DNA from: an uncultured Oscillospiraceae bacterium | Lineage (GTDB): Bacteria > Bacillota > Clostridia > Christensenellales > Aristaeellaceae | Length of the DNA stretch: 59,395 nucleotides | Assembly: GCA_964439755.1 (NCBI GenBank) | Contig: CAYTPJ010000001.1 | Location: 1-59,395, forward strand | Direction: 5' to 3' | In this document: positions 1-59,395 of the stretch, in pieces | How the letters are laid out: every line of letters begins with the position of its first letter | Position numbering within the stretch: position 1 is the first letter of the stretch | Position numbers and translations under genes: made by a program | The notes under the pieces: generated by a model | The model's database searches: none | The model's input: only the letters and a program-made list of their open reading frames with translations | What the model was told of the DNA's origin: nothing

Positions 1-261
1 ATTTGTTTGTTCAATTTGAATGGTGTCGCTGGGTGCAAAGTAGGGCATGGAAAAAGTGCGCCCAAATGTGATGGGGTATTGGAAAAAGCTTGAATGTTCC
101 TGATGCTCTTGGATGTACTCAGGATCTAAGTTCGTTTTTTGCGCAATTTTTTGAATAATTTCTTTGTCGTAAAATGGGATGTTCAGTATATCGGACAACC
201 TTTTGCCCACTTCACGCCCACCAGATCCGAATTGCCTACTTAAAGTAATTACCTTGTTCAT
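1..261 (-). CDS. cytidylate kinase-like family protein (N-terminal part; gene runs off the left edge)
   Basis: Reverse translation from the ATG at 259-261 reads MNKVITLSRQFGSGGREVGKRLSDILNIPFYDKEIIQKIAQKTNLDPEY..., the typical N-terminus of the cytidylate-kinase-like family. AGGAGG lies 7 nt upstream. It is absent from the ORF track because it is open at the window edge. Confidence 0.7.
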   Translation of the reverse strand, partial: MNKVITLSRQFGSGGREVGKRLSDILNIPFYDKEIIQKIAQKTNLDPEYIQEHQEHSSFFQYPITFGRTFSMPYFAPSDTIQIEQTN

Positions 262-273
262 GATAAAACCTCC

Positions 274-1605
274 TTAATAATGATATGTATTTTTATATTT
301 TTTGAGTAAGTATATGCTGACGATAGTACCTAATATTTCAGCGATAGGAATGGAAAGCCACACGCCAGTTTCCCCTAAAAGGTTGGGCAAAATGAGCAAC
401 ATGCCTACAATGAAAACGAAGGTGCGCAGGAAAGAAATGAGTGCTGATATTTTGCCATTCGATAAGGATGTAAAGAATACAGAGGCAAAAATATTTGTGC
501 CTGCAAAAAGATAACCAAGAGAAAAAATCACAAATCCATTTTTGGCAAGAGAAAAAGCAGAACTGCTTGGATGTAAAAATATACTGATGATTTGTGTGCT
601 AAAAAGCAGGCACAAGAGCACCAACACACAGGAACTGATGCTTACAAAAATCATAGACATTTTGAATACGTTTTTAACTTGTGTATGATTTTTTTCACCA
701 TTTGCGTAGGCGAAAATGGGGGCAACCCCACCACCAAATCCAATGTAGAGCGAGTTAAGAACAAATTGAAATTGCGTAATGATGCTCACAGCAGCGATGC
801 CGTCATTTCCTTTTAAACGCATCATGAGGAGGTTTAACATGGCAGTTACAGCAGCAATGGCAAGGTTTGTGACCATTTCAGAAGATCCGTTTGTACATGT
901 TTTTGTGAGAAAAAGCTTGTGCTTTTTAGGTTTCACAAAATACAAAAGCCCCTTTTTGTGTGTTAAAAAATACACAAAAAATATGAAACCAGGGATAAAA
1001 TAAGAGATGCCAACCCCCAATGCAGCCCCTAAAATGCCGATTTTAAGCACAGCGATCGTCACATAAGACACGAGTATGTTCAGCAACCCACCTATGATGA
1101 CAATGACCATACCAAATGTTGGTTTGCCCACGGTGACAAAAAAGTATTGTGCATATACTTGCCAAAACAGAAAGGGAAATGCAAGTGCGTAACCGATTAA
1201 ATATGTTTCACACAAAGGAACAAGGTCTGCACTTGCGCCTAAAAAAAGGATGATGGGGTGGCGAAATAGAATGGAGAGTATAGAAAATAGTACACCTAAA
1301 AAAGTACCGAACAAGAAAATGCGTGTAAAATTTTCACGAGCCTTTTGCTTATTGCCTTCCCCTAAATTAGAAGCAATGATTGCATTGGCACCTGTTGCGA
1401 GCATGATGGCAACTGCAAGCACGGAGGAAAATAGAGGGAAAACAATATTGATGGCAGAAAGCGCATTTTCACCAATATATTGAGAAGCCATGATACTTCC
1501 AAACATAGAATAAATGGCGACAAATACCATCATAATCATGCTGGGTAATGTAAATTTGAGCAGTCCACCCATCGTAAAGTTTTTGGAAATTGAGTTATTC
1601 ACCAA
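274..1605 (-). CDS. MATE family efflux transporter
   Basis: 443-aa polytopic membrane protein. The N-terminus (LLKFTLPSMIMMVFVAIYSMFGSIMASQYIGENALSAINIVFPL) and about 12 predicted TM segments fit the MATE/MurJ fold. The stop overlaps the SD of the downstream gene. Confidence 0.85.
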   Translation of the reverse strand: MVNNSISKNFTMGGLLKFTLPSMIMMVFVAIYSMFGSIMASQYIGENALSAINIVFPLFSSVLAVAIMLATGANAIIASNLGEGNKQKARENFTRIFLFGTFLGVLFSILSILFRHPIILFLGASADLVPLCETYLIGYALAFPFLFWQVYAQYFFVTVGKPTFGMVIVIIGGLLNILVSYVTIAVLKIGILGAALGVGISYFIPGFIFFVYFLTHKKGLLYFVKPKKHKLFLTKTCTNGSSEMVTNLAIAAVTAMLNLLMMRLKGNDGIAAVSIITQFQFVLNSLYIGFGGGVAPIFAYANGEKNHTQVKNVFKMSMIFVSISSCVLVLLCLLFSTQIISIFLHPSSSAFSLAKNGFVIFSLGYLFAGTNIFASVFFTSLSNGKISALISFLRTFVFIVGMLLILPNLLGETGVWLSIPIAEILGTIVSIYLLKKYKNTYHY

Positions 1606-1613
1606 ATAGCCTC

Positions 1614-1654
1614 CTAAAAAAAATTCCGCAAACAGGATTTTCTCCTGTTTGCGG
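1614..1654 (-). terminator. rho-independent terminator after the 1792-3030 gene
   Basis: Perfect 11-bp stem CCGCAAACAGG / CCTGTTTGCGG (1626-1636 / 1644-1654) with a 7-nt loop, followed on the minus strand by a U-run (A-run at 1614-1623 on the plus strand). Confidence 0.8.
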
Positions 1655-1791
1655 TATCACCTTGGGCAACAAAATAGTCACCTTACGCAACAAGAGTATC
1701 TCATAAAAAATGAAAATTGTCAAGTTTTTTAGGAGTACAAAAATTTGCTCAGCGTATCATTTACTTTTTAAAAGGCTCAAGAAGGGCGTAA

Positions 1792-3030
1792 TCAAGGTTT
1801 CCAGTATTTTTGGATGTATTTACGCAAAAGGTTTACATACTGCTTGCCTCTTTCAATGTCAGAAAAGATGGTGCCCACTTCTCTTTGCGCCACTTCAAAC
1901 AAGCATCCAGAGGCACTTTCGCACACCATTTTAAAGTTTTCTTCCAGCGCATCTTCATCAATGGGGCCTCTGTTGGTCACAAACTCGGCACGGGGTTTGC
2001 TGTAATAAATAATGTCTGTACCACGGAGTTTTTCGCCTACATTGCGTTCATTGTTAAAGGGAGATACAGAGAGTTTGCGCAAGTTTTTCCACTTGTCAAA
2101 ATACTCAAAAGAGTGTTCCACCGTTTCGCAACATCCGTAGGATAAAAGCCCAAAACGCTTGACCAAACGGTCTTGATAGGGGAATACAAATTCGCCAAAG
2201 GTATCACGAGATACAGCTGTTGTTTCTTGTGACTCTAAAAAGCCCCAGCAATCAGTCGTTTTAACAGCCTTGTCCTTGGGTAAATCGTTGTTAAAGGCAA
2301 AGCTTTCTTGCCCAATGGGGCTGACATCGTGGGTGGGGCAGAGCAAGCCTTTTTCTTCTAAATAGTCATAATATCTTTCGTATACGCTTGTTGCCATGTC
2401 CATCACGTGGTGCAATTCGTCTGGTTCATCGAGCATAGCAATGTAATAATTTTCCATACCCATTAAATGTACAAGAGGGTTGGTGATGGAACCACCCAAA
2501 GAAGGGGTGACAAAGCGGCAGGGCAAGATATCGCCAAACACATCTTCTAACACTTCTTTTTTCTTGTTCAAATATGCTTCGTCAAAGGAGAAATCGCCCC
2601 CTTCTAACAGATGCATACCTTCTTCTAATGTTTCAAAAAGAGGGTCGATGTGAAAGCCTTTTTCATGTTTGCCTGTGGCACGTGTGATTTGTGCATTTGC
2701 ACCAAAGGGACTGACGTGCCCACAAAACGCAATATCAAAGGTTTTGCTTAAAGGGGTATCATCGTCAAACAATTCTCTGCCCACCAAAGTGCTGAGCATT
2801 TGTGCTTCGATTTGGCGTGCTTTTTCTCCTTCGCAAGTTAAGCGAGGGGTGATCACTTCGTCTACAAAGTTGGAAAACAAGAGGCGCACGGTGGGTGTGT
2901 CCCTCTTTTTGTTTTGGAGATTTTCCCACATTTTAAGGATTTTTGCATTCTTTTCGTCAGAAGCAAATTCAAGGTGGATTTTGGCTCGGTTGCGCAATAT
3001 CTCTCTGTCAGAAGCTGAAATGATGTCCAT
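1792..3030 (-). CDS. hypothetical cytoplasmic protein (possibly a URO-D/MtaA-like TIM-barrel; family not confidently recognised)
   Basis: Long clean 412-aa ORF with no TM segment or signal peptide. It contains a LSYGCCE motif. It lies directly downstream of the YesN/YesM-type pair on the same strand. The functional guess is weak. Confidence 0.6.
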   Translation of the reverse strand: MDIISASDREILRNRAKIHLEFASDEKNAKILKMWENLQNKKRDTPTVRLLFSNFVDEVITPRLTCEGEKARQIEAQMLSTLVGRELFDDDTPLSKTFDIAFCGHVSPFGANAQITRATGKHEKGFHIDPLFETLEEGMHLLEGGDFSFDEAYLNKKKEVLEDVFGDILPCRFVTPSLGGSITNPLVHLMGMENYYIAMLDEPDELHHVMDMATSVYERYYDYLEEKGLLCPTHDVSPIGQESFAFNNDLPKDKAVKTTDCWGFLESQETTAVSRDTFGEFVFPYQDRLVKRFGLLSYGCCETVEHSFEYFDKWKNLRKLSVSPFNNERNVGEKLRGTDIIYYSKPRAEFVTNRGPIDEDALEENFKMVCESASGCLFEVAQREVGTIFSDIERGKQYVNLLRKYIQKYWKP

Positions 3031-3101
3031 AAAGATCTCCTTTAAAATAAGAAAAAATGATGTATATAGAAGCTTGAAAAGCTGTCTATGCGTGTCAATG
3101 T

Positions 3102-4532
3102 TTAGAAACTGTCTACATTTTGAATACAGAAAGTTCTATACTGTTTGGGGGTCATGCCTGTCTTTTTCTTAAAGAGCTTGGTGAAATTCAAATAATTGTC
3201 ATATCCTGCTTGTTCGCTCACTTGCACAACAAGTGTACTCGTGTTTTCAAGCAACTCCTTGGCATAGTCAATGCGCAAATCATTTAGGTAATTGGTAAAG
3301 GTGGTTTGCATTTCTTTTTTAAAAAGCTGGGATAAATAACTGGGGCTAATGGCGTGTGCCTCACACACTTCTTGGAAAGAAATGTTTTGCGTAAAAGTGT
3401 GTCCAATGTCTAAGAGTATGTTTTTGAGCGTTTCATTTTGCACAGTTTGTATGTCGCCCACTTTTTGATACACATGCCCCAAACGGCGAATGAAGAACTG
3501 GAGCATTTCATCAAAGTTTGAAAACAAGTGCCTAAGTTCATAGCCATAGCGCAAAGAACGTTGAGGGGGTGTGTTGAGCAAGCGTGTCATGAGGGCAGAT
3601 AACAAATTGTACATGGTGAGCGCTTCTTGCATGGTAAAGATCACGGTTTTTTCTTCCAAAAATGTGGTTAAAAGCTTGTGCACTTCTTTGGGTCTGTTGG
3701 CGTTTAAAAGAGGGGTGACTTCATCTTTTAAAAAGGCAGTGTTTAGCTTTTCTTCCGTTCTTTTTCCAATCGCTACACGATCTTCTGAAAAGAAAGAAAC
3801 ATACAAACTGTTAGAGAGTAAATGCCAGCTGGTGAGCAAATAGGTGCAGATATCTTCTGTAATGTCATATGTAAAAGCTTTGATTTTGCCTGAGGTAACT
3901 GCACCTAAAAGGGCAGATTTAAAGGCATAATCTTCTAAATTTTGAGGGTCTTTTGGGAAGAAATACAAGTATGTGTTTTCAGAAATGTGAAAAGAAAGCG
4001 CTTGAATGTGCCCTTTGAAAATATCCTGCATATCGCCAATGGACAGCGCAACCCCCACAGCACCTGATATGTGCATGTGCGATAGCACACGAGAAACTGT
4101 GTCCTTGTTTGGTGTATCTAAAAAAGCTTTTAGGTGCATGGCTTTTAAATCTTGATTTTCAATAATGGCTTTTTGAACAGTGTCCAAGGCGTCTAATATT
4201 TCTTCTTCTTCCAAAGGCTTTAAGCAGTAAGCAACAGCACCCAACTTGAGCGCTCCTTTTGCATACTCAAAGTCTGCATGACCACTAATGACCACGAATT
4301 TGGGTGGAGAAACTTGGTTTTGACACGCTTTCATCAAGTCTAAGCCCGTCATGCCTGGCATTTTAATGTCCGTTAAAATGACATCTGGGTTGAGCTTTTC
4401 ACAGAGCAAGAGCGCTTCTTTGGCGCTTGTCGCTGTGGCGACCACCACAAAGCCTGCTTTTTGCCAGTCAAAACCAAACACAAGGCTGTTGATGACCATT
4501 TTTTCATCATCTACAATCATGAGTCGATACAT
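3102..4532 (-). CDS. two-component response regulator, receiver + AraC-type HTH (YesN-like)
   Basis: N-terminal receiver (MIVDDEK...DVILTDIKMPGMTGLDL...KPL) and C-terminal AraC/XylS HTH (SPSYLSQLFKKEMQTTFTNYLNDLRIDYAKELL). Only 1 nt separates it from the upstream kinase stop. Confidence 0.9.
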   Translation of the reverse strand: MYRLMIVDDEKMVINSLVFGFDWQKAGFVVVATATSAKEALLLCEKLNPDVILTDIKMPGMTGLDLMKACQNQVSPPKFVVISGHADFEYAKGALKLGAVAYCLKPLEEEEILDALDTVQKAIIENQDLKAMHLKAFLDTPNKDTVSRVLSHMHISGAVGVALSIGDMQDIFKGHIQALSFHISENTYLYFFPKDPQNLEDYAFKSALLGAVTSGKIKAFTYDITEDICTYLLTSWHLLSNSLYVSFFSEDRVAIGKRTEEKLNTAFLKDEVTPLLNANRPKEVHKLLTTFLEEKTVIFTMQEALTMYNLLSALMTRLLNTPPQRSLRYGYELRHLFSNFDEMLQFFIRRLGHVYQKVGDIQTVQNETLKNILLDIGHTFTQNISFQEVCEAHAISPSYLSQLFKKEMQTTFTNYLNDLRIDYAKELLENTSTLVVQVSEQAGYDNYLNFTKLFKKKTGMTPKQYRTFCIQNVDSF

Positions 4533-4533
4533 T

Positions 4534-6300
4534 TTATGTTTCTCCTTCCTGTTTGTTCAAAAGAGTTTCTTCTATCTTTTTGCTTTCCAAAGGCAACGTG
4601 ATTTCAACCTTTGTGCCTTTTCCTTTTTGGCTTTCAATGTGTATGCCATAATCGTTTGAATATTGAAGCTTAATTCTGCTGTCTACATTTAAAATGCCAA
4701 TATGCTTTGTTTGCATGTGTGACTTGGTGAGGCGATCATTATCCTGCAAGCTGTTTTGGATATCACGGAGCGTGTGTTCGTCCATGCCTTCGCCATCGTC
4801 AGTTACATAAAGGTGCAATACGTTGTTCACAGCTTTTGCACACACAGTCAATGTGCAGTGCGATTCACTCTGTTCAATGCCATGGATGATGGCATTTTCG
4901 ATCACAGGCTGTAAAACGAGTTTGGGTACCATGAGCATTTCCAAATCCTTATCGAGCGTCATTTGAACATCAAAGCGCTTTTCAAACCTGTAATGCTGAA
5001 TGCGCACATAGTTTTGAGCAATTTTCCATTCTGTTTTAAGGGGTACACTGCTGTCACCCTTGATGCTGAATTTAAAGATTAAGCTTAAAGAGCGTGCAAT
5101 TTCAGCCAATTCTTTTTGGTTGTTGGTGTACGCAATGCCCACCATCGTTTCAAGCGTGTTGTAGAGAAAATGTGGGTTGACTTGGCTTCTTAAATGCGCA
5201 AGCTCGGACTGTTTTAAGAGCAAACTGCTTTCATATGCCCTTGTTTGCGCCTCCAAAAGTGCCTTTGTGAGTGCAGTGGATTTGTCTAATAAGCTGTTGA
5301 ACTCATTGGCGATCACTTCGGCTTCTTTATATCCAGATAAGGTCAAACGTTTTTTGGGCAAATCTTTTGCAATATTGTCCATATTCACAATATATTTGCG
5401 CAATTTGTTTAAGGGCTTTGTTAAATTTTTAAGGTAGATAAACCAAAGAAAAACGAGCACGATGATGGTGTTAAACGCCCAAATCTGTATCCAGTTATTC
5501 TCTTTCACAAGGAGTTTGTTTGTGTCAAACAGAGAAAAAGAGTAAATGGGAAAGGAAAATAGAGCATCTGTTTTTTTATGCAAGCGTGCATCTTTTTCCT
5601 CAATAAAGCGTTGAAGCGTAGGTGCCGTCACTTTATCTGTGTTGGAAAAAAGTAGTTGATTGTTCTTATCCGTTAGAACTACGCCCACAGAAGGGTGCAT
5701 TTCTTTTTTTTGATTTTCAATCAGGGCAGAGGGCGTGAGCACAAGGTATACTTTGCCAATTGTTTGGTTGGTCTGGTCATAGCTGTCGATGGAGGCAATG
5801 TTTTTGCCCATTACCAAGTATGCAATGCTTGAGTTAGAGAGCTTCCTGTGCATTAAGTTGCTTACGGAGGGGACGTTGTTGAGCAGGGATAACTTAGGGA
5901 TTTCAACCTGAAAATCTGCAAGGCCGTATGTGTTGCCCTCTCTGTCTTCAATCACGATATCATATATGCCGTCACTCAGCGTTGCCACTTCAATGAGTGT
6001 GCGCTTTAACGTAGAGTATGCATCAATGCGTTCTGTTTCTTTTTTGGCGAGCAAAAAAGATTGTACATCTTTGTCGTAAGAAATGAGGCGCATGATTTTG
6101 GAGTAAAGGTTGTGATTGAGCGCAAGCGTTTCTTCTACCTGCGATACCAAGTTGTTTTCATACTCCATATACGCATTTTTTGCCGTTTCTTCTGCCTTTT
6201 TAAAGGAAAAGCCCATGTAAGAAAGCATCAAAACAAGCGTAATACAACAAATAATAGAAAATTGCGTGTAAATGTGCATACTTTTGAACCATTTAACCAT
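4534..6300 (-). CDS. sensor histidine kinase, YesM/LytS-type (His_kinase + HATPase_c)
   Basis: Two TM segments flank an extracellular domain. It carries the NPHFLYNTLETM H-box of the HisKA_3/His_kinase family and a C-terminal HATPase (DDGEGM ... GIGILNV). Confidence 0.9.
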   Translation of the reverse strand: MVKWFKSMHIYTQFSIICCITLVLMLSYMGFSFKKAEETAKNAYMEYENNLVSQVEETLALNHNLYSKIMRLISYDKDVQSFLLAKKETERIDAYSTLKRTLIEVATLSDGIYDIVIEDREGNTYGLADFQVEIPKLSLLNNVPSVSNLMHRKLSNSSIAYLVMGKNIASIDSYDQTNQTIGKVYLVLTPSALIENQKKEMHPSVGVVLTDKNNQLLFSNTDKVTAPTLQRFIEEKDARLHKKTDALFSFPIYSFSLFDTNKLLVKENNWIQIWAFNTIIVLVFLWFIYLKNLTKPLNKLRKYIVNMDNIAKDLPKKRLTLSGYKEAEVIANEFNSLLDKSTALTKALLEAQTRAYESSLLLKQSELAHLRSQVNPHFLYNTLETMVGIAYTNNQKELAEIARSLSLIFKFSIKGDSSVPLKTEWKIAQNYVRIQHYRFEKRFDVQMTLDKDLEMLMVPKLVLQPVIENAIIHGIEQSESHCTLTVCAKAVNNVLHLYVTDDGEGMDEHTLRDIQNSLQDNDRLTKSHMQTKHIGILNVDSRIKLQYSNDYGIHIESQKGKGTKVEITLPLESKKIEETLLNKQEGET

Positions 6301-6407
6301 AGCATTCTCCCGTCCTTTGATGTATAATAGTATTGTACACGTTTTTTATGAAAAAAGCAAGTATAAACAATGTACAATTTTTTTATAGATGAAAGGGTTT
6401 AAAAGGC

Positions 6408-7976
6408 ATGAAAAAGTACCAAAAATATGGCGTCCTTTGTCTGTTTTTACTATGCAGTGTGTGGCTGTTTGCGGGATGCAAAAGCACACCCCCAAAAGTG
6501 GAAGAAAAAGCCAAAGAAAAGATGCCCATCAGCCTTGCTATGTGGCATGGCGCAGAGCAGATGATGGGAGATCCTTTTTTGACTTTTGTAGAGGATAAAT
6601 TTGGCATTGAGTTTGTGCCTGCCGTGATTTCTTACGACAATTACAAGCAGTGGTTTAGCCAAATGGCGGCGGAAGACAATTTGCCCGACATCATTGCAAA
6701 CGACATTTTGGGTACTTCGCAGTATGAAAGCTGGATTGCAACAGAGAAAATACGCCCCTTGCCTAAGGATTTGACGCAGTATAAAAATCTGCAAGCATAC
6801 CTTGATTTGCCTTATAATACACGCTTTAAAAGGGATAATGGCACCTTCTATGCTGTGCCTCGCTTGACTTATTCAAAAGAAGAAATGTGGGCGCTGGATC
6901 GGTGCATTATGGTGCGCAAAGACTACCTTGAAAAGCTTGGTATCAAAGCGCCAGACACTTTTGAAGCCTTTAAAGCGTATTTGCATCAAGTGACCACAAG
7001 CGATTTGGACGGCAATGGAAAAATAGACACAGAAGGGCTGACAGCCTCTCATTTAAACACCTTTGAAGCGGTTTATCTCTCCTTGTTTCCCGAACTTTCC
7101 AACACGGAAAGAGGGTGGATATATGAAGATAATGAGTGGATGCCTGCATATTGCTCTAAGAAAACGGCTGGGGCGCTTGAAGAAGTGCGCCTCATGTATC
7201 AACAAGGGTTGATAGACAAAAACTTTGCCTATACATCCACCCAAAGTGCCGTGAAGGACTTTATTGAGGGCAAAACAGGGGCACTTTGTGCACAATACTA
7301 CATGGTGCTCGATATGCTTGCAGAAGAAAATATGTTGGATAAAGCACAAGATATGGTGCTTGTTTTGCCTTCTTTTCAAGCTGAGGATGGCAACCGATAT
7401 CGCTTTACAACGAGTTTGCACTGGTCAGAAAGTTATTTTTCAAGCAATGTGACAGATGAAAAAATGCATGTCATTTTATCTCTTTATGATTGGCTTGCTT
7501 CAAAAGAATTTGAAACGCTTTGCCATAATGGGCTTGAAAATATAGACTTTGTATATGAAAAGGGTGAAATTAAACGCTTGACAACAGCCTCTCCTTTGCG
7601 TTTATATCCTTCTTTAGACATCTTTAATTCTCTCCTTGAATGGCACAATGATGAACAATATACACTTACTGAATTTAATAAAATCACTTATGGAGAACAG
7701 AATGTCTTGTATGTAAATCAAATGCTCCAATGGTTTAAGGAAAATACAAACCGTGTGAATTATAATTATGACATCATTTTCATGTCCACCCCACAAAAGA
7801 ACGCTCTTTTGTCCAACGGAGATGTGCAAAAAAGAATGCTCAAAGTGATCGTTTCGGACGAAAGTGCGCTTGTTACATGGCCTCAAGAAATTGAAAAAAT
7901 GAAACGAGAATCATCTCTATCTTATGCCATTAAGGAAGTGACAAGAGAGGCATTTTTGCTAAAAATTCACCCTTAA
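6408..7976 (+). CDS. extracellular solute-binding lipoprotein (ABC-type, family 1-like)
   Basis: Signal peptide with lipobox LFAG|C (MKKYQKYGVLCLFLLCSVWLFAGCKS). The 522-aa size is typical of large sugar-binding SBPs paired with YesMN systems. No permease or ATPase genes are adjacent. Confidence 0.8.
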   Translation: MKKYQKYGVLCLFLLCSVWLFAGCKSTPPKVEEKAKEKMPISLAMWHGAEQMMGDPFLTFVEDKFGIEFVPAVISYDNYKQWFSQMAAEDNLPDIIANDILGTSQYESWIATEKIRPLPKDLTQYKNLQAYLDLPYNTRFKRDNGTFYAVPRLTYSKEEMWALDRCIMVRKDYLEKLGIKAPDTFEAFKAYLHQVTTSDLDGNGKIDTEGLTASHLNTFEAVYLSLFPELSNTERGWIYEDNEWMPAYCSKKTAGALEEVRLMYQQGLIDKNFAYTSTQSAVKDFIEGKTGALCAQYYMVLDMLAEENMLDKAQDMVLVLPSFQAEDGNRYRFTTSLHWSESYFSSNVTDEKMHVILSLYDWLASKEFETLCHNGLENIDFVYEKGEIKRLTTASPLRLYPSLDIFNSLLEWHNDEQYTLTEFNKITYGEQNVLYVNQMLQWFKENTNRVNYNYDIIFMSTPQKNALLSNGDVQKRMLKVIVSDESALVTWPQEIEKMKRESSLSYAIKEVTREAFLLKIHP

Positions 7977-8057
7977 AAGGCTGTGTTTACGCATAGTGAG
8001 GGCGTGTAGAAAGCAGGTTTTATCCTTCTTAATACAATCTTTCATTCTACTTGCATA

Positions 8058-8093
8058 TAAAAACTGCAACGCATATGCACGTTGCAGTTTTTG
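8058..8093. terminator. bidirectional rho-independent terminator between convergent genes
   Basis: Perfect 12-bp stem AAAACTGCAACG / CGTTGCAGTTTT (8060-8071 / 8080-8091) with A/T runs on both sides. Confidence 0.85.
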
Positions 8094-8117
8094 TTATAGA
8101 AAATATTAAAATGTGTT

Positions 8118-9254
8118 TTATTTAAGAAAGTATGTCATCATATAGCCCACTTGGTTTTGGTAGCGCACTTGCGTCCATTCATCTCCTGGGGTGAGCACAG
8201 TGACTGTTTTGTTAGAGGGCACACGCACAAGCACAGAGCTGTTCTGTTGGCTGGGCTTTGTACGCAAGTTGACGTAAGAATTGTTGTTTTTGACCGTCTT
8301 ATAGGCAATTCCTGGGAGACCGTAGAACTTTAAATACTTGGTCATCATATAGCCCACTCTGCCACTTGCAGAGCCGTAGAGTTTGCACCATGTTTCCCCT
8401 TGTGCAATCACTTCAAAGCGTGTACCATTTTTGTATTGCGCAAGGATTTTGGAAGAAGTGGTGGGCTGTTCACGCAAGTTTAAATAGTTGCCATGGTTGG
8501 GATTGTTCACAATAACATAGCCTTTGGTGGTGGGCTTGTGCGTGCCTGAAGAACTAGAAGAAGATCCAGACTCTGAAAGGTAACTCTTTGCCATGTACCC
8601 TTCTTTGCCATCTACCGACACTTTGTAGTAGCTGTTGCCCTTTAAAAGCACGCTCACCACACGGCCACCGTAATATTTGCCCAACACGTCATACGAGGTG
8701 GAAGGGCCGCTTCGTAAGTTCAAGGAGGTGCTGCCAGGCGTTACAATGGTGGCAGTGCTCACATTGCCTGCTGAGCCACTCACCCGCACAAATTCACGGC
8801 GAAAATACCCTGTCATGCCGTCAATCTGCACTTCATACCAGCCGTTGTACTCAGAGAGAATGACGCACTGTGCGCCATTGTAGTAAATGCCAAGCACTTT
8901 GGCGCTGTAACTGGGCATTTCACGTAGGTTTAAAAAAGAGGTGGATTTGGGGTTGTTCACAGTGCCCATGTTAGAGCCTGTGCTTTGAGAAGCAGTGGTG
9001 AGGTAATTTCTGTCCATATACCCTGTTTTGCCTGTTTTAATCACAGTGACAGCGTAAAAACCGTATGCTTCTCCTTCTATTTGCACCCAATCGCCTTTGG
9101 AGGCAGAGCCGATTTTGTTATAATCATACCCAGGGCCTTCACGCAAGTTTAATGAACTTGTGTTGTCTACAACGGCAAATTCAGCCAATGCACTGACTGC
9201 ACACAGGGCACAGAGTAAAGTGAGCAAAAACAGTAGCTTTTTAGTCTTGGTCAT
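8118..9254 (-). CDS. secreted protein made of five bacterial SH3 (SH3b) repeats
   Basis: Signal peptide (MTKTKKLLFLLTLLCALCAVSALA) followed by five repeats of about 70 aa. Each begins xxLNLR(E/S/T)xP and ends GYMxxxYL. No catalytic domain is visible. Confidence 0.8.
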   Translation of the reverse strand: MTKTKKLLFLLTLLCALCAVSALAEFAVVDNTSSLNLREGPGYDYNKIGSASKGDWVQIEGEAYGFYAVTVIKTGKTGYMDRNYLTTASQSTGSNMGTVNNPKSTSFLNLREMPSYSAKVLGIYYNGAQCVILSEYNGWYEVQIDGMTGYFRREFVRVSGSAGNVSTATIVTPGSTSLNLRSGPSTSYDVLGKYYGGRVVSVLLKGNSYYKVSVDGKEGYMAKSYLSESGSSSSSSGTHKPTTKGYVIVNNPNHGNYLNLREQPTTSSKILAQYKNGTRFEVIAQGETWCKLYGSASGRVGYMMTKYLKFYGLPGIAYKTVKNNNSYVNLRTKPSQQNSSVLVRVPSNKTVTVLTPGDEWTQVRYQNQVGYMMTYFLK

Positions 9255-9354
9255 GGTGATCTTCTCCTTCTCATCTGTCTTCTCCTATTAAACGGAGAGG
9301 CACTGTATTTTGTTCCCAAATAGATAAAAAGTTTGTGGTATACAAAAAAGTTTT

Positions 9355-10476
9355 TTAGTCCATCAGCTCTACAAGCACGGCATTTTGCATGTCCATGCCC
9401 TTTTGGGTCAGTGTTAAGTACCCATTTTGGAGCGTGACCAACTGCTCTTTTAAAGGCTTTTTGAGTCTTTCTAAATACACACTTTCTAAAGATACGTGGT
9501 GCATTTGTTCAAACTGCGCTAAGCTGACACCTTGTGTGAGGCGAAGCCCAAGCATGATGCTTTCAAACATGGCATCTTTTTGGCTGATATACGTGAGCGT
9601 AGGCTGTGTATTTTCCAAATACTGTTTTATTGTGCAAGCGTTTTGGTAACGCACGTTTTGGGTAAACCCACAGGCAGACAGCCCAATGCCGATATACTCT
9701 TTTCTCTGCCAACAGTCCACATTGTGCTGACACATGTACCCTTTTTTGCTAAAATTGCTGATTTCGTATTGCAAGTATCCTGCATTTTGGAGCATTTCTC
9801 GTGCTGTGTAGTACATGGCACGCTCCTCCTGTTCATCGGGCAAACAAAGCACCCCTTTTTCAATGTCTTGGTGCATCCTTGTGTTTTCTTCCACGATCAG
9901 CCCGTAGCAGGAAATGTGGGTGGGGTCAAGGTCAACAAAAGCTTTTACAGTGTCTTTTACGTCTTGCAGTGTTTGCGTTGGGATGCCGAGCATCATGTCC
10001 ACATTAAAGTTATGAAAGCCATGCGCCTTGATTTTATGGACGGTGTGCACAGCATCATCAAAGGTATGAATGCGAGAGAGTACGTGCAATATGTTTTCTT
10101 TGGAGGATTGTATGCCCATGCTCAAACGGTTGATTTTGTTATGTTTTAAAACGTCCAAAAATTCGTCCGTTACGCTGGAAGGGTTCATTTCGCAAGAAAG
10201 CTCTGCATTTTCCTTCAATGTAAAACAGCTGTGCACTGTGCTCAATAAACTGTCCATCCATTTTGGAGGCACAATGGAAGGGGTGCCACCTCCTATGTAC
10301 AGGGTGGAAAGGACACTGTCTTTATATGTGTCTGCTGCTCTTTTTATGTCCTCTTGCATTTTTAAAAGCACAGGGTGTATCTTGTCCTCCTGATGCGAAA
10401 AAGAAGCGAAATCGCAGTAAGCACATTTTCTTTCGCAAAAAGGAATGTGCAGGTAAAGCCCTTGTTCGTGCGTCAC
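9355..10476 (-). CDS. hemW: radical SAM family heme chaperone HemW (coproporphyrinogen III oxidase-like)
   Basis: The sequence GLYLHIPFCERKCAYCDF contains the CxxxCxxC radical-SAM motif at the canonical position. The 373-aa length and HemN_C-like tail fit HemW. It has a 4-nt overlap with the upstream gene. Confidence 0.85.
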   Translation of the reverse strand: MTHEQGLYLHIPFCERKCAYCDFASFSHQEDKIHPVLLKMQEDIKRAADTYKDSVLSTLYIGGGTPSIVPPKWMDSLLSTVHSCFTLKENAELSCEMNPSSVTDEFLDVLKHNKINRLSMGIQSSKENILHVLSRIHTFDDAVHTVHKIKAHGFHNFNVDMMLGIPTQTLQDVKDTVKAFVDLDPTHISCYGLIVEENTRMHQDIEKGVLCLPDEQEERAMYYTAREMLQNAGYLQYEISNFSKKGYMCQHNVDCWQRKEYIGIGLSACGFTQNVRYQNACTIKQYLENTQPTLTYISQKDAMFESIMLGLRLTQGVSLAQFEQMHHVSLESVYLERLKKPLKEQLVTLQNGYLTLTQKGMDMQNAVLVELMD

Positions 10477-11597
10477 GGTACTGTCACCGCATATACGTCA
10501 TTTTCACAAGCAAGCAGAGCAACTCCGTTGGACAAAAGCCCAATATAAGAGGTTACAGGGCCCATGTTGGCAGGGAGCGAGGCAACGGAAAAGCGTTGGC
10601 CAGAAATGTCTGCTCTATAAATACCATCATCTGAAAAAGCGTAAATTTTGTTGCCCATAAAGGAAGCGCCCACGCACGCATCAGGCAAAGTAAAGCGCTT
10701 GTCTGTTTTACCATAGAGGTAGCGCAACTGTGTTATTTGGTATAAGTCGTTCGTTTGTCTTGTAGGCGCAAAGAGCAACTCTGCTTGATTGTTTTTTTCA
10801 GCATGGTCAATGAGTTGCCAGCCGTAAACGAGCTGGGTGCTGTCAATATCTTGTTTGCCACGATAGTCATAGGTGCGCATTTGACGTGTGCTGATGGCGT
10901 GCAAATTGGTGTCTGCATACACGATTTTATACGTAATGGTGTCGCCAAGGTCCACGTCTCCAATCGTCATAACGCCCACTTGATAGGTGTTGAGTGTGGT
11001 GGAAGGCACAGTGCCATACAAGTTCATAGACGTTGTCCACAAGTATTCGCCGTCTGCAAAAAAGCCCAAATCAAGTATCAACTTGTCCTCATAGGCGGCA
11101 TTTTCTTCATCTCTTTTGTTGCCATAAAGGTCTAATATCACAAGGCGTGAAGCTTGATTGATGGAATTATCATCCCCCAATACCACGCCTACATATTTGC
11201 TTGAAATACGAGCAAACTGAATGCTTTCACCCATATTATCATCATACGTAGAGTGCCCATTTCTATCCAAAATGGAAAGCTGAGAGCCTGACCATATGGC
11301 AACAGCGCTGTCACAAGCATCAAAAGAGGCATCTTCCCCCACAGCATACGACCATTTTTCGGAGCCGTTTGAGTTTAAACACACGAGCGAAGTGCCATCG
11401 TAAAAGAGCACAGTGTTCCCAAAAGGCATAATCTCTTGCGTGGCAACACAACGCAATTTATCTGCTCTGATGTTTTTGCCTCCCCCGATAAATAGGCGAA
11501 GCATAAATATAACTGCTACAATAATAAGCACAAACACAGCAATTGTAATTGCTTTATTTGCCTTGCTTTTCTTTTCGTCCTCCTGGTAAAACTGCAT
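10473..11597 (-). CDS. membrane-anchored beta-rich protein (DUF5711-like), function unknown
   Basis: N-terminal charged segment plus one TM (AITIAVFVLIIVAVIFMLRLFIG), then about 330 aa of beta-rich sequence. The family assignment is from memory only. Confidence 0.55.
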   Translation of the reverse strand: MQFYQEDEKKSKANKAITIAVFVLIIVAVIFMLRLFIGGGKNIRADKLRCVATQEIMPFGNTVLFYDGTSLVCLNSNGSEKWSYAVGEDASFDACDSAVAIWSGSQLSILDRNGHSTYDDNMGESIQFARISSKYVGVVLGDDNSINQASRLVILDLYGNKRDEENAAYEDKLILDLGFFADGEYLWTTSMNLYGTVPSTTLNTYQVGVMTIGDVDLGDTITYKIVYADTNLHAISTRQMRTYDYRGKQDIDSTQLVYGWQLIDHAEKNNQAELLFAPTRQTNDLYQITQLRYLYGKTDKRFTLPDACVGASFMGNKIYAFSDDGIYRADISGQRFSVASLPANMGPVTSYIGLLSNGVALLACENDVYAVTVP

Positions 11598-11681
11598 GTA
11601 CTGCCTCCAAATTATATCAAATCACTTGGGAAAATGAATTTCCTCTACTATTATATAATATTTTGTGCGTTCTGTAAACGT

Positions 11682-13661
11682 TTAAATAGTATTCGTTTTG
11701 GATTTTGTTGTTTTTCTTACGGGATGTTTTTTGATCGTGTAAAACACAGTGGCAAGAGGGGGCAAACGCAAGGTTACACAATAGGGCATTTGCATGATGT
11801 TTTCTTTTTTTGTCTTGATGTTCTCTGTGTTTTTTACATCACTGCCACAATACATTTCGTCATCCGAGTTGAGCACTTCTGTGAGCGTTGCAGCAAAGGG
11901 GAAAGGGCACTTATAGTTTTCATAAGCAGAAGGCGTAAAGTTGGTGATTACAGCGATGGCTCTGCCCTTATGATCCCACCTTAAAAAGGAACACACAGAA
12001 CGCTCTTTGTCGTCTGCATTGAGCCACGTAAAGCCTCCCCATGAGTTGTCCATTTCATACAGCGCAGGGGTGCTCTTGTATAAGAAATTTAAGTGTTCTA
12101 TATATTTTTTAAACTCGGGGTGCTTTTGGTATACGAGCAAAAACCAATCCAAACAGTCATCGTCTTTCCATTCGATAAACTGTGCAAATTCACTGCCCAT
12201 AAAGGTGAGCTTTTTGCCTGGGTGTGCGTATTGATACCCTATGAGCGCACGAAGCCCGGCGAACTTTTGCCATATATCGCCTGGCTGTTTGTTGAGCATG
12301 GAGCATTTGCCGTGCACCACTTCATCGTGCGAAAAAGGCAAAATGTAGTTTTCGTTAAAGGCATACATAAAGGAAAAAGTGAGCTTGTCGTGATGATACT
12401 GCCTGTACACAGGGTCAAATTTTATGTAGGACAACATGTCGTTCATCCACCCCATGTTCCACTTGAAGTAAAAGCCTAAGCCCCCTTGATCTGTGGGGGT
12501 CGTAACGCCTTTAAAAGCACTCGATTCTTCTGCAATCATGAGCACATTTTTATGTTCATTGTACACGTGTTCATTGAGCGTTTTTAAAAAGGCAATGCCT
12601 TCTTCGTTTAAGTTGGTGCCATGTTTGTTGAGCACATACTCTCCTTCTTCCTTGCAAAAGTCAAGGTAGAGTATGGCAGACACAGCGTCACAGCGCAAGC
12701 CGTCTACGTGAAATTCTCTAAAGTAATACAGTGCATTAGAGAGCAGGAAAGAACACGCTTCGCCCCGTCCAAAATCAAACAAATGTGTGCCCCATTGTTT
12801 CATTTCGCCTCGCAGGGGGTTTTCGTTTTCATACAGGCAAGAGCCGTCAAATTGCCGTAACCCTATTTCATCTTTGGGGAAGTGCGCAGGCACCCAGTCT
12901 AATATCACAGAAATGTTTGCCATGTGCAGTTGGTCAATTAAATATTTTAAACCGTTCATGTCGCCATAGCGTGTGGTGGGGGCATAATACCCTGTCACCT
13001 GATACCCCCATGACATATCCAATGGGTGCTCCATAATTGGCAAAAACTCCACATGCGTGTAGTGCATTTCTGTTAAGTAAGGCACAAGCTCTTTGGCAGT
13101 TTCTTCATAGGTATAATACGTATGGTCCTCATGCTGTTTCCATGTGCCAAGGTGCATTTCGTATATGTTGATGGGCATTTGATACGGCTTGTTGCGCTTT
13201 CTTTTTTGCATAAAAAGCTTGTCATGCCACATGTATTCAGCGCACGTGTCAATACGGCTGCTGTTGTTTGGGCGCAGTTCAAAAGAGAAGGCATAGGGGT
13301 CTGACTTTAAGTGCCATGCGCCATCCTGCCCCAAAATTGCAAATTTATATGTTTTTAACTTTTGTTCAGCATTTTTATAGTTGTACTTTTCTTTATCTTG
13401 TTCTGCTGAAAAGAGTATTTGGGGCAAATAAAGCTCCCAAATGCCGTCAAACTGCTTTTGCATGGGGTATTTTTCGTATGCCCATTCGCAAAATTCACCT
13501 GTTAAACACACTTTAATGGCATTGGGCGCCCAAACGGCAAAGCAGTAGTACTCTGTTTCGTTCATGTACAGCGTGTGCACGCCCAAAAAAGTGTATGCGT
13601 TGTCACACGTTCCTTGGTGAAAGGCATGCCTTGTTTCCTCTGATGGTGGCGAATAAATCAC
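11682..13661 (-). CDS. glgB: 1,4-alpha-glucan branching enzyme
   Basis: GH13 branching-enzyme motifs are present: DWVPAHF, GLRCDAV, and the EESSAF / FSHDEVVHGK regions. I move the start to the GTG at 13659-13661 because GGAGGTG lies 6 nt upstream. The track's TTG start at 13676 contains that SD. Confidence 0.9.
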   Translation of the reverse strand: MIYSPPSEETRHAFHQGTCDNAYTFLGVHTLYMNETEYYCFAVWAPNAIKVCLTGEFCEWAYEKYPMQKQFDGIWELYLPQILFSAEQDKEKYNYKNAEQKLKTYKFAILGQDGAWHLKSDPYAFSFELRPNNSSRIDTCAEYMWHDKLFMQKRKRNKPYQMPINIYEMHLGTWKQHEDHTYYTYEETAKELVPYLTEMHYTHVEFLPIMEHPLDMSWGYQVTGYYAPTTRYGDMNGLKYLIDQLHMANISVILDWVPAHFPKDEIGLRQFDGSCLYENENPLRGEMKQWGTHLFDFGRGEACSFLLSNALYYFREFHVDGLRCDAVSAILYLDFCKEEGEYVLNKHGTNLNEEGIAFLKTLNEHVYNEHKNVLMIAEESSAFKGVTTPTDQGGLGFYFKWNMGWMNDMLSYIKFDPVYRQYHHDKLTFSFMYAFNENYILPFSHDEVVHGKCSMLNKQPGDIWQKFAGLRALIGYQYAHPGKKLTFMGSEFAQFIEWKDDDCLDWFLLVYQKHPEFKKYIEHLNFLYKSTPALYEMDNSWGGFTWLNADDKERSVCSFLRWDHKGRAIAVITNFTPSAYENYKCPFPFAATLTEVLNSDDEMYCGSDVKNTENIKTKKENIMQMPYCVTLRLPPLATVFYTIKKHPVRKTTKSKTNTI

Positions 13662-13820
13662 AAAAAGCACCTCCAAATGCTAAAATAAAGCAAATTTGCT
13701 TTTTTCTACCTCTATCATACCATAAAAAAGAGCATTTTTCCAGTTTTATATTTAAAAATTTTGAGCACACTGTAAAATGGGAAAAAGAAAAGGTGTGTTG
13801 CATCAAGGGAGGGGAAAAAC

Positions 13821-16800
13821 ATGCGTACAGTGAGGGAAAAAATTGTTTATAAAAAGCTTGAATTGCCCAAGCACTATATTTTTTTATTAAAGAATGCGAT
13901 TAAAATGCTGACAAGAGCGCAAAAAGATATGAGCGCACATATGAGTGAACAGGTGTACAGCGAAGGGGCAAAGTGGTTGATTGAAAATCAGAAAATATTG
14001 TTAAAGAGGGCAGAAGAAACAAAGAGTCAGCTAAAAGGAGTTAAAAAACTGCCCGTGTGTGCGCAAAACAAGCAAAAAGTGCGTGTGCTTTTGTGTGCAG
14101 AAAATATATTGAAAGGTCAAACGGTGGTAAAAAAAGAGGATATTGTGTACTATATAGAGCACAATGAAATTGCCCTTGGGTATGATGAAATACAAGCTTT
14201 TTATTTATCAATGAGTGTTGTGCTTTTAAAAAAGGTGCTGTGCGCCGCACTTCTTTTAAAAGAGGAGGCAAGGAATTATACATGCGCCCAAAAAGCACTC
14301 AAAAAAGCACCAAAGGGAGCGCTTAAAGCACTTAAAAATAATAAAAAAGCCTATCAAATGCTTCAAAATATATTGCTCTTAAAAGGGGATGAAAAAACGC
14401 TGCAATTGGTTCAAATGAAGGGCAATAAAATGGTGTTTAAAGAAGACAAACAAAGTGAGCCTCCACCATTGTTTTTGTTGCGCCATGCTGTGCTCTGCTT
14501 GCGTGCGCTCAAAAAAATGCCTTTTGAACAAGTGAAAGAACAGATAAGCCCTGTGTATACTGCTTTTAAAAAGGATGAAACGTATTGCAAAATGGACAGG
14601 CAAAGCAGGCACTTGTATCTTTTTAAAGTGCACCAAATGACAAAGAAATTTAAGGTGCCAGAAAAGGAAATTGTACAGAGTATTTTAGCGCTTACAAAAG
14701 GGCAAACAGGGGCGCAAAAAGAAGTGGGCACATACTTATTTGAAAATCAAAAAAAGGTGCTGGAGCACCTTGGTAAAAAAAACATATTCTTTTCTTTAAA
14801 AACAAGGGAAACGCTCTTTGTTTGTGCACACTGCATACTTTTTATTGCTTTGTTTTTAGGTGTTTTTTGGATAAATAAAGAAGTGCTCTTAGCGCTTTTA
14901 TTGTCCCTTTTACTCTATGATTTTATTTCCCTTTTAGCGTGTAAAACTGTGCTCAAATATCATAAAAATGGCTTGCTTCCCAAACTGCTCATCAGGCAAT
15001 TAGACGAACAATTGCGCACGCTCGTCGTTGTGCCCACATTGATTACAAACAGGCAACATGCGCTTTTTATGGTGCGCCACTTGAGGGAATTGCGTGCACT
15101 CACCCCTGAACAAAATGTGGAGTTTATGCTCCTTTGTGATTTAAAAGATGCACATACGAGGGTAGACCAAGAAGATCAAGGGATTGTAGATATGCTCAAA
15201 GAAAGCGTATTTTTGCTCAATCAAAATGATGAAAACGTGTTTCATTTGATGGTGCGAGAAAGGCAAATGTCTAAAACGCAAAACAAGTATATTGGGCGAG
15301 AGAGAAAAAGAGGCTCTCTCCAATCTTTGCTCAACATCATCGCAGATGAAACAGTAGAAGATTTTTATGTACATCAATCTGTACCACATAATTTTTTAAA
15401 AAATCGGTATCGCTACGTCGTCACCTTGGATCAAGACACCTTGCTTTTAAAGGGGGATTTAAGGCGCATGGTGGGGGCAATGGAGCACCCTTTGCAAAAA
15501 GACAAAGTGGGGGTGATGCAACCTAAGATGCTTTCTCATCCCATGTCAGTTCAAACAAATGTGCAAAGAAAACTGTTTACAGAGTGCTCTGTGCCCTCTT
15601 ATTTGGGCGCCATTAAAGATGTATATCAAGATGTGTTTTCCAAAGGCTCTTTTGTAGGCAAGGGCATTATAAACCCGGTCGTGTTTTGCCAGAGAATAAA
15701 AGGAAAAATAAAAAATGAAAAGGTGCTCAGTCATGATTTGATTGAAGGGGAAATCGTCTGTTCCAAAGTATTGGAAGATGTGTTTATGCTCGATCAAAAC
15801 CCAAAAAAGGTGAGTGGATTTTACAAAAGGTACAACAGGTGGGTGAGAGGGGATGTACAGCTTTTGCCTTTTTTGGGCAAAAGATATTTGTCCCTTTTAT
15901 CCAAGTTTAAAATTTTAGACAATATGAAAAATGCGCTTGTGCCTCTTGCAAAAACAGGGGTGATTTTGTATGGTGCATATAATAATATGCCGTGGTTGTT
16001 TGTGTTTGCTCTGTCTTTTCCTTTAAAAAAAGCGTTTATCCATCTGATTTTTTTGCCTTACAAAGCGTATGCAGCTTTGGACGGTATAGTGCGTGCTTTG
16101 TTTCGTATGCTCTTTAGCAAAAAAAATCTATTGTCATGGGTTACGGCAGATCAAACGGATGTGCAAATAAACAATATGGTTGCACCCTATTTTTTTACAG
16201 TATTTGTAGGGGGTGTCACGCTGTATTTATCCCTTGTGCACGCTTTGCCCATTTACTTTGCTATCGGATTTTTACACGTGCTCTTTCCACTTTTTGTGCC
16301 TTATTTTGATCAAAATGAGAAAGAAAAGGATGCGCTTAAAGAACCACAGAGGCAAACTTTGCTTTTGCTTGCACAAAAAACGTTTGCATTTTTTGATGAA
16401 CATGTGACAGAAAAAACAAATGATTTGCCTCCTGATAACCTTCAAGTATCGCCGGATAAAGGGCGTCAAATGCGTACTTCTCCGACCAACATGGGGTTTT
16501 ATTTACTCAGCTTATATTGCGCAAAAGAGTTGGGCTTTATATCGCAAGATACGCTGTTTGAACGTGTAAAAAAGAGTGTGCACACACTCAAAAAATTGCC
16601 CAAATACAAAGGGCATTTTTATAATTGGTATGATATTGAACATTTGGAAGTGCTTGCGCCCCCTTTCGTGTCCTCCGTGGATGAAGGCAATTTGATGGCT
16701 TGTTTGCTCACCCTTTTACAAGCTTTAAGGGGAGAAAAAACGCTTGTACCCTCTTATCAAGAGGTGCTCTACGACATTCAAAAGTTGGTGATGGACATGG

Positions 16801-19800
16801 ACTTGTCCATGCTTCAAAACAAAAAAGAAGGGCTTTTTGCCATTGGGTTGCACACGGAAAGTGGTATGCTTACAGAAGGCTGTTATGATTTATTTGCATC
16901 AGAAGCGTTGATACTCACGTATGTTGCAGTGATGTTAAACATCGTGCCCGTGTCAAACTTTAAGCATTTACAAAGGGAAATTACCAAAACAAAAGGAGGC
17001 AACACATTGCTTTCTTGGTCGGGCACAGCGTTTGAATACCTGCTCCCCATGATATTTTTCCCTACTAAAAAGGGCACTTTGCTCTATGACAGCAACAAGA
17101 GCTTTATTAAAGCACAGATAAAAAAGAATGTGCTCATGCCTTTTGGCATCAGCGAAAGTGGGTATTATGCGTTTGATTGTGATTTAAACTATCAATACAA
17201 AGCGTTTGGGCTGTATGAAGCGGCTTTGTCTAAGGAAACGGAAGGCAATGTGATTGCCCCTTATGCGAGCATATTGTTTTTGAAATACGTGCGTAAAAAG
17301 GTACTTAAAAACATTGAGATATTGAAAAATTGGGGCGCAGAAGGAGCGTTTGGCCTGTATGAGGCGCTGGATTTTGAAAAAGCGAGGAGCACTTCTCCAC
17401 CTGCTGTTGTAAAAAGCTATATGGCGCACCATCAGGGCATGATTTTGTGCGCCATCACCAATGCGCTGTGCAACAACAAAATAGAGCGTACATTTTCTCA
17501 ACTGCCCATGGCGAGTGCACACCATTATTTGCTCATGGAAAAGGGCATTCGGCATGAAAAAGCGAGCAAAATCACACAATACGATGTTCAAAAAGGAGTG
17601 CATCAAGCAGATGAAGGGTATCATGTGCTGACGCAAAATGCTGCCCAAGTGCTCCACGCAAAGCATACTTCTTGCCTCATGGACTCTAAGGGCACAGGGT
17701 ATATTAGGTATAAGGATTTGTATTTGACACGCTATGTATCCCCCCACACTTCAGGCGTATTGTATTACGTGAAAAATCACAATAATAACAAAACAATGCC
17801 TCTGTTTCAAGAGCCTCATGCAACGATCTATCAACACGCCGTTGTATACACTTCGCATTTTGAAGGGTTATACATAAGGGAAACACGCTTTTTAAGCGCC
17901 ATGGAAGGCGCATTTGTGTCCTCCTTTGAGGTGCAAAATAAGAGCGAACAAGACGTTGCATTTTCCTTAACGAGCTATTTAGAGCCTGCAATGAGCACGC
18001 TCAAAGAGGACGAAGCGCATCCAAACTTTAGAGATTTATTCATTGTGACGGAAAAGGTGGGCAAGCGTGCGCTGATTGCAAGGCGCAAAAAGAGAAGCGA
18101 ACAAGAGCAAGAGGGCATGTTGGTACACTTTTTTGTGGGCAGTGTGAAAATGCTTGATTTTTGTGTAAACAAAGCGCAGTTTATAGGTAGAAACAGAGAT
18201 GTGTATGCCCCTAAATTGCTTTTTCAAAATGCAGAAGAAAAGGAAAAAGAAGTGCCCTCCGTGTTCCCTTGCTTATCCATTCAAGCACATCTTGAAGTGC
18301 AGAAAAAGAGCGCAGTCACCTTTTCTTTTGTCACTTCTTATGTGCACACAAAAGAGCAGGCAGATGCGATGCTTAGAACATTTTCTCAAAAAGAGGATGT
18401 GAAAAACGCCCTCGAACTGTCAAAAACACATGGCATGTTGTTGCTCAAAATGTTTGATTATCCAATCATGCGAAGTGTATTTTTGTATCACTTTTTGTAT
18501 CGCATTTTGTTTGACCAAACAAAGCGTGCATACAAGTACAAAAAGGAGGATGTTTGGCAGTTTGCCATCAGTTTAGACCACCCGATTTTGCTCCTTTGTT
18601 TAAAGGAAAATAGCCCGAGAGAGGAAATAAAAAACATACTCAAAGACATTGCTTTTTTAAGCTACAAAGGGATCACAATAGACCTTGTGTTTTTAAAGAA
18701 AAAAGGGGCAGAATACAGCGACATGTTGCATACTTTTTTGAGGGCTGAAATCAGTGTGTCAAAAATCAAGCACAACCATGTGTTCATAATAGAAGATACA
18801 AAGGAAAATGAAAATATACTCTCTTGTTTTTGTACGCTTAAAATTGTGCTCCATCAGAAAATGACATTGCAAGATGTGACCATGCAAGCACAAACCGTCA
18901 TACCACCTACTTTGATGCCTTCTATGTGTCATGAAATTGCGGTGGATAAAAAGCTCAATAAATATGGCAGTTTAAAGGGAGAGAGAGCGTTTGTGGTGCA
19001 CAATATTCCTCCTTTGCCTTGGTGCTATTTTTTGGCAACAGAACATTTTAGTACGCTCGTGTGTGAAAGTGGCATTTTATTTTCTTGCTTAAGAAACAGC
19101 CGTATGGAAAAATTGACCAGACGGCACAAAGATGTGTTAAACCCTCAAAACGCAGAAGAAATATACGTGCTCAATGAGCAAAAAGAAATGCTTCCTCTGT
19201 GTTCTGGCACTGTGGTGTACGAACTGGGTACAGCCACTTACTTTGTAGAAACAAGCTGTTTTACAGCGCAAACCACGTGCTTTACAGATGCGGACATGCG
19301 CATGGGTGTTCGAGATGTGGTAATCAAAAACAAGGGGCAAGAAGGGCTCCATATAGAGCTTTGCTATCAAGTGCATTTTTCAATGGGCGAAAGTGGAAAG
19401 TGGACGCATTGCGAAGCGCAAAAACACGCAGTGCACGCTTTTCACCCTGATTTTAATGGGTTTACATGTGCATATATGGAGAATGCTGTGGTGCACAATG
19501 ATGTGCTGTATATGCCCTTGCACATCCCAAAAAACGAGAAAAAAAGGTGTACAATGTGCTTGCTTTATGCTGAAAATGAACAAGAAAAAACAGACATGCT
19601 GGAGGTACTGTATCAACAAGGGGTGCTCAAGCGAATGCGCAAAGTAAAAGAATATTGGGAGAATAGTCTGTCACGCCTTTCAGTGTCTTTGAACGATGCG
19701 CACATGGAAAGGTGCATCAACACGTTTTTCCCTTATCAAACGCTATCTTCTCGCATTTTTATGCGTTCTTCCTTGTATCAAGAAGGGGGCGCATACGGAT

Positions 19801-21122
19801 TTAGAGATCAATTGCAAGATATGCTTGCGTTGTTGTACACAGATCAAGATCGTGTAAAAGCACATATTTTGCGCTCTGCAAGCCATCAATTTATAGAAGG
19901 GGATGTGCAACATTGGTGGCATGAAGAAAGAAAGGGTGTGCGCACGAAGATATCAGATGATAAGCTTTTTTTGCCTTTTTTAACAGCGTGCTACATAGAG
20001 GCAACAGGGGATCAGAGCATTTTAAAGGAGCAAGTGCCTTATGTAAAAAGTGCGCCTTTGGGGGAACATGAGGAAGAAAGGTATGAAACCCCTCAGGTGA
20101 CCGAATATATGGAAAGCCTTCAAATGCATTGCAATCGTGCGATAGAGAGCGTTAAACTGGGAGAAAAAAGCTTGCCTTTGATGGGGAGTGGGGATTGGAA
20201 TGACGGCATGAACAAAATTGCAGGCAAAAGAGGAGAAAGCGTGTGGCTTTGCTTCTTTTATATATTTGTGTTGGATCAATATAAAAAATACAGTGGCAAA
20301 GAACAAGTGTATGACAAAATGCAAAAGCAGATGAAAAAGGATGCGAATGTTACATGGGATGAAAGCTGGTTTATACGTTGTTATGATCAAAATGCTTTTT
20401 CTGTGGGGGGTAAAAACAGTGCTGTGCCCCGAATAGACCTAATCAGTCAAGCATTTTCTGTGTTTGCACAGATGAAGGAGGACAGGACGACGCAAGCAAT
20501 AAAAAGTGCGTTGGAAAAGCTATTTGATAGAGAAAATGGTGTTGTCAAGCTTTTAGACCCTCCTTTTTCAGAGCAGGAAAAAGCAGGATATATTTCTTCT
20601 TACGTGCCTTATGTTCGAGAAAATGGAGGGCAATACACACATGCTGTTGCGTTTATGATTTTGGCATTGTGCCAAAAAGGAATGATAGAAGAAGCGTGGG
20701 ATATGTTGATCAAAATTTTGCCTTTAAATCACGCAGACAGTGATGAAAAAATAGATGTGTACAAGGTGGAGCCGTATGCGTTGAGCGCAGATGTATATGC
20801 AGGGGCGCTCATGGGGCAAGGGGGATGGACGTGGTACACAGGGAGTGCCTCGTGGATGCAATACGCATTTTATCAAGGGCTTATGGGGCTTAAAATAGAG
20901 GGCGACACACTGAAATTTTCTCCTAAATTAAAAAAGGACATGCACACGTGCACGGTGTACTATACCTATCAAGATACAAGGTATATTTTAACAGGGGATA
21001 AAAATGTGTTTGTGCCCAAACTGGATGGAAAAATCATTACAAACGGTGTGATTACATTGCAAAATGATGGGAAAACACACGTGTACCATGTGCCTGTGGT
21101 GTACCAAAATATAGAAATATAA
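13821..21122 (+). CDS. cyclic beta-1,2-glucan synthase-like giant protein (GT84-like transferase + alpha/alpha-barrel middle domain + GH94 phosphorylase-like C-terminus)
   Basis: 2433-aa single ORF with SD GGGAGGGG upstream.
- TM cluster at about aa 340-385 and 700-800.
- Transferase motifs VVTLDQDT, SHDLIEGE and YNRWVRGDVQ.
- Middle-domain motif RTSPTNMGFYLLS.
- C-terminal GH94-type motifs FRDQLQD, GDVQHWWH, SGDWNDGMN and GGQYTHA. Confidence 0.8.
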   Translation: MRTVREKIVYKKLELPKHYIFLLKNAIKMLTRAQKDMSAHMSEQVYSEGAKWLIENQKILLKRAEETKSQLKGVKKLPVCAQNKQKVRVLLCAENILKGQTVVKKEDIVYYIEHNEIALGYDEIQAFYLSMSVVLLKKVLCAALLLKEEARNYTCAQKALKKAPKGALKALKNNKKAYQMLQNILLLKGDEKTLQLVQMKGNKMVFKEDKQSEPPPLFLLRHAVLCLRALKKMPFEQVKEQISPVYTAFKKDETYCKMDRQSRHLYLFKVHQMTKKFKVPEKEIVQSILALTKGQTGAQKEVGTYLFENQKKVLEHLGKKNIFFSLKTRETLFVCAHCILFIALFLGVFWINKEVLLALLLSLLLYDFISLLACKTVLKYHKNGLLPKLLIRQLDEQLRTLVVVPTLITNRQHALFMVRHLRELRALTPEQNVEFMLLCDLKDAHTRVDQEDQGIVDMLKESVFLLNQNDENVFHLMVRERQMSKTQNKYIGRERKRGSLQSLLNIIADETVEDFYVHQSVPHNFLKNRYRYVVTLDQDTLLLKGDLRRMVGAMEHPLQKDKVGVMQPKMLSHPMSVQTNVQRKLFTECSVPSYLGAIKDVYQDVFSKGSFVGKGIINPVVFCQRIKGKIKNEKVLSHDLIEGEIVCSKVLEDVFMLDQNPKKVSGFYKRYNRWVRGDVQLLPFLGKRYLSLLSKFKILDNMKNALVPLAKTGVILYGAYNNMPWLFVFALSFPLKKAFIHLIFLPYKAYAALDGIVRALFRMLFSKKNLLSWVTADQTDVQINNMVAPYFFTVFVGGVTLYLSLVHALPIYFAIGFLHVLFPLFVPYFDQNEKEKDALKEPQRQTLLLLAQKTFAFFDEHVTEKTNDLPPDNLQVSPDKGRQMRTSPTNMGFYLLSLYCAKELGFISQDTLFERVKKSVHTLKKLPKYKGHFYNWYDIEHLEVLAPPFVSSVDEGNLMACLLTLLQALRGEKTLVPSYQEVLYDIQKLVMDMDLSMLQNKKEGLFAIGLHTESGMLTEGCYDLFASEALILTYVAVMLNIVPVSNFKHLQREITKTKGGNTLLSWSGTAFEYLLPMIFFPTKKGTLLYDSNKSFIKAQIKKNVLMPFGISESGYYAFDCDLNYQYKAFGLYEAALSKETEGNVIAPYASILFLKYVRKKVLKNIEILKNWGAEGAFGLYEALDFEKARSTSPPAVVKSYMAHHQGMILCAITNALCNNKIERTFSQLPMASAHHYLLMEKGIRHEKASKITQYDVQKGVHQADEGYHVLTQNAAQVLHAKHTSCLMDSKGTGYIRYKDLYLTRYVSPHTSGVLYYVKNHNNNKTMPLFQEPHATIYQHAVVYTSHFEGLYIRETRFLSAMEGAFVSSFEVQNKSEQDVAFSLTSYLEPAMSTLKEDEAHPNFRDLFIVTEKVGKRALIARRKKRSEQEQEGMLVHFFVGSVKMLDFCVNKAQFIGRNRDVYAPKLLFQNAEEKEKEVPSVFPCLSIQAHLEVQKKSAVTFSFVTSYVHTKEQADAMLRTFSQKEDVKNALELSKTHGMLLLKMFDYPIMRSVFLYHFLYRILFDQTKRAYKYKKEDVWQFAISLDHPILLLCLKENSPREEIKNILKDIAFLSYKGITIDLVFLKKKGAEYSDMLHTFLRAEISVSKIKHNHVFIIEDTKENENILSCFCTLKIVLHQKMTLQDVTMQAQTVIPPTLMPSMCHEIAVDKKLNKYGSLKGERAFVVHNIPPLPWCYFLATEHFSTLVCESGILFSCLRNSRMEKLTRRHKDVLNPQNAEEIYVLNEQKEMLPLCSGTVVYELGTATYFVETSCFTAQTTCFTDADMRMGVRDVVIKNKGQEGLHIELCYQVHFSMGESGKWTHCEAQKHAVHAFHPDFNGFTCAYMENAVVHNDVLYMPLHIPKNEKKRCTMCLLYAENEQEKTDMLEVLYQQGVLKRMRKVKEYWENSLSRLSVSLNDAHMERCINTFFPYQTLSSRIFMRSSLYQEGGAYGFRDQLQDMLALLYTDQDRVKAHILRSASHQFIEGDVQHWWHEERKGVRTKISDDKLFLPFLTACYIEATGDQSILKEQVPYVKSAPLGEHEEERYETPQVTEYMESLQMHCNRAIESVKLGEKSLPLMGSGDWNDGMNKIAGKRGESVWLCFFYIFVLDQYKKYSGKEQVYDKMQKQMKKDANVTWDESWFIRCYDQNAFSVGGKNSAVPRIDLISQAFSVFAQMKEDRTTQAIKSALEKLFDRENGVVKLLDPPFSEQEKAGYISSYVPYVRENGGQYTHAVAFMILALCQKGMIEEAWDMLIKILPLNHADSDEKIDVYKVEPYALSADVYAGALMGQGGWTWYTGSASWMQYAFYQGLMGLKIEGDTLKFSPKLKKDMHTCTVYYTYQDTRYILTGDKNVFVPKLDGKIITNGVITLQNDGKTHVYHVPVVYQNIEI

Positions 21123-21148
21123 TTGTAATTAACTCGTTTTTATGTTGA

Positions 21149-21176
21149 ACCTTTTGATGCGCTTTGTCATATTGTA
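21149..21176 (+). promoter_or_regulatory. candidate sigma-K-type (late mother-cell) promoter upstream of the 97-aa module gene
   Basis: AC (21149-21150), a 17-nt spacer, then CATATTGTA (21168-21176) fits the B. subtilis sigma-K pattern AC-N16/17-CATAnnnTA. It lies about 57 nt before the ATG. The motif is short, so a chance match is possible. Confidence 0.3.
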
Positions 21177-21232
21177 AAGTAGGCTGAATGTGTATTTGGC
21201 TTAAAATGTCAATCAAAAAGGAGCAAATAATT

Positions 21233-21526
21233 ATGAGTATGCCAGTCATTACCCCAGGTACGGGCACAAGATGCCAAGCTATCACAGACATCATCACTTC
21301 TGTTGCGTTGGAACAGACTGCCCTTTCCCATATTTTGAATGCAGAAGGTGAAAAAATCCAAGCGATTGTTGCGAGGGCAACAACGGCAGAAGAAATGCTT
21401 GCTGTGAATAAATCGGTTGAAAGCATGGTCAAGTCCATTGCGCGCCTTGAAATGATGTTACACTCTAAATTAGAGTTGTTTGAAGAGTGCTTGTGCGATG
21501 AATGCCCCGTAGCTGTGGCAAACTAA
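21233..21526 (+). CDS. 97-aa protein consisting only of the shared C-terminal module (ALEQTALSHILNAEGEKIQ ... Cys-rich tail CLCDEC)
   Basis: The start is placed at the ATG at 21233, 9 nt after AGGAG; the track ORF begins further upstream at 21188. No signal peptide or TM segment. It is a paralogue of the C-termini of the next two genes. Confidence 0.75.
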   Translation: MSMPVITPGTGTRCQAITDIITSVALEQTALSHILNAEGEKIQAIVARATTAEEMLAVNKSVESMVKSIARLEMMLHSKLELFEECLCDECPVAVAN

Positions 21527-21534
21527 AGTGCTGA

Positions 21535-21571
21535 AATTGCCTCTTGTGCTTTATATACAAGGGGCAATTTT
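21535..21571 (+). terminator. rho-independent terminator after the 97-aa gene
   Basis: 13-14-bp stem AAATTGCCTCTTGT / ACAAGGGGCAATTT (one G-U pair) followed by TTTTGCATTT. A TATAAT box at 21582-21587 follows it. Confidence 0.7.
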
Positions 21572-21613
21572 GCATTTCTATTATAATAAGCCATTTGGAA
21601 AGGTTGTGATACC

Positions 21614-22936
21614 ATGGCTTTTGGTGATTTGATCACCACATTTCAGCTTCCAGAAAACATTCCCATGGGGTTGGGATATGGGTTGACCGTGTATAATGCG
21701 CAACTTGTAAACGGAAGCTTTACAAATAACAATAGCGATATTGGTTTTTTTGATATCAACAATAATTTGAATTATTTAAGCCATGTAGAAACAGAAGAAA
21801 CATATCAGAGTATACAATACGATGAAGATGAGCATGTTTTTTGGGGGTTGGCAAACATTATCCCCACCCCTTTTCCACAACCACACTTGCAGAAAATTTA
21901 TAAATTCAATGTAGATGGCACATCGATTTTTAATTTTGATGTGCACGACAGCATTCCGCCTGCTGACCGTTTTAATGAGAACGATTGGGAAAGTCAGCTG
22001 GCAAATGCCCTTTCAATGACGCCCGATAAGACGGAATTTTGGGTATCTTATTACCGTGCATTTCGTATTTATCGTTTTAGTGTCGCAGGGAATTATCTTG
22101 GATTTTTTGATATTCCTCCAGAAAATGAAACGATCACTGGCATGAGCACAGACGGTACCAACATGTGGTTTGTGACGTATGATTTTAATCCAGACCCACA
22201 AAGGGTATTGACCATCAGTAAAAGAGATACAATGGCAAATGTGCTTCAAACAATTACAGTGCCTGTGCCCGAATCCCCCCAAGGTGGAGGATATAATATC
22301 AACGATATTGAGTTTGATCAAGTCAATTTTTTGCCAAAGTGCGCTTTGTGGGTGCGTGCATCTACGGGCGATGTAGGCAACGCTCAGCAGTATGCGCATG
22401 TATATGATATTGGCGATTGTAGTGGTAGCTGTACAGAACCTCCTATAATTATCGCAGAAAATTTGTGTTTGAAAGTAGGCGCAAATTTTGATCCACTCTT
22501 CAACGTGCAGGCGGTCGACTGTGACGGTAGCGACATCCCTTTGACAGAAGCAAACGTAATCTTTAACGATGTAGACACGGCAACACCGGGTATGTATACG
22601 GTAACATACCAAGTACAGAGCGTGTCAAACGATTTAATAACAGTCAAAAGCATTTATGTAGGCGTGGTGGAAGAAACACCCCGTATGCAGGCGATGACGG
22701 ACTTGCTTGCATCCATTGCGCTTGAAGAAACAGCCCTGTCACACATTTTAAACGCAGAAGGTGAAAAAATACAAAAAGCACTCGCATTGGGGCTATCGAG
22801 TGCAGAGCTTATAAAAATCAACCAATCGGTGGAAGATATGACAGAGGAAATTACAAACTTGGAATGGGTGTTGGAGCAAAAAGCAATGCTTTGTTCTTGT
22901 GAAAATGGTCAACCAAAATGTGACTTTCCACAATAA
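21614..22936 (+). CDS. 440-aa protein: beta-rich blade-like repeats + Ig-like domain + shared C-terminal module and Cys tail
   Basis: No signal peptide (MAFGDLITTFQLPEN...).
- Recurrent xFW(V/G)...IY(K/R)F blade-like segments.
- An Ig-like segment ending PGMYTVTYQVQSVSNDLITVKSIYVGVV (DUF5011/Big-like pattern).
- Then TDLLASIALEETALSHILNAEGEKIQ ... LCSCENGQPKCDFPQ. Confidence 0.8.
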   Translation: MAFGDLITTFQLPENIPMGLGYGLTVYNAQLVNGSFTNNNSDIGFFDINNNLNYLSHVETEETYQSIQYDEDEHVFWGLANIIPTPFPQPHLQKIYKFNVDGTSIFNFDVHDSIPPADRFNENDWESQLANALSMTPDKTEFWVSYYRAFRIYRFSVAGNYLGFFDIPPENETITGMSTDGTNMWFVTYDFNPDPQRVLTISKRDTMANVLQTITVPVPESPQGGGYNINDIEFDQVNFLPKCALWVRASTGDVGNAQQYAHVYDIGDCSGSCTEPPIIIAENLCLKVGANFDPLFNVQAVDCDGSDIPLTEANVIFNDVDTATPGMYTVTYQVQSVSNDLITVKSIYVGVVEETPRMQAMTDLLASIALEETALSHILNAEGEKIQKALALGLSSAELIKINQSVEDMTEEITNLEWVLEQKAMLCSCENGQPKCDFPQ

Positions 22937-22947
22937 AATACAATGGA

Positions 22948-22984
22948 AGCGCTTCTGTGTTTTCTTTCACAGGAGCGCTGTTTT
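22948..22984 (+). terminator. rho-independent terminator after the 440-aa gene
   Basis: 12-bp stem AGCGCTTCTGTG / CACAGGAGCGCT (one G-U pair; 22948-22959 / 22968-22979) followed by GTTTTGTG. It lies inside the 5' extension of the track ORF 22943-24049. Confidence 0.7.
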
Positions 22985-23032
22985 GTGCATACAATGATAC
23001 AGGGAAAGTATAAAAAGACAGGAGGTTTTCCC

Positions 23033-24049
23033 GTGCTAAACGGTGTTTGTGTAAAAGAAATACCCTTTGTATTGGACTGTCAAAGTGCGTATGATTGTGT
23101 TGCTTTTGACGGTTACTATTATTATTTTTTATTTTGCCATCAGCAGTATGTTTTAAAAACGGATGTTTGTTTTCAATGTGTCCATTCTTATCCTTTGCAT
23201 AGAAAATACACGAGCTTGTGCTTTGACAAAGCTGAAAAATGCTTTTGGGCATCTTATACCAACAGCCCGTATACCCTGTATAAACTGAGCATAGATTTGT
23301 GCGAACTTGGTACATGGAGTGTTCCCAAAAGTGCAAACGGATGTGGCGTATTGTCTAGCCTTTCTTATGATGATGTAAACAATGCGCTGATGTTCGTGTT
23401 GGACAATCAGTTTGTTCAATATAAAATAAGCACCAACAACTCTTGTGTACAGTATGATGATGTAAATGCCTATATTTTTTCTGCATCTTGCGTGTTTCCT
23501 TTTTTTGCCTTAACGCTTGTTCAAAACAATTTGACAAAGTTTGTATTGTTAGACTGTGCAGGGCACGTGCAACACGCATGTGATATGCCTTGTGATTTTA
23601 TTGTTAAAAACGTCTATATGTCATGCGAACAAAATGTTCAAAACCAACTTTTGCTCGATGTGTTTATTGTGTATAAATGTGGGCAAAGATGTTGTAAAAA
23701 AGTGCTTGCTTTTCCACTTGATTGCGCTTGCACTTCTTGCCCACAGCCCTGCTCTCCTCCTTTGTGTTTCCCTGTTCAGCCGTGTGATGGAGGCATAGAA
23801 ATACTCCACTCTATTGCTTTACAGGAAACGGCACTTGCGCACATTTTAAACGCAGAAGGAGAAAAAATACAAAAGGCAGTGGCGTGTGCTTGCTCTGTGG
23901 AGGAATTGTTGTGCGTCAACAAAAGTGTGCAAGATACCATACACAAAGTTACAGCTTTAGAACAAACCTTGGCTTTAAAGCTGACCAGTGTGTTAGATAT
24001 GCCCTCTTGTTGCCCGACAGATTGTTGCGCACAGGGAAAAATGTTGTAA
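23033..24049 (+). CDS. ~338-aa very Cys-rich protein: beta-rich region + Cys/Pro linker + shared C-terminal module and CC..CC tail
   Basis: The start is reassigned to the in-frame GTG at 23033, 7 nt after a perfect AGGAGG (23020-23025) and downstream of the terminator hairpin. I count about 32 Cys in about 338 aa. The linker reads CACTSCPQPCSPPLCFPVQPC. The module reads HSIALQETALAHILNAEGEKIQ and the tail MPSCCPTDCCAQGKML. No signal peptide. Confidence 0.75.
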   Translation: MLNGVCVKEIPFVLDCQSAYDCVAFDGYYYYFLFCHQQYVLKTDVCFQCVHSYPLHRKYTSLCFDKAEKCFWASYTNSPYTLYKLSIDLCELGTWSVPKSANGCGVLSSLSYDDVNNALMFVLDNQFVQYKISTNNSCVQYDDVNAYIFSASCVFPFFALTLVQNNLTKFVLLDCAGHVQHACDMPCDFIVKNVYMSCEQNVQNQLLLDVFIVYKCGQRCCKKVLAFPLDCACTSCPQPCSPPLCFPVQPCDGGIEILHSIALQETALAHILNAEGEKIQKAVACACSVEELLCVNKSVQDTIHKVTALEQTLALKLTSVLDMPSCCPTDCCAQGKML

Positions 24050-24072
24050 AACAAAACCTTGTTTTTAAAAAA

Positions 24073-24114
24073 GCCAGACATTTTGAAGAAAATCTTCTCA
24101 GTGCCTGGCCTTTT
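24073..24114. terminator. possible bidirectional terminator between the convergent module genes and the holin
   Basis: Imperfect hairpin GCCAGACA / TGCCTGGC (7 of 8 pairs) enclosing a GAAGA-AAA-TCTTC mini-hairpin. T-runs lie on both outer sides. The structure is weak. Confidence 0.35.
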
Positions 24115-24143
24115 ACTATGCGATTGTATAGAAAACATTCAAA

Positions 24144-24629
24144 TTACTGTTTGGATATGTTTTCTTTTTCTAAATTTTCTTTCTCCATTTTTCCTTTTTC
24201 ATCTTTTTTGGTTTTATCACCATGGTTGTGCAGTTGCGCCAAAATCGTTTTAAGCTTATCTGGGATGGGCAAGCCCAACCTGCTGATATTTTCTATGAGG
24301 GATAAACCTTCGTTGGTTAGGTAAAAGAAAATAATGGCAGACCGTAGTGCATTGCCATTTTGCACCACGTGCACGTCTATGATGTGCCCAATGCCTACGA
24401 GAGAAAATATCAATATTTTTTTAAATATGCCTTTAAATCCCACTTCGCTGGACATGCTTTTTTCCACAATTGCACACATCATGCCCGAAATATAATCTAA
24501 AACACAAAATACAATTAAAGCAATCAACATGCCGTCCATTTCTCCTAAAAATACGCCGAGCCACCCCCCAAGGAGGGTACATGACATTTGAATTTTTGTC
24601 CAAATCATGTCTATGGTGTTATTATCCAT
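24144..24629 (-). CDS. phage-type holin, holin_4_1 / TcdE toxin-secretion-lysis holin family
   Basis: 161 aa with TM helices. The family pattern is present: VLDYISGMMCAIVEKSMSSEVGFKGIFKKILIF...RSAIIFFYLTNEGLSLIENISRLGLPIPDKLK, with a charged Lys/Glu C-tail. The ATG lies inside the last codons of the hydrolase gene (8-nt overlap), and GGAGG is 9 nt upstream. Confidence 0.85.
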   Translation of the reverse strand: MDNNTIDMIWTKIQMSCTLLGGWLGVFLGEMDGMLIALIVFCVLDYISGMMCAIVEKSMSSEVGFKGIFKKILIFSLVGIGHIIDVHVVQNGNALRSAIIFFYLTNEGLSLIENISRLGLPIPDKLKTILAQLHNHGDKTKKDEKGKMEKENLEKENISKQ

Positions 24630-25524
24630 TGATTGTAGCCTCCAGTTTCTTTAATTTTGAAAGCAATAAAGATAATTCAGAACGGATGCTTTCTATTTCC
24701 TTTTTAAAAGCTTGGTATTGCAAAGTATCGCTTTCTTCTATGCCTTCTTCTTCCTCCTTTTTTTCCTCCTTTTGGGTAACAAAAAAGAGCAACTTTTCCC
24801 ACGTTTTGTCGCCTACAATACCATCTATTTTCAAATTGTTCTTTTGCTGAAACAAGAGCACGCTTGCTCGGGTTTTCTTTCCAAAAATCCCGTCCACCAC
24901 CAAGCTTTCTCCAAGCAAGTTCAAATGTCTTTGAAGTACTTTGACATTTTCTCCTCTTGAACTAAAGCGCAGTGTTTCTAACCCCTGTTTTTCTGTTATA
25001 TCGCTGTATAGCCCTGTTGGAATCATATGGTGTGTCCACGCAGAAGGCACAAACTTTTCTCTCACCACGCCATAAGCGTGTGCTTTTGCATGCACCACTG
25101 TGTTGTCGCCCAAATACAAACCTACATGTGTCATAATGCCCTTTCTTTCTCTAAACACAAGGCACATTTTGTCTGTCTGCATGCTTTGAATGGTGCCTCT
25201 TGTGTCGTACGCTGTTTTTCTCCATTGGCTGGTTGCACCCGACACGAGGCGAATGCCCCCTTCTTTTAAGGCGTAGCGTGTGAGCTGTGCGCAATCATAC
25301 GCCGTTTTCCCCACATTGTTTTCTCTATCAAAATATTTGCAGTTTTGGCAGCTGCTTGCCCTGCCTGATAATATATCGCAATGGTGGAACATCTTGCTTT
25401 TATAGTCGGGGTATTGCTGTGCACGTGCCTTTCGATAGGCAGTCGTACATATTTGCCCTGTGCCACCATATATATAAGGATGCCCCACTTTGGAAAGCGC
25501 CCATTGCTTGATCTTTTCAATCAT
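24622..25524 (-). CDS. NlpC/P60 (C40) peptidoglycan endopeptidase with PG_binding_1 domain and coiled-coil tail (endolysin-like, no signal peptide)
   Basis: Catalytic Cys context YDCAQLTRYAL and His context THVGLYLGDNTVVHA. PG-binding repeat GENVKVLQRHLNLLG...DGIFGKKT...DGIVGDKTWEKL. I place the start at the ATG at 25522-25524 (MIEKIKQW), 9 nt after GAGGAG, rather than the track start at 25566. Confidence 0.85.
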   Translation of the reverse strand: MIEKIKQWALSKVGHPYIYGGTGQICTTAYRKARAQQYPDYKSKMFHHCDILSGRASSCQNCKYFDRENNVGKTAYDCAQLTRYALKEGGIRLVSGATSQWRKTAYDTRGTIQSMQTDKMCLVFRERKGIMTHVGLYLGDNTVVHAKAHAYGVVREKFVPSAWTHHMIPTGLYSDITEKQGLETLRFSSRGENVKVLQRHLNLLGESLVVDGIFGKKTRASVLLFQQKNNLKIDGIVGDKTWEKLLFFVTQKEEKKEEEEGIEESDTLQYQAFKKEIESIRSELSLLLSKLKKLEATING

Positions 25525-25860
25525 ATATTTTTTCTCCTCATCTAAATGTGGGCAAAATGCACCCACAGATAATGCCTGCTTTAAAAACAGACTGCTTTTA
25601 GGATATCTATCCTATTTACATCATACGTAGTTTTTATAGGAGTGTTCTTTTATATGAAAAGACAAATATAAATAAAATATACGAATTGAAAGGTTCATTG
25701 TCCCAAAATGAAAAATACAAGCACATTTTAAAAAATGAAAATTATGGCAGATGAACGAAACATTTTTTATCTTTGCGTATTTTAGGGAAAAACGCTTTAC
25801 AATTTTAAAAAATATGATATACTTGAGGAGGCAAAAAAACACACGAAAGGATGACAGAAT

Positions 25861-26928
25861 ATGGCATTTGATAGAGAACAACCTTTTGTAGGCTTTCACA
25901 CGAGGATTAAAACGCACGAAGGCGCAGACGCTCTTTGTAAGCTTATAGAAGAAGGGCTTGCACCCATGGGCATCAACCAAATTGTGCTTGAAATTACGTA
26001 TAACTATATGTATCAGTGTTTTCCAGAGTACGTGACAGGCACAATTACGCATGAAGATGCGAGGAAAATCACGGACACGGCAAAAAAGTATGGCATTAAA
26101 ATGATTCCCTTATTTCAGTCATTGTCCCACCAATCTCCAGGCAATGGCGATCCTTTTCCCTTGCTTAAATTAAACCCACAGTTTATTGAAAATAAGGACA
26201 TAAAGTATGATGCAACATGGCCAGATGTGTATTGCCACAGCTGGTGTGCGTCTAATGACGACATTTATAATTATGTGTTCCCTATGATGGATGAGCTGAT
26301 TGAAGCATTTGATGCCGAAGTCATTCACATTGGCATTGATGAAGTGTTTGATATTGGGGAAGATTCTTGCCCTCTTTGTAATCACAAGGACAAGGCGTAT
26401 TTGCTCGCTCGAACAGTCAAAAAAATGCACGATTATTTAAAAAACAAAGGCATTGAAACGATGATTTGGGGCGACAGATTGTTGGATGCCAAAAAGCTTG
26501 GGTATCAAATGTGGGAAGCAGATGTTTTTGGTATGCACAAGGCATTTGATATGGAGGAAATTACAAGGGATATATTGGTATGCGATTGGCACTATGATAT
26601 GCACGACCACGGCTATCCTTCTCTTGAACAGTTTGTAAAAGGTGGTTTTTACACCATTCCTTCTTTTGGAGGAAAAGTGGAGCAGGCAAGCCATTTTTGG
26701 CACTATGCCTTAGAAGAAGTGTATAAGCAAAACAAATTCCACTACAAGGGCAAAATTGCAGGGGGGCTTTTCACCAACTGGGGTGATTTAGACCCTGAAA
26801 GCGTGGATAAAATGTTGTCTGCTATGCATGGAAAAACGCCTGAATGGACTGAGTCTTGGCACGGCGCACCAGTGGGTGAAGTAATCAAAGCGCTTGCTAA
26901 AGCACTGCCCAAGTTCAAAAAACCATAA
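25861..26928 (+). CDS. glycoside hydrolase family 20-like catalytic-domain protein (cytoplasmic)
   Basis: 355 aa with TIM-barrel-like periodicity and VIHIGIDEVFDIG, resembling the GH20 HxGxDE acid/base pair. No signal peptide. The family call is by motif only. Confidence 0.5.
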   Translation: MAFDREQPFVGFHTRIKTHEGADALCKLIEEGLAPMGINQIVLEITYNYMYQCFPEYVTGTITHEDARKITDTAKKYGIKMIPLFQSLSHQSPGNGDPFPLLKLNPQFIENKDIKYDATWPDVYCHSWCASNDDIYNYVFPMMDELIEAFDAEVIHIGIDEVFDIGEDSCPLCNHKDKAYLLARTVKKMHDYLKNKGIETMIWGDRLLDAKKLGYQMWEADVFGMHKAFDMEEITRDILVCDWHYDMHDHGYPSLEQFVKGGFYTIPSFGGKVEQASHFWHYALEEVYKQNKFHYKGKIAGGLFTNWGDLDPESVDKMLSAMHGKTPEWTESWHGAPVGEVIKALAKALPKFKKP

Positions 26929-26941
26929 TTTATTTAAAAAG

Positions 26942-26982
26942 AAAGAGCTTTTGTACAAAACAATGTGCAAAAGCTCTTTTTT
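26942..26982. terminator. bidirectional rho-independent terminator
   Basis: Perfect 12-bp stem AAAGAGCTTTTG / CAAAAGCTCTTT (26942-26953 / 26968-26979), an A-run before it and a T-run after it, between convergent genes. Confidence 0.85.
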
Positions 26983-26985
26983 GGT

Positions 26986-28650
26986 TTACATAGGGGATTG
27001 TGGGAAACGCAACAAAACAGTTGTACCTTTTAAAGGTTCGCTGGTTAATTGTACTGTGCCACTTAGTGTTTGCACTGCGTGCTTTACAATGGATAAGCCC
27101 AACCCTGTGCCTCCTGATGCTTTGGAACGGCTTTTATCCACTCTGTAAAATCGCTCAAATATTCTGTCTATGTGTTCGTTTGGAATGCCAACCCCTGTAT
27201 CTTTTATGGACAGACTTGCAAAATTGCCTTCCGTTTTTCCGTCTATAAAAATACTGCCATTTTGTACGTTGTATTTTATAGCGTTGTCACACACATTGTA
27301 CAAAATTTCATACAGAAGATGTTTCACACCGTATATCTGAAGGGGGGGCATATGCACTGTGACAGACAGGTTTTTGTGCTTTATTTCTTGACAAAGTGAC
27401 TCAAGCACTTCATTTAAAACGTCCTTTACACACACTGTTTCAAAGGGAAATTGTGTGTTTTCATCCAATTGAGAAAGCCGAATGATGTCTTCAATGAGTG
27501 ACACCATGCGTTGCGCTTCCTTTCGTATGCGTTCAGAAAAAACAGGAATATCTTGGTTTTTTACTAAATTGTTTTGTAGCAACTCTGAACTTCCAATGAT
27601 GGATTGTAAAGGTGTTTTAAGCTCGTGAGATACATTGGCAGTAAATTCTTTTCTGTTTCTTTCTAAAAACACATGGTCTGTGACGTCAAATATCAGCATC
27701 ACCATGCCCATGTTTTCCCCTGAAAATTGAATTTTGCTGATATCAAACTGATACACTCTGTCGTTTAATTCGATTTGAATTTCGCTGTGATTGTTTGCTT
27801 GTGCATTGTCAATTGCAGTAGATAAACGTGCATTTCGGTTGATGGTGATGAAGTCTTTCCCAATGCAGTATTTATCTGTTTTAAACAGGTGTAGGGCAGA
27901 AGGGTTGATGCTTACAATTTGAGTTTTTTCATCGAGCAACACAAGCCCTTCATTCAAGTGTGCTGTGATTTGGTTGAATTTCTTGTTTTGATTTTCAAGA
28001 GCATATAGTTGTGCATTGATTTCCTCTTGCTGTTTAAAAATGCGTGTAAGCAAGGGGGATAACTCGTCATATGCTTGTTCATTTTCAAGAGGTTCATCCA
28101 GCTTTAAATTGTTTAATGGGGCAATGATGCGCTTTGCCAACTTATTTGAAAAGAAAATAGAGAGCAAAACTGCAAGAAGGGTCAAGAAAAATACAGGGGT
28201 TGCCATGTCTAAAAGAAGCAAGGGAAAGGAGGACTGAATGGATGAAATGCGAAGCACGGAGCCGTCTGACAGCAACACAGCTTGATACATTGTTTTATGC
28301 ATGAGCGTGTTAGAATAACGGGCGCTTTTGGAAGAGCCGTTTAGAAAGGCTTCTTTCACTTCTGTTCTATCTTTGTGATTGTCCATTTGAAGTGCATCTT
28401 TTTGTGTGTCAAATAACACTGTGCCGTCTGAACGTATGTGCGTAAAACGGAAAGTGTTAGAAGATAGAGTGGACAAAGCGTCCACATTATTTTGCTCTGT
28501 ACAAAGGAGCGCAAGAGATAATTCATCCTCCAGCTGTTTTTCTTGCAAAACAGAAAAATGCTTGTACAGTACACCCACTACAATGGTATAGCTGACCATA
28601 ATCATGAGCAAAGAGATGAGCAAAAGAGAGCGAAATATTTTTTTCGTCAT
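26986..28650 (-). CDS. phoR: phosphate-sensing histidine kinase PhoR-like
   Basis: Two TM segments, a PAS-like region, the HisKA box FTANVSHELKTPL, and HATPase motifs (DTGVGIP, GGTGLGLSIV). The start is set at the ATG at 28648-28650 (MTKKIFRS), forming an ATGA overlap with the regulator stop. Confidence 0.85.
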   Translation of the reverse strand: MTKKIFRSLLLISLLMIMVSYTIVVGVLYKHFSVLQEKQLEDELSLALLCTEQNNVDALSTLSSNTFRFTHIRSDGTVLFDTQKDALQMDNHKDRTEVKEAFLNGSSKSARYSNTLMHKTMYQAVLLSDGSVLRISSIQSSFPLLLLDMATPVFFLTLLAVLLSIFFSNKLAKRIIAPLNNLKLDEPLENEQAYDELSPLLTRIFKQQEEINAQLYALENQNKKFNQITAHLNEGLVLLDEKTQIVSINPSALHLFKTDKYCIGKDFITINRNARLSTAIDNAQANNHSEIQIELNDRVYQFDISKIQFSGENMGMVMLIFDVTDHVFLERNRKEFTANVSHELKTPLQSIIGSSELLQNNLVKNQDIPVFSERIRKEAQRMVSLIEDIIRLSQLDENTQFPFETVCVKDVLNEVLESLCQEIKHKNLSVTVHMPPLQIYGVKHLLYEILYNVCDNAIKYNVQNGSIFIDGKTEGNFASLSIKDTGVGIPNEHIDRIFERFYRVDKSRSKASGGTGLGLSIVKHAVQTLSGTVQLTSEPLKGTTVLLRFPQSPM

Positions 28651-29321
28651 ACGCTTTTCTCCATTCGATAGCCCACGCCACGCACTGTTTTGATACACTT
28701 GCCTGCGTCTTGTAGTTTTTGGCGCAATGTGCTCACATGCATGTCCACTGTTCTTTCTTCCCCCAAGTAGTCAGCGCTCCAAACGCTTGTAAAAAGCTGT
28801 GTTCTTGTAAACACCATGTTGGGGTGCGATAAGAAAACGTGTAACAGATTAAACTCTTTGTATGTTAAATCAATACGTTCTGCGTTGACATACACAATGT
28901 GCTCATCTAAATTCATAACAATTTGCTCAAAACACAGTGTGTGGCTTTGGTCTTTGGGGGTTGCTCTGCGCAATACAGCTTTAATGCGTGACACCATTTC
29001 CATCATGCCAAATGGTTTCACCAAATAGTCATCAGCGCCCATGTCCAAACTCTTGATTTTGTCATACTCTGTACCTTTAGCAGTTGCCATAATCACTGGG
29101 ATAGAAGCAGTTTCTGCATCTTCTTTGAGCATACGCAATATGTCCACACCGTCTGTATTGGGGAGCATGATGTCCAGCAATATGAGCGCAGGTTTTTGCT
29201 TTTTTAACGCTTTAAAAAAAGAAATGCTTTCTTCAAAACCTTCTGCTTCAAAGCCTGTTGATTTTAAAGTGTATAGAATGATTTCACGAATATTTTGTTC
29301 GTCTTCCACACAGTAAATCAT
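28647..29321 (-). CDS. phoP: OmpR-family response regulator (PhoP/PhoB-like)
   Basis: Receiver (MIYCVEDEQ...LILLDIMLPNTDG...KPF) plus a winged-helix trans_reg_C domain (TVDMHVSTLRQKL...VRGVGYRM). The start at 29319-29321 forms an ATGA overlap with the phoU stop. Confidence 0.85.
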   Translation of the reverse strand: MIYCVEDEQNIREIILYTLKSTGFEAEGFEESISFFKALKKQKPALILLDIMLPNTDGVDILRMLKEDAETASIPVIMATAKGTEYDKIKSLDMGADDYLVKPFGMMEMVSRIKAVLRRATPKDQSHTLCFEQIVMNLDEHIVYVNAERIDLTYKEFNLLHVFLSHPNMVFTRTQLFTSVWSADYLGEERTVDMHVSTLRQKLQDAGKCIKTVRGVGYRMEKSV

Positions 29322-29968
29322 ATTTTTCCTCCCTTGTGCGTGCCTGTGATTGAAAAAATGACCCATTCTGCAATGTTGACAGCGTGGTCACCAATGCGTT
29401 CAAAATATTTAGCGATCATGAGCAAATCCAAAGCGTATTCGCCCTCCGTATGGTCTTTTACAATCATGTCAATGAGCTGTGTTTTGATGTTTGAAAAATG
29501 GTCGTCTACAATATCATCGTGCTCAATGACACTGTTTGCAAGTGCTATATCTCGTGCAACGTAAGCATCCACACTTTTTGTGACCATGAAAATCGTTTCT
29601 TCTGCCATCTTTTGAATGGGTTCAAACGTTTGAATTGGGCGACCTTTTAAAAATGCAACAATTTCAGCAATGTCGGAAGCTTGGTCACCTATTCTTTCCA
29701 TGTCTGTAATGATTTTAAGGGCAGAAGATATTTGCCTTAAGTCACGGGCAACAGGTTGTTGCTGTAAAAGGAGTTTTAAGCACATGGACTCTATGTTGCG
29801 CTCCGTTTGATTGACTTGATCTTCAAGAGGAGATACCTTTTCAGCAAGTGTGGGGTTGAGCGTAGTCACTGCTTGCGCAGACAATCGGATGGCATTTTCA
29901 CACAGTACACCCATTTCAATGATCTCTTTGTTTAAAAGGAGCAATTGTTCATCAAATCCATTTCGCAT
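29318..29968 (-). CDS. phoU: phosphate signalling complex protein PhoU
   Basis: 216 aa with a duplicated PhoU helical repeat carrying E/DxxxD motifs (MERIGDQASDIAE and FERIGDHAVNIAE). Confidence 0.9.
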   Translation of the reverse strand: MRNGFDEQLLLLNKEIIEMGVLCENAIRLSAQAVTTLNPTLAEKVSPLEDQVNQTERNIESMCLKLLLQQQPVARDLRQISSALKIITDMERIGDQASDIAEIVAFLKGRPIQTFEPIQKMAEETIFMVTKSVDAYVARDIALANSVIEHDDIVDDHFSNIKTQLIDMIVKDHTEGEYALDLLMIAKYFERIGDHAVNIAEWVIFSITGTHKGGKI

Positions 29969-30723
29969 TAGCCAAACCTCCCTGTAATATAGTCTTCCGT
30001 TCGTTTATCCCTTGGATTGGAGAAAAAATCTTGCGTATTGCCATATTCCACCAAGTCACCTAAGAGAAAAAATGCAGTGTAGTCAGACACTCTGACAGCT
30101 TGTTGCATATTGTGCGTGACCATGATGATGGTGTATTGCGATTTTAAATCGCTGATTAAGTCCTCGATTTTGGATGTGGAAATGGGGTCTAAAGCGCTTG
30201 TGGGCTCGTCCATAAGCAACACATTGGGGGTGACAGCGAGCGCACGAGCAATACAAAGCCTCTGTTGTTGCCCCCCTGACAAGCCCAAAGCGTTTTTCTT
30301 GAGCCTGTCTTTTACTTCTTCCCAAATGGCTGCTTTTTTAAGGGACGTTTCAACAATTTCGTCCAGTTTGGCTTTGTTCTTCATGCCATGTGTCTTAGGG
30401 CCGTAAGCGATGTTTTCATAGATGCTCATGGGGAAGGGATTGGGCTTTTGAAACACCATGCCAACATCCCTGCGCAATTCGTTTACATCCATGTTGGGCG
30501 CAAAAATGTCTTTGCCTTGATACTCTATTTTGCCTTTTATTGTGACCCCTTGGACAAGGTCGTTCATTCGGTTGAGGGTGCGCAAAAAGGTAGATTTACC
30601 ACATCCTGAAGGCCCGATGAGCGCTGTGATGCTCTTTTCGTTTATGTTCATGTGGATGTTGTTGAGCGCTTGAGAGGCAGTGTAAAAAAGGGATAGGTTT
30701 TGAACAGAGAAAATGGGTGTCAT
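29968..30723 (-). CDS. pstB: phosphate ABC transporter ATP-binding protein
   Basis: Walker [10 protein letters not shown], signature LSGGQQQRL, Walker [12 protein letters not shown]. The PstB-specific N-terminus and length (251 aa) fit. Confidence 0.95.
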
Positions 30724-31571
30724 AAGTGTTTCCTCCTTGAAAAATTTCTTTGCAGGACCGTGATGAGGGCATTGATAAAGATGGTCAAAATCATCAGTAA
30801 GCTTGCAATGGCAAAAGCAACTTCAAATTCGCCTTGCTCTTTTGCGTACACGTACAGGGCAACGGTGAGCGTTGCGCCTGCGCTGTTCATGCCTGTAAAA
30901 AAATCATTGAGGGCGTGTGCAAAACCTGCTGTAAACAAGAGCGCAGCGGATTCTCCAATAATGCGCCCTATAGATAGTATACACCCTGTTACGATTCCGT
31001 CAATACAATGTGGCAAAACAACTGTATAAATAACTCGAAATTTGCCCGCCCCAAGCCCAAAAGCGCCTTCTCGATAGCTTTGGGGCACTGTTTTTAAACT
31101 TTCTTGCGTAGTGCGCATGATGGTGGGCAAGTTCATCATGACAAGCGTCATCGCCCCTGCAAGCAGTGAGGTTTTCATATTCAAGAATTGGCAAAAGAAA
31201 AGCATACCCACAAGCCCGTATATGATAGAAGGAATGCCAGAAAGTGTTTCTGCAGCGTACTCTATCAGTTTCACGAGCTTTTTGTTTGTCGCATATTCAG
31301 TTAGATAAATGGCGGCACACACCCCCAACGGCAGGACGATGAGAAGCGTTGAAAGGATGATGTACAACGTGTTTAAAATGTTTGGGAGAATGCCAATGGT
31401 GCCAGATAAATAGCTGGGCTTTGTGGTTAAAAAAGAATAAGAGATTTGAGGAATGCCCTTGATTAGAACGTAAAAAATCAAGAAAACAGAAAGCAAGGCA
31501 GTGATAAAAAGTGCAAATAGACAGAGACCTTTCATGCAGTGGTTATACAAACTTCTTTTTCTATCTTTCAT
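30720..31571 (-). CDS. pstA: phosphate ABC transporter permease PstA
   Basis: 283 aa, 6 TM segments, EAA-like loop ([21 protein letters not shown]). It sits between pstC and pstB with a 4-nt overlap with pstB. Confidence 0.9.
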
Positions 31572-31574
31572 ATT

Positions 31575-32480
31575 TTACATACCTGCTTTTTCTTTTTTTA
31601 ATAGGAAATTGAGCGTGCAGTTGATGAGCATAATAAATAAGAACAATACGAGTGCAATGGAAAAGAGTGCCTGCCGTTGTAAACCACTGGAGTAGGACAT
31701 TTCACTTGCAACAGCTGTGGTTAAAAAACGTACACTTTGAAAGAGAGAGGGCATGTTGACGGCATTTCCTGAAACCATCATAACAGCCATTGCTTCTCCA
31801 ATGGCACGCCCTACGCCCAATACAATGGAAGAGGCGATACCACTTTTGGCAGCAGGTACGCAGACCCTAAAATACGTTTCTATCTTTGTAGCACCCAGCG
31901 CATAGGAGGCATCTTCGTATTCTTTGGGCACTGCTTCTAAGGCAGTTATGGATATTTTGATGATGGAGGGCAATATCATGATGGTGAGCACGATGATGGC
32001 AGACAATAGCCCGGAGCCATCGGGCACATCAAACAATGTGCGTATATTGGGCACAAGCACAAGCATGCCCACAAGCCCATACACCACAGATGGAATGGAG
32101 GACAACATGTTGACAGCAAACTCCATGCTGTGCTTGATAAAATCAGGCGCCATTTTGGCTAAGTACACAGCTGTAAAAAAGCCGATGGGCACGCCAAGGA
32201 GGATGGCAAACGTGGTGCCGTAGATACTTGTTAAGATGAAAGGCAATATGCCAAACTCGGGTGTTTGAGCAGTGGACGCCCATGTGGGGCCAAACAAAAA
32301 GTGGATGAGCCCAATCTCTTTAATGGCAGGAAGCCCTGCTATGATGAGGTAAATGGAGATGAGCAACACAAAGCCTATTGTGATGAACCCACATAGAAGG
32401 AAAAGAATGTGCACCGTGTTTTCCAAGCGATTTTTAAGTTTCCTTTTTCTATTCATATCTTTTCTGAGTGTAATGTCCAT
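31575..32480 (-). CDS. pstC: phosphate ABC transporter permease PstC
   Basis: 301 aa, 6 TM segments, EAA loop (EDASYALGATKIETYFRVCVP). It is the first gene of the minus-strand pst string. Confidence 0.9.
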   Translation of the reverse strand: MDITLRKDMNRKRKLKNRLENTVHILFLLCGFITIGFVLLISIYLIIAGLPAIKEIGLIHFLFGPTWASTAQTPEFGILPFILTSIYGTTFAILLGVPIGFFTAVYLAKMAPDFIKHSMEFAVNMLSSIPSVVYGLVGMLVLVPNIRTLFDVPDGSGLLSAIIVLTIMILPSIIKISITALEAVPKEYEDASYALGATKIETYFRVCVPAAKSGIASSIVLGVGRAIGEAMAVMMVSGNAVNMPSLFQSVRFLTTAVASEMSYSSGLQRQALFSIALVLFLFIMLINCTLNFLLKKEKAGM

Positions 32481-32543
32481 TTTGTATCCTTTCTGTTTTT
32501 AGTTTAAAAGAAATGCTTTCCTCTTTCTAATATATAGACAGAA

Positions 32544-32641
32544 TGTAAAATGGAAAAGATACTAATTGTAAAATCTATGTAAAATATGATGAAAAATAAA
32601 ATTGACATACTTTTTACACAAGGTATGTTTTGGATTTTACA
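32544..32641. promoter_or_regulatory. candidate Pho-box array in the divergent pstC / pstS control region
   Basis: TGTAAAAT occurs at 32544, 32567 and 32578 (TTTACA on the pstC strand; spacings 23 and 11 nt). On the pstS strand, TTGACA is at 32602 and TTTACA at 32613 and 32636 (spacings 11 and 23 nt). B. subtilis PhoP boxes are TT(A/T/C)ACA repeats with 11-nt periodicity. Confidence 0.45.
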
Positions 32642-32706
32642 TTTGTATTCTATCATGAATATTGTCAGTGCGAAAAACTGATGAACAAAAAAAGGAGAAA
32701 AACAAT

Positions 32707-33516
32707 ATGAAAAAAATGTTGGGAATTTTGGTGGCAATGGTTTTGGTCGTCCTCACACTTACGGCAGGTGCTTCTTCCTTAAAGGGCAATGTTTCAACAG
32801 ATGGTTCCACTTCAATGGAAAAAACAATTGGTGCATTGGGTGAATACTTTATGGAACAAAACAAAGATGTGAACTTCACTTACAATCCAACAGGCTCCAG
32901 CTCAGGCATTACAGCAGTGCTCGAAAACCGTACAGACATCGGGCTTTCAAGCCGTGCACTAAAAGACAAGGAAATAGAACAAGGGCTTGTAGGCACTGTG
33001 CTTGCTTTTGACGGCATTGCACTCATTGTGCACAAAGATAACCCTGTAAACAACTTAACACTTGCCCAAATTGCAGATTTGTACACAGGCAAAGTGACCA
33101 ACTGGAAAGATGTGGGTGGCTTAGACACAGAAGTGGTGCTCATTGGTAGAGAAGCAGGCAGTGGCACAAGAGATGGCTTTGAATCTGTTACAAAGACAAA
33201 AGAAAAGTGTGCATATCGCCAAGAATTGACTTCCACAGGGGACGTGATTGCAACCGTGCTTCAAAATCCAAACGCAGTGGGCTATGCTTCTCTTGCTTCT
33301 GTAAAAGACACTGTAAAAGCGCTCCAAGTAGAAGGGGTTGTACCCAGCGAAGACAGCGTAAAAGATGCAAGCTATGTACTTCAAAGACCTTTTGTGCTCG
33401 TGACCAAAGAAGGCACAGCGTTATCTCAAACAAGCCAAGCATTCTTTGACTTTATCACTTCAAAAGATGCAAGCGAAATCATCTCTATGACAGGCGTGGT
33501 TGCAGCAGCTAAATAA
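32707..33516 (+). CDS. pstS: phosphate ABC transporter substrate-binding protein PstS
   Basis: The start is set at the ATG at 32707 (MKKMLGILVAMVLVVLTLTAGASS signal peptide), after AAGGAG. PstS/PBP motifs are present: GSTSM, YNPTGSSSGI, REAGSGTRD. Confidence 0.9.
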   Translation: MKKMLGILVAMVLVVLTLTAGASSLKGNVSTDGSTSMEKTIGALGEYFMEQNKDVNFTYNPTGSSSGITAVLENRTDIGLSSRALKDKEIEQGLVGTVLAFDGIALIVHKDNPVNNLTLAQIADLYTGKVTNWKDVGGLDTEVVLIGREAGSGTRDGFESVTKTKEKCAYRQELTSTGDVIATVLQNPNAVGYASLASVKDTVKALQVEGVVPSEDSVKDASYVLQRPFVLVTKEGTALSQTSQAFFDFITSKDASEIISMTGVVAAAK

Positions 33517-33541
33517 AAAGAAAATCATAGAAAAGCAAAAT

Positions 33542-33571
33542 CCTGTGGCAATGCGCCATGGGAATTTTTTT
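33542..33571 (+). terminator. rho-independent terminator after pstS
   Basis: 8-bp stem CCTGTGGC / GCCATGGG (two G-U pairs) with a 5-nt loop, then AATTTTTTT. Confidence 0.6.
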
Positions 33572-33723
33572 GACTAAAAATAGAATGTGAAAAGGCTAAA
33601 ACAAGGAAAACAATGAAAAAATCAAAACTTTTTACAATAAACATACTTTTCTACTTGCGTAGAAGCGTTTTTTCATGCTATAATAAACAGTGGTTCACTG
33701 TATTTATTTGAAGGAGATTTTTC

Positions 33724-36411
33724 ATGATTGATTTTTTAAAGAAATTGCTGGGCTTTGGTAATGAAGCACAAGTAAAGCCTTTGCTCAAAAAAGCAGAGGA
33801 GATAGAAGCACTTGAAGAACAGTTTAAAGGGCTGACGGATGAACAGCTGAAAAATAAAACAAATGAGTTTAAAGAAAGATATAAAAAAGGGGAAACGCTC
33901 AATCAGCTTTTGCCAGAAGCTTTTGCTACTGTGCGTGAAGCGAGTGTGCGTTGCTTAAACATGCGCCCCTTTAAAGTACAGTTGGTGGGGGGCATTGTGC
34001 TCCATCAAGGGCGTATTGCTGAAATGAAAACAGGGGAAGGTAAAACACTCACGGCAACGCTCCCTGCGTATTTGAATGCGCTCACTGGAGAAGGCGTGCA
34101 CATCGTTACAGTCAATGATTATTTGGCGAAATACCAAGGGGAAGAAATGGGCAAGCTCTATCGCTTTTTAGGGATGAGCGTGGGCATTGTTGAACACGAC
34201 TTGGTGGGGCAAGAGAGAAAGAATGCTTACTTAGCAGACATCACATATGGCACCAACAATGAAATGGGCTTTGACTATTTGCGTGATAACATGGTGTTGT
34301 ATGAAAAAGATATGGTGCAAAGAGGGCATGCTTTTGCAATCGTAGACGAAGTTGACTCTATTTTGATTGATGAAGCGAGAACACCTCTGATCATCTCTGG
34401 TCAAGGGGATAAGAGCACAGATATGTATGAAAAGGCAGACCGTTTTGTGTCACGCCTTAAAAAAGAAGAAGATTATACAGTAGAAGAAAAGGACAAGGCA
34501 GTTACTTTTACAGAAAGTGGCGCTAAAAAAGCAGAAACAGCCTTTTCTGTTGAGAATTTATCTGACCCTGAAAACAACGATTTAAATCACTACTTAATCC
34601 AAGCTTTAAAAGCAAATGCGCTCATGAAAAGCGATGTGGACTATGTGGTGCAAAATGGTCAAGTGGTGATTGTAGATGAATTTACAGGCCGATTGATGGT
34701 GGGCAGACGTTTTTCAGACGGCTTACACCAAGCCATTGAAGCCAAAGAACATGTAAAAGTGGAAAGAGAAAGCAAAACGCTTGCCACCATTACTTTCCAA
34801 AATTATTTTAGAATGTATAAAAAACTGTCTGGTATGACAGGTACAGCAAAAACTGAAGAAGAAGAATTTAAAGGCATTTACAATTTAGACGTTGTGCAAA
34901 TCCCCACCAACATGCCCATGATTAGAAAAGATTTAAATGACGTGGTGTATAAGAGCAAAAAGGGTAAGTTCACAGCCGTTGCAGATGAAATTGTAAAACG
35001 TCACCAAACAGGGCAACCTGTGCTTGTGGGTACTGTGTCTGTTGAAGTGAGTGAATTGTTGTCCAACATGCTGAAAATGCGTGGGGTGGAGCACAATGTG
35101 CTCAACGCAAAGCACCATCAAAGAGAAGCAGAGATTGTAGCACAGGCAGGGCATTATGGCGCTGTCACCATTGCTACTAACATGGCAGGCCGTGGTACAG
35201 ATATTTTGCTGGGTGGTAACCCCGACTTTTTGGCTCGTCGCACACTGCGCCAAGAAGAAGTGTCGGATGAAATGATTGAGAGCGCAACAGGCTTTAATGA
35301 AGATGTGGATGATGATGTGCTCCAAGTGAGAAAGCATTATAGAGAGCTGAAAGCAGACTATAAAAAAACAGCAGATGCTGAAAGAGAGCGTGTGGTAAGC
35401 GCTGGAGGCTTACACATCATTGGTACAGAGCGCCATGAAAGCCGCCGTATTGACAATCAGTTAAGAGGGCGTGCAGGCCGTCAAGGGGATATAGGGTCTA
35501 CACAGTTCTTCATCGCTCTTGAAGATGATTTGATGCGCTTATTTGGTGGGGAAAGAATACAGCCCATCATTGCACGCTTGGGCATGGATGAAAATACACC
35601 CTTAGAAGCAGGGCTTTTAACACATCAGATTGAAAATGCGCAAAAACGTGTGGAAAGTAGAAACTACGAAATCAGAAAACACGTGCTCCAGTATGACGAT
35701 GTCATGAATCAGCAACGTGAAATCATTTATGGTCAAAGAAAGCAAGTGCTCAACGGCGAAGACATGCGCAATGTGATTTTGTCTATGGAAGAAAAATTGC
35801 TGGAAGATGCTGTGGCACGCTTTTGTTCTGGCGATGAAAATGATGGCTGGGATATCAACGGTTTGGAAGATTATCTTGAAAGATTGTGCTTGCAAACAGG
35901 GACGATTGAACACAATAAAGACTATGTTTTAAGTAGTTTAAAAGAAGATGTGCTGTCTTTCCTCAAAAAGGAAGGCAAACGCTTCTATGAACAAAGAGAA
36001 GAAGAAATTGCATCCATTGGCATTGACATGCGTGAGCTTGAAAGAGCAGTGCTCCTTCGCAGTGTAGACAGCAGATGGATGGATCACATTGATGCGATGG
36101 ATCAACTGCGTGATGGTATTGGTTTAAGAGCGTATGGGCAAAGAGACCCAGTCAATGAATACAAGCTCGAATCTTACGACATGTTTGAAGATATGGTGCA
36201 GTTGATCAGAGAAGATACTGTGCGTAAATTGTGCAAAATTCGCATTGAAAGAGCGCCTGAAAGAAAAGCTGTGGCGAGCCAAACGACTGTATCGCATGGC
36301 GAACAGGCAAAGCAAGCGTCAAAGCCTGTAAAAGTAGGCGAAAAAATCGGTCGCAACAGCCCTTGCCCTTGTGGCAGTGGTAAAAAATACAAAAACTGCT
36401 GTGGTAGATAA
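33724..36411 (+). CDS. secA: preprotein translocase ATPase SecA
   Basis: 895 aa. Motifs include MKTGEGKTL (Walker A), [29 protein letters not shown] and the C-terminal zinc finger [14 protein letters not shown]. Confidence 0.97.
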
Positions 36412-36444
36412 TCATTAAAAAATAAGAAGTCGGGGGATAAACAC

Positions 36445-37548
36445 TTGATCGTTGAATTGCAACAATACACTCAAAAAATCGCAGAATTGCGTGACGAATT
36501 AAAGGAGATTGCAGGGGGCTTGCACCTTGAAGATATGGAAAAAGAGCTTCAAGAATTGCATGAAGAAATGGGCGCAGATGGGTTTTGGGATAACATTGAA
36601 CGCTCTACCCATGTAAACCGTAAAATATCCACCTTGGAAGGCAAAATCAAGCATTATAACAATTTGCTTAGCCAAGTGGATGATGTAGAAGTGATGATGG
36701 AATTAGCAGAAGAAGAAGATGACAACAGCATGGTGGAAGAAGCAGGCAACATGCTCTCTACCATTGAAACAGAAGTAGAAGCCTTATCTCTTGAAACACT
36801 CATGCGTGGTGAATATGACAGCAACAACGCCATTTTGTCTTTACACGCAGGGGCAGGTGGTACAGAAGCGCAAGACTGGACACAGATGCTTTACCGTATG
36901 TACACAAGATATTGCGAACGCTTGGGCTTTAAAGTGACTTTGCTTGACTTTTTAGAAGGAGACGATGCAGGCATTAAGTCCGTCACTTTTGAAGTGGATG
37001 GGGCAAACGCATATGGCTATTTGCGCAGTGAAAAAGGGGTGCACCGTTTGGTGCGTATCAGCCCTTTTGACTCGAATGCACGCCGTCACACCTCCTTTTC
37101 TTCTTTGGACGTGTCTCCTGTATTGGAAGATGATGACAATGAAATTGAAGTGAACATGAAGGATGTTCGTGTTGACACTTATCACGCCAGTGGTGCAGGT
37201 GGGCAGAACGTTAACAAAACAAGCTCAGCTGTGCGTATGACACACTTCCCAACAGGCATTGTGGTGGCATGCCAAACAGAGCGTGACCAAGTGCAAAATA
37301 GAGCAACCTGTTTAAAAATGCTGAAATCTAAATTGCTTGAAATCCGTGAACGTGAAAAGGAAGAACAGATGGAAGGCATTAAGGGCGAAATGAAAAAGAT
37401 TGAGTGGGGTAGCCAAATTCGCTCCTACGTGTTCCAACCCTACACCATGGTGAAAGACCATCGTACTGGCTTTGAATCGGGCAATATTGAAGATGTAATG
37501 GACGGCAATTTAGACGCATTTACAACAGCTTATTTAAAGATGATATGA
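36445..37548 (+). CDS. prfB: peptide chain release factor 2, encoded as one continuous frame with a TTG start
   Basis: SPF-region and GGQ motif (YHASGAGGQNVNKTSSAVR), plus GVHRLVRISPFD. The TTG at 36445 lies 8 nt after GGGGG. There is no in-frame UGA near codon 25-28. Confidence 0.9.
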   Translation: MIVELQQYTQKIAELRDELKEIAGGLHLEDMEKELQELHEEMGADGFWDNIERSTHVNRKISTLEGKIKHYNNLLSQVDDVEVMMELAEEEDDNSMVEEAGNMLSTIETEVEALSLETLMRGEYDSNNAILSLHAGAGGTEAQDWTQMLYRMYTRYCERLGFKVTLLDFLEGDDAGIKSVTFEVDGANAYGYLRSEKGVHRLVRISPFDSNARRHTSFSSLDVSPVLEDDDNEIEVNMKDVRVDTYHASGAGGQNVNKTSSAVRMTHFPTGIVVACQTERDQVQNRATCLKMLKSKLLEIREREKEEQMEGIKGEMKKIEWGSQIRSYVFQPYTMVKDHRTGFESGNIEDVMDGNLDAFTTAYLKMI

Positions 37549-38267
37549 GTTGTAAAAAGCGTATAGGTGCATGGTTTTTGATGTTTGTAGCACTTGTTGC
37601 TTTGACGCTTTCTTGTGTTGCCTTGCGTGTAAACCACATCAGCAAGGAAGAACATACGTATTTAGACCTGTTTAACAAGTATGCCAACACGCAAAATAAT
37701 GGCGTAGAAAAAAGCATGTACGCATCTTTAGCCACTGCACTCACAAGCTATTTTAAGGGAGAAATATCCTCCCCACAGTGCTTGGTGATCGCAAACAACA
37801 TAGAAACGCAAGCATTTAAAGCACATGAATTGGTGCATTTAGAGGATGTTCAAAAGCTTTTTTTGCTTATTCAAAAAATTGGGTACATCAGTCTGGCAGT
37901 GTTTTTCAGTGTGTTGTTTATATTTTTATTCTCATTTTTTTATAAAAAAAGTGCGTTTTTGCGCACAAACCTTGCAAAAATTTATAGACAAGCATTTTTG
38001 TGTTTTCTATGTTTGATTGCTTGCTTACTCCTATGGGCAATCTGCAATTTTGACGGTTTTTTTATCACCCTCCACAAAGTGTTTTTTACAAATGATTTGT
38101 GGTTGCTAAACCCTAACACAGATCTGCTCATTCAGCTCATGCCCACTGTGTTTTTTATACAGATGGCACAAAAAATAGTGCTTACATCCTTTGTGCCCCT
38201 TATGATGCTGTACATTTTGATGTTTGTATTTTGTTTAAATCAAAGAAAAAGAGGAAACGAAACATGA
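37545..38267 (+). CDS. integral membrane protein, TIGR01906/DUF1461-like (Lit-type lipoprotein transacylase family?)
   Basis: 240 aa with an N-terminal TM, a soluble loop and C-terminal TM segments. The motif FFTNDLWLLNPNTDLLIQLMPTVFF resembles the DUF1461 signature. ATGA overlaps occur at both ends. The family call is from memory. Confidence 0.5.
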   Translation: MSCKKRIGAWFLMFVALVALTLSCVALRVNHISKEEHTYLDLFNKYANTQNNGVEKSMYASLATALTSYFKGEISSPQCLVIANNIETQAFKAHELVHLEDVQKLFLLIQKIGYISLAVFFSVLFIFLFSFFYKKSAFLRTNLAKIYRQAFLCFLCLIACLLLWAICNFDGFFITLHKVFFTNDLWLLNPNTDLLIQLMPTVFFIQMAQKIVLTSFVPLMMLYILMFVFCLNQRKRGNET

Positions 38268-39328
38268 CGGTTTTTGAAGAAAAAATGATAGAAAAAGCTT
38301 CAGAACTTAAAAATAAAAAGGTCGTGCGCATTATGGCGATGGAAACATCCTGTGATGAAACGGCTGTTGCTATCGTTGAAAATGGTAGAAAAATATGTGC
38401 GTCTTGCGTTTACTCTCAAATTGATGTGCATGCCTTATATGGGGGTGTTGTACCTGAAATTGCGTCCAGAGCGCATGTTGAAAAGGTGGATGTGCTCGTT
38501 CAAGAGGCATTAAAAGAAGCAAACATGACCTTTGATGACGTGGATGCGTTCGCTGTCACATATGGCCCAGGGCTTGTGGGCGCACTTTTAACAGGTGTGA
38601 ACTATATGAAAGGGCTTGCGTATGCGCTTCAAAAGCCCTTGATTCCTGTGCACCATATAGAAGGGCATATTTGCGCAAACTTCTTAACGTATGAGCAATT
38701 AGAGCCTCCTTTTTTATGTTTGGTGGTGAGTGGGGGGCATTCACACATCTTTAGCGTGGATGCTTATGGCACATATTCGCTCGTGGGGCAAACGCAAGAT
38801 GATGCAGCAGGAGAAGCCTTTGATAAGGCAGCTCGTGTGCTCTCTTTGCCTTATCCTGGAGGCCCTCGTTTGGACAAACTGGCAGAGCTTGGGGATGACA
38901 GCTTTTTGCCCCTCCCCACCCCCAAAACAGAAGGGGTGTATGACTTTAGCTTTTCGGGGCTTAAAACGGCTTTTATAAATGCAGTGCACACAATGGATCA
39001 AAAAGGTGTAACATATAAAAAAGAAGATCTTGCCGCCTCTTTCCGTAAAAAAGTGGTGGATATACTTGTACAAAAAACAATGCATGCAGCGCAGGATAGG
39101 CAGGATACAAAGCTTGCGTTGGCAGGGGGTGTGTCAGCAAACTCTTTGCTTCGTGCACGTATGCAAGAAACGTGCGCACAACAAGATATTGCTTTTTTCA
39201 CGCCCAAGCTGTCCTTGTGTGGAGATAACGGCGCTATGATTGCATCTGCTGCATACTATCGTTTGTTAAAGGGTGAAATTGCCCCCTTGTCCTTAAATGC
39301 AGTGCCTTCGTGCCCGCTTTTTAAGTGA
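38264..39328 (+). CDS. tsaD: tRNA N6-adenosine threonylcarbamoyltransferase TsaD
   Basis: Motifs IMAMETSCDETAVAIV, VHHIEGHI and VVSGGHSH, plus the C-terminal GDNGAMIA. The start is chosen at the ATG at 38264 after AGAGGA. The conserved core begins about 24 codons later, so the true start could be internal. Confidence 0.9.
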   Translation: MTVFEEKMIEKASELKNKKVVRIMAMETSCDETAVAIVENGRKICASCVYSQIDVHALYGGVVPEIASRAHVEKVDVLVQEALKEANMTFDDVDAFAVTYGPGLVGALLTGVNYMKGLAYALQKPLIPVHHIEGHICANFLTYEQLEPPFLCLVVSGGHSHIFSVDAYGTYSLVGQTQDDAAGEAFDKAARVLSLPYPGGPRLDKLAELGDDSFLPLPTPKTEGVYDFSFSGLKTAFINAVHTMDQKGVTYKKEDLAASFRKKVVDILVQKTMHAAQDRQDTKLALAGGVSANSLLRARMQETCAQQDIAFFTPKLSLCGDNGAMIASAAYYRLLKGEIAPLSLNAVPSCPLFK

Positions 39329-39386
39329 TGATTTACTTTGTTTAGAAAGATGTAACAAGCACCAAAGCATTTTGATTTACATGTTT

Positions 39387-39421
39387 TAAAGACTTTTTTA
39401 ATCCTGAAAGAGTCTTTTTTT
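39387..39421 (+). terminator. rho-independent terminator after tsaD
   Basis: Stem AAAGACTTTT / AAAGAGTCTTT (one bulge) followed by a 7-nt T-run (39415-39421). Confidence 0.7.
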
Positions 39422-39532
39422 AAGCGAAAAAAAACAATAGAAATAATTAAAAACAACTACATATGTGGTGTGTATTAGGAAAACATATCTACGTATATGA
39501 TCAAATGTTGAAAAATAAATTCTAAAAAACAC

Positions 39533-39561
39533 TTGACAAATACAATATATAGTGTAATAAT
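39533..39561 (+). promoter_or_regulatory. sigma-A-type nrdJ promoter with an overlapping AT-rich palindrome (NrdR-box-like)
   Basis: TTGACA (39533-39538), a 17-nt spacer, then TGtAATAAT (extended -10, 39553-39561). The spacer contains TACAATATATAGTGTA (39541-39556), which is palindromic at 14 of 16 positions. Confidence 0.55.
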
Positions 39562-39605
39562 ATATAAGGTTCTCGACATATTGTAGAAAAGAGGAAAAGA
39601 GAAAA

Positions 39606-41873
39606 ATGACGATTTCAGAATGGCTTGGGCAAGAAAACGTACTGGGCATGGACATTTTTAATAAGAAATATGTGTTTGAAAATGAAGATTTTGAAGCATG
39701 GTTAGATAGAATGGCGCAAGGAAATGAGGAAATCAAAGCGCTTATTAAGCAAAAAAAGTTCCTTTTTGGGGGGCGCATTTTGGCGAACCGTGGGCTTGAA
39801 AAAGTGGGTCGCAAAATCACACTTTCTAACTGCTATGTGGTAGCCCCTCCTGAAGATAATATCGAGGATATTTTTGAATGTGCTAAAAAGTTAGCCAAAA
39901 CATATAGCTATGGTGGGGGCTGTGGCGTGGATATTTCACGTTTAAGCCCTCGTGGTGCACGTGTAAACAACGCTGCAAAGGAAACATCTGGCGCAGTGTC
40001 CTTTATGGATTTATATGCAACAGTGACAAGCCTAATTGGGCAAAATGGCCGTAGAGGCGCACTCATGATTTCTTTAAAGTGTGATCACCCAGATATTGAG
40101 GAGTTCATCAATTTAAAGACAGACTTGAATAAGGCAACAAAGGCAAATATTTCTGTGCGCATTGATGATGCTTTTATGGAAGCAGTGAAAAATGACGAAG
40201 ATTATCGTTTGCATTATACAAGAGAAGCAACAGGCGAAACAGTTGAAAAAATTGTAAAAGCAAGAAAGATTTTTAGACGTCTTGCAGAAACAAACTGGGA
40301 TTACGCAGAGCCAGGCGCCCTCTTTTGGGATAGAATTGAAAACTGGAATTTGCTCAGCAATACAGACGAATTTCACTATGAAGGGGTAAACCCTTGTGCA
40401 GAAGAACCCTTACCAGCAGGGGGGAGTTGCTTGCTTGGGAGCATCAACCTTTCAGAGTTTGTGGACAATGCTTTTTTGGAAAACGCTTCTTTTAACGAAG
40501 AAAGCTTTAAAGCATGTGTAATTTCTTCTGTGCGTGCAATGAATGAAGTGCTGGACGAAGGTTTGCCTTTACATCCTCTTTTAGAACAGCAAGAGAGCGT
40601 GAGAAACTGGCGCCAAATTGGTTTGGGCATTATGGGGCTGGCAGATATGTTGCTCAAATTGGGCATCACTTATGGCAGTGAAGAAGGCGCAAAATTCTGC
40701 GACAAGGTGGGCTTTATCATGGCAGATACAGCAATTAAAGCCTCTGCTTTGCTTGCAAAAGAATATGGTGCATATCCCAAATGCAACATTGAAGAAGTGA
40801 TGACAACACCCTTTTTCATTCATAATACATCTGAAGAAACAAGAAAAACAGTGGCTCAATACGGGCTTAGAAATAGCCAAATTTTGACCATTGCGCCCAC
40901 AGGCACATTGTCTACCATGTTGGGTATTTCAGGGGGCATTGAACCTGTGTATGCAAACTATTATATGCGCAAAACAGAGTCTTTGCACGATAAAGATGTG
41001 TACTACAAGGTATATACCAAGATTGTAGAAGACTATATGAAACAGCATGATATTTTGGACGATAGCGATTTGCCTGCGCACTTTGTTACAGCGATGACAT
41101 TGGGGTATAAAGACAGGATTTTGATGCAGTCAGCATGGCAAAAGCACATTGATGCGTCCATCAGCTCTACGGTCAATGTACCCAATGATTTTACCATTGA
41201 AGATACAGAAGATTTATACACATATGCGCATGAAATGGGCTTAAAGGGTGTAACGTTGTATCGTGATGGTTGCAGACGTTCGGGCGTTTTAATTCAAGAA
41301 CCCAAGAAAAAAGAAAAAGAAGATGAGGCGAAAGACACCACAGAATTAAAGCGTGGCGAAATCATCTCTATTCATGACCAAGTGATAGGGAAAAAGAGAA
41401 AGCTGATGACAGGGTGTGGAAGCTTGCACTGCATTGCGATGTTTGCACCTAAAACGGGCGCATTGCAAGAGTTGTATTTGAGCAAAGGGTCAACAGGGGG
41501 TTGCAACAACTTCATGATTGGCTTGAGCCGTATGATTTCAATTAGTGCACGTGGTGGATTAGACATTCAAACAATAGTCGATCAGCTCAGCTCCACAGGC
41601 ACATGTCCTTCATACAGCGTGCGCCGTGCTACCAAAAAGGATACTTCCAAGGGGAGTTGTTGCCCCATGGCTGTGGGCAATGCACTGCTGGATATGTACA
41701 ACGAAGTGCAAAGAGAGTTGGGGCAAGGTTTCCATCAAGGGGAAGTGCAAGAAGTGGCAGAAGATGATTTGCTTTATTCTCAGCGCAAACATTGCCCTGA
41801 ATGTGGCGAAACATTGATATTTGAAGGGGGCTGCAACATCTGCAAAAATTGTGGATGGAGTAAGTGCACCTAA
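39606..41873 (+). CDS. nrdJ: adenosylcobalamin-dependent ribonucleotide reductase (class II)
   Basis: 755 aa. Motifs include VNPCAEEPLPAGGSCLLGSINL (active-site Cys loop), SNCYV, and the C-terminal zinc ribbon CPECGETLIFEGGCNICKNCGWSKC. Confidence 0.85.
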   Translation: MTISEWLGQENVLGMDIFNKKYVFENEDFEAWLDRMAQGNEEIKALIKQKKFLFGGRILANRGLEKVGRKITLSNCYVVAPPEDNIEDIFECAKKLAKTYSYGGGCGVDISRLSPRGARVNNAAKETSGAVSFMDLYATVTSLIGQNGRRGALMISLKCDHPDIEEFINLKTDLNKATKANISVRIDDAFMEAVKNDEDYRLHYTREATGETVEKIVKARKIFRRLAETNWDYAEPGALFWDRIENWNLLSNTDEFHYEGVNPCAEEPLPAGGSCLLGSINLSEFVDNAFLENASFNEESFKACVISSVRAMNEVLDEGLPLHPLLEQQESVRNWRQIGLGIMGLADMLLKLGITYGSEEGAKFCDKVGFIMADTAIKASALLAKEYGAYPKCNIEEVMTTPFFIHNTSEETRKTVAQYGLRNSQILTIAPTGTLSTMLGISGGIEPVYANYYMRKTESLHDKDVYYKVYTKIVEDYMKQHDILDDSDLPAHFVTAMTLGYKDRILMQSAWQKHIDASISSTVNVPNDFTIEDTEDLYTYAHEMGLKGVTLYRDGCRRSGVLIQEPKKKEKEDEAKDTTELKRGEIISIHDQVIGKKRKLMTGCGSLHCIAMFAPKTGALQELYLSKGSTGGCNNFMIGLSRMISISARGGLDIQTIVDQLSSTGTCPSYSVRRATKKDTSKGSCCPMAVGNALLDMYNEVQRELGQGFHQGEVQEVAEDDLLYSQRKHCPECGETLIFEGGCNICKNCGWSKCT

Positions 41874-41883
41874 TGAAAAAAAG

Positions 41884-41913
41884 AAAGGGGCTGTTTCTGT
41901 ACAGTCCCTTTTT
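41884..41913 (+). terminator. rho-independent terminator after nrdJ
   Basis: 11-bp stem AAAGGGGCTGT / ACAGTCCCTTT (one G-U pair), a 6-nt loop, then a T-run. Confidence 0.75.
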
Positions 41914-41930
41914 AAAAGGAGAAAAACGAT

Positions 41931-42884
41931 ATGACAACGTATGTGCAGGATAATTATGACTTGTTTGAATGCCAAAAGGATGATTGTAAACACAATTGCT
42001 GTATTGGTTGGGAAATAGATGTGGACGAAAAAACGCTCCAAAAATACAGCGCTCTAAAGGGAAACTTTAAAGAAAGATTGGATCAGAACATTTCTTTAGA
42101 GGGCACACCACATTTTCAGTTGCAAAAAGGAGATAGATGCCCTTTTTTAAACGAACAAGGTTTGTGCGACATCATCACAGAGCTTGGAGAAGATTATTTG
42201 TGTGAAATATGTGATTTGCACCCTCGTTTTGTGCACACATACAGTTCGAGAAAAGAAATAGGGTTGGGGCTTTGCTGCGAAGAAGTGGCGCATCTTTTGC
42301 TTGCAAAAGAAACACCCTTTTCCCTTGTGAAAATCAAAGAAGATGCACAACACAAAAAAATCAAGGACAAAGAAAAACTATTCTTTGCCCTTAGAAAACA
42401 TATTTTTTCAATTGTACAAGATAGGAGTATGCCTTTTGCTCATCGTGTAGAAAAATTACAAGCATACTGCAATCGCCCTGAAATGCTCTCTGTGTTTGAT
42501 TATGCAGTTTTTTATCAAACGCTTGAAATGTTAGACCCTGCTTGGAAAACAATGCTCCAAAATTTAGAAAAGTGTGAACAGGATGCGCATTGTACATCAA
42601 GCTTTACCTTTCATGGAGAAAGCTATGATATTGTGCTTGAACAATTGCTTTGCGCTTTTTTATTCAGGCACTTAACCAATTGCATGGAGGGTATGTATTT
42701 AACACCTGCTGTTTTGTTTTCCATTTTAAGCGTTCAAATGATCGATGCATTGATACGTTGCCATGTATTAGAACATAAAAATATAACGATTGAAGATACA
42801 GCACAAATCATTCGTGCGTATTCATCAGAGATTGAGTATTCCACTCAAAATGTGGATGAAATTATGCAAAAACTCTGTGAATAA
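41931..42884 (+). CDS. Cys-rich FliB/YkgJ-like protein (flagellin lysine-N-methylase family-like)
   Basis: N-terminal FECQKDDCKHNCCIGWEIDVD...RCPFLNEQGLCDI...CEICDLHPRF matches the CxxCxxCC zinc/iron-chelating pattern of this family. No flagellar genes are nearby. Confidence 0.5.
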   Translation: MTTYVQDNYDLFECQKDDCKHNCCIGWEIDVDEKTLQKYSALKGNFKERLDQNISLEGTPHFQLQKGDRCPFLNEQGLCDIITELGEDYLCEICDLHPRFVHTYSSRKEIGLGLCCEEVAHLLLAKETPFSLVKIKEDAQHKKIKDKEKLFFALRKHIFSIVQDRSMPFAHRVEKLQAYCNRPEMLSVFDYAVFYQTLEMLDPAWKTMLQNLEKCEQDAHCTSSFTFHGESYDIVLEQLLCAFLFRHLTNCMEGMYLTPAVLFSILSVQMIDALIRCHVLEHKNITIEDTAQIIRAYSSEIEYSTQNVDEIMQKLCE

Positions 42885-42886
42885 AA

Positions 42887-43972
42887 TTATTTGGAAGTAG
42901 CGCCCATAGAATGCGCATAGGGCTTCATACCTTCTGTCATGTGCACCGTTCTGTCGTTAAACACCCACAGGGCTTCTACACCTTTTAATGATTTCACAAG
43001 CTCTAATCCTTCTTCATAGGGGAGCAAGAACAATTCAGTAGATAAAAAGTCTGCATACATAGAGTTTTCTGCAACAACAGTTACAGAACGGAAAAAATTA
43101 GCAGGCATGAGTGTTTGAGGGGAAATCAAATGGTGATAGCGAACGCCGTCCACTTCGTAATATCTTTGATAATCGCCACTTGTTACAACGGATAAATCAG
43201 TTAAAAAAAGTGTATCCATAAGCGCAGAGGTGTTGAGCACGTCACTATCGGGGTCTTGTATGCCAACACCCCATTTTTTTCGACCATCTAAAGGCATGTT
43301 GCCAGCACGTACATTGCCCCCTGCACTGATGATGAAGCTTTTCATATCAGATTTTAAGAGGTATTGCGCAGCTCTTTCAGCTGTGTATCCCTTTGCAACA
43401 GCGCCTAAATCAAGCTGTAAAAGAGGGTCTGTAAAGAACACAGTTTTGTCTTTTTCATTTAAAACCACTTTTTCTATATCAGAGGAAAGGTGCGCAATTT
43501 GCAGTTCATCCAGTGTGGGCAAATGTGCGTTTTGAGGATTTTCTATCCCTTGATCTCTGTAATCATGCCACACGTTAAACACAGCGCCCATGGCGATGTT
43601 TACACTGCTAAAAAGCCCTTCTGTTTGCCTTGTTTTGCACCATGTGAGCAAGTCAAACAGCTCATCATGCACTTTAACAGGTGCTTCGCCTGCTTTTAAA
43701 TTGAGCGCATATAAATTTTCAACACCATCATAAGCGTTGTACTTGTCAAACACTTTGTGGTCAAACTCAAATATTTTTTGCACTTCATTAAAATGCTTTT
43801 TAAAGGCTTCTTCAGTAGGTGCAAACCCAATCACAGTGACCACTGTGTCAAAGGTACCAAAAAAAGAAGAATTATATTTGTTGTAGACCACATTTTCTTT
43901 TTGTGCGCATCCCCCCATAGAAAAAAGGAAGGTAAGGAGCACAAGCACGCTCAGCAATTTTTTCTTGAACAT
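42887..43972 (-). CDS. apbE: FAD:protein FMN transferase (ApbE family) lipoprotein
   Basis: The start is set at the ATG at 43970-43972 (MFKKKLLSVLVLLTFLFSMGG|C lipobox) after GAGGAG. ApbE motifs are present: FGTFDTVVTV, DLGAVAKGY, IISAGGNV, VVTSGDYQRYY, HHLISPQT. Confidence 0.85.
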   Translation of the reverse strand: MFKKKLLSVLVLLTFLFSMGGCAQKENVVYNKYNSSFFGTFDTVVTVIGFAPTEEAFKKHFNEVQKIFEFDHKVFDKYNAYDGVENLYALNLKAGEAPVKVHDELFDLLTWCKTRQTEGLFSSVNIAMGAVFNVWHDYRDQGIENPQNAHLPTLDELQIAHLSSDIEKVVLNEKDKTVFFTDPLLQLDLGAVAKGYTAERAAQYLLKSDMKSFIISAGGNVRAGNMPLDGRKKWGVGIQDPDSDVLNTSALMDTLFLTDLSVVTSGDYQRYYEVDGVRYHHLISPQTLMPANFFRSVTVVAENSMYADFLSTELFLLPYEEGLELVKSLKGVEALWVFNDRTVHMTEGMKPYAHSMGATSK

Positions 43973-43985
43973 TTTTTTCTCCTCA

Positions 43986-44735
43986 TTAAAGCAATCCATT
44001 CATCATATCATCCATTTGATAAAGCCCATTTTCCTTGTTTAAAAGGAAGGAAGCAGCACGAAGGGCACCCAATGCAAAGATTGTTCTGCTCTGTGCATCG
44101 TGGGATAGTGTGATGACTTCTTGTTCACCTAAAAATTGCAGTTCATGTTTGCCTGGTACACTGCCACCACGGATGGCGTGCACGCCAATCTCTTTGTCTT
44201 TTCTTGGGCATTTGCCTAAAGGACGGCCAAACACTTCTGTGTTGTCATCTTCTTTGATGGCATCAAGGAGCATGAGCGCTGTGCCACTTGGAGCGTCTGC
44301 CTTATGCTTGTGGTGTGTTTCTACAATTTCAATGTCAAATTCAGGGAGCAACTGCTTTGCTTTTTTGGCGAGCATTTTGAGCACAAAAATGCCTGTGGAC
44401 ATGTTTGCACTTTTAAAAATAGGGATGTAATTTGCATATTCCTGAATCAATATTTCGTCTGCCTCTTGGTATCCAGTGGATGCAAGTACACATGGCAGAG
44501 CGTGCGCTTTTGCGTAAGATAAAATATCTTTTAAAAGTTCGGGGCGAGAAAAATCAATCAGCACATCTGCTTTTTCCTTTAATTGAGAAAAATCATTGCA
44601 CACATGCACATTTTGAAAATCTTGGTTTTTTATATCAATGCCTTCACGGACTATAAAGTCAAACTGTGCTGCTTCACGGATGATTTCTTGACCCATTCGC
44701 CCAAGTGCACCACAGAGCAATATATTTTTCATCAT
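43986..44735 (-). CDS. dapB: 4-hydroxy-tetrahydrodipicolinate reductase
   Basis: True start at MMKNILLCGALGRMGQ (ATG 44733-44735, ATGA overlap with the dapA stop). Motifs EIVETHHKHKADAPSGTA and IRGGSVPGKHEL are present. The 321-aa track ORF is an artefactual extension into dapA. Confidence 0.9.
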   Translation of the reverse strand: MMKNILLCGALGRMGQEIIREAAQFDFIVREGIDIKNQDFQNVHVCNDFSQLKEKADVLIDFSRPELLKDILSYAKAHALPCVLASTGYQEADEILIQEYANYIPIFKSANMSTGIFVLKMLAKKAKQLLPEFDIEIVETHHKHKADAPSGTALMLLDAIKEDDNTEVFGRPLGKCPRKDKEIGVHAIRGGSVPGKHELQFLGEQEVITLSHDAQSRTIFALGALRAASFLLNKENGLYQMDDMMNGLL

Positions 44736-45616
44736 ATAATTTCCAACCTCTTTAATTCGTTTTTGAGTTGATTTTCTAAAGAAACAGAAAGGGGAATGAG
44801 GGGCAAACGCAAATTGTTTTTGATGATGCCCATCAAAGACAAGGCGCATTTTACAGGAATGGGGTTGACGGCAGAAAAGAGTAAGCGAGTTAAGGGCATA
44901 TATTGTAATTGCAAAGACACGGCTTGTTGAATATCTCCTTTTTGCACGCACTCTGCCATAGAAGCAACTTCTTTTGGGAGCACGTTAGAAAGCACGCTGA
45001 TAAAGCCTTGTGCCCCCATTGTCATCATGGGTACGTTGATTTCGTCAGATCCTGAATATAGAGGCAATGTGCTTGCGCCGTGCAATATGTCGCATACAAA
45101 ACCCATGTCAGAAGAAGCTTCTTTTAAGCCTACAATCGAATGGATTTGACTTAAATTCTTAACCGTATCTAAGGAAAAAGTAAGCCCTGTTCGAGCAGGA
45201 ACATGGTATACAATCATGGGCAAAGACGTATGGTTTGCGATGTACTCATAGTGTTTTACAACGCCTTCTTGCGTGGTTTTGTTATAATAGGGAGATACAC
45301 AAAGTTGTGCATCAGCGCCCAAATCAGCAGCAAGATGCGCAGTTTCTACAACGTTTAATGTATTGTTGCCTCCTGTACCTGCAATAACAGGTATTCTTTT
45401 ATTTACTTTTTTTACAATGAAAGAGAGCACAGCTTTGTATTCATCTTGAGTCAACGTGCTGGGTTCGCCTGTTGTGCCCAAGGCAACGAGGGCTTGAATA
45501 CCGTTTTGAAGCTGGTAATCTAAAAGTGCGTCCAGTGCAGAATAATCTACTTTTCCATCATCATCCATGGGGGTGACGAGCGCAGTGGAAGCGCCTTTGA
45601 ATAAAAGATTGTTCAT
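44732..45616 (-). CDS. dapA: 4-hydroxy-tetrahydrodipicolinate synthase
   Basis: Motifs GASTALVTPM, GTTGEPSTLT and VYHVPARTG, plus a Lys-containing GLKEASSD motif. 294 aa. Confidence 0.93.
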   Translation of the reverse strand: MNNLLFKGASTALVTPMDDDGKVDYSALDALLDYQLQNGIQALVALGTTGEPSTLTQDEYKAVLSFIVKKVNKRIPVIAGTGGNNTLNVVETAHLAADLGADAQLCVSPYYNKTTQEGVVKHYEYIANHTSLPMIVYHVPARTGLTFSLDTVKNLSQIHSIVGLKEASSDMGFVCDILHGASTLPLYSGSDEINVPMMTMGAQGFISVLSNVLPKEVASMAECVQKGDIQQAVSLQLQYMPLTRLLFSAVNPIPVKCALSLMGIIKNNLRLPLIPLSVSLENQLKNELKRLEII

Positions 45617-45619
45617 GTG

Positions 45620-46714
45620 TTACACTCCTTTTTTTACAATATACCCTTGCTTTGCAAGCAATTCAGCAGACAACACACCACCGCCCGCTGCACCACGCAG
45701 TGTGTTGTGCGAAAGACAAACGAATTTATAGTCGAAAATGCTATCTTTACGCAAGCGACCCACTGTGATGCCCATGCCTTTTTCAAAATCTCTATCGAGC
45801 TTTGCTTGGGGGCGATTGTCCTCCTTAAAATACTTGATAAAGGGGGTGGGGGCACTGGGAAGGTCAAGCATTTGAGGCAGTGTGTTGTAATTTTCCCATG
45901 CTTCTAAAATAGAAGGAATGGAAGGTGTGTTTGTAAATTTAACGCTCACTGCTGCCGTGTGGCCATCCAACACAGGTACACGGAGGCATTGCGCACTGAT
46001 CACAGGGCTTGTAGCTTTTATGATGGCAGACTTTTCTTTATTTAAAGTACCCCAAATTTTAAGGGGTTCTTGTTCGCTTTTATCTTCTTCTCCACCAATA
46101 TATGGAATGACATTGTCAATGATTTCAGGCATTGTGTTGAAATTTTTCCCTGCGCCACTGATTGCCTGATAGGTGCAAACGGAAATTTGCTCAATGCCGT
46201 AGTGCAATAAGGGGGTGAGGGCAGGCACGTAGCTTTGAATAGAGCAATTGGGCTTTACAGCAATAAAGCCCACCTTTGTGTGCAGACGTTTTCTTTGTGC
46301 TAAAATCACTTCTGCATGGTCGTGGTTGATTTCAGGGATGAGCATGGGCACATCTTCAACCATGCGACATGCGCTGTTGTTGCTGATGACGGGTATTTCA
46401 TTTTTTGCATATGTTTCTTCTAAATTTCTTGTTTCTTCTTTGCTTGCATTGATGGCACAGAACACAAAGTCCACCATTTCAGAAGCCTTTTGTACATCGT
46501 TTGCATCCATCACAATCATGTTTTTGATGCTGTCATCCACTTGGCTTTCAAAAGCCCATCTGCCATTGAGCGCTTCTTCGTATGTTTTGCCAGCGCTGTT
46601 TTTGCTTGCCATAAGGGCAGTAATTTTAAACATAGGGTGGTTTTGTAATAACTGAACAAAGCGCTGACCTACCATGCCTGTTGCGCCAATAATGCCTACA
46701 CGATATTTTTCCAT
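45620..46714 (-). CDS. asd: aspartate-semialdehyde dehydrogenase
   Basis: Motifs VGIIGATGMVGQRF (NAD(P) fold), active-site PNCSI, and SGAGK. 364 aa. It lies 3 nt upstream of dapA. Confidence 0.93.
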   Translation of the reverse strand: MEKYRVGIIGATGMVGQRFVQLLQNHPMFKITALMASKNSAGKTYEEALNGRWAFESQVDDSIKNMIVMDANDVQKASEMVDFVFCAINASKEETRNLEETYAKNEIPVISNNSACRMVEDVPMLIPEINHDHAEVILAQRKRLHTKVGFIAVKPNCSIQSYVPALTPLLHYGIEQISVCTYQAISGAGKNFNTMPEIIDNVIPYIGGEEDKSEQEPLKIWGTLNKEKSAIIKATSPVISAQCLRVPVLDGHTAAVSVKFTNTPSIPSILEAWENYNTLPQMLDLPSAPTPFIKYFKEDNRPQAKLDRDFEKGMGITVGRLRKDSIFDYKFVCLSHNTLRGAAGGGVLSAELLAKQGYIVKKGV

Positions 46715-46754
46715 AATGATTAGTACTCCTTTTTATAAGAAAATTAGGTTAAAA

Positions 46755-47462
46755 TTAAAAGTGCATTCTTCTTTTCAGCTCATCTTTAAAGGGTGCATAT
46801 GCACTGATAAAAAAGAGCATGGCTGAAATAAAGAGAGAAGGGGCAGAAACAAAGAGCGACCATGAAAATTTAAAGGGTGTTTTTACATAAGCACAAATGA
46901 GATATTGAAGGAACACAGAGAGCAAAGCTATGCCTAAAAATATCATGCCCAATAAGGATAAAATGGATAATCTGTTTTTAGAAAAAAGTGTTGTAACGAG
47001 GAGCACCATGCCTGTTGCAAGCGTAAGCGCAGGGAATACAATGCTTAAAAACCATCCCGTAGAGCCTGAAATCTGTTCACACATAAATATATACAAAGAA
47101 AGAAGAATGTAGGACGAAAAGATGGTCATTCTATTCTTGTATTTTTTTACAAAAAAGGGCACACAAGAGCTGATAAAAAGCAATGTGAGTGCAGCAGAGG
47201 GATAAGCGCTCCATGTGATTTTGTTGTTTAAAATCAGATTGATTACAAGGCACAAAAGGGCAGGAAAGAGCATGGTGCATAAAAACAAAATGAGGAAAAA
47301 CCGTCTGTTGTTTTTAATTGTTTGCTCTTTTGTGTGGGGTTGAAACGCTTTGTCTGTTATTTTTCTGTTGGGTTCAAGAGGGTCAATAACGGGGCATTGA
47401 CAAAGAGGACAATGCTTTTCACCAGAATCGAGTTTGACACCACAGTGTACACAATACGCCAT
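46755..47462 (-). CDS. zinc-ribbon polytopic membrane protein (DUF6320-like)
   Basis: N-terminal CVHCGVKLDSGEKHCPLCQC zinc ribbon followed by about 6 TM helices. It lies 1 nt after the acyltransferase gene. Confidence 0.6.
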   Translation of the reverse strand: MAYCVHCGVKLDSGEKHCPLCQCPVIDPLEPNRKITDKAFQPHTKEQTIKNNRRFFLILFLCTMLFPALLCLVINLILNNKITWSAYPSAALTLLFISSCVPFFVKKYKNRMTIFSSYILLSLYIFMCEQISGSTGWFLSIVFPALTLATGMVLLVTTLFSKNRLSILSLLGMIFLGIALLSVFLQYLICAYVKTPFKFSWSLFVSAPSLFISAMLFFISAYAPFKDELKRRMHF

Positions 47463-47463
47463 T

Positions 47464-48738
47464 TTAAACCTCCTGATTGCTTTCTACTGTTATTTCTATG
47501 CCTTGCTTTACTAAAAATTGAAGCACAAGACGGGGCAATGTTTTTTCCACGATATTATCCGAAAAAATCAACATCAGTTCGTTTTTACAAGATGCCATGG
47601 CTGAAACACATAAAGGAGATAAGGGAGGCCCCAGCAATACTTCAAAACGCTGTATATAGTTTTCAGAGCCTGTGGGGAGCTTTACAGCGCCCAAGTTGGT
47701 AATGGTTGTAGAAGTGAGCCTGTCGCCAGCAGATAAAAAAATGCGATTGATGATAAAATTTTTAACAGGCAGAGGCACAAGGCGAATGAACATATTTTGT
47801 TCATCTTGCACATTGGCAGAAATGCCTGCACTGAGCAATTTCACATTGTTATGATATTGAAGATATGCTTTTGTAGTTTTTAATATTTCTTCAAATGTGT
47901 ATGTGCCAAGACGAGGGTCAATGGGCACATTGATGTAAGAAGAAAAATTACGCAAAGTGCGTGTGTTAAAATATTTTCTCATGTTGACAGGGATAGAAAT
48001 GCGAATGGGTGCCTTTTTCTTTTTGCTTTTTTCACACTCTTTGTACACGGCATAGAGCATAACACTTGCTATATACTCTGTAATGGTGGCATTGTATTTT
48101 TTTGCAAGCTTCATGATTTGGTCAACAGGCATAGAAGCTGCAACGATGTTTAAGGTGTGTGGGAGCATTTTAGTGCCTTTGATGTGATAGGCAGAAGACT
48201 CTTTTCTGGAAGCTCTGATTTTGGGCAAAGGCATGCGTTTAAAAGCATCTTCTGTTTCTATGTGCTTGGGAGAATCTTTTAAATCAAGTGCGCCTTGATT
48301 AAAGCTCACTTTGACGGACAGCAAGGTTAAATACTGACACACGAGTGTTTTTAGGAAAATAAGAGCGCCTGTACCATCTGTTAAAGCGTGGAACACTTCC
48401 ACATTGATTTTATGTTTTCCATAAAGCACACGCACTAGGTATGCGTTGTTTTGATTATAGTGGACGGGCATACATGGATGCCCAATGTCTTCTTGCACAA
48501 TCAATCTGTTTTCATTTTCTTCAAAATAATACCAAAAGAAGCCCCTTTTGATTTTTACTTTAAAAGAGGGAAAACGAGGGAGCACATCATCCACTGCTTT
48601 TTGGAGCACTTTAGGGTCTATTGCATCATATAAAAGCGCACTGACTCTAAATGTACTCGACCAACGTGCGTTGGAAATGGCAGGGTATAATTTGGCAGCA
48701 TTGTCAAGCTTAAACCAGCGTTTTTTCCTTTGTTCCAT
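47464..48738 (-). CDS. HxxxD-motif acyltransferase (condensation / alcohol-acetyltransferase-like superfamily)
   Basis: 424 aa. FHALTDGTG is the HxxxDG catalytic motif of the condensation/WS-DGAT/PapA5-like fold. The N-terminus reads WFKLDNAAKLYP. An extended -10 (TGgTATAAT) lies about 85 nt upstream. Confidence 0.6.
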   Translation of the reverse strand: MEQRKKRWFKLDNAAKLYPAISNARWSSTFRVSALLYDAIDPKVLQKAVDDVLPRFPSFKVKIKRGFFWYYFEENENRLIVQEDIGHPCMPVHYNQNNAYLVRVLYGKHKINVEVFHALTDGTGALIFLKTLVCQYLTLLSVKVSFNQGALDLKDSPKHIETEDAFKRMPLPKIRASRKESSAYHIKGTKMLPHTLNIVAASMPVDQIMKLAKKYNATITEYIASVMLYAVYKECEKSKKKKAPIRISIPVNMRKYFNTRTLRNFSSYINVPIDPRLGTYTFEEILKTTKAYLQYHNNVKLLSAGISANVQDEQNMFIRLVPLPVKNFIINRIFLSAGDRLTSTTITNLGAVKLPTGSENYIQRFEVLLGPPLSPLCVSAMASCKNELMLIFSDNIVEKTLPRLVLQFLVKQGIEITVESNQEV

Positions 48739-48853
48739 GGAGCGCCTCCCTTCTATTTTGTATAAAAACTTGCAAACAAATCAAAAGCGTTACTGCATTG
48801 TTTTTTTAAAAAACAACTTACACATTATACCATTTTAGCAGAAAAAAGGCAAA

Positions 48854-49300
48854 TTATTTTTTGCTATTCTTCTTTGAAAGGTCGTTCGTGTTGATGGTTT
48901 TTTTGTACACAACAAAGCGTTGATACAAAAATTCAGTAACGAAATTTAAAACCATGGTCACACCCAACACAATATACTCGTTGACACTTAAAGTTTTGGT
49001 GAAGTAATCGCCTAATATTGTGGTAATGGGCGTAAAAACAAGGTAATAAAGAAATACGAGCGACATGGCTTTTGGAATGTTTTCAACGGATTTAAAGGTG
49101 TATCGTCTATTGAAGGTAAAATTCCAAACAACGCTCAAAACCAGCGAAATCAAATAGCAAGGCCAATAGCTAAAGGCAGTGAAATTTTCAAGCAGGGCAA
49201 AAGAACCTATTTGAATAAGCCCTGCTGAAATGGAAAAGAAAGTAAACTTGAGCATTTGCCCAATATCAAATTTTTTTATTTGATTGTTTTGTTCACTCAT
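48854..49300 (-). CDS. GtrA family membrane protein
   Basis: About 148 aa with 4 TM segments, GtrA-like (FTFFSISAGLIQIGSFALL...NFTFNRRYTF). The start is set at the ATG at 49298-49300 after GGGGGAAAG, overlapping the glpK stop by 8 nt. Confidence 0.65.
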   Translation of the reverse strand: MSEQNNQIKKFDIGQMLKFTFFSISAGLIQIGSFALLENFTAFSYWPCYLISLVLSVVWNFTFNRRYTFKSVENIPKAMSLVFLYYLVFTPITTILGDYFTKTLSVNEYIVLGVTMVLNFVTEFLYQRFVVYKKTINTNDLSKKNSKK

Positions 49301-50789
49301 TGTCTTTCCCCCAATAAATGGCGGCACGCACTGCTCTGCGCCATCCTTTAATCAGCTTGGATCTTTGGTGTTCAGGCATTTTTTGAGAGAATGTGTTGCG
49401 TACATGCCACCCTTCTGCTGTTTCTTCAAGCGATTTAAAAATGCCGACAGAAAGCCCGGACATGAGTGCAACGCCCAAAGCAGTGGTTTCCAGCACGGCA
49501 GGGCAGAGCACGTCTGTGTTCATAATGTCTGCCTGAAATTGCATTAAGAATTTGTTTGCGCTCGCACCACCGTCTACACGCATTTGGGTGGGGTGTGCAT
49601 TGATATCATTGCTCATTGCGTTGAGCAAGTCTGCCGATTGATAGGCGATGGATTCGAGCGTTGCACGGATGAGCTGTTTGCGCCCTGTGCCTCGTGTAAG
49701 CCCTACGAGCATACCTCTTGCGTGCATATCCCAGTAGGGTGCGCCTAAGCCTGTAAAGGCAGGTACAAGGTATACATCGCTGTTGGAAGAAAGGGAAGAA
49801 GCAATGTTTTCTGTGTCCTTTGCTTGCTCCACCAATTTCATTTCATCTCTCAACCACTGTACAGCAGCGCCTCCAATAAACACACTGCCTTCCAAAGCAT
49901 AGGTGGGCTTTCCGTTGATGCGCCATGCCATGGTGGTGATTAAGTTGCTCTTTGAAAGGGTAAATGTGTCTCCTATGTTCATGAGCATAAAGCACCCTGT
50001 GCCATACGTGTTTTTCACCATGCCTTTTTTAAAGCACGCTTGCCCAAATAAAGCAGCGTGTTGGTCGCCTAAAATAGCAGATACAGGGATAGAAACACCC
50101 AAAATATCTTCGTTGAGCATACCGACAATGGAAGAAGAATCAACCACTTTGGGCAAACACGCTTTGGGCACGTTAAAAATACGCAACAGTGCATCATCCC
50201 AATTCTGCGTATGCAGGTTAAAAAGCATGGTACGAGCGGCATTTGTGGCATCTGTGACGTGGGGAGCGCCGTTGACCATGTGGTAGCACAAAAAGGAGTC
50301 TACTGTACCGAAACAGAGGTCGCCTTTGTTTGCTTTTTCCTGCAAATTTTGGTTTTCCAATATCCACTGAATTTTGCTTGCAGAAAAATAGGCATCGGGC
50401 ACAAGACCCGTTTTTTCTCTGATTTGTTCTTTTTGCTCTTTTGTGAGGTGGTCGATATAGTCAGAGGTGCGCCTGCATTGCCAAACGATGGCATTATACA
50501 CACACTTGCCTGTTTTTCTATCCCAAATGAGTGTGGTTTCACGTTGATTGGTGATGCCAATGGAGGCAATTTCTTCGGGAGAAATATCTGCTTTTCTAAT
50601 CACACTGCGCAATGCTTCAATTTGAGTGGACAAAATATCCTGTGGGTCATGCTCCACCCAACCGGGCTTTGGATAGTATTGCTTAAATTCAAACTGCGAG
50701 GAGGCAATCATTTGCCCTTCAAATGTGAAAATAACTGCACGTGAGCTTGTTGTGCCCTGATCTAAAGCAACGAGATATCGCTTGTTCAT
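49293..50789 (-). CDS. glpK: glycerol kinase
   Basis: The start is set at MNKRYLVALDQGTTSSR (ATG 50787-50789, after AAGGAGGG). FGGY motifs are present: GITNQRETT, GDQHAALFGQ, VDGGASAN. Confidence 0.95.
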   Translation of the reverse strand: MNKRYLVALDQGTTSSRAVIFTFEGQMIASSQFEFKQYYPKPGWVEHDPQDILSTQIEALRSVIRKADISPEEIASIGITNQRETTLIWDRKTGKCVYNAIVWQCRRTSDYIDHLTKEQKEQIREKTGLVPDAYFSASKIQWILENQNLQEKANKGDLCFGTVDSFLCYHMVNGAPHVTDATNAARTMLFNLHTQNWDDALLRIFNVPKACLPKVVDSSSIVGMLNEDILGVSIPVSAILGDQHAALFGQACFKKGMVKNTYGTGCFMLMNIGDTFTLSKSNLITTMAWRINGKPTYALEGSVFIGGAAVQWLRDEMKLVEQAKDTENIASSLSSNSDVYLVPAFTGLGAPYWDMHARGMLVGLTRGTGRKQLIRATLESIAYQSADLLNAMSNDINAHPTQMRVDGGASANKFLMQFQADIMNTDVLCPAVLETTALGVALMSGLSVGIFKSLEETAEGWHVRNTFSQKMPEHQRSKLIKGWRRAVRAAIYWGKDNE

Positions 50790-50807
50790 AGAGTACCCTC
50801 CTTTTTT

Positions 50808-50844
50808 TACAAAAATGCCTGCCCGCAAAAATACGAGCAGGCAT
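50808..50844 (-). terminator. terminator after the PQQ-propeller gene / in front of glpK
   Basis: 8-bp stem ATGCCTGC / GCAGGCAT (50815-50822 / 50837-50844), followed on the minus strand by TTTTGTAAAAAAA. Confidence 0.55.
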
Positions 50845-50859
50845 GAGCCAAACTATGGA

Positions 50860-53706
50860 TTATTGGAGTTTGATGCCGTACATGTAAGAGCCAGAACTGC
50901 TGGAAGTACCTACACACAAGATGTCTTTATAGACAGCAGGAGAACCTTGAATGGGTCCTTCTAAATCAAGTGTGGAAAGGTGCGCACCAGAGCGACCGTC
51001 CAACATGTGCAAAGTGCCGTCCATGTCCCCTTGAATGATCCAGGCATCGCCTGCATCGTTGTATACAGCAACGGGGGAGGAAATTGCTTCAGCGTCAAAT
51101 TCATATTGCCATTCAACAGAGCCATCTGCTTTATTCAAAGCGAGCATAACACTCTTATCATCCTCTGTTCTATTGACGGTAAAGATAACGAGGTTGTCAA
51201 TGGCATTTTCACCAATGACTGGGCTTGCTTTACAGCCAGACAGTTCATATCTGGAATCCTGTTTGCAGTAGATTTCATAAGTCCAGTCTTTTTCGCCTGT
51301 GATCGCATTGATACGTCTGATGGACACATCTTTCTTTTTCAAGCGATCATTGTTGGTGTTGCCTGTGTAGAGCCAAAGTGTGCCATCATCGTCAAAGTCA
51401 AGCGCAATGGTAGCGTCTGTGTTGTCACCCATATCATGCGCCCAAACTGTTTGCATGGTGTCTGTGTCCACACAACGAAGTGCACCGTAGCTGTCCACGA
51501 TGTATGCATATTTATCATACATGGCAACGCTGGATTCAATGCTTGTTTGTGTGTTGGAAGCCTCGTTTGCTTTGCTCTTTAAGTAAGTGATTTTAGGGCT
51601 TACAGTAAGAGATTTACCTTCCAAACTAAAGTTTGTGTTGAATTCTACCGTGTAGAGTAAGCCGTTTTCACCACCCAATACCATGGAATCAGAGTTCCAG
51701 AGCATGAGGGAAGTGCCGTCAAAAGCACCGTTGGAGCCGTATTGCTTTTGCTTGTCGTTGGCACGGCCGTTGATGAACATGAGCTTAGAAGAATCAATCA
51801 AGTTATACACATGATAGCCGATAGCTCCTGTTTTATTGGAAAGTTTAGAGATGCCTTGACCAAACCCGATCACAGGGCGCCCCATTGTGTCAACAGACAC
51901 ACTGCCCTTTAATGGGTAGCCAATTTCAAGGGGTTTGCGTGTTTCTTCGCCTGTGGTTAAGTCGAGGAAATGCACTTTGCCATCTTGTGCAGCAAAGATC
52001 ACTTCACGCAAGGCGGGCACGCTCTTTTTGTCGTCATTTATGTCCATCATTTCACGGACTTCTTTACTCCATTTGACGATGGCAGGTTGCCCTGTCCAGC
52101 CGAGGCCGTGTACAGAGCCACTCGAGGTTTTTAAAGAGCCTACTTCGCTTTGCCAAAGTACAGACATGTTGTCTTCTGCAATTTCAACTGTTCCAAAAGA
52201 AGCGTTTCTTCTAAAAGAGTCAGAACGGAAGGTCAACACGCCACCTTGCCAGTACATGTAATTGTCTGGGTTTACAGCAGCAATGGATTCTTCTCTTTGA
52301 TAATCGGACAATACCTTTGCACCAGTATATGTTGTGTCCGTTGTTTTTAATGAAGAATGTTCGCTCACAGCTTCTAATTTAGGCATGGGAGAAGGTGTGG
52401 GGTCAGGGACGGGTGTGGGCACAATGGTGGGTGGTGGTGTATTGGTAGGTGCAACAGTTGGTTTTTCTGTAGGTTCAGGTGTGTTTGTAGGTGCAACAGT
52501 GGGCTTTTTTGTAGGTTCAGGTGTGTTTGTAGGGGGCGCAGTGGGTTTTTCTGTCACCACGGGCGCATCTGTCGCAGGTTTTTCTGTCACCACAGGCGCC
52601 ACCAAAAGTGCAGGGTCTTCCGTTGGCTTTGGTGTGTTGGTCGGTGGTACAGTGGTGGGTGCAGGCGTGTTCGTAATTTCAGGCGTTACAGTGGGGGTGG
52701 GCGTGGGGGCTACAACATTCATGGAAAGGAATTTTCCAGATGTAATCCACGCATCTCCTTGTTTGAGTTCAGGGTAAACATTGCCAGTGTAAGGCTTGTC
52801 AAACAATACTGTGATTTCCCACAGTCTGTTTGTTTCTTCTGCACTATTTGTTTTCACAGTGCCTACAATTTCTTCTCCGTTTTCGTCAATCAGACGCACA
52901 GCAAGTGCATTTCTCGTGCTGGTTAATTGGAAAACGTACTGGGAACCTGTTGTGCCTGATGTTTTCGTTGTTTCAAAAGACAACACTTGCGCAGGTTCGG
53001 GTGTAGGGTTTATAAACCCAGAAATGCTTGATTTGATGTTGTTTAAGGAGCCGATGAACCCTGTGTCGCCTGGAGGCAATAAGAAGTATACACCAACAAG
53101 CAAAATAACGAGTACAAGAAGTGTTAATAAGATGATCTTTAAGAGGTTGGGACGTTCTTCTTCATAATACTCATCATCATCATATTGCACATCATCATCT
53201 AATTTTTGGATGTTTTTCTTGTACATAGGCATGTCTTTTTTATTGATGGGGGGATTTACAGCAGGGGGACGGCGGTTTGCGTAGGGACGTTCGTCCTTTT
53301 CGGCATTGACTGGGAGAGAAACACGAGGTTGTTCCAAAGGCGCAGGCTCTCTTTTTTGAGGGGGCACATTGCCTTGGTAGGTGGGGCGAGCCTGTTGACG
53401 TACTGTCTGTTGATAGCCCGTCTGAGTCATTTTTGTAAATACATCTGTGCTCTGTGGGGGGCGCTGCAAAGAACGGCGACGCTGTTCCTCCACATTCACA
53501 TGATTATAAACAGGCGCAGAGGGATTGCTCTTTGCTTCGTCAAATGTAGGCATGGGCGCATCCATCACAGGCGCATTTTTAAATACGTCTTCTTCAATGA
53601 TGGGGTTTTGTTCGTTTTCAATAGGGTTTTCCCTGTGCCTATCCATACGGCGATGACGTGTTTTGGGTAAAGCACTGTCTTTTTGATTGTTGTTAAAATC
53701 ACTCAA
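50860..53706 (-). CDS. single-pass membrane protein: disordered cytoplasmic N-terminus, Pro/Thr-rich linker, extracellular PQQ-like beta-propeller
   Basis: The start is reassigned to the TTG at 53704-53706, 7 nt after AAGGAGG. The track start at 53733 would lie only about 8 nt from the predicted transcription start. TM segment LLKIILLTLLVLVILLVGVYFLL. PT-rich repeats are present. The C-terminal half has PQQ/BamB-like blades (WAHDMG, EWQYEF, etc.). Confidence 0.8.
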   Translation of the reverse strand: MSDFNNNQKDSALPKTRHRRMDRHRENPIENEQNPIIEEDVFKNAPVMDAPMPTFDEAKSNPSAPVYNHVNVEEQRRRSLQRPPQSTDVFTKMTQTGYQQTVRQQARPTYQGNVPPQKREPAPLEQPRVSLPVNAEKDERPYANRRPPAVNPPINKKDMPMYKKNIQKLDDDVQYDDDEYYEEERPNLLKIILLTLLVLVILLVGVYFLLPPGDTGFIGSLNNIKSSISGFINPTPEPAQVLSFETTKTSGTTGSQYVFQLTSTRNALAVRLIDENGEEIVGTVKTNSAEETNRLWEITVLFDKPYTGNVYPELKQGDAWITSGKFLSMNVVAPTPTPTVTPEITNTPAPTTVPPTNTPKPTEDPALLVAPVVTEKPATDAPVVTEKPTAPPTNTPEPTKKPTVAPTNTPEPTEKPTVAPTNTPPPTIVPTPVPDPTPSPMPKLEAVSEHSSLKTTDTTYTGAKVLSDYQREESIAAVNPDNYMYWQGGVLTFRSDSFRRNASFGTVEIAEDNMSVLWQSEVGSLKTSSGSVHGLGWTGQPAIVKWSKEVREMMDINDDKKSVPALREVIFAAQDGKVHFLDLTTGEETRKPLEIGYPLKGSVSVDTMGRPVIGFGQGISKLSNKTGAIGYHVYNLIDSSKLMFINGRANDKQKQYGSNGAFDGTSLMLWNSDSMVLGGENGLLYTVEFNTNFSLEGKSLTVSPKITYLKSKANEASNTQTSIESSVAMYDKYAYIVDSYGALRCVDTDTMQTVWAHDMGDNTDATIALDFDDDGTLWLYTGNTNNDRLKKKDVSIRRINAITGEKDWTYEIYCKQDSRYELSGCKASPVIGENAIDNLVIFTVNRTEDDKSVMLALNKADGSVEWQYEFDAEAISSPVAVYNDAGDAWIIQGDMDGTLHMLDGRSGAHLSTLDLEGPIQGSPAVYKDILCVGTSSSSGSYMYGIKLQ
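52447..52610. repeat. in-frame tandem repeats encoding the Pro/Thr-rich linker
   Basis: Two 42-nt units (52447-52488 and 52489-52530) that differ at only a few positions, plus a partial third. They encode PTNTPEPT(K/E)KPTVA. Two units of about 33 nt encoding APVVTEKP(A/T) follow. Confidence 0.85.
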
Positions 53707-53747
53707 AGTTTGTACCTCCTTGTGTCTGGACAAAAATATCCACTTAC

Positions 53748-53776
53748 ATTATACCAAAACATTGATATTTTTTCAA
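53748..53776 (-). promoter_or_regulatory. sigma-A-type promoter of the PQQ-propeller gene
   Basis: On the minus strand: TTGAAA (53771-53776), a 17-nt spacer, then TGgTATAAT (TATAAT at 53748-53753). Confidence 0.65.
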
Positions 53777-53780
53777 GTGG

Positions 53781-53808
53781 AAAAGAAGGCGAATGTTCGC
53801 CTTCTTTA
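53781..53808 (-). terminator. terminator after glyQS
   Basis: Stem AAAGAAGGCGA / TCGCCTTCTTT (11 bp, 4-nt loop). A short T-run follows on the minus strand. Confidence 0.65.
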
Positions 53809-53836
53809 AATTTTTACAACTTTTTTAGTAAATTAT

Positions 53837-55222
53837 TCAAAATTCCATCTTTTTTTCAATAAATTCTCTTAAACGAGAAATTTCAACACGTTCTTGTTCC
53901 ATCGTGTCACGGTCACGCACTGTGACAGTGCCTGTTTCTTCTGTTTCAAAGTCCACCGTGATGCAAAGAGGGGTACCAATTTCATCTTGACGGCGATATC
54001 TCTTACCAATGGACCCTGTTTCGTCATAGTCAATCATGAAATGCTTGGATAATTCTTGATAAATTTCAGTGGAAAGCGCACCCAACTTGTTCTTTTGAAG
54101 GGGGAGCACAGCTGCTTTAAAAGGAGCGAGCGCAGGGTGTAAATGCATCACAATGCGTGTGTCTTTTTCCAACTCTTGTTCTTCATATGCGTTGCAGAGG
54201 AAAGCAAGGGCTACACGGTCTGCACCCAGTGAAGGTTCTACAACATAGGGCACAAACCTTTCATTTGTGATGGGGTCTAAATATTCCATATTTTCCCCAG
54301 ATACTTCTTGGTGACGTGACAAGTCGTAGTCCGTTCTATCTGCAACGCCCCAAAGTTCGCCCCAACCAAAGGGGAAAAGGTATTCAAAGTCTGTGGTGGC
54401 TTTAGAATAGAAGGAAAGTTCATCTTCGCCATGGTCACGCAAGCGCAATTTTTCTTCATTTAAGCCAAGATGGAGCAACCAATCACGGCAGAAAGAACGC
54501 CAGTAGTTAAACCATTCAAGGTCCTCACCTGGTTTACAGAAAAATTCAAGCTCCATTTGTTCAAATTCACGAATTCTAAAAATAAAGTTACCAGGGGTAA
54601 TTTCATTTCTAAAGGACTTACCAATTTGAGCGACACCCATGGGCAACTTTCTGCGTGTGGTGCGCACAATGTTTTTGAAGTTCACAAAAATACCTTGAGC
54701 AGTTTCAGGGCGCAAGTAAATTTCGTTGGAAGAATCTTCTGTAACCCCTTGATGTGTTTTAAACATGAGGTTGAATTTTCTAATGCCTGTAAAATCCTTC
54801 TTTTTGCAAGTGGGGCAGATGATGTCATGTTCGTCAATGAACTTTTCATATTCTTCATTGGACCAGCCGTCTGCTTGGATTTCCATGTTGTTTTCTTGCG
54901 CATAATCTTCAATGAGCTTGTCTGCTCTAAAGCGTGATTTACATGCTTTGCAGTCCATCAAAGGGTCATTAAAAGTGCCCACGTGGCCAGATGCTACCCA
55001 CACAGTGGGGTTCATCAAAATAGCACTGTCCAACCCTACGTTGTACTTGCTTTCTTGTACGAATTTTTTCCACCACGCTTTTTTTACGTTGTTTTTAAAT
55101 TCAACGCCTAAAGGGCCATAGTCCCACGAGTTGGCAAGCCCACCATATATTTCACTTCCGGGATAAATAAATCCACGACTCTTTGCTAATGCTACGATTT
55201 TGTCCATTGTTAGATCTGCCAT
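53837..55222 (-). CDS. glyQS: glycine--tRNA ligase (single-chain alpha2 type)
   Basis: 461 aa. Motifs include [49 protein letters not shown] (class II motif 2) and the anticodon-binding tail. Confidence 0.95.
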
Positions 55223-55260
55223 TTGTTTTGCCTCCTTGTTTTTTATAACAAATCCCTTGT

Positions 55261-55290
55261 ATCATACTCTATTTTAGAGCATTTTGTCAA
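55261..55290 (-). promoter_or_regulatory. candidate glyQS promoter embedded in the loop of the upstream terminator-like hairpin
   Basis: On the minus strand: TTGACA (55285-55290), an 18-nt spacer, then TATGAT (55261-55266). It is flanked by the 10-bp inverted repeat CCCTTGTATC / GATACAAGGG. Confidence 0.5.
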
Positions 55291-55342
55291 GGATACAAGG
55301 GAAAAATATCAAACTTTTTTGTATATTTTTAAGATAGAGTAG

Positions 55343-56239
55343 TTATTCGCCGTAAATGCCCAAGAGTGCAATGCCAACAACAGTGATGAAGATGGCAATG
55401 TAGTGCTTGTACGTGAGTTTTTCCTTGAGGAAAAGCCTGCTCCACACAACGGACAATACACAGTAGGAAGAAATGATGGGTGCAGCCACTACAGCGTTGG
55501 AGGCAATGGCATAAATATAGGCAAATTGCCCTGCTGTTTCGCATATACCAGCCAAAAGCTTGGGCCCTTCACGCTTTACTGTGAGCTTTTCTTTTTTGAT
55601 GAGCACAACGTAAATGAAAGAGAGAACGCCCATTACAAGGAATGTAAGCTCATAGGCAACGTTGGCAGAGTCTTCATTCAAAGAATCTAAAATCAGATAG
55701 TCAGCCACTGTGCCTGCTGCATCAATCAAGCAATAGCACACAGGCAGTAAAATAGCAACCAAACTACGCACATATTTTCTGTTGCTGTCCTTTTGCCTTT
55801 CGATGCGAGATTCGTCACTTTCTGTGTATTCCACAATGCCAAGCAACAACACACCTGCACATACAACAATTACAGAAACTGCTTGCATACCCTGCATTTT
55901 TTCTCCAAAAAACAAAAGCAAGAAGATAGAAGCAACTGCGCCAGAGCCGTTGCAAATAGGAGAAGATACGGACAATTCGATGTAGCGAAGCCCAATATAT
56001 CCAAGCACCATAGCGAGAATATACAATATAGAAGCAGGTAAATATGTCCATATAACGCTCCATGAAATGTCCACACCATTTACAAAAATTTCATACATGG
56101 CATGTAAACCCATGACAAGGCCAATCGCCATAACCATTTTAAAATGACTGTTTTTGTCGTCAGCTTTGGAGCCGACCTTGCTAAATACGTCAGAACCACT
56201 CCAGCAGAAAAGGGCAATCAATGAAAACCAAAACCACAT
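55343..56239 (-). CDS. EamA/DMT family transporter
   Basis: About 298 aa with 10 TM segments and a duplicated EamA pattern. The second ATG (56237-56239) is preferred on SD spacing (GAGGAAG-N6-ATG). Confidence 0.75.
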   Translation of the reverse strand: MWFWFSLIALFCWSGSDVFSKVGSKADDKNSHFKMVMAIGLVMGLHAMYEIFVNGVDISWSVIWTYLPASILYILAMVLGYIGLRYIELSVSSPICNGSGAVASIFLLLFFGEKMQGMQAVSVIVVCAGVLLLGIVEYTESDESRIERQKDSNRKYVRSLVAILLPVCYCLIDAAGTVADYLILDSLNEDSANVAYELTFLVMGVLSFIYVVLIKKEKLTVKREGPKLLAGICETAGQFAYIYAIASNAVVAAPIISSYCVLSVVWSRLFLKEKLTYKHYIAIFITVVGIALLGIYGE

Positions 56240-56438
56240 GTACATCTTCCTCTTTTTCTAAAGTCTTGAAAAAACAAACGATAACAATTATATAGGATAT
56301 TTGCATATCTGTAAAGAGCAAAAAGGAAAAATTCTTTATTTGAGGCATTTTTATGACCAAATTGATGTAAAACGCATAAGATTTTCTTTTTTTGGAGATA
56401 CAAATTATGTCTAAAACATATGGAAAAGAGGGAAATGT

Positions 56439-57116
56439 ATGTCCGTTGGATTGATATTGCTGATTGTATTGTCTGCACTTGTGCTCTTGGGAGTGTTGCA
56501 ACGAGTGCTGGACAAAATGGGTTTGAGCGATCGAAGTGCGCTCTTATTTGCTTTTTTGATATTTGCAGGGAGTTTTCTTCCAAACATACAGATTTTTAAT
56601 GTGAAAATCAATGTGGGTGGCGCTATTATTCCTTTTATATTGTGCATCTATCTATTTATACATGCAGACACAAAAGGAGAGTTTTGGCGCAGTATATTAG
56701 GGAGTGTTGTGACAGCAGGGGTCATATTGCTCTTTTCGAGCTTTTTGCCCAGTGAGCCTACTGCGATTACATTAGACCCCAATTACATTTGGGGCATTAT
56801 AGGGGGTATTGTGGCATACACCATTGGCAGGTCAAGGCGAAATGCCTTCATTTGTGGTACATTGGGTGTGCTCTTGTCGGATATATTTGTAGGTGTGTTA
56901 AACGCTGTGAATGGTGTTCAGCAAAGTGTGGTATTAGGGGGTGCAGGGGCACTGGATGCAACAGTTATCAGTGGCATCATCGCTGTGCTATTGGCTGAAC
57001 TGATAGGGGAAGTAATAGAACGCATGGCACGAAAAGAAACCCCAAAAGAAAGCTATGTGCATACGCCTGTGCACCACCATACAGTAGAAAAAAAGGAAAA
57101 GGAGGGCAGGAAATGA
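56439..57116 (+). CDS. DUF1614-like integral membrane protein
   Basis: 225 aa. N-terminus MSVGLILLIVLSALVLLGVLQRVLDKMGLSDRSALLF, then INVGGAIIPFILCIYL. It has a 4-nt overlap with spoIIP. The family call is from memory. Confidence 0.55.
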   Translation: MSVGLILLIVLSALVLLGVLQRVLDKMGLSDRSALLFAFLIFAGSFLPNIQIFNVKINVGGAIIPFILCIYLFIHADTKGEFWRSILGSVVTAGVILLFSSFLPSEPTAITLDPNYIWGIIGGIVAYTIGRSRRNAFICGTLGVLLSDIFVGVLNAVNGVQQSVVLGGAGALDATVISGIIAVLLAELIGEVIERMARKETPKESYVHTPVHHHTVEKKEKEGRK

Positions 57117-58216
57117 AAAAAATAATATGTTGGAGCTTTTTGTTTGTCTGTGTTTTGTGTACGGTAAATATAGGGTATGGCGAAGCGTTTGAACAGGTGT
57201 ATACTTTGCTCAATGAACAAAATGCATATGTGTCTTCTTATTTTGGCTTACCTCAAATTGAGGATGAATATATTGATCATAACAATGTGCATTATTTGAT
57301 TGAACACGTAAACGAAGAAAGGAAAACAGCGCATTTAAAAGAAATTGGTAAAATAACATTACCCGATGTTTCCTTTTTATTTGAGAAAAAAGAAGTGCTC
57401 CCTGCTTCTAACACACAAAAATCCATTGCTGTATACTGTACACACAGCGATGAAAGCTACAAGCCGTCAGACGGTACAAGCAGTGTAAAAGGCAAAGGGG
57501 GCATTGTAGATGTCGCCAAAAGTTTAAAAAACACGTTGGAGGACAAGGGCGTGGAAGTGTTTTTCAGTGAAGAAACGCATTATCCACACGATGCAGGTGC
57601 ATATAGAAGAAGTAGAATGACGGCGGCAGAACTGCTCAAAAATAATGTGGATGCCATCATTGACGTGCACAGAGATGGTATTCCAGACCCAAAATCTTAT
57701 CGAACGAACATTCATGGGGACGACACTGTAAAAGTGCGTTTAGAAGTGGGTAAAGCCAATCAAAATTCTGCTGTCAATAAAGAGTTTGCCCTGAAAATAA
57801 AAGCAGTGGCAGATCAAAAATACAAAGGGTTGATTAAGGATATTTACATGGGCAAAGGCACGTATAATCAAGACCTTGCGCCCAACGCTATACTGTTTGA
57901 AATAGGTACGTATACAAACACAAAAGAGGATGCTAAAAAAGCTTCTGCTTACATGGGGGATGTACTTTTTCAAACACTCTATGGAGATGTAAAAGGGCCT
58001 GCGCCTGTCAATAATGTAGAGGAATATGCACCAAAGGAAAACAAAGAAAGCAAAGGAGCATGGACGGGGATATTATGGGTGATTGTGGTGCTCGTTGTAG
58101 GCGTGGTCGTGTTTGCCCTTGTGTCCAGTGGCAGTTTAAGAGGGGGCGCAGATAAAACAGGCAGATCCTTTAAAGAGATGTTTGGTGGGCTTTTTGGGAA
58201 ACACAAAGATGAGTAA
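57113..58216 (+). CDS. spoIIP: stage II sporulation protein P
   Basis: Signal/anchor sequence followed by SpoIIP amidase-fold motifs: IAVYCTHSDESY, VDAIIDVHRDG, ILFEIGTYTNT. It has a C-terminal TM segment. Confidence 0.85.
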   Translation: MKKIICWSFLFVCVLCTVNIGYGEAFEQVYTLLNEQNAYVSSYFGLPQIEDEYIDHNNVHYLIEHVNEERKTAHLKEIGKITLPDVSFLFEKKEVLPASNTQKSIAVYCTHSDESYKPSDGTSSVKGKGGIVDVAKSLKNTLEDKGVEVFFSEETHYPHDAGAYRRSRMTAAELLKNNVDAIIDVHRDGIPDPKSYRTNIHGDDTVKVRLEVGKANQNSAVNKEFALKIKAVADQKYKGLIKDIYMGKGTYNQDLAPNAILFEIGTYTNTKEDAKKASAYMGDVLFQTLYGDVKGPAPVNNVEEYAPKENKESKGAWTGILWVIVVLVVGVVVFALVSSGSLRGGADKTGRSFKEMFGGLFGKHKDE

Positions 58217-58253
58217 AAATTTGTAAAAAAAGTGTTTTTAGGGGTAAAAAGCA

Positions 58254-58282
58254 TTGACAAATAGACAAAAATATGGTAATGT
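58254..58282 (+). promoter_or_regulatory. sigma-A-type promoter of the uracil permease leader
   Basis: TTGACA (58254-58259), a 17-nt spacer, then TGgTAATGT (-10 at 58277-58282). Confidence 0.6.
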
Positions 58283-58438
58283 ATCGAAGGTAAGTCTTTA
58301 AGACGGTACAGAGAGACCGACAAGAGGCTCAAGCATGCTTTTTGCATGGCTTTGTTATGCTGTTGAACTTGTCGCTCTTAGGGCGGCAATTTTTTTTGAA
58401 AAGACTTACGAACGCATTTTAAAGTGGAGGGTACACAT
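58283..58438 (+). promoter_or_regulatory. transcription-attenuation leader, PyrR-binding-loop-like
   Basis: A hairpin presents GGUACAGAGAGACC (58305-58318), compared with the PyrR loop consensus ARUCCAGAGAGGYU. A second hairpin spans 58331-58352. An intrinsic terminator spans 58369-58397. The SD GGAGGG lies at 58427-58432. Confidence 0.45.
58369..58397 (+). terminator. leader (attenuator) terminator upstream of the permease ORF
   Basis: 7-bp stem TTGTCGC / GCGGCAA (one G-U pair) with a 7-nt loop, then eight T's (58390-58397). It lies 42 nt before the start codon. Confidence 0.65.
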
Positions 58439-59395
58439 ATGAAACTCATTTACGACGTCAACCAAAAACCACCCCTCAAACAGAACTTAGTGTTTGCACT
58501 TCAACAATTGCTTGCCATCATTGCAGCAACCATTCTCGTGCCTTTGCTCGTCAACATGAACGGCAATGCTGAAACCCCCATCATGAGTCAGTCCGCAGCG
58601 CTCGTGGGCGCAGGTATGGGTACACTCACATACATGTTTTTTACAAAAGGCAAAAGCCCTGTGTTCATTGGCAGCTCTTTCGCTTTCATCACACCCTTGT
58701 GCAGTGCTGTCGCTTTTGGCTATTTTGGTGTATTTTTGGGCGCAATATTTGCAGGCCTTGTGTACGTGTTCATTGCTCTGATCATCAAAAAAACAGGCTC
58801 TGGTTGGGTCAACAAACTGCTTCCTTCTGTTGTAGTAGGCCCTACGGTTGCCATCATCGGTTTATCCCTTTCAGGCAGTGCCATCAACAACCTCAACAAC
58901 ACTGCTGCTGGTACATATAATTTAATCCACATTCTCTGTGGTTTAATCACATTTGGTGTAACGGTATTTGCTTCCATCAAAGGCAAAAAGATGTTCAAGA
59001 TGATTCCTTTCATCATTGGTATCTTGGCAGGCTATGCAGTGGGCAGTGTGTTCACATTCTTCGGCAATACATTCGGTGTGGATTACCTCAAAGTAGTGAA
59101 CTTTACAGCCCTTCAAAATAACTTTGCACCCCTCACTTTTGAGAGCTTCTTCTCTGTACCTAAGTTGACCATGCTCGGCATGTTTAATGAAGGTATAGAA
59201 AAAATGACATGGTCAGGCGTGCTTGAAATTGCCATTGCCTTTGCTCCTGTTGCATTCGTTGTGCTCGCAGAGCATATTGCAGACCATAAGAACTTGTCTT
59301 CCATCATTAACCGTGACTTAATCACGGATCCCGGCCTTGACAAAACTTTGTTGGGGGATGGTGTAGGCTCTATCGTAGGCTCTTTCTTCGGTGGT
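58439..59395 (+). CDS. uracil/xanthine permease (NCS2 family), N-terminal 319 codons; continues past the right edge
   Basis: My own translation from the ATG at 58439 reads MKLIYDVNQKPPLKQNLVFALQQLLAIIAATILVPLL...GSSFAFITPL...LPSVVVGPTVAIIGLSL...EHIADHKNL...LLGDGVGSIVGSFFGG, which carries the UraA/PyrP signature segments. It is open to the window end, so it is absent from the ORF track. Confidence 0.85.
   Translation, partial: MKLIYDVNQKPPLKQNLVFALQQLLAIIAATILVPLLVNMNGNAETPIMSQSAALVGAGMGTLTYMFFTKGKSPVFIGSSFAFITPLCSAVAFGYFGVFLGAIFAGLVYVFIALIIKKTGSGWVNKLLPSVVVGPTVAIIGLSLSGSAINNLNNTAAGTYNLIHILCGLITFGVTVFASIKGKKMFKMIPFIIGILAGYAVGSVFTFFGNTFGVDYLKVVNFTALQNNFAPLTFESFFSVPKLTMLGMFNEGIEKMTWSGVLEIAIAFAPVAFVVLAEHIADHKNLSSIINRDLITDPGLDKTLLGDGVGSIVGSFFGG

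Follow-up and report, generated by a model that had tools for sequence, protein, structure and literature searches.

The closest described counterpart of the locus reported here is A-ENA, the helical-hairpin subunit of the "sporesilk" fibres of Bacillus thuringiensis endospores (Sleutel et al., Nat Commun 2026; PMC13111695). It is defined by self-assembly into a two-start cross-alpha fibre and by sporulation-tied expression, with the product in the extrasporal matrix (PMC13111695). Its ~13 N-terminal residues form a latch which spans four stacked subunits in the structure PDB 9IHH and whose free amine serves as donor in isopeptide bond type 1, and the subunits are joined through five intermolecular isopeptide-bond triads, each of a donor, an acceptor and a catalytic Glu (Table 1, PMC13111695). 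A-ENA fibres have been characterised only in B. thuringiensis, where they make spores stick to toxin crystals, and their role elsewhere was explicitly left open (PMC13111695). A-ENA also occurs in fusion proteins that were proposed to dock into fibres via this domain. [quoted passage not shown]

Two other kinds of fibre are useful for comparison. The S-ENA and L-ENA of the Bacillus cereus group are built of DUF3992 beta-jellyroll subunits cross-linked by disulfides and have L-BclA tip fibrillae (PMC13111695). In sortase pili, autocatalytic isopeptide bonds form within the subunit, whereas in A-ENA they form between stacking subunits (PMC13111695). Here we describe three genes in a 59,395-nucleotide stretch of DNA (the window) which, in our judgement, probably constitute a chromosomal A-ENA 'sporesilk' cluster of a spore-forming member of the Clostridia, in which two head-bearing products would join a fibre made by the third. 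The cluster is known here from its genes, and the fibre, its cross-links and its expression at the time of sporulation are all predictions.

Three tandem genes with a shared A-ENA domain

The genes follow one another on the same strand:

21233-21526, plus strand: gene 1, 97 aa, ribosome-binding site aaaggag
21614-22936, plus strand: gene 2, 440 aa
23033-24049, plus strand: gene 3, 338 aa, GTG start, ribosome-binding site aggagg

For gene 3, the longest open reading frame would begin at 22943 and encode 368 aa; the gene as called in the database has 338 aa. An earlier sequence-only reading had reported three tandem same-strand genes with a common C-terminal module, and all the facts it gave hold on re-check of the coordinates. 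Recomputed, the His codons of the shared motif (nt 21329, 22742 and 23840) lie 64, 63 and 68 residues from the respective C-termini, and 22742-22780 and 23840-23878 are identical at 37 of 39 DNA positions; the equivalent stretch of gene 1 agrees with each of these two copies at 29/39. The C-terminal alignment of the three proteins has 28 invariant columns (S.AL..TAL.HILNAEGEKIQ, N.SV, LE..L..K and the tail Cys). A profile of gene 1 relatives, scanned against the six frames of the window, recovered gene 2 (E=5e-26) and gene 3 (E=7e-23) and nothing beyond them, and with such values the likeness of their modules to gene 1 is not due to chance. Hydropathy and a motif check also bear out the claim that no signal peptide, transmembrane segment or sorting motif is present in the three proteins: the peak 19-residue hydropathy is 1.0-1.6, the N-termini are not hydrophobic and none resembles a signal peptide, and no LPXTG-like motif was found.

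What the three proteins have in common is the A-ENA domain (Pfam PF26595; PDB 9IHH), a helical-hairpin building block. The module had been presented as unrecognised, and in this respect the earlier reading has to be corrected: the family is already in Pfam as PF26595 'A_ENA', with a cryo-EM structure at 2.1 A (PDB 9IHH) and a known role (PMC13111695), so that the novelty of the module is gone. Searches with phmmer against 9IHH_A gave E=6e-16 for gene 1 (residues 1-93), E=1.3e-6 for gene 2 (residues 356-420) and E=1.3e-7 for gene 3, and the precomputed protein-database label PF26595 stands on all three proteins and on every relative. The module had no match in NCBIfam or in a Pfam-A release without the A_ENA model; the empty Pfam-A result is explained by a release that predates PF26595 and is not a true absence. 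No DUF3992 was found in the three proteins by a Pfam scan.

Gene 1 is, as had been supposed, essentially the module alone, that is, a full-length stand-alone subunit. The helix-loop-helix that had been guessed appears in its AF2 model as a hairpin (pLDDT 87) with a 12-residue N-terminal coil ahead of it. The parts of the protein are:

Residues 2-12: latch
Residues 13-48: helix 1
Residues 52-81: helix 2
From residue 83: tail F83-E-E-C86-L-C88-D-E-C91

In a Foldseek search of the PDB with this model, the sole significant match (E<=0.001) was 9ihh_A (E=2e-4), with TM scores of 0.64/0.66 and 43% identity over 89 aligned positions. The N-terminus reads MSMPVITPGTGTR in gene 1 and MGMPTIPEGLDITR in 9IHH; the latch is present in gene 1. 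Of 120 homologues, 119 have S or G at position 2, and all 120 have P4. We presume that the gene 1 product is the major fibre subunit. With A-ENA1 of B. thuringiensis sv. israelensis (Q8KNV8/Q8KNV7) it shares a hairpin of ~100 aa, a latch of the form M-G/S-M-P-x-I and the signature H-[IV]-[IL]-NAEGEK-[IV]-Q. In both systems, moreover, the genes lie in multi-copy clusters, a cell-wall hydrolase is encoded close by, and the proteins lack a signal peptide. They differ in that the Bacillus genes lie on a toxin plasmid, whereas ours lie on a clostridial chromosome with no Cry/Cyt toxin genes nearby.

Cross-link residues, propeller heads and related loci

The chief known lock of the A-ENA family is the intermolecular isopeptide bond and not the disulfide that the sequence-only reading had suggested. 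When the triads are mapped from Table 1 of PMC13111695, gene 1 keeps the residues of three of the five, types 1-3, as in B. thuringiensis:

Bond type 1: S2 (N-terminal) to Q43, catalytic E40, conserved in gene 1
Bond type 2: K41 to N59, catalytic E38, conserved in gene 1
Bond type 3: K79 to Q28, catalytic E27, conserved in gene 1

Each of these residues (S or G at position 2) is conserved in 115-120 of 120 close homologues. Unlike in the Bacillus protein, bond types 4 and 5 are lost: Bacillus K77 corresponds to L72, K76 to R71 and Q82 to H77, and in the 120 homologues the K77 position is L in 118 and the K76 position R in 91. The loss of two of the five Bacillus cross-link types is a counterpoint to the fibre proposed here. 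Lys-Asn/Gln isopeptide chemistry with a catalytic Glu is also that of sortase pili (e.g. Spy0128), whose stalk domains SdrD_B, SpaA-like and DUF11 are among the passengers of related loci; unlike those pili, this locus has no signal peptide, no LPXTG and no sortase gene among the annotated genes around the cluster.

A second difference from the Bacillus protein is the Cys tail, conserved among homologues as F-x-D-C-x-C, together with C14, neither of which the Bacillus protein has. Only C86 and C88 are broadly conserved; in a wider sample of 85 stand-alone proteins, C14 occurs in 28 and C91 in 23. Judging from the sequence, the tail and C14 may form extra cross-links, for which the Cys cross-links of S- and L-ENA are a possible analogy, and the chemistry may be that of a disulfide or of a metal site. 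K72 was present in no sequence of the sample checked for a compensation of Lys72 loss by the CxC motif. S- and L-ENA resemble the present system as spore-associated, self-assembling and extremely stable fibres of a major subunit with tip or minor proteins, all of which is predicted here, and differ in that their beta-jellyroll is unrelated to the helical hairpin.

The N-terminal domains of genes 2 and 3, described before as beta-rich, proved to be beta-propeller or propeller-like heads by Foldseek and by profile comparison with the PDB:

Gene 2, residues ~20-265 (nt 21671-22408, plus strand): beta-propeller head
Gene 2, residues 284-339 (nt 22463-22630, plus strand): Big_3-type Ig-like domain (Pfam Big_3 / Bact_surface_Ig-like)
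Gene 2, residues 354-440 (nt 22673-22936, plus strand): latch-less A-ENA, tail C-S-C-ENGQPK-C
Gene 3, residues ~1-225 (plus strand): Cys-rich, propeller-like head
Gene 3, residues 226-249 (plus strand): Cys-rich linker
Gene 3, residues 250-338 (nt 23780-24049, plus strand): A-ENA, tail S-C-C-PTD-C-C

In the AF2 model of gene 2 the head has four-stranded blades (pLDDT 60-90), and helices are placed at 356-391 and 396-428 in a part of the model (residues 268-440) with pLDDT <50, which is unreliable. The matches of the head in Foldseek were NHL/WD40 propellers, glutaminyl cyclase and the phage phi11 receptor-binding protein, and the relatives of gene 2 that were found are only 7, all with the same architecture. 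Gene 3 contains 32 Cys in 338 residues (9.5%). Its head had looked like an orphan, as a word-indexed search returned the protein itself alone; this was due to the low sensitivity of that search, since by exhaustive HMMER the full-length family counts 1058 representatives (E<=1e-3), of which 258 reach E<=1e-10; the majority have 320-370 aa and align end to end. The profile of this family matches WD40-like propellers in the PDB (7bie, 5.5e-12), and that of the head finds 34 proteins in 33 of 82 loci, every one with A-ENA. The homology of the two heads has no more than moderate support: hhalign of the heads alone gives 76% probability and E=2.2e-5 over 89 columns, and BLASTP E=0.002.

In genes 2 and 3 the head stands in place of the latch, and the A-ENA domain retains K41, N59, E38, Q43 and K79. 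The same residues are kept by 74 fusions with N-terminal passengers (K41 in 74, N59 in 72, E38 in 73, Q43 in 72 and K79 in 72). The catalytic position 27 is Q in gene 3 and often I or V across such fusions, which therefore may be cross-linked only in part. As with A-BclA, passenger-bearing A-ENA genes lie beside genes of single-domain subunits and the cross-link residues are kept. Unlike A-BclA, the passenger is N-terminal and A-ENA C-terminal, the latch and its free amine are missing, and beta-propellers (in one case together with an Ig-like domain) take the place of collagen/C1q. In this sense, co-assembly of C-terminal, latch-less A-ENA domains is an extrapolation from the N-terminal ones that were published.

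The arrangement recurs in relatives. More than 500 related loci were found, in carriers that include Oscillospiraceae, Lachnospiraceae, Erysipelotrichaceae, Flavonifractor and Angelakisella. In 82 related clostridial loci, 77 of 185 A-ENA genes bear an N-terminal passenger, and a latch-bearing subunit occurs together with such a fusion in 56 of the 82 and in 33 of the 43 full-length loci. The window has one stand-alone A-ENA gene and two fusions, and the closest relative (locus L088) has the same trio. Besides propellers, the survey of homologues gave SdrD_B, DUF11, SpaA-like and CshA domains, all adhesin-type, as passengers; the co-occurrence with a holin/hydrolase pair that had also been suggested proved not to be general.

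Expression signals and genomic setting

The following signals and flanking genes accompany the cluster:

21149-21176, plus strand: sigma-K-type promoter motif AC-N17-CATAttgTA, an exact pattern match whose first base lies 84 nt before the start codon of gene 1
21532-21572, plus strand: hairpin with U-rich tract directly 3' of gene 1, 17-bp stem
22948-22979, plus strand: hairpin between genes 2 and 3, 12-bp stem with 7 G-C pairs
24144-24629, minus strand: holin, convergent with the cluster (Phage_holin_4_1, 8.6e-40)
24622-25566, minus strand: hydrolase, convergent with the cluster (NLPC_P60 and PG_binding_1)

Taken alone, the sigma-K match is weak, as the pattern occurs 3 times in the window where 1.27 matches are expected. 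Across the family, of 88 related A-ENA genes that bear the latch, 35 are preceded by it, in most cases at 70-90 nt from the ATG, as are 19 of 75 genes of another A-ENA set; the controls gave 7 of 477 other genes of the same loci and about 1.0 in shuffles. This family-level enrichment points to late expression in the mother cell. No classic sporulation gene is among the annotated genes of the window. The hairpin after gene 1 (-24.6 kcal/mol, z = -6.0; none of 200 shuffles folds as well) probably acts as a partial terminator, by which more of the major subunit would be made than of the fusions, and the hairpin between genes 2 and 3 has -23.7 kcal/mol and z = -5.15.

A prophage or plasmid origin was rejected on account of the chromosomal flanks (SecA, PrfB, TsaD, RNR, DapB, Asd, Pst/PhoU); the flanking genes are housekeeping and metabolic, and no phage genes are among them. 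The holin/hydrolase pair may be a helper of mother-cell lysis, with a weak tie to the cluster.

Proposed fibre, alternatives and meaning

By analogy with the B. thuringiensis structure, the gene 1 hairpins would build cross-alpha protofilaments by stacking, and intermolecular isopeptide bonds would fix each hairpin to its neighbours. The products of genes 2 and 3 would most likely be minor subunits that co-polymerise with those of gene 1, and their propeller heads could be binding modules displayed or anchored at the fibre end or along its side. The genes would most likely be expressed late, in the mother cell and under sigma-K, and their products carry no secretion signal. Read-through into the fusion genes would probably be limited by the hairpin after gene 1, and the fibre would be released after mother-cell lysis. 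The idea of the sequence-only reading that stand-alone and fused copies bring different heads into one structure agrees with the published proposal for A-ENA fusions (PMC13111695).

A different explanation is that A-ENA is a docking or hetero-oligomerisation handle which places the propellers in a Cys-rich layer of the spore coat or exosporium, where the assembly would be a small bundle or sheet and not a long fibre. The 9.5% Cys of gene 3 recalls the cysteine-rich spore-surface proteins of clostridia and would suit such a layer, as would the two lost cross-link types and the fusion genes that are as numerous as stand-alone genes in many loci. However, gene 1 is a full subunit including the latch, which in 9IHH spans four stacked subunits, the three axial cross-link triads are almost invariant, and the hairpin after gene 1 fits a stoichiometry of major and minor subunits; we regard the handle as quite improbable. 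The three proteins could also be cargo of the holin/hydrolase cassette, that is, signal-less adhesins or toxins of vegetative cells leaving by holin-dependent export or lysis, with no link to the spore. This we consider very improbable. The isolated holin and NlpC/P60 pair does lie directly downstream, outside any prophage, a holin flanks related locus L001 too, the head of gene 2 is similar to receptor-binding propellers of phages and the B. thuringiensis cluster also has a cell-wall amidase. But by phmmer over 84 loci the holin is found in 4 of 85 sources, the window plus L001, L003 and L004, these three being copies of one locus; none of the other 80 loci has it, and neither holin nor hydrolase occurs in the closest relative L088. 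Moreover, when 141 immediate neighbours were scanned with Pfam, no holin or peptidoglycan hydrolase family recurred; for the three proteins, PHROGs yielded nothing below E=0.03, and the sigma-K enrichment points to sporulation.

Regarding the Cys tail, C14 and C-x-C-x-x-C might bind a metal (Zn or Fe-S) and so clamp each hairpin at its open end, instead of forming an intermolecular disulfide lock. All four Cys are located near the chain termini, and the two termini come together at that open end; besides, in anaerobes cytoplasmic disulfides are not expected. Still, C86 and C88 alone are broadly conserved, and with C14 and C91 each in a minority of stand-alone proteins the ligands do not suffice for a fixed site of four Cys; in addition, the related S- and L-ENA spore fibres have disulfide cross-links, and a metal site seems unlikely to us. 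A '4Fe-4S cluster domain' is among the A-ENA passenger hits (PMC13111695), which may reflect Cys-rich tails and serves as a lead only.

Returning to the proposed sporesilk cluster, the module itself was already known as a named and structurally solved family; what sets the cluster apart from the published system is that the passengers are N-terminal, that a CxC tail is conserved and that two cross-link types are lost. The window and the related loci show that the A-ENA of spore-forming gut anaerobes is a version of its own, with binding-type heads in front, another set of cross-links and a sporulation-type promoter. As a tentative idea, gut Clostridia (and Erysipelotrichales) might possess an A-ENA fibre type of their own, with three isopeptide types plus a CxC-tail cross-link instead of the five Bacillus types, a dedicated Cys-rich gene 3-family propeller as cap, anchor or tip adhesin attached via the latch-receiving pole, and a second, variable adhesin-type fusion per locus, serving spore clumping or attachment in host-to-host transmission. 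If the fibres exist, they would be candidate agents of spore adhesion and clumping when gut commensals are transmitted, and would offer a natural case of cargo display on the N-terminal side of an ultra-stable, self-cross-linking fibre.

A known module shared by three tandem genes

Three consecutive genes carry the same C-terminal module, as the sequence-only reading had claimed:

21233-21526, + strand: gene 1, 97 aa, ATG start with aaaggag 5' of it
21614-22936, + strand: gene 2, 440 aa
23033-24049, + strand: gene 3, 338 aa in the public gene call, GTG start with aggagg 5' of it (the longest ORF starts at 22943 and has 368 aa)

Alignment of the three C-termini gives 28 invariant columns, including S.AL..TAL.HILNAEGEKIQ, N.SV and LE..L..K, and Cys-containing tails end the aligned modules. 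The positions of the His codon (nt 21329, 22742 and 23840), its distance of 64, 63 and 68 residues from the respective C-terminus and the identity of 37/39 nt between genes 2 and 3 were all exactly as claimed. The reported lack of a signal peptide, transmembrane segment or sorting motif was also borne out, as LPXTG, transmembrane-grade hydrophobic stretches and signal-like N-termini are absent from all three proteins. In the six-frame translation of the window, a profile of gene 1 relatives matched gene 2 (E=5e-26) and gene 3 (E=7e-23) and nothing beyond them.

The module had also been called unrecognised, a description that is now superseded: the search for its family and structure leads to a named family, PF26595, and to PDB entry 9IHH. 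The Pfam, NCBIfam and PHROG libraries gave no match, the Pfam copy searched being one without PF26595; this label, named 'A_ENA' in the contig annotation, is precomputed on 120/120 listed relatives of gene 1 (of 1253 found). A search of PDB sequences finds 9IHH chain A ('Ex vivo spore-silk A-ENA fibers') along the whole length of gene 1 (E=6e-16); for genes 2 and 3 the match to this chain is through the C-terminal module (E=1.3e-6 and 1.3e-7). The AlphaFold2 model of gene 1 (103 homologues, pLDDT 87) has a 12-residue N-terminal coil followed by helices 13-48 and 52-81, and its only Foldseek match in the PDB at E<=0.001 is 9ihh_A (E=2e-4, TM 0.64/0.66, 43% identity). The common module is an A-ENA domain, of a family already known, named and structurally solved, and membership is established by both sequence and predicted fold.

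The A-ENA family was reported in March 2026 (Sleutel, Sogues and Remaut, Nat Commun 17:3809, PMC13111695). According to that report, A-ENA, of 101 aa, is the subunit of the 8-nm 'sporesilk' fibres that surround Bacillus thuringiensis sv. israelensis spores, where helical hairpins stack in a two-start helix held by a 13-residue N-terminal latch and up to 10 intermolecular isopeptide bonds per subunit. Homologues were reported in Clostridia and Bacillales, and single-domain subunits and A-ENA fusion proteins often occur together in clusters (PMC13111695). The clostridial branch of the family has so far been without experimental study.

Cross-link residues and the Cys tail

Cross-link residues were transferred from Table 1 of PMC13111695 through a HMMER alignment of gene 1 with 9IHH. 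The clostridial variant keeps the residues of three of the five cross-link types published for B. thuringiensis A-ENA. Gene 1 (whose numbering is used here) retains those of type 1 (S2, through its free N-terminus, with Q43; E40 catalytic), type 2 (K41 with N59; E38 catalytic) and type 3 (K79 with Q28; E27 catalytic). In 115-120 of 120 close homologues these residues are conserved, as is the latch motif M-[SG]-M-P-[VI]-I-x-P-G. Gene 1 has lost types 4 and 5: Bacillus K77 is replaced by L72 in 118/120 close homologues and K76 by R71 in 91/120, and Bacillus Q82 corresponds to H77 in gene 1. Among N-terminal-passenger fusions (n=74), K41 is kept in 74, E38 in 73, and N59, Q43 and K79 in 72 each; catalytic position 27 is variable among these 74 and is Q in gene 3.

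Unlike B. thuringiensis A-ENA, the clostridial proteins have a Cys tail and C14. Of 120 homologues, 116 have C86, 117 have C88 and 103 have C91 of the tail F83-x-D-C86-x-C88-x-x-C91, and C14, at the junction of latch and helix, is present in 108/120 close homologues. In a wider sample the C-x-C pair is the part that stays conserved, whether the domain stands alone or is fused, and this CxC tail also separates the clostridial variant from the published A-ENA. These Cys may form intermolecular disulfides, akin to the disulfide lock that the sequence-only reading proposed, or may instead bind a metal.

Passenger domains and locus layout

Scanning species-representative genomes gave at least 575 relatives, carried by Oscillospiraceae, Lachnospiraceae, Erysipelotrichaceae, Flavonifractor, Angelakisella, Longibaculum and unclassified 'Bacilli' and Clostridia MAGs. 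Carriers in culture include Angelakisella massiliensis Marseille-P3217 (L064), Longibaculum muris DSM 29487 (L053), Flavonifractor porci (L068) and Oscillospiraceae PP1C4 (L012, L013). The window and 84 fetched loci, counting three redundant copies of locus L001, hold 185 A-ENA genes, of which 91 are stand-alone, 77 have an N-terminal passenger before a C-terminal A-ENA domain and one has extensions on both sides. When the three L001 copies are left out, a latch-bearing subunit and an N-terminal-passenger fusion occur together in 56 of 82 loci (33 of 43 full-length ones). In locus L088, the relative closest to gene 1 (85% identity) is flanked by a 334-aa A-ENA fusion, comparable in size to gene 3, and by a DUF6923-DUF11-A-ENA protein. 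Larger fusions join SdrD_B, DUF11, SpaA-like, CshA and Ig-like adhesin stalk domains to a C-terminal A-ENA domain. Locus recurrence is thus established and, given this pairing, the fused heads and L088, the window shows the layout that is typical of Clostridia. In the main text of PMC13111695, every fusion described has A-ENA at the N-terminus and its passenger at the C-terminus, whereas these clostridial fusions, genes 2 and 3 included, have N-terminal passengers and no latch. Dedicated propeller heads are a further difference from the published system.

The head of gene 2 (residues 20-265) is a predicted beta-propeller (pLDDT 60-90) with Foldseek matches to NHL and WD40 propellers, glutaminyl cyclase and the receptor-binding protein of phage phi11, followed by a Big_3-type Ig-like domain (residues 284-339) and the A-ENA domain. 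No more than seven proteins related to this head were found, and each has this architecture. The closest homologue of gene 2 (P0122, 56% identity; L085-L087, e.g. L086 4540-5880) has no stand-alone A-ENA gene within ~10 kb; its neighbours are a pentapeptide-repeat protein, a DUF4280 (PAAR-like) protein and a VgrG-like protein (Phage_GPD / Phage_base_V / DUF2345).

The gene 3 head (23033-23800) appeared unique in a word-indexed search of 5.8 billion proteins, but exhaustive HMMER rejects it as an orphan, with 1058 representatives for gene 3 at E<=1e-3 and 258 at E<=1e-10. Most of the best 150 of the 1058 measure 320-370 aa and can be aligned over their full length (24-35% identity); 'orphan' calls from the word-indexed search, which missed these relatives, should be treated cautiously. 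In the PDB, the family profile matches both 9IHH and WD40-like propellers (7bie, 5.5e-12; 2ymu), and 32 of the 338 residues of gene 3 are Cys. Compared alone by hhalign (76% probability, E=2.2e-5), the heads of genes 2 and 3 are probably distant homologues.

Thirty-three loci have a gene 3-type head, in every case with A-ENA. A second fusion gene per locus, of 460 to 1450 aa, is highly variable (DUF6923-DUF11, SdrD_B repeats, SpaA-like, CshA_NR2, GLUG) and was noted at L088 (2517-3899, - strand), L005, L008, L043, L044, L051, L053, L070 and L072. Since this gene varies while the gene 3-type protein is conserved, the loci seem to combine one core partner with one exchangeable adhesin-like partner.

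Neighbouring genes, expression signals and a putative spore fibre

Two features flank the cluster:

13821-21122, + strand: 2433-aa ORF immediately 5', with GH94 catalytic, supersandwich and glucoamylase-like domains
24144-25566, - strand: holin (Phage_holin_4_1 / TIGR01593) and overlapping NlpC/P60 + PG_binding_1 hydrolase, convergent, 3' of the cluster

The former resembles a cyclic beta-1,2-glucan synthase or glycan phosphorylase, with no link to the A-ENA genes established. No phage genes surround the holin/hydrolase pair; the context is chromosomal (GH94 giant protein, GH20, PhoR/PhoB, Pst, SecA, PrfB, TsaD, RNR, DapB, Asd). The B. thuringiensis cluster includes an amidase thought to be active in mother-cell lysis (PMC13111695), and the pair could be a mother-cell-lysis or holin-export cassette. 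The co-occurrence proposed for checking in the sequence-only reading is not general: a holin adjoins the A-ENA genes in L001 and was not found in the other 80 loci, L088 likewise has none, and the 141 immediate neighbours of A-ENA clusters include no recurring holin or hydrolase family. The association is lineage-specific at best. The only recurrent neighbour family is Glycos_transf_1 (PF00534, group-1 glycosyltransferases; 15/141, L005-L084), and several C-terminal-passenger fusions have Ser/Thr-rich linkers directly after the CxC motif; the two observations point tentatively to glycosylation of the fibres or heads.

Mother-cell promoters of Bacillus subtilis have the sigma-K consensus AC, 16-17 nt, CATA---TA. 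Two candidate elements lie upstream of genes 1 and 3:

21149-21176, + strand: sigma-K-type motif AC-N17-CATAttgTA, fitting the B. subtilis-derived consensus
22988-22995, + strand: CATACAAT, ~38 nt 5' of the GTG of gene 3, just past the intergenic hairpin

The window contains the pattern 3 times where 1.27 occurrences would be expected, so the single match is weak; across the family it is enriched.

Occurrence of the sigma-K motif upstream of genes in the compared loci
Latch-bearing A-ENA genes: 35/88, usually 70-90 nt ahead of the ATG
N-terminal-passenger fusion genes: 19/75
Other ORFs (200 aa or longer) of these loci: 7/477
Shuffled controls: about 1

This enrichment supports late mother-cell expression, which would be consistent with a spore-surface product needing no secretion signal. 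An opposite-strand sigma-K-like pattern was seen in 12/88 regions (200 nt upstream of stand-alone A-ENA genes, L005-L084), well above shuffles, probably because gene 3-type fusions often diverge from the same intergenic region (L009, L010, L052, L053). CATACAAT fits a sigma-E-type -10 element, is also predicted within a sigma-70-like site (22966-22995) and may be a separate gene 3 promoter. Stable hairpins follow gene 1 (-24.6 kcal/mol, z -6.0; U-rich tract next) and gene 2 (-23.7 kcal/mol, z -5.15); the former would limit read-through and leave the stand-alone subunit in excess over the fusions.

Most likely, the gene 1 product would polymerise into a spore-associated, covalently cross-linked fibre. 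The products of genes 2 and 3 would enter it through their A-ENA domains as minor subunits and would thereby supply it with beta-propeller binding heads. The module itself is known; N-terminal passengers without latch, propeller heads, a CxC tail and the retention of three of five cross-link types distinguish the clostridial variant from the published system.

Follow-up and report, generated by a model that had tools for sequence, protein, structure and literature searches.

The question raised by this locus is what role is played by gene C, whose product is exceptionally rich in cysteine and which lies beside two paralogues, genes A and B, in a 59,395-nucleotide stretch of an uncultured Oscillospiraceae bacterium (the window). 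An earlier note on this DNA had taken the cysteines, a spoIIP gene and a sigma-K-like motif upstream of the locus as signs of a spore-surface or appendage role. Our results support the appendage branch of this proposal: all three products carry an A_ENA hairpin, SigK-type motifs are enriched upstream of homologous genes, and spoIIP is indeed in the window. Gene C most likely encodes a minor subunit of sporesilk (A-ENA) spore fibres. The features concerned are the following.

21149..21176, + strand: SigK-type promoter motif AC-N17-CATATTGTA, 57 nt 5′ of gene A (read from the sequence)
21233..21526, + strand: gene A, single-domain A-ENA, putative major fibre subunit, 97 aa (9ihh match, ribosome-binding site)
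21532..21572, + strand: terminator-like hairpin 3′ of gene A, with a stem of 17 bp and then a T-run
21614..22936, + strand: gene B, 440 aa, 8 Cys; propeller, Ig-like domain, A_ENA hairpin and tail
22948..22998, + strand: hairpin 3′ of gene B and, overlapping it, a promoter-like element 5′ of gene C (consensus matches only)
23033..24049, + strand: gene C, 338 aa from a GTG start, 32 Cys (9.5%)
23033..23722, + strand: gene C aa 1-230, Cys-rich five-bladed beta-propeller of 20 strands (AF2, Foldseek)
23723..23788, + strand: gene C aa 231-252, Cys/Pro linker (CACTSCPQPCSPPLCFPVQPC) (AF2, alignment)
23789..23998, + strand: gene C aa 253-322, A_ENA alpha-helical hairpin (9ihh_A match, PF26595, AF2)
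23999..24049, + strand: gene C aa 323-338 and stop, disordered Cys tail (MPSCCPTDCCAQGKML) (sequence, AF2)
24144..25566, - strand: convergent lysis cassette (Pfam, NCBIfam, PHROG)

Gene C, its cysteines and its two paralogues

The open reading frame of gene C is present at 23033-24049, and its GTG start is preceded, with a 7-nt spacer, by an AGGAGG ribosome-binding site (23020-25). The longest reading of the frame (22943-24049) would give 368 aa and 34 Cys; it includes a 12-bp terminator-like hairpin (22948-22979) that lies 5′ of the GTG. From the GTG, our count agrees with the roughly 32 cysteines in 338 residues (about 9%) announced earlier, and both strings quoted for the product, CGQRCCKKVLAFPLDCACTSCPQPCSPPLCFPVQPC and the terminal SCCPTDCC, were located in it. 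The window has 40 ORFs that exceed 200 aa; their mean cysteine content is 1.74%, and the second-richest product after that of gene C reaches 5.4%. This richness is not due to chance, since it is kept in 40 full-length homologues (6-13% Cys) and in the 58 propeller-A_ENA genes found in 88 loci, which have a median of 8.7%, the background being 1.56%. The individual positions are less constant: nine of the 32 cysteines align at positions where 50% or more of the sequences have Cys, and the other 23 where fewer than 50% do. Conserved positions in orthologues, on which the earlier note had made its proposal depend, do exist, seven of them (C63, C70, C220, C221, C231, C240 and C326) being conserved at 80% or more. 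Neither a signal peptide nor a sortase motif was found in the product. The only sequencing runs matching the window DNA were three DNA runs from gut metagenomes, and no RNA run matched.

AF2, supplied with a 41-sequence alignment, predicts the propeller of gene C with a pLDDT above 90 across most of its length, and the top Foldseek matches in the PDB are all beta-propellers. The linker that follows is poorly defined at residues 243-251 (pLDDT <50), while C231 and C240, which it contains, occur in 95% and 88% of homologues, respectively. The two helices of the hairpin (253-285 and 289-322) are modelled with a pLDDT of about 90, and E265, E275, E277, K278, Q280, N296, E310 and K316 within it are invariant or nearly so. 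A tail with at least two cysteines ends 46 of the 58 propeller-class proteins, and Cys tails, with CxCxxC and CCxxCC motifs among them, are present in all A_ENA classes of the compared set, whereas A-ENA of Bacillus thuringiensis sv. israelensis (Bti) has no cysteine at all. The Cys-rich tails at the C-terminus are an addition of the clostridial proteins.

The tail motifs could also mean that the cysteines serve as metal ligands (Zn or Fe-S) or carry out redox chemistry in place of forming structural disulfides, as might the "4Fe-4S cluster domain" class described among the A-ENA passengers of the B. cereus group (PMC13111695). We regard this as highly improbable: no ferredoxin or zinc-finger family was matched in Pfam-A or NCBIfam, and the cysteines of gene C are scattered across the propeller beta-strands without regular spacing.

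Gene A, preceded by an AAAGGAG ribosome-binding site 5′ of its ATG at 21233, starts with an N-terminal latch, MSMPVITPG (MGMPTIPEG in Bti), and ends in a CLCDEC tail. In gene B, a Cys-poor beta-propeller (aa 1-265) is followed by an Ig-like domain (278-352; Pfam Big_3 / Bact_surface_Ig-like), an A_ENA hairpin (356-425) and a CSC..C tail; its AF2 model has a pLDDT of 77.5. The N-terminus of gene B matches the propeller of the gene C family in hhalign (probability 95.5%, E 1.4e-8). In both genes the hairpin is C-terminal, behind homologous five-bladed propellers, of which only that of gene C is Cys-rich. The cysteine counts formerly given for these paralogues, eight for gene B and four for gene A, hold, the latter from the RBS-backed start (five from 21188). 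Their placement mostly in the tails stands for gene A (3/4) but only partly for gene B (3/8), where the remaining cysteines lie in or beside the Ig-like domain.

The shared hairpin and its isopeptide residues

All three paralogues have one module in common, the alpha-helical hairpin of A-ENA (PF26595 in Pfam). It is known from A-ENA (A-ENA1, or "sporesilk") of Bti (Q8KNV8; PDB 9ihh), described by Sleutel, Sogues & Remaut (PMC13111695; Nat Commun 2026). We identified it from precomputed Pfam labels, which assign PF26595 to the window protein and to all 77 homologues, together with a PDB sequence search and the literature. Our own scans of Pfam-A and NCBIfam gave no family for this module, because the copy of Pfam-A that was scanned lacked the PF26595 model; a literature search for "PF26595" gave no match either. 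In phmmer searches against 9ihh_A, gene A is a full-length homologue (E 6e-16, residues 1-93 against 1-98) and gene C matches over its residues 257-321 (E 1.1e-7); gene B matches 9ihh with an E of 1.3e-6. The earlier reading, centred on the cysteines, had missed that the defining module of these proteins is an isopeptide-forming hairpin.

Using the residue numbering of PMC13111695, we find that K278, N296 and E275 of gene C correspond to K42-N64 and catalyst E39 of bond 2, and that Q280 with E277 corresponds to Q44 and catalyst E41, the acceptor side of bond 1. These five residues are invariant or at least 90% conserved (41-sequence alignment; 185 domains). Donor K316 and acceptor E265 of bond 3 (K84-E29) are also present, while the position of its catalyst, E28, is occupied by Gln in gene C and by Val or Ile in 34 of the 58 propeller-class proteins; full integration into the fibre is thus not assured. 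K42, N64, E39, K84, E29, Q44 and E41 are each found in at least 55 of these 58 proteins. Among 84 single-domain proteins, each of these seven residues occurs in at least 83, except for Q44 (73/84) and for position 29, where 83 have Glu or Gln.

Bonds 4 (K77-E78) and 5 (K76-Q82) are not conserved: K77 is replaced by Leu in nearly all clostridial domains, and the K76 and Q82 positions of gene C are both Ala. These two bonds appear to be specific to the Bti-type fibre, so that we did not count them as defining PF26595, and the fibre geometry may differ from that of Bti. Furthermore, the free N-terminal latch that acts as bond 1 donor is present in gene A but absent from gene C, in which the Cys/Pro linker occupies its position. 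Since the propeller and this linker precede the hairpin, gene C cannot donate bond 1 and belongs to the "A-ENA fusion" class and not to that of the major subunits.

Altogether, the locus resembles the sporesilk system of Bti in its helical hairpin of about 70 aa with the signature SIALEE.ALAHILNAEGEKIQ...VNKSV...LE..L..KL, in conserved residues of bonds 1-3, in a multi-gene cluster that includes a single-domain subunit, in the form of the SigK-type promoter and in the lack of a signal peptide. It differs in that gene C encodes a 338-aa fusion with an N-terminal passenger, a high cysteine content and a Cys-rich tail, in the substitutions at E28, K76, K77 and Q82, and in its setting, a gut anaerobe-type genome in which the window is free of Cry and Cyt toxins. 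A-ENA fusions are described in PMC13111695 for the B. cereus group and Pasteuria ("A-BclA" ruffles made of A-ENA, collagen and C1q; SdrD_B/OmcB and 4Fe-4S classes). As in gene C, A_ENA docks or anchors a passenger there, and the genes lie beside those of single-domain subunits; in these fusions, however, the hairpin lies N-terminal to the passenger, an order that is reversed in gene C, where the passenger is a Cys-rich propeller. The words "propeller", "cysteine" and "disulfide" do not occur in the main text of that paper.

Distribution, gene pairing and promoter motifs

The Cys-rich propeller-A_ENA architecture was recorded from about 48 species and from 140 protein clusters, the number retrieved by a search with the propeller domain alone. 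Cultured carriers include Longibaculum muris DSM 29487, Longicatena caecimuris DSM 29481, Faecalicatena faecalis and Clostridium thermobutyricum. The propeller is almost never found without the hairpin: of the 92 representatives that reach 300 aa, 89 have both. A single-domain A_ENA gene lies within 1 kb of the Cys-rich propeller gene at 38 of 52 loci; in the window, gene A sits 1.5 kb upstream of gene C. A further A_ENA fusion, Cys-poor and of adhesin type, is present at 26 of the 52 loci. The nearest relatives of genes A and B, at two loci (L087 and L088), have no C gene in their cluster. As far as could be found, the Cys-rich propeller-A_ENA form, although widespread in gut Clostridia, is apparently undescribed.

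This distribution bears on whether gene C could instead be a distal adhesin, a "ruffle"-like tip that caps the fibre and through its propeller binds a ligand, for instance host mucin, a glycan or another spore, with cysteines forming intramolecular disulfides that stabilise the fold and take no part in anchoring or cross-linking. Propellers are common binding modules, classic adhesin modules occur among the other A_ENA passengers (CshA, CLIPPER/DUF11, SdrD_B, SpaA, a thioester domain, VWA and collagen/C1q), and PMC13111695 proposes A-ENA fusions as tip fibrillae. Gene C also evolves fast, as is often seen in surface ligand binders: its best identity to homologues in the genome contigs searched is 32%, against 72-82% between gene A and the single-domain genes of other loci. 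We nevertheless think it unlikely, since half of the loci already have the separate Cys-poor fusion of adhesin type, the near-constant partnership of the Cys-rich propeller with the major subunit fits a structural role better, and cysteine positions that are mostly not conserved argue against fixed structural disulfide pairs. A minor subunit with a structural role remains our preferred reading of gene C.

The sigma-K-like motif reported upstream of the locus was located at 21149-21176, and its form matches the SigK site of Bti a-ena given in PMC13111695, where a reporter-tested a-ena promoter is described as active in sporulating cells only. Within the window, the SigK-type motif is not significant alone (4 matches against 6.5 expected), and it became evidence only through the comparison across loci. 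It is present upstream of 40 of 84 single-domain genes and 16 of 58 propeller genes but of only 6 of 525 controls (Fisher 1e-32 and 6e-13, respectively; shuffle means 1.06 and 0.68), which represents an approximately 40-fold enrichment upstream of homologous genes. The promoter-like element upstream of gene C reads TTCACA-N18-TACAAT, and also AC-N17-CATACAATG, which misses the SigK -10 by one base.

A sporulation-type promoter context would also suit a free-standing coat or exosporium protein of the CotY/ExsY/CdeC/CsxA kind, self-assembling into a disulfide-linked lattice independent of A-ENA fibres, and so would a cysteine content (9.5%) that resembles that of such proteins. The likeness to CotY/ExsY, CdeC/CdeM and CsxA consists of high cysteine and presumed mother-cell expression, disulfide cross-linking of outer layers being an analogy drawn in the earlier note. 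We consider a lattice protein of this kind very unlikely for gene C, with its architecture of propeller and complete A_ENA hairpin, its conserved isopeptide residues, its pairing with a major-subunit gene and a propeller that is hardly ever seen apart from the hairpin. No homology to CotY/ExsY, CdeC or CsxA was detected, as that note had already stated from the sequence: Pfam-A and NCBIfam profile searches returned no family at E<=1 apart from two chance-level matches, and the sole meaningful PDB match is 9ihh.

Directly downstream and convergent with the cluster lies a cassette consisting of a TcdE/phage-type holin (24144-24629) and an NlpC/P60 + PG_binding_1 hydrolase (24622-25566), with PHROG matches to holin (4e-28) and endolysin (8e-19). 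A peptidoglycan hydrolase gene adjoins the Bti cluster as well, and the cassette may serve mother-cell lysis. Its position might suggest that genes A-C are phage structural or fibre proteins left by a prophage, a reading to which we give almost no credence and which was rejected: none of the three products matches a PHROG family, no other phage genes are nearby, and the neighbouring genes code for GH94 and GH20 proteins and for a two-component system. A homologous holin adjoins the a-ena cluster at only one of 88 other loci, and we therefore also rejected the holin-endolysin pair as a conserved part of the system. No SigK motif was found upstream of the hydrolase gene of the cassette.

Proposed role of the Cys-rich propeller subunit

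Subunits locked covalently by disulfides are known from the S-ENA and L-ENA spore fibres of the B. cereus group (DUF3992). The minor subunits of these fibres serve as tips and anchors, the Cys-rich, CotZ-like ExsL being one of the anchors. Gene C has no sequence similarity to these proteins and no Pfam match to DUF3992, and its alpha hairpin and propeller are unrelated in fold to their beta-jellyroll.

We consider it probable that genes A-C form an a-ena ("sporesilk") endospore-appendage cluster of a spore-forming gut Firmicute, in which gene C encodes a minor subunit that displays its cysteine-rich propeller and acts as an anchor or cross-linker through disulfides. The product of gene A would be the major subunit, a helical hairpin stacking into cross-alpha fibres that intermolecular isopeptide bonds would turn into a covalent polymer. 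The product of gene C, presumably made in the mother-cell cytoplasm, could then dock through its C-terminal hairpin into or onto the fibre like a major subunit: K278 would bond to an Asn of a neighbour (bond 2), K316 to a Glu or Gln of a neighbour (bond 3), and Q280 would be the acceptor for the N-terminal amine in the latch of a major subunit (bond 1). The five-bladed, cysteine-packed propeller would thereby be displayed on the fibre. After mother-cell lysis, under oxidising conditions, thiols of the propeller, linker and tail may form disulfides that harden the module and tie fibres together or to a Cys-rich outer spore layer; it is through such ties that we infer an anchoring or cross-linking role for these cysteines.

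A bolder and rather doubtful extension is that the A-ENA fibres of gut Clostridia are two-chemistry covalent polymers, combining isopeptide bonds 1-3 along the stack with disulfides of the conserved CxCxxC or CC..C tails. The Cys-rich propeller subunit would then be a redox-triggered anchor or cross-linker, and only on contact with O2 outside the gut would it fasten fibres together and to the outer layer of the spore, itself rich in Cys. If this were true, the spore matrix would harden upon exit from the host.

The A-ENA fibres characterised so far are those of B. thuringiensis only, in which they act as a glue between spores and toxin crystals. The present locus and those of about 50 related species, from gut Lachnospiraceae, Oscillospiraceae, Clostridium and Erysipelotrichales-like genomes, share a conserved set of components, namely a major subunit, a Cys-rich propeller subunit and often a large fusion of adhesin type, with late mother-cell (SigK-type) promoter motifs in front of their genes. 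If confirmed, the system would offer an example of a natural fibre with both isopeptide and disulfide locking, of relevance to protein materials, and would provide a molecular handle on the spore appendages of commensal gut spore-formers and, through these, on spore clumping, adhesion and transmission.

Gene C and the shared A_ENA hairpin

Three neighbouring genes share one module:
21233-21526 (+), gene A, 97 aa, single-domain A_ENA (hairpin only), putative major fibre subunit
21614-22936 (+), gene B, propeller, Ig-like domain and A_ENA hairpin
23033-24049 (+), gene C, Cys-rich propeller and A_ENA hairpin

The longest form of gene C, in frame +2, spans 22943-24049 (368 aa). The GTG at 23033 is preferred as its start because AGGAGG (23020-23025) precedes it with a 7-nt spacer, and because the longer ORF must take in a 12-bp terminator-like hairpin (22948-22979) immediately past the stop of gene B. 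Counted on this translation, the 338-aa product holds 32 Cys (9.5%), as the earlier note had stated; this compares with a mean of 1.74% for the window's long ORFs, of which the second-richest, of 317 aa with the N-terminal sequence ...CQKDDCKHNCC..., reaches 5.4%. The Cys/Pro stretch and SCCPTDCC tail quoted for gene C were both found, and the paralogue counts of 8 and 4 Cys hold for gene B and for gene A read from its RBS-backed ATG at 21233.

The module common to A, B and C matched no family in our local Pfam and NCBIfam scans; precomputed annotation labels the gene C protein and all 77 homologues PF26595, named 'A_ENA'. In a PDB sequence search, residues 257-321 of C match 9ihh_A, 'Ex vivo spore-silk A-ENA fibers' (E 1.1e-7), as does the C-terminus of gene B (E 1.3e-6), and gene A aligns with it at full length, including the N-terminal latch (E 6e-16). 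The A-ENA subunit of Bacillus thuringiensis sv. israelensis (Bti) folds as an alpha-helical hairpin, and stacked hairpins make up a cross-alpha fibre of two protofilaments, in which intermolecular isopeptide bonds of five types hold the subunits together (PMC13111695, Nat Commun 2026). Synthesis of the subunit is driven by a SigK-type promoter in the course of sporulation, and mother-cell lysis sets it free; the role proposed for 'A-ENA fusion' proteins is to attach passenger domains to the fibre (PMC13111695). Judged by these matches, the gene C protein is a fusion-class member of the A_ENA family, which supports the spore appendage role suggested earlier. As also noted then, it shows no homology to CotY, ExsY or CdeC, and is not their relative.

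The AF2 model of C, built on a 41-sequence alignment, is confident (mean pLDDT 84.8).

Domain plan of C (AF2) and of gene B
C 1-230: propeller, 20 beta-strands in five four-stranded blades
C 231-252: Cys/Pro linker (243-251 at pLDDT <50)
C 253-285 and 289-322: hairpin, two helices
C 323-338: tail (329-338 at pLDDT <50)
B 1-265: propeller, same plan as C
B 278-352: Ig-like domain, inserted relative to C
B 356-425: A_ENA hairpin

With Foldseek against the PDB, every top match of the C model is a beta-propeller (YVTN 1l0q, PAL 3fvz, YjiK 3qqz, WD40 proteins), and these top matches indicate no specific function. The B and C propellers are homologous (hhalign probability 95.5%, E 1.4e-8), and B has other residues at conserved Cys positions of the C family (for instance, IQYDEDEHVFWG in place of ICYD....CFWA), which argues that Cys richness is a derived property of a single propeller lineage.

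Putative sporulation signals and neighbouring genes

SpoIIP, reported earlier in the window, was recovered at 57113-58216 (E 9.5e-54), and the rest of the window is chromosomal (SecA, PrfB, TsaD, RNR, DapA/B, Asd); its DNA was found only in three gut-metagenome DNA runs and in no RNA run. The SigK-like motif previously noticed upstream of the locus was located as AC-N17-CATATTGTA, 57 nt before gene A, and matches the Bti a-ena SigK site (CACCTTTGGAATAGCTGTTACATATAATA) in form. A reporter of the Bti promoter shows activity in sporulating cells alone (PMC13111695). Within the window alone, the SigK-type motif is not significant (4 matches vs 6.5 expected). Across the 88 homologous loci that we fetched and the window, it lies upstream of 40/84 single-domain genes (Fisher 1e-32), mostly 48-99 nt before the start codon, and of 16/58 propeller genes (Fisher 6e-13), whereas only 6/525 control ORFs carry it; shuffling the same upstream regions gave mean counts of 1.06 and 0.68, respectively. 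C has its own promoter-like element (22966-22998), which by consensus match misses the SigK -10 by one base.

Surrounding genes
1792-3030 (-), 6408-7976 (+) and 41931-42884 (+): sizeable ORFs without a Pfam family at E<=1e-3
8118-9254 (-) and 10473-11597 (-): protein with five SH3_3 repeats and DUF5711 protein, upstream of the cluster
13821-21122 (+): 2433-aa cyclic beta-1,2-glucan synthase-like protein (GH94 catalytic, GH94 supersandwich and glucoamylase domains), stopping 26 nt short of the cluster's SigK-like motif
24144-25566 (-): TcdE/phage-type holin and NlpC/P60-PG_binding_1 hydrolase, downstream of gene C and convergent

In this last cassette the hydrolase gene comes first and overlaps the holin gene by 8 nt, and no other phage genes lie nearby. 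By analogy with the cell-wall amidase gene of the Bti a-ena cluster (PMC13111695), it might help mother-cell lysis. A holin adjoins the cluster in only 1/88 other loci (L088, with a Phage_holin_4_1 gene), and the cassette is therefore not counted as part of the a-ena system. A prophage reading of A-C was rejected, as none of the three matches PHROG.

Distribution and gene pairing

With each species represented by one genome, our scan gave 582 A_ENA matches and a full-length Cys-rich propeller-A_ENA gene in about 48 species, all with <=32% identity to C; carriers include Lachnospiraceae, Oscillospiraceae, Clostridium, Longibaculum, Longicatena, Faecalicatena, Anaerovorax and Acetivibrio. Single-domain matches also occur outside classical spore-formers, in L054 (Mycoplasmatota bacterium zrk6) and L084 (a Paludibacteraceae MAG), which could reflect binning contamination or a truly wider distribution.

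Classes by our own HMMs, 88 fetched loci and the window (number, median Cys)
Single-domain: 84 genes, 3.0%
Propeller-A_ENA: 58 genes, 8.7%
Other fusions, C-terminal hairpin: 36 genes, 0.8%
Fusions, N-terminal hairpin: 7 genes, 0.5%
Background ORFs: 561, 1.56%

A single-domain gene lies <=1 kb from 38/52 Cys-rich propeller genes (24 divergent pairs and 14 same-strand pairs), and 26 loci hold an additional fusion, typically of CLIPPER, SpaA, VWA or CshA type. Searched alone against 1.84 billion representatives, the propeller domain gave 140 clusters; the hairpin is present in 89/92 of those of >=300 aa, and the C-type propeller is in effect reserved for A_ENA fusions.

The paralogues of the window diverge unequally: A shares 72-82% identity with single-domain genes of many species, B 41-56% with its orthologues, and C <=32% with anything. 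In a comparison of 21233-24049 with L085-L088, the loci with the nearest A and B genes (L087 and L088) have no Cys-rich C gene. In L002, four tandem genes (3538-6659) with a domain of SipL, a clostridial coat morphogenetic protein family, directly adjoin an a-ena cluster of two single-domain genes, a Cys-rich propeller gene and a SpaA/CLIPPER fusion.

Isopeptide bonds, cysteines and the putative place of C in the fibre

When mapped onto the Bti numbering of PMC13111695, the residues of bond 2 (K42, N64, E39) are kept in almost all domains of all classes. Donor K84 of bond 3 is kept, with Glu or Gln at acceptor position E29, as are acceptor Q44 and catalyst E41 of bond 1. Those of bonds 4 and 5 are not conserved (K77 is replaced by Leu; K76 and Q82 vary). 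E28, the catalyst of bonds 3 and 4, is Glu in 64/84 single-domain proteins and Val/Ile in 34/58 of the propeller class; in C it is Gln (Q264, 23825-23827). Its substitution in propeller-class genes (L001-L082) may mark a non-equivalent, possibly terminal, fibre position. C also has no free latch to donate bond 1. Lacking both latch and E28, it looks like a subunit that the major subunit could capture covalently, yet not its equivalent, which would fit a terminal or special position in the fibre.

Forty full-length homologues of C contain 6-13% Cys. Nine of its 32 Cys fall in alignment columns with >=50% Cys, and C63, C70, C220, C221, C231, C240 and C326 are >=80% conserved; for the others, number is kept across homologues but not position. 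Clostridial single-domain proteins often carry a KLELFxDCLCxxC tail (CxCxxC) directly past helix 2, as in gene A (21233-21526, ending in KLELFEECLCDECPV) and L003, L009, L010, L012, L014, L020, L048 and L057, and propeller-class proteins end in CC..C clusters, SCCPTDCC in C. In contrast, the Bti subunit has neither this tail nor any Cys. Since C-terminal tags on Bti A-ENA are open to labelling on fibres (PMC13111695), the tails should be exposed, and tail-tail disulfides may supplement or replace the absent bonds 4 and 5.

In the literature we found no description of a Cys-rich five-bladed propeller N-terminal to an A_ENA hairpin; this architecture, with its Cys tails, a major-subunit gene as near-obligate partner and wide spread in gut Clostridia, is apparently undescribed. 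We propose that C would be captured covalently on the fibre via isopeptide bonds 1-3, a step well grounded in residue conservation, and that its cysteines may then provide disulfide cross-linking or anchoring.

Follow-up and report, generated by a model that had tools for sequence, protein, structure and literature searches.

The window, by which we mean the whole 59,395-nt stretch of DNA analysed, contains a two-gene cassette for a holin and a leaderless peptidoglycan hydrolase. The cassette is flanked by a GH20-like gene and by three genes that a preliminary description of the stretch had called module genes; the flanks are as described there, and the module genes are now identified as A-ENA genes. 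The features of the locus are as follows.

21149..21176, plus strand: sigma-K-like promoter match, AC-N17-CATATTGTA, 57 nt upstream of A-ENA1
21233..21526, plus strand: A-ENA1, single-domain A-ENA (sporesilk) subunit of 97 aa (PF26595, PDB 9ihh)
21532..21572, plus strand: strong terminator or attenuator hairpin with a 17-bp stem, directly 3' of A-ENA1
21614..22936, plus strand: A-ENA2, 440 aa, with an Ig-like (Big_3) passenger and a C-terminal A-ENA domain (weak Big_3 match, D1 repeat)
22943..24049, plus strand: A-ENA3, Cys-rich protein of 368 aa (34 Cys) with a C-terminal A-ENA domain, convergent with the holin
24068..24114, both strands: bidirectional intrinsic terminator hairpin, from folding of both strands, in the gap where the holin and A-ENA3 genes converge
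24144..24629, minus strand: holin of 161 aa, PF05105/TIGR01593 family (Pfam, TIGR01593, PHROG 199)
24622..24629, minus strand: 8-nt overlap of hydrolase stop and holin start, ATGGATAA, read directly from the sequence
24622..25524, minus strand: leaderless peptidoglycan hydrolase, 300 aa counted from the ATG at 25524 (Pfam, alignment)
25525..25860, no strand: intergenic sequence of 336 nt common to the hydrolase and the divergent GH20-like gene

The holin matches Phage_holin_4_1 (PF05105) over model positions 2–116 of 116, with an E-value of 8.6e-40 and 135.9 bits against a cut-off of 22.2. It also matches TIGR01593, 'toxin secretion/phage lysis holin', with 84.5 bits (cut-off 40.2), and the PHROG 199 holin is a further family match. 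The protein has two hydrophobic segments (residues 23–56 and 63–90) and a charged, Lys/Glu-rich C-terminal tail, KTKKDEKGKMEKENLEKENISKQ; the ribosome-binding site of its gene, GGAGG, is located at 24643–24639. Holins of Christensenellales, Oscillospiraceae, and Acutalibacteraceae phages are ~58–62% identical to it. Membership of this family predicts that the holin forms holes through which an endolysin would be released.

The hydrolase gene appears in the list of open reading frames as 25566..24622 on the minus strand, with a GTG at 25566 and 314 aa. The ATG at 25524 is its most likely true start, given a GAGGAG ribosome-binding site at 25539–25534 and the N-termini of 26 homologues, which align there. 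Pfam places an NLPC_P60 domain at residues 87–181 and a PG_binding_1 domain at residues 204–259, in the numbering of the 314-aa frame. The catalytic domain has a Cys-rich insert, and its nearest solved structures are Tn916-like cell-wall hydrolases and CwlO; the C-terminal tail of the protein is charged and coiled. In an alignment of 27 sequences (the window copy and the 26 homologues), all invariant residues are kept, comprising the catalytic Cys of YDCAQ, two His (H147 and H159), and four Cys. The N-terminus, MIEKIKQWALSKVGHPYIYGG, has no hydrophobic stretch, the 17-residue Kyte–Doolittle average peaking at 0.17 in the first 40 residues. With its catalytic Cys and His, its wall-binding domain, and no signal peptide, the protein fits the phage NlpC/P60 + PG_binding_1 endolysin family. 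The profile matches (PF05105, TIGR01593, Pfam), the hydropathy, and the sequence itself thus bear out the initial reading of a TcdE-pattern holin that overlaps a leaderless NlpC/P60 + PG_binding_1 hydrolase by 8 nt.

The overlap suggests a putative translational coupling of the two genes. Judging from the behaviour of its family, the PF05105 holin would build up in the cytoplasmic membrane and open it at a critical level, and the signal-less NlpC/P60 endopeptidase would then reach the wall. There, PG_binding_1 would dock the enzyme on the peptidoglycan, stem peptides would be cut, and a cell expressing both proteins would lyse.

The convergent orientation of the cassette and the A-ENA genes noted in the preliminary description holds, although the spacing is 94 nt (24050–24143) and not 95 nt. 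This gap contains the bidirectional terminator (−26.1 and −25.0 kcal/mol, z = −3.3 and −4.1, for the two strands), and the cassette is a separate transcription unit behind it. The putative promoter of the cassette must be placed within 25525–25860. A consensus scan, which is weak evidence, gave no match to sigma-K, sigma-E, sigma-F, or sigma-G in this interval, and promoter scans gave neither a sigma-70 nor a sporulation promoter above chance upstream of the hydrolase. Both reading frames, both ribosome-binding sites, the overlap, and the private terminator are intact, and the 94-nt and 336-nt flanks contain no gene fragments. An intact cassette between clean, short flanks is tidier than a typical decaying prophage, which hints at retention by selection. 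The GC, GC3, and codon usage of the cassette are within the range of the host genes, and a foreign origin by composition is rejected.

Pfam scans of 36 large open reading frames (30 across the window and 6 around the cassette, while six Pho/Pst frames at 26986–32480 were read by eye only) revealed no terminase, portal, capsid, tail, integrase, or repressor, and no toxin or TcdR/UviA-type sigma-factor gene. The frames encode housekeeping, Pho-regulon, SecA, dap, and SpoIIP proteins, the SpoIIP gene indicating that the host is a spore former. When all open reading frames from 85 phage or prophage loci were compared with the window by tblastn, phage remnants were not detected and the only matches were to the cassette, the A-ENA domains, and one SH3 protein; among these, the A-ENA3 region 23801–24016 is matched by an A-ENA protein from a phage locus. 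No tRNA gene is present in the 59 kb, and only chromosomal genes are found across 24 kb on one side of the cassette and 34 kb on the other. Two weak repeats flank the cassette, D2 (15/19 nt, at 24033 and 25784) and I22 (14/17 nt, at 24060 and 25573). Both are at chance level, att sites at the cassette edges are rejected, and there is no convincing att repeat in the 59 kb. The earlier statement that the 59 kb hold no terminase, structural, integrase, or repressor gene and no att-like repeat is therefore upheld. Elsewhere in the window, the best match of PhoR is 53% identical among 5.8 billion proteins, two distant relatives (L093 and L094) keep the Pst–PhoU–PhoPR operon with a different downstream context, and a metagenome scan with the GH20-like neighbour as query gave no match.

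Relatives of the hydrolase are found in 78 IMG/VR viral contigs and in three prophage-like contigs (L001–L003), where they follow tail genes and lie beside integrases. The window copy, by contrast, has no phage neighbours in the 59 kb (Pfam scan and tblastn), unlike these homologues downstream of tail genes. The order of endolysin followed by PF05105 holin seen in the window recurs in the viral contigs L099, with a 17-nt overlap, and L121, and in the prophage-like contig L003. From these family relations we infer both a phage origin and a lytic activity for the pair. None of the 78 viral loci carrying the hydrolase has A-ENA genes. The hydrolase and holin families thus otherwise occur in phage lysis modules without A-ENA genes, an outcome that the preliminary description had itself named as speaking against its proposal of export.

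The cassette could also be the outermost part of a prophage or mobile element that extends beyond the window, or the A-ENA genes could have come along as phage cargo. We consider this very unlikely, even though an A-ENA gene adjoins a prophage lysis module in two IMG/VR contigs and the weak repeats D2 and I22 flank the cassette. In the first contig (L089), tail genes, a small open reading frame that by eye is a possible holin, and an Amidase_2/SH3 endolysin are convergent with the adjoining A-ENA gene; in the second (L092), tail genes, a PF05105 holin, and an Amidase_2/SH3 endolysin are followed by an A-ENA–collagen gene. However, none of 50,697 GenBank phage records has an A-ENA gene, only 4 of 2.9 million viral contigs do, and A-ENA as a regular phage cargo is rejected on these counts together with the viral hydrolase loci. 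Furthermore, A-ENA clusters of like make-up (~95 aa and ~350–440 aa proteins) are chromosomal in 80 species. With 24 kb and 34 kb of chromosomal genes, no tRNA, no phage remnant, and repeats at chance level, a prophage edge is already largely refuted within the window.

By family assignment, the three neighbouring genes are A-ENA sporesilk endospore-appendage subunits (PF26595). A-ENA1 matches PDB 9ihh, 'Ex vivo spore-silk A-ENA fibers', over residues 1–93 with an E-value of 6e-16, and PF26595 is present in the precomputed annotation of this protein and of its homologues, which number more than 1250 with identities of up to 87%. A-ENA1 is probably the major fibre subunit. The A-ENA2 orthologue in one further locus (L005) carries PF26595, and an 87-nt core (direct-repeat family D1) is common to all three genes. 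Among the residues for autocatalytic isopeptide bonds between subunits, the triad K42/N64/E39 of Bacillus thuringiensis israelensis (Bti) corresponds to K41/N59/E38 here, and K84/E28 to K79/E27, all of them invariant in 25 orthologues. The Bti residues K76, K77, and Q82 are replaced, and near-invariant Cys residues appear instead. The arrangement resembles the typical clostridial A-ENA cluster, which consists of a subunit of ~95 aa and larger proteins with a C-terminal A-ENA domain, often adjoining a GT1-type glycosyltransferase. For annotation, the value of this assignment is that the "leaderless module proteins" become sporesilk subunits of a family described only in 2026.

The three proteins had been described as lacking an export signal. 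This stands for A-ENA1 and A-ENA2, neither of which has a hydrophobic leader; in the Cys-rich A-ENA3, whose start codon is uncertain, there is no canonical signal peptide. In Bti, A-ENA is made leaderless, accumulates in the mother-cell cytoplasm, and is freed by mother-cell lysis, and its assembly requires no assembly machinery (PMC13111695). Since A-ENA is made in the mother cell and released by its lysis, export through a holin is not needed to explain the absent signal peptides. A SigK site has been reported 46 bp upstream of the Bti a-ena gene (PMC13111695). The sigma-K-like site upstream of A-ENA1 is a candidate promoter that is suggestive only: the window contains 4 strict sigma-K matches against 6.3 expected by chance, and 21149..21176 is the only one upstream of a gene.

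To assess how regularly such a pair accompanies A-ENA genes, we searched ~168 A-ENA loci from genomes and metagenomes (~2 Mb), comprising 80 species-representative loci and ~88 further ones. In these, profile searches turned up a single related hydrolase, in L203, and a single truncated holin, in L005. The 80 species-representative loci (1.21 Mb) contain no holin, NlpC/P60, Amidase_2, or Amidase_3 gene, and 83 further metagenome loci gave a single hydrolase match. Apart from LysM, no peptidoglycan-hydrolase catalytic family is among the 25 most frequent Pfam families of 150 first neighbours of A-ENA loci, a summary in which single occurrences may be hidden. A general enrichment of wall hydrolases beside A-ENA clusters is likewise not seen in the seed searches (NlpC/P60, Amidase_2, Amidase_3, glucosaminidase, SH3, and PF05105), the profile HMMs, or the Pfam families of the first neighbours.

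These are two partial cases. In L203, a leaderless NlpC/P60 + PG_binding_1 gene lies 57 nt upstream of two A-ENA genes, in the same orientation as these and as a gene for a small membrane protein, and there are no phage genes. In L005, a truncated holin and an amidase (Amidase_3), both with premature stop codons, abut the A-ENA genes. At the sampled A-ENA loci outside the viral collection, each such lysis gene within 10 kb of a cluster abuts the cluster directly. Because ~168 loci gave only the L203 hydrolase and the truncated L005 holin, the pairing of holin and hydrolase with A-ENA is not conserved, and the conserved neighbourhood that the export proposal had envisaged was not found.

The proposal itself, in which living cells would secrete the three leaderless neighbours through the holin and endolysin by a non-lytic, type 10-like route, is in our assessment highly improbable. 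The holin is in the same HMM family as TcdE (TIGR01593), the candidate cargo genes are 94 nt away, and release of leaderless cargo by TcdE/TcdL, ChiWX, and TtsA is known (PMC9527704, PMC10847048). The cargo, however, is A-ENA, which in Bti is set free when the mother cell lyses and requires no assembly machinery, and the pair is absent from nearly all of the ~168 A-ENA loci. In addition, the endolysin is full length with its catalytic residues intact, unlike the TcdL remnant, and no TcdR/UviA-type sigma factor or toxin accompanies the cassette.

Given that A-ENA clusters elsewhere almost never carry the pair and that A-ENA needs no exporter, we favour the view that it is a stranded phage cassette: a complete and intact lysis module, probably derived from a phage, that was left behind or captured on its own in the chromosome. 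Such a cassette is best read as either a relic or a stand-alone autolysis unit.

A domesticated mother-cell lysis module is a possibility that we regard as rather unlikely. In this case, a late-sporulation holin would breach the membrane, the hydrolase would dissolve the wall, and the spore and A-ENA fibres would be freed. Several observations are consistent with such a role: a spore-forming host, a cassette that is intact, has clean boundaries, and matches the host genes in composition, a sigma-K-like site ahead of A-ENA1, and the build-up of A-ENA in the Bti mother cell, whose lysis sets it free. Loose parallels point in the same direction: the Bti a-ena cluster has a convergent peptidoglycan amidase proposed for mother-cell lysis, L203 has a leaderless hydrolase beside two A-ENA genes, and L005 has its truncated holin and amidase abutting A-ENA genes. 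On the other hand, neither a sigma-K nor a sigma-E consensus was found upstream of the hydrolase, and a terminator sets the cassette apart as a convergent transcription unit of its own. The pairing is absent at ~166 of the ~168 A-ENA loci, roughly the rate of chance adjacency to any wall hydrolase, and the L005 holin and amidase bear premature stop codons.

The varied hydrolases beside A-ENA genes allow a broader proposal, which we hold to be doubtful. Separate Firmicute lineages may, independently of one another, have drawn leaderless wall hydrolases into their A-ENA loci as dedicated release factors, some together with a holin and some without, and the captured phage pair here would then serve for programmed lysis of the mother cell. 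The candidates are Amidase_3 in Bti, the NlpC/P60 + PG_binding_1 hydrolase and PF05105 holin of the window, a small membrane protein with NlpC/P60 + PG_binding_1 in L203, and a holin with Amidase_3 in L005.

Should the pair be no more than a stranded module, it would add another case of phage lysis genes outliving their prophage, with little wider consequence. If it is controlled by sporulation, a holin beside fibre genes offers a testable mechanism for the breach of the mother-cell membrane, with the fibres released at the same moment. To our knowledge, how this membrane is breached to let leaderless wall hydrolases free the spore is not well understood. A role in sporulation, if true, would give a holin-based answer to the question of how leaderless lysis enzymes cross the mother-cell membrane.

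Among known systems, the pair resembles TcdE/TcdL of the C. difficile PaLoc and the holins of large clostridial toxins in having a phage-derived TIGR01593/PF05105 holin outside a prophage and beside genes for leaderless proteins. Unlike the PaLoc, the window has no toxin gene or TcdR-type sigma factor, its endolysin is complete and of the NlpC/P60 type whereas TcdL is an amidase fragment, and its neighbours are spore-appendage subunits with a known lysis-based exit. In B. subtilis, the wall hydrolases CwlB, CwlC, and CwlH, some of them leaderless, free the spore late in sporulation. These are amidases under sigma-K with no holin partner, whereas the window cassette pairs its hydrolase with a holin, and no sigma-K site was found upstream of it.

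Type 10 systems (Serratia ChiWXYZ, Salmonella TtsA, and the Yersinia entomophaga lysis cassette) likewise combine a holin with a peptidoglycan hydrolase outside a prophage. The Y. entomophaga cassette releases its cargo through lysis of a specialised subpopulation (PMC9527704), which is conceptually close to mother-cell lysis. In contrast to the window, these systems are Gram-negative, have spanins and dedicated regulators, and show a conserved and experimentally tested link to their cargo, while the link of the window pair to its neighbours is not conserved.

The Bti a-ena cluster on pBtoxis (a-ena, the amidase pBt031, and a-ena1) resembles the window in that a peptidoglycan hydrolase gene runs opposite to the A-ENA genes and converges on one of them. 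A role in mother-cell lysis has been proposed for the pBt031 amidase, which was detected in purified fibres and for which a SPOR-type sporulation-related repeat domain is also reported (PMC13111695). That hydrolase is an Amidase_3 (Pfam), has no annotated holin beside it, and is plasmid-borne among cry and cyt genes, whereas the window has a chromosomal NlpC/P60 + PG_binding_1 hydrolase with a holin.

Compared with the lysis modules of gut Clostridia phages, the window pair differs in lying alone among chromosomal genes with its own terminator, without tail, head, terminase, integrase, or repressor genes. It shares with them the same two families in the endolysin-then-holin order with overlapping genes, as in L099, L121, and L003, a leaderless NlpC/P60 + PG_binding_1 endolysin, and a holin that is ~60% identical.

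The cassette comprises two minus-strand genes that face a plus-strand cluster of three genes. The features of this region are as follows:

25566 to 24622, (-) strand: hydrolase ORF with NlpC/P60 and PG_binding_1 domains (Pfam)
24629 to 24144, (-) strand: holin ORF, Phage_holin_4_1 (Pfam), downstream of the hydrolase
24068-24114: hairpin with a stable predicted fold on either strand (z = -3.3 and -4.1)
22943-24049, (+) strand: third gene of the convergent cluster (368 aa)
21614-22936, (+) strand: second gene (440 aa)
21532-21572: terminator with a 17-bp stem, directly downstream of the first gene
21233-21526, (+) strand: first gene (97 aa)

The hydrolase almost certainly starts at the ATG at 25524, because a GAGGAG ribosome-binding site precedes this codon and 26 homologues have N-termini that align with it. 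Hydropathy analysis of this N-terminus reveals no hydrophobic stretch. In the alignment with the 26 homologues, the protein retains all family-invariant columns, including the catalytic cysteine of the YDCAQ motif, two histidines, and a four-cysteine insert. The insert (C-x22-C-x9-C-x2-C, about residues 26-62 of the 300-aa protein), itself invariant in the family, follows the YIYGG motif and precedes the catalytic YDCAQ, outside the Pfam NlpC/P60 match, and may be a metal-binding element. The hydrolase and holin ORFs share eight bases, ATGGATAA. The holin covers Phage_holin_4_1 end to end (E 8.6e-40), scores above the cut-off for NCBIfam TIGR01593 'toxin secretion/phage lysis holin', also matches PHROG 199 'holin', and has hydrophobic segments as well as a C-terminal tail rich in Lys and Glu. 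The hairpin stands between the cassette and the convergent gene ending at 24049, and the GC and GC3 of both cassette genes fall within the spread of host genes.

Sequence comparison identifies the cassette as a phage lysis module by descent. The best non-self homologue of the hydrolase is only 52% identical, and in three long contigs (L001-L003) hydrolase homologues directly follow tail or tape-measure genes, with integrases close by; in one of the three, a PF05105 holin comes after the hydrolase. An IMG/VR scan found hydrolase relatives in 78 viral contigs, two of which carry a PF05105 holin immediately downstream, one of these pairs overlapping by 17 nt. Since both contigs have the same order as the cassette, the unusual succession of endolysin and then holin is itself a phage arrangement. 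Holins encoded by Christensenellales, Oscillospiraceae, and Acutalibacteraceae phages from human faeces share 58-62% identity with the cassette holin.

No prophage surrounds the cassette. Pfam scans took in 36 large ORFs of the window, and six more at 26986-32480 were assigned by eye to the PhoR/PhoP/PhoU/Pst genes; no terminase, portal, capsid, tail, integrase, or repressor is present among them. The Pfam products include MatE, two-component systems, HemN, glycogen-branching enzyme, a 2433-aa GH94 protein, SecA, PrfB, TsaD, ribonucleotide reductase, DapA/DapB/Asd, a class II aminoacyl-tRNA synthetase, and SpoIIP. The window contains no tRNA gene, and the repeats on either side of the cassette are short, inexact (15/19 nt and 14/17 nt), and at chance level. 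When every ORF of 85 phage or prophage loci was compared with the window by tblastn, only the cassette, the A-ENA domains (see below), and an SH3-repeat protein were matched. A larger hidden prophage is thus largely excluded within the 59 kb, and we regard it as very improbable. The preliminary description of the cassette is accurate, since ORF positions, domain families, eight-base overlap, leaderless hydrolase, and convergent neighbour all match, and its claim that phage genes are absent is borne out by the Pfam scans and the tblastn comparison with 85 loci. Two other proteins of the window deserve mention. The 2433-aa protein (13821-21122), directly upstream of the convergent cluster, has GH94 catalytic, supersandwich, and glucoamylase-like domains and on inspection by eye resembles a cyclic beta-1,2-glucan synthase or phosphorylase. 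A FliB-like flagellin lysine-N-methylase is encoded at 41931-42884 (NF038110, E 8.8e-60); no flagellar genes were seen among the 36 large ORFs scanned.

The neighbours of the cassette can be identified by homology as a complete clostridial A-ENA (sporesilk) cluster, spanning 21149-24049. The 97-aa protein has more than 1250 homologues, up to 87% identical and all with a precomputed PF26595 'A_ENA' assignment, and matches PDB 9ihh 'Ex vivo spore-silk A-ENA fibers' (E 6e-16). The A-ENA domain recurs at the C-termini of the 440-aa and 368-aa neighbours, whereas it is N-terminal in published fusions; the 368-aa protein contains 34 cysteines. Clusters of the same type, with a subunit of ~95 aa and one to three larger A-ENA-domain proteins, are found in 80 species-representative genomes. 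The family was reported by Sleutel, Sogues and Remaut (Nat Commun 2026, PMC13111695) as self-assembling alpha-helical hairpin subunits cross-linked via autocatalytic isopeptide bonds, with a putative sigma-K site upstream of a-ena; A-ENA builds up in the mother cell and forms an extrasporal matrix after mother-cell lysis. This biology accounts for the absence of signal peptides in the three proteins, the feature that had prompted the export proposal. Here, a strict sigma-K consensus, AC-N17-CATATTGTA, is located 57 nt upstream of the 97-aa gene, although matches across the whole window are not above chance in number. The isopeptide residues of Bacillus thuringiensis israelensis (Bti), K42/N64/E39 and K84/E28, correspond to K41/N59/E38 and K79/E27, all invariant in the 97-aa protein and 24 orthologues. 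The clostridial orthologues lack K76, K77, and Q82 of Bti and have gained C14, C86, C88, and C91, invariant or nearly so, suggesting a cross-linking chemistry partly different from that of Bti.

The pairing of cassette and A-ENA genes is not conserved. Single-sequence and seed searches of 80 species-representative A-ENA loci with flanks of up to 10 kb (1.21 Mb) found no PF05105 holin, NlpC/P60, Amidase_2, or Amidase_3. Among the 25 most frequent Pfam families listed for the 150 first neighbours of these clusters, there is no peptidoglycan-hydrolase catalytic family; LysM has two members, and the only recurrent neighbour is a Glycos_transf_1 protein of ~427 aa (14 of 150, 80 species; for example L022:11740-13020, L052:11773-13053, and L073:4394-5674), which may glycosylate A-ENA fibres. 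In 83 further metagenome loci (0.77 Mb), seed searches and profile HMMs derived from the hydrolase and holin alignments gave a single match, the hydrolase of L203. There (1196-3125), the gene for a single-pass membrane protein of 108 aa, that for a leaderless hydrolase with NlpC/P60 and PG_binding_1 domains, and two A-ENA genes follow each other on one strand, the first two genes overlapping by 4 nt and the A-ENA genes lying 57 nt beyond the hydrolase. ABC permease genes are upstream, phage genes are absent, and the locus is an independent parallel to the window.

Of the loci with the closest homologues of the 97-aa protein (A-ENA1), L004, L007, L174, and L176 have no lysis genes. The remaining one lies in a 2-Mb contig (L005:5674-10294), where a PF05105 holin cut by a stop codon after ~79 residues precedes a Cu_amine_oxidN1 protein and an AMIN/Amidase_3 gene that a stop codon interrupts; all are directly upstream of and divergent from orthologues of A-ENA1 and of the 440-aa protein (A-ENA2). 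Decay of a lysis cassette or assembly errors may account for this arrangement; transposase and conjugation genes lie nearby. No A-ENA gene occurs in the 78 viral hydrolase loci or in GenBank phage records, and only four IMG/VR contigs contain one. In two of the four, the A-ENA gene adjoins a prophage lysis module: an Amidase_2/SH3 endolysin with a small ORF, by eye a possible holin (L089:1249-3043), or with a PF05105 holin (L092:6154-9761). These A-ENA genes are either phage-end cargo or the result of prophage boundaries called too generously; one of the two contigs has a near-Bti A-ENA.

Cassette-type pairing is therefore rare, at ~2 of 168 A-ENA loci (the L203 hydrolase and the L005 truncated holin) and in none of the 80 species-representative genomes, so the holin-hydrolase-module neighbourhood, whose conservation the preliminary description had proposed to check, is not conserved across these loci. 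Random placement next to a wall hydrolase of any kind would yield about this rate. In the sampled loci outside the viral collection, the few lysis genes found within 10 kb are all immediate neighbours of the A-ENA cluster and represent three different hydrolase types, which makes occasional functional recruitment possible. The searched collections contain no close relatives of the host lineage: the best PhoR match is 53% identical, at such distance gene order is no longer preserved outside the Pho operon, and the GH20-like neighbour found no match as a query.

Domestication of the cassette for mother-cell lysis, helping to free spores and sporesilk, is the main rival reading but appears rather unlikely. 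It would agree with an intact, cleanly bounded cassette of host-like composition, with L203, and with Bti, where a-ena is convergent with an Amidase_3 gene, a-ena1 lies beyond it, and the amidase was previously proposed to act in mother-cell lysis and detected in purified fibres (PMC13111695). However, judged by consensus patterns, the only basis for promoter inference here, the 336 nt preceding the hydrolase contain no site for sigma-K, -E, -F, or -G, and sigma-70-like matches are at chance level; the cassette is a separate, convergent transcription unit, the pair is missing from almost every other A-ENA locus, and the L005 copy appears decayed. We consider it probable that the cassette is a phage lysis module that was left in the chromosome intact and on its own, its A-ENA neighbourhood being most likely circumstantial. 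Its expression would be lethal and lytic through the canonical pathway: once the holin had opened the membrane, the leaderless endopeptidase would reach the wall, bind through PG_binding_1, and cut stem peptides. That A-ENA loci sometimes adjoin leaderless wall hydrolases is a modest, testable lead.

Export of the A-ENA proteins without lysis, in the manner of TcdE or of type 10 systems, as the preliminary description had envisaged for the module proteins, is highly doubtful. It is unneeded given the A-ENA route to the outside in Bti, with which the leaderless state is in agreement. The hallmarks of TcdE-like and type 10-like systems, a toxin together with a dedicated sigma factor and the remnant of an endolysin, are also absent here. 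Overall, the cassette is a new phage-type endolysin/holin module of known kind in an orphan setting, and the finding is real but mostly ordinary.
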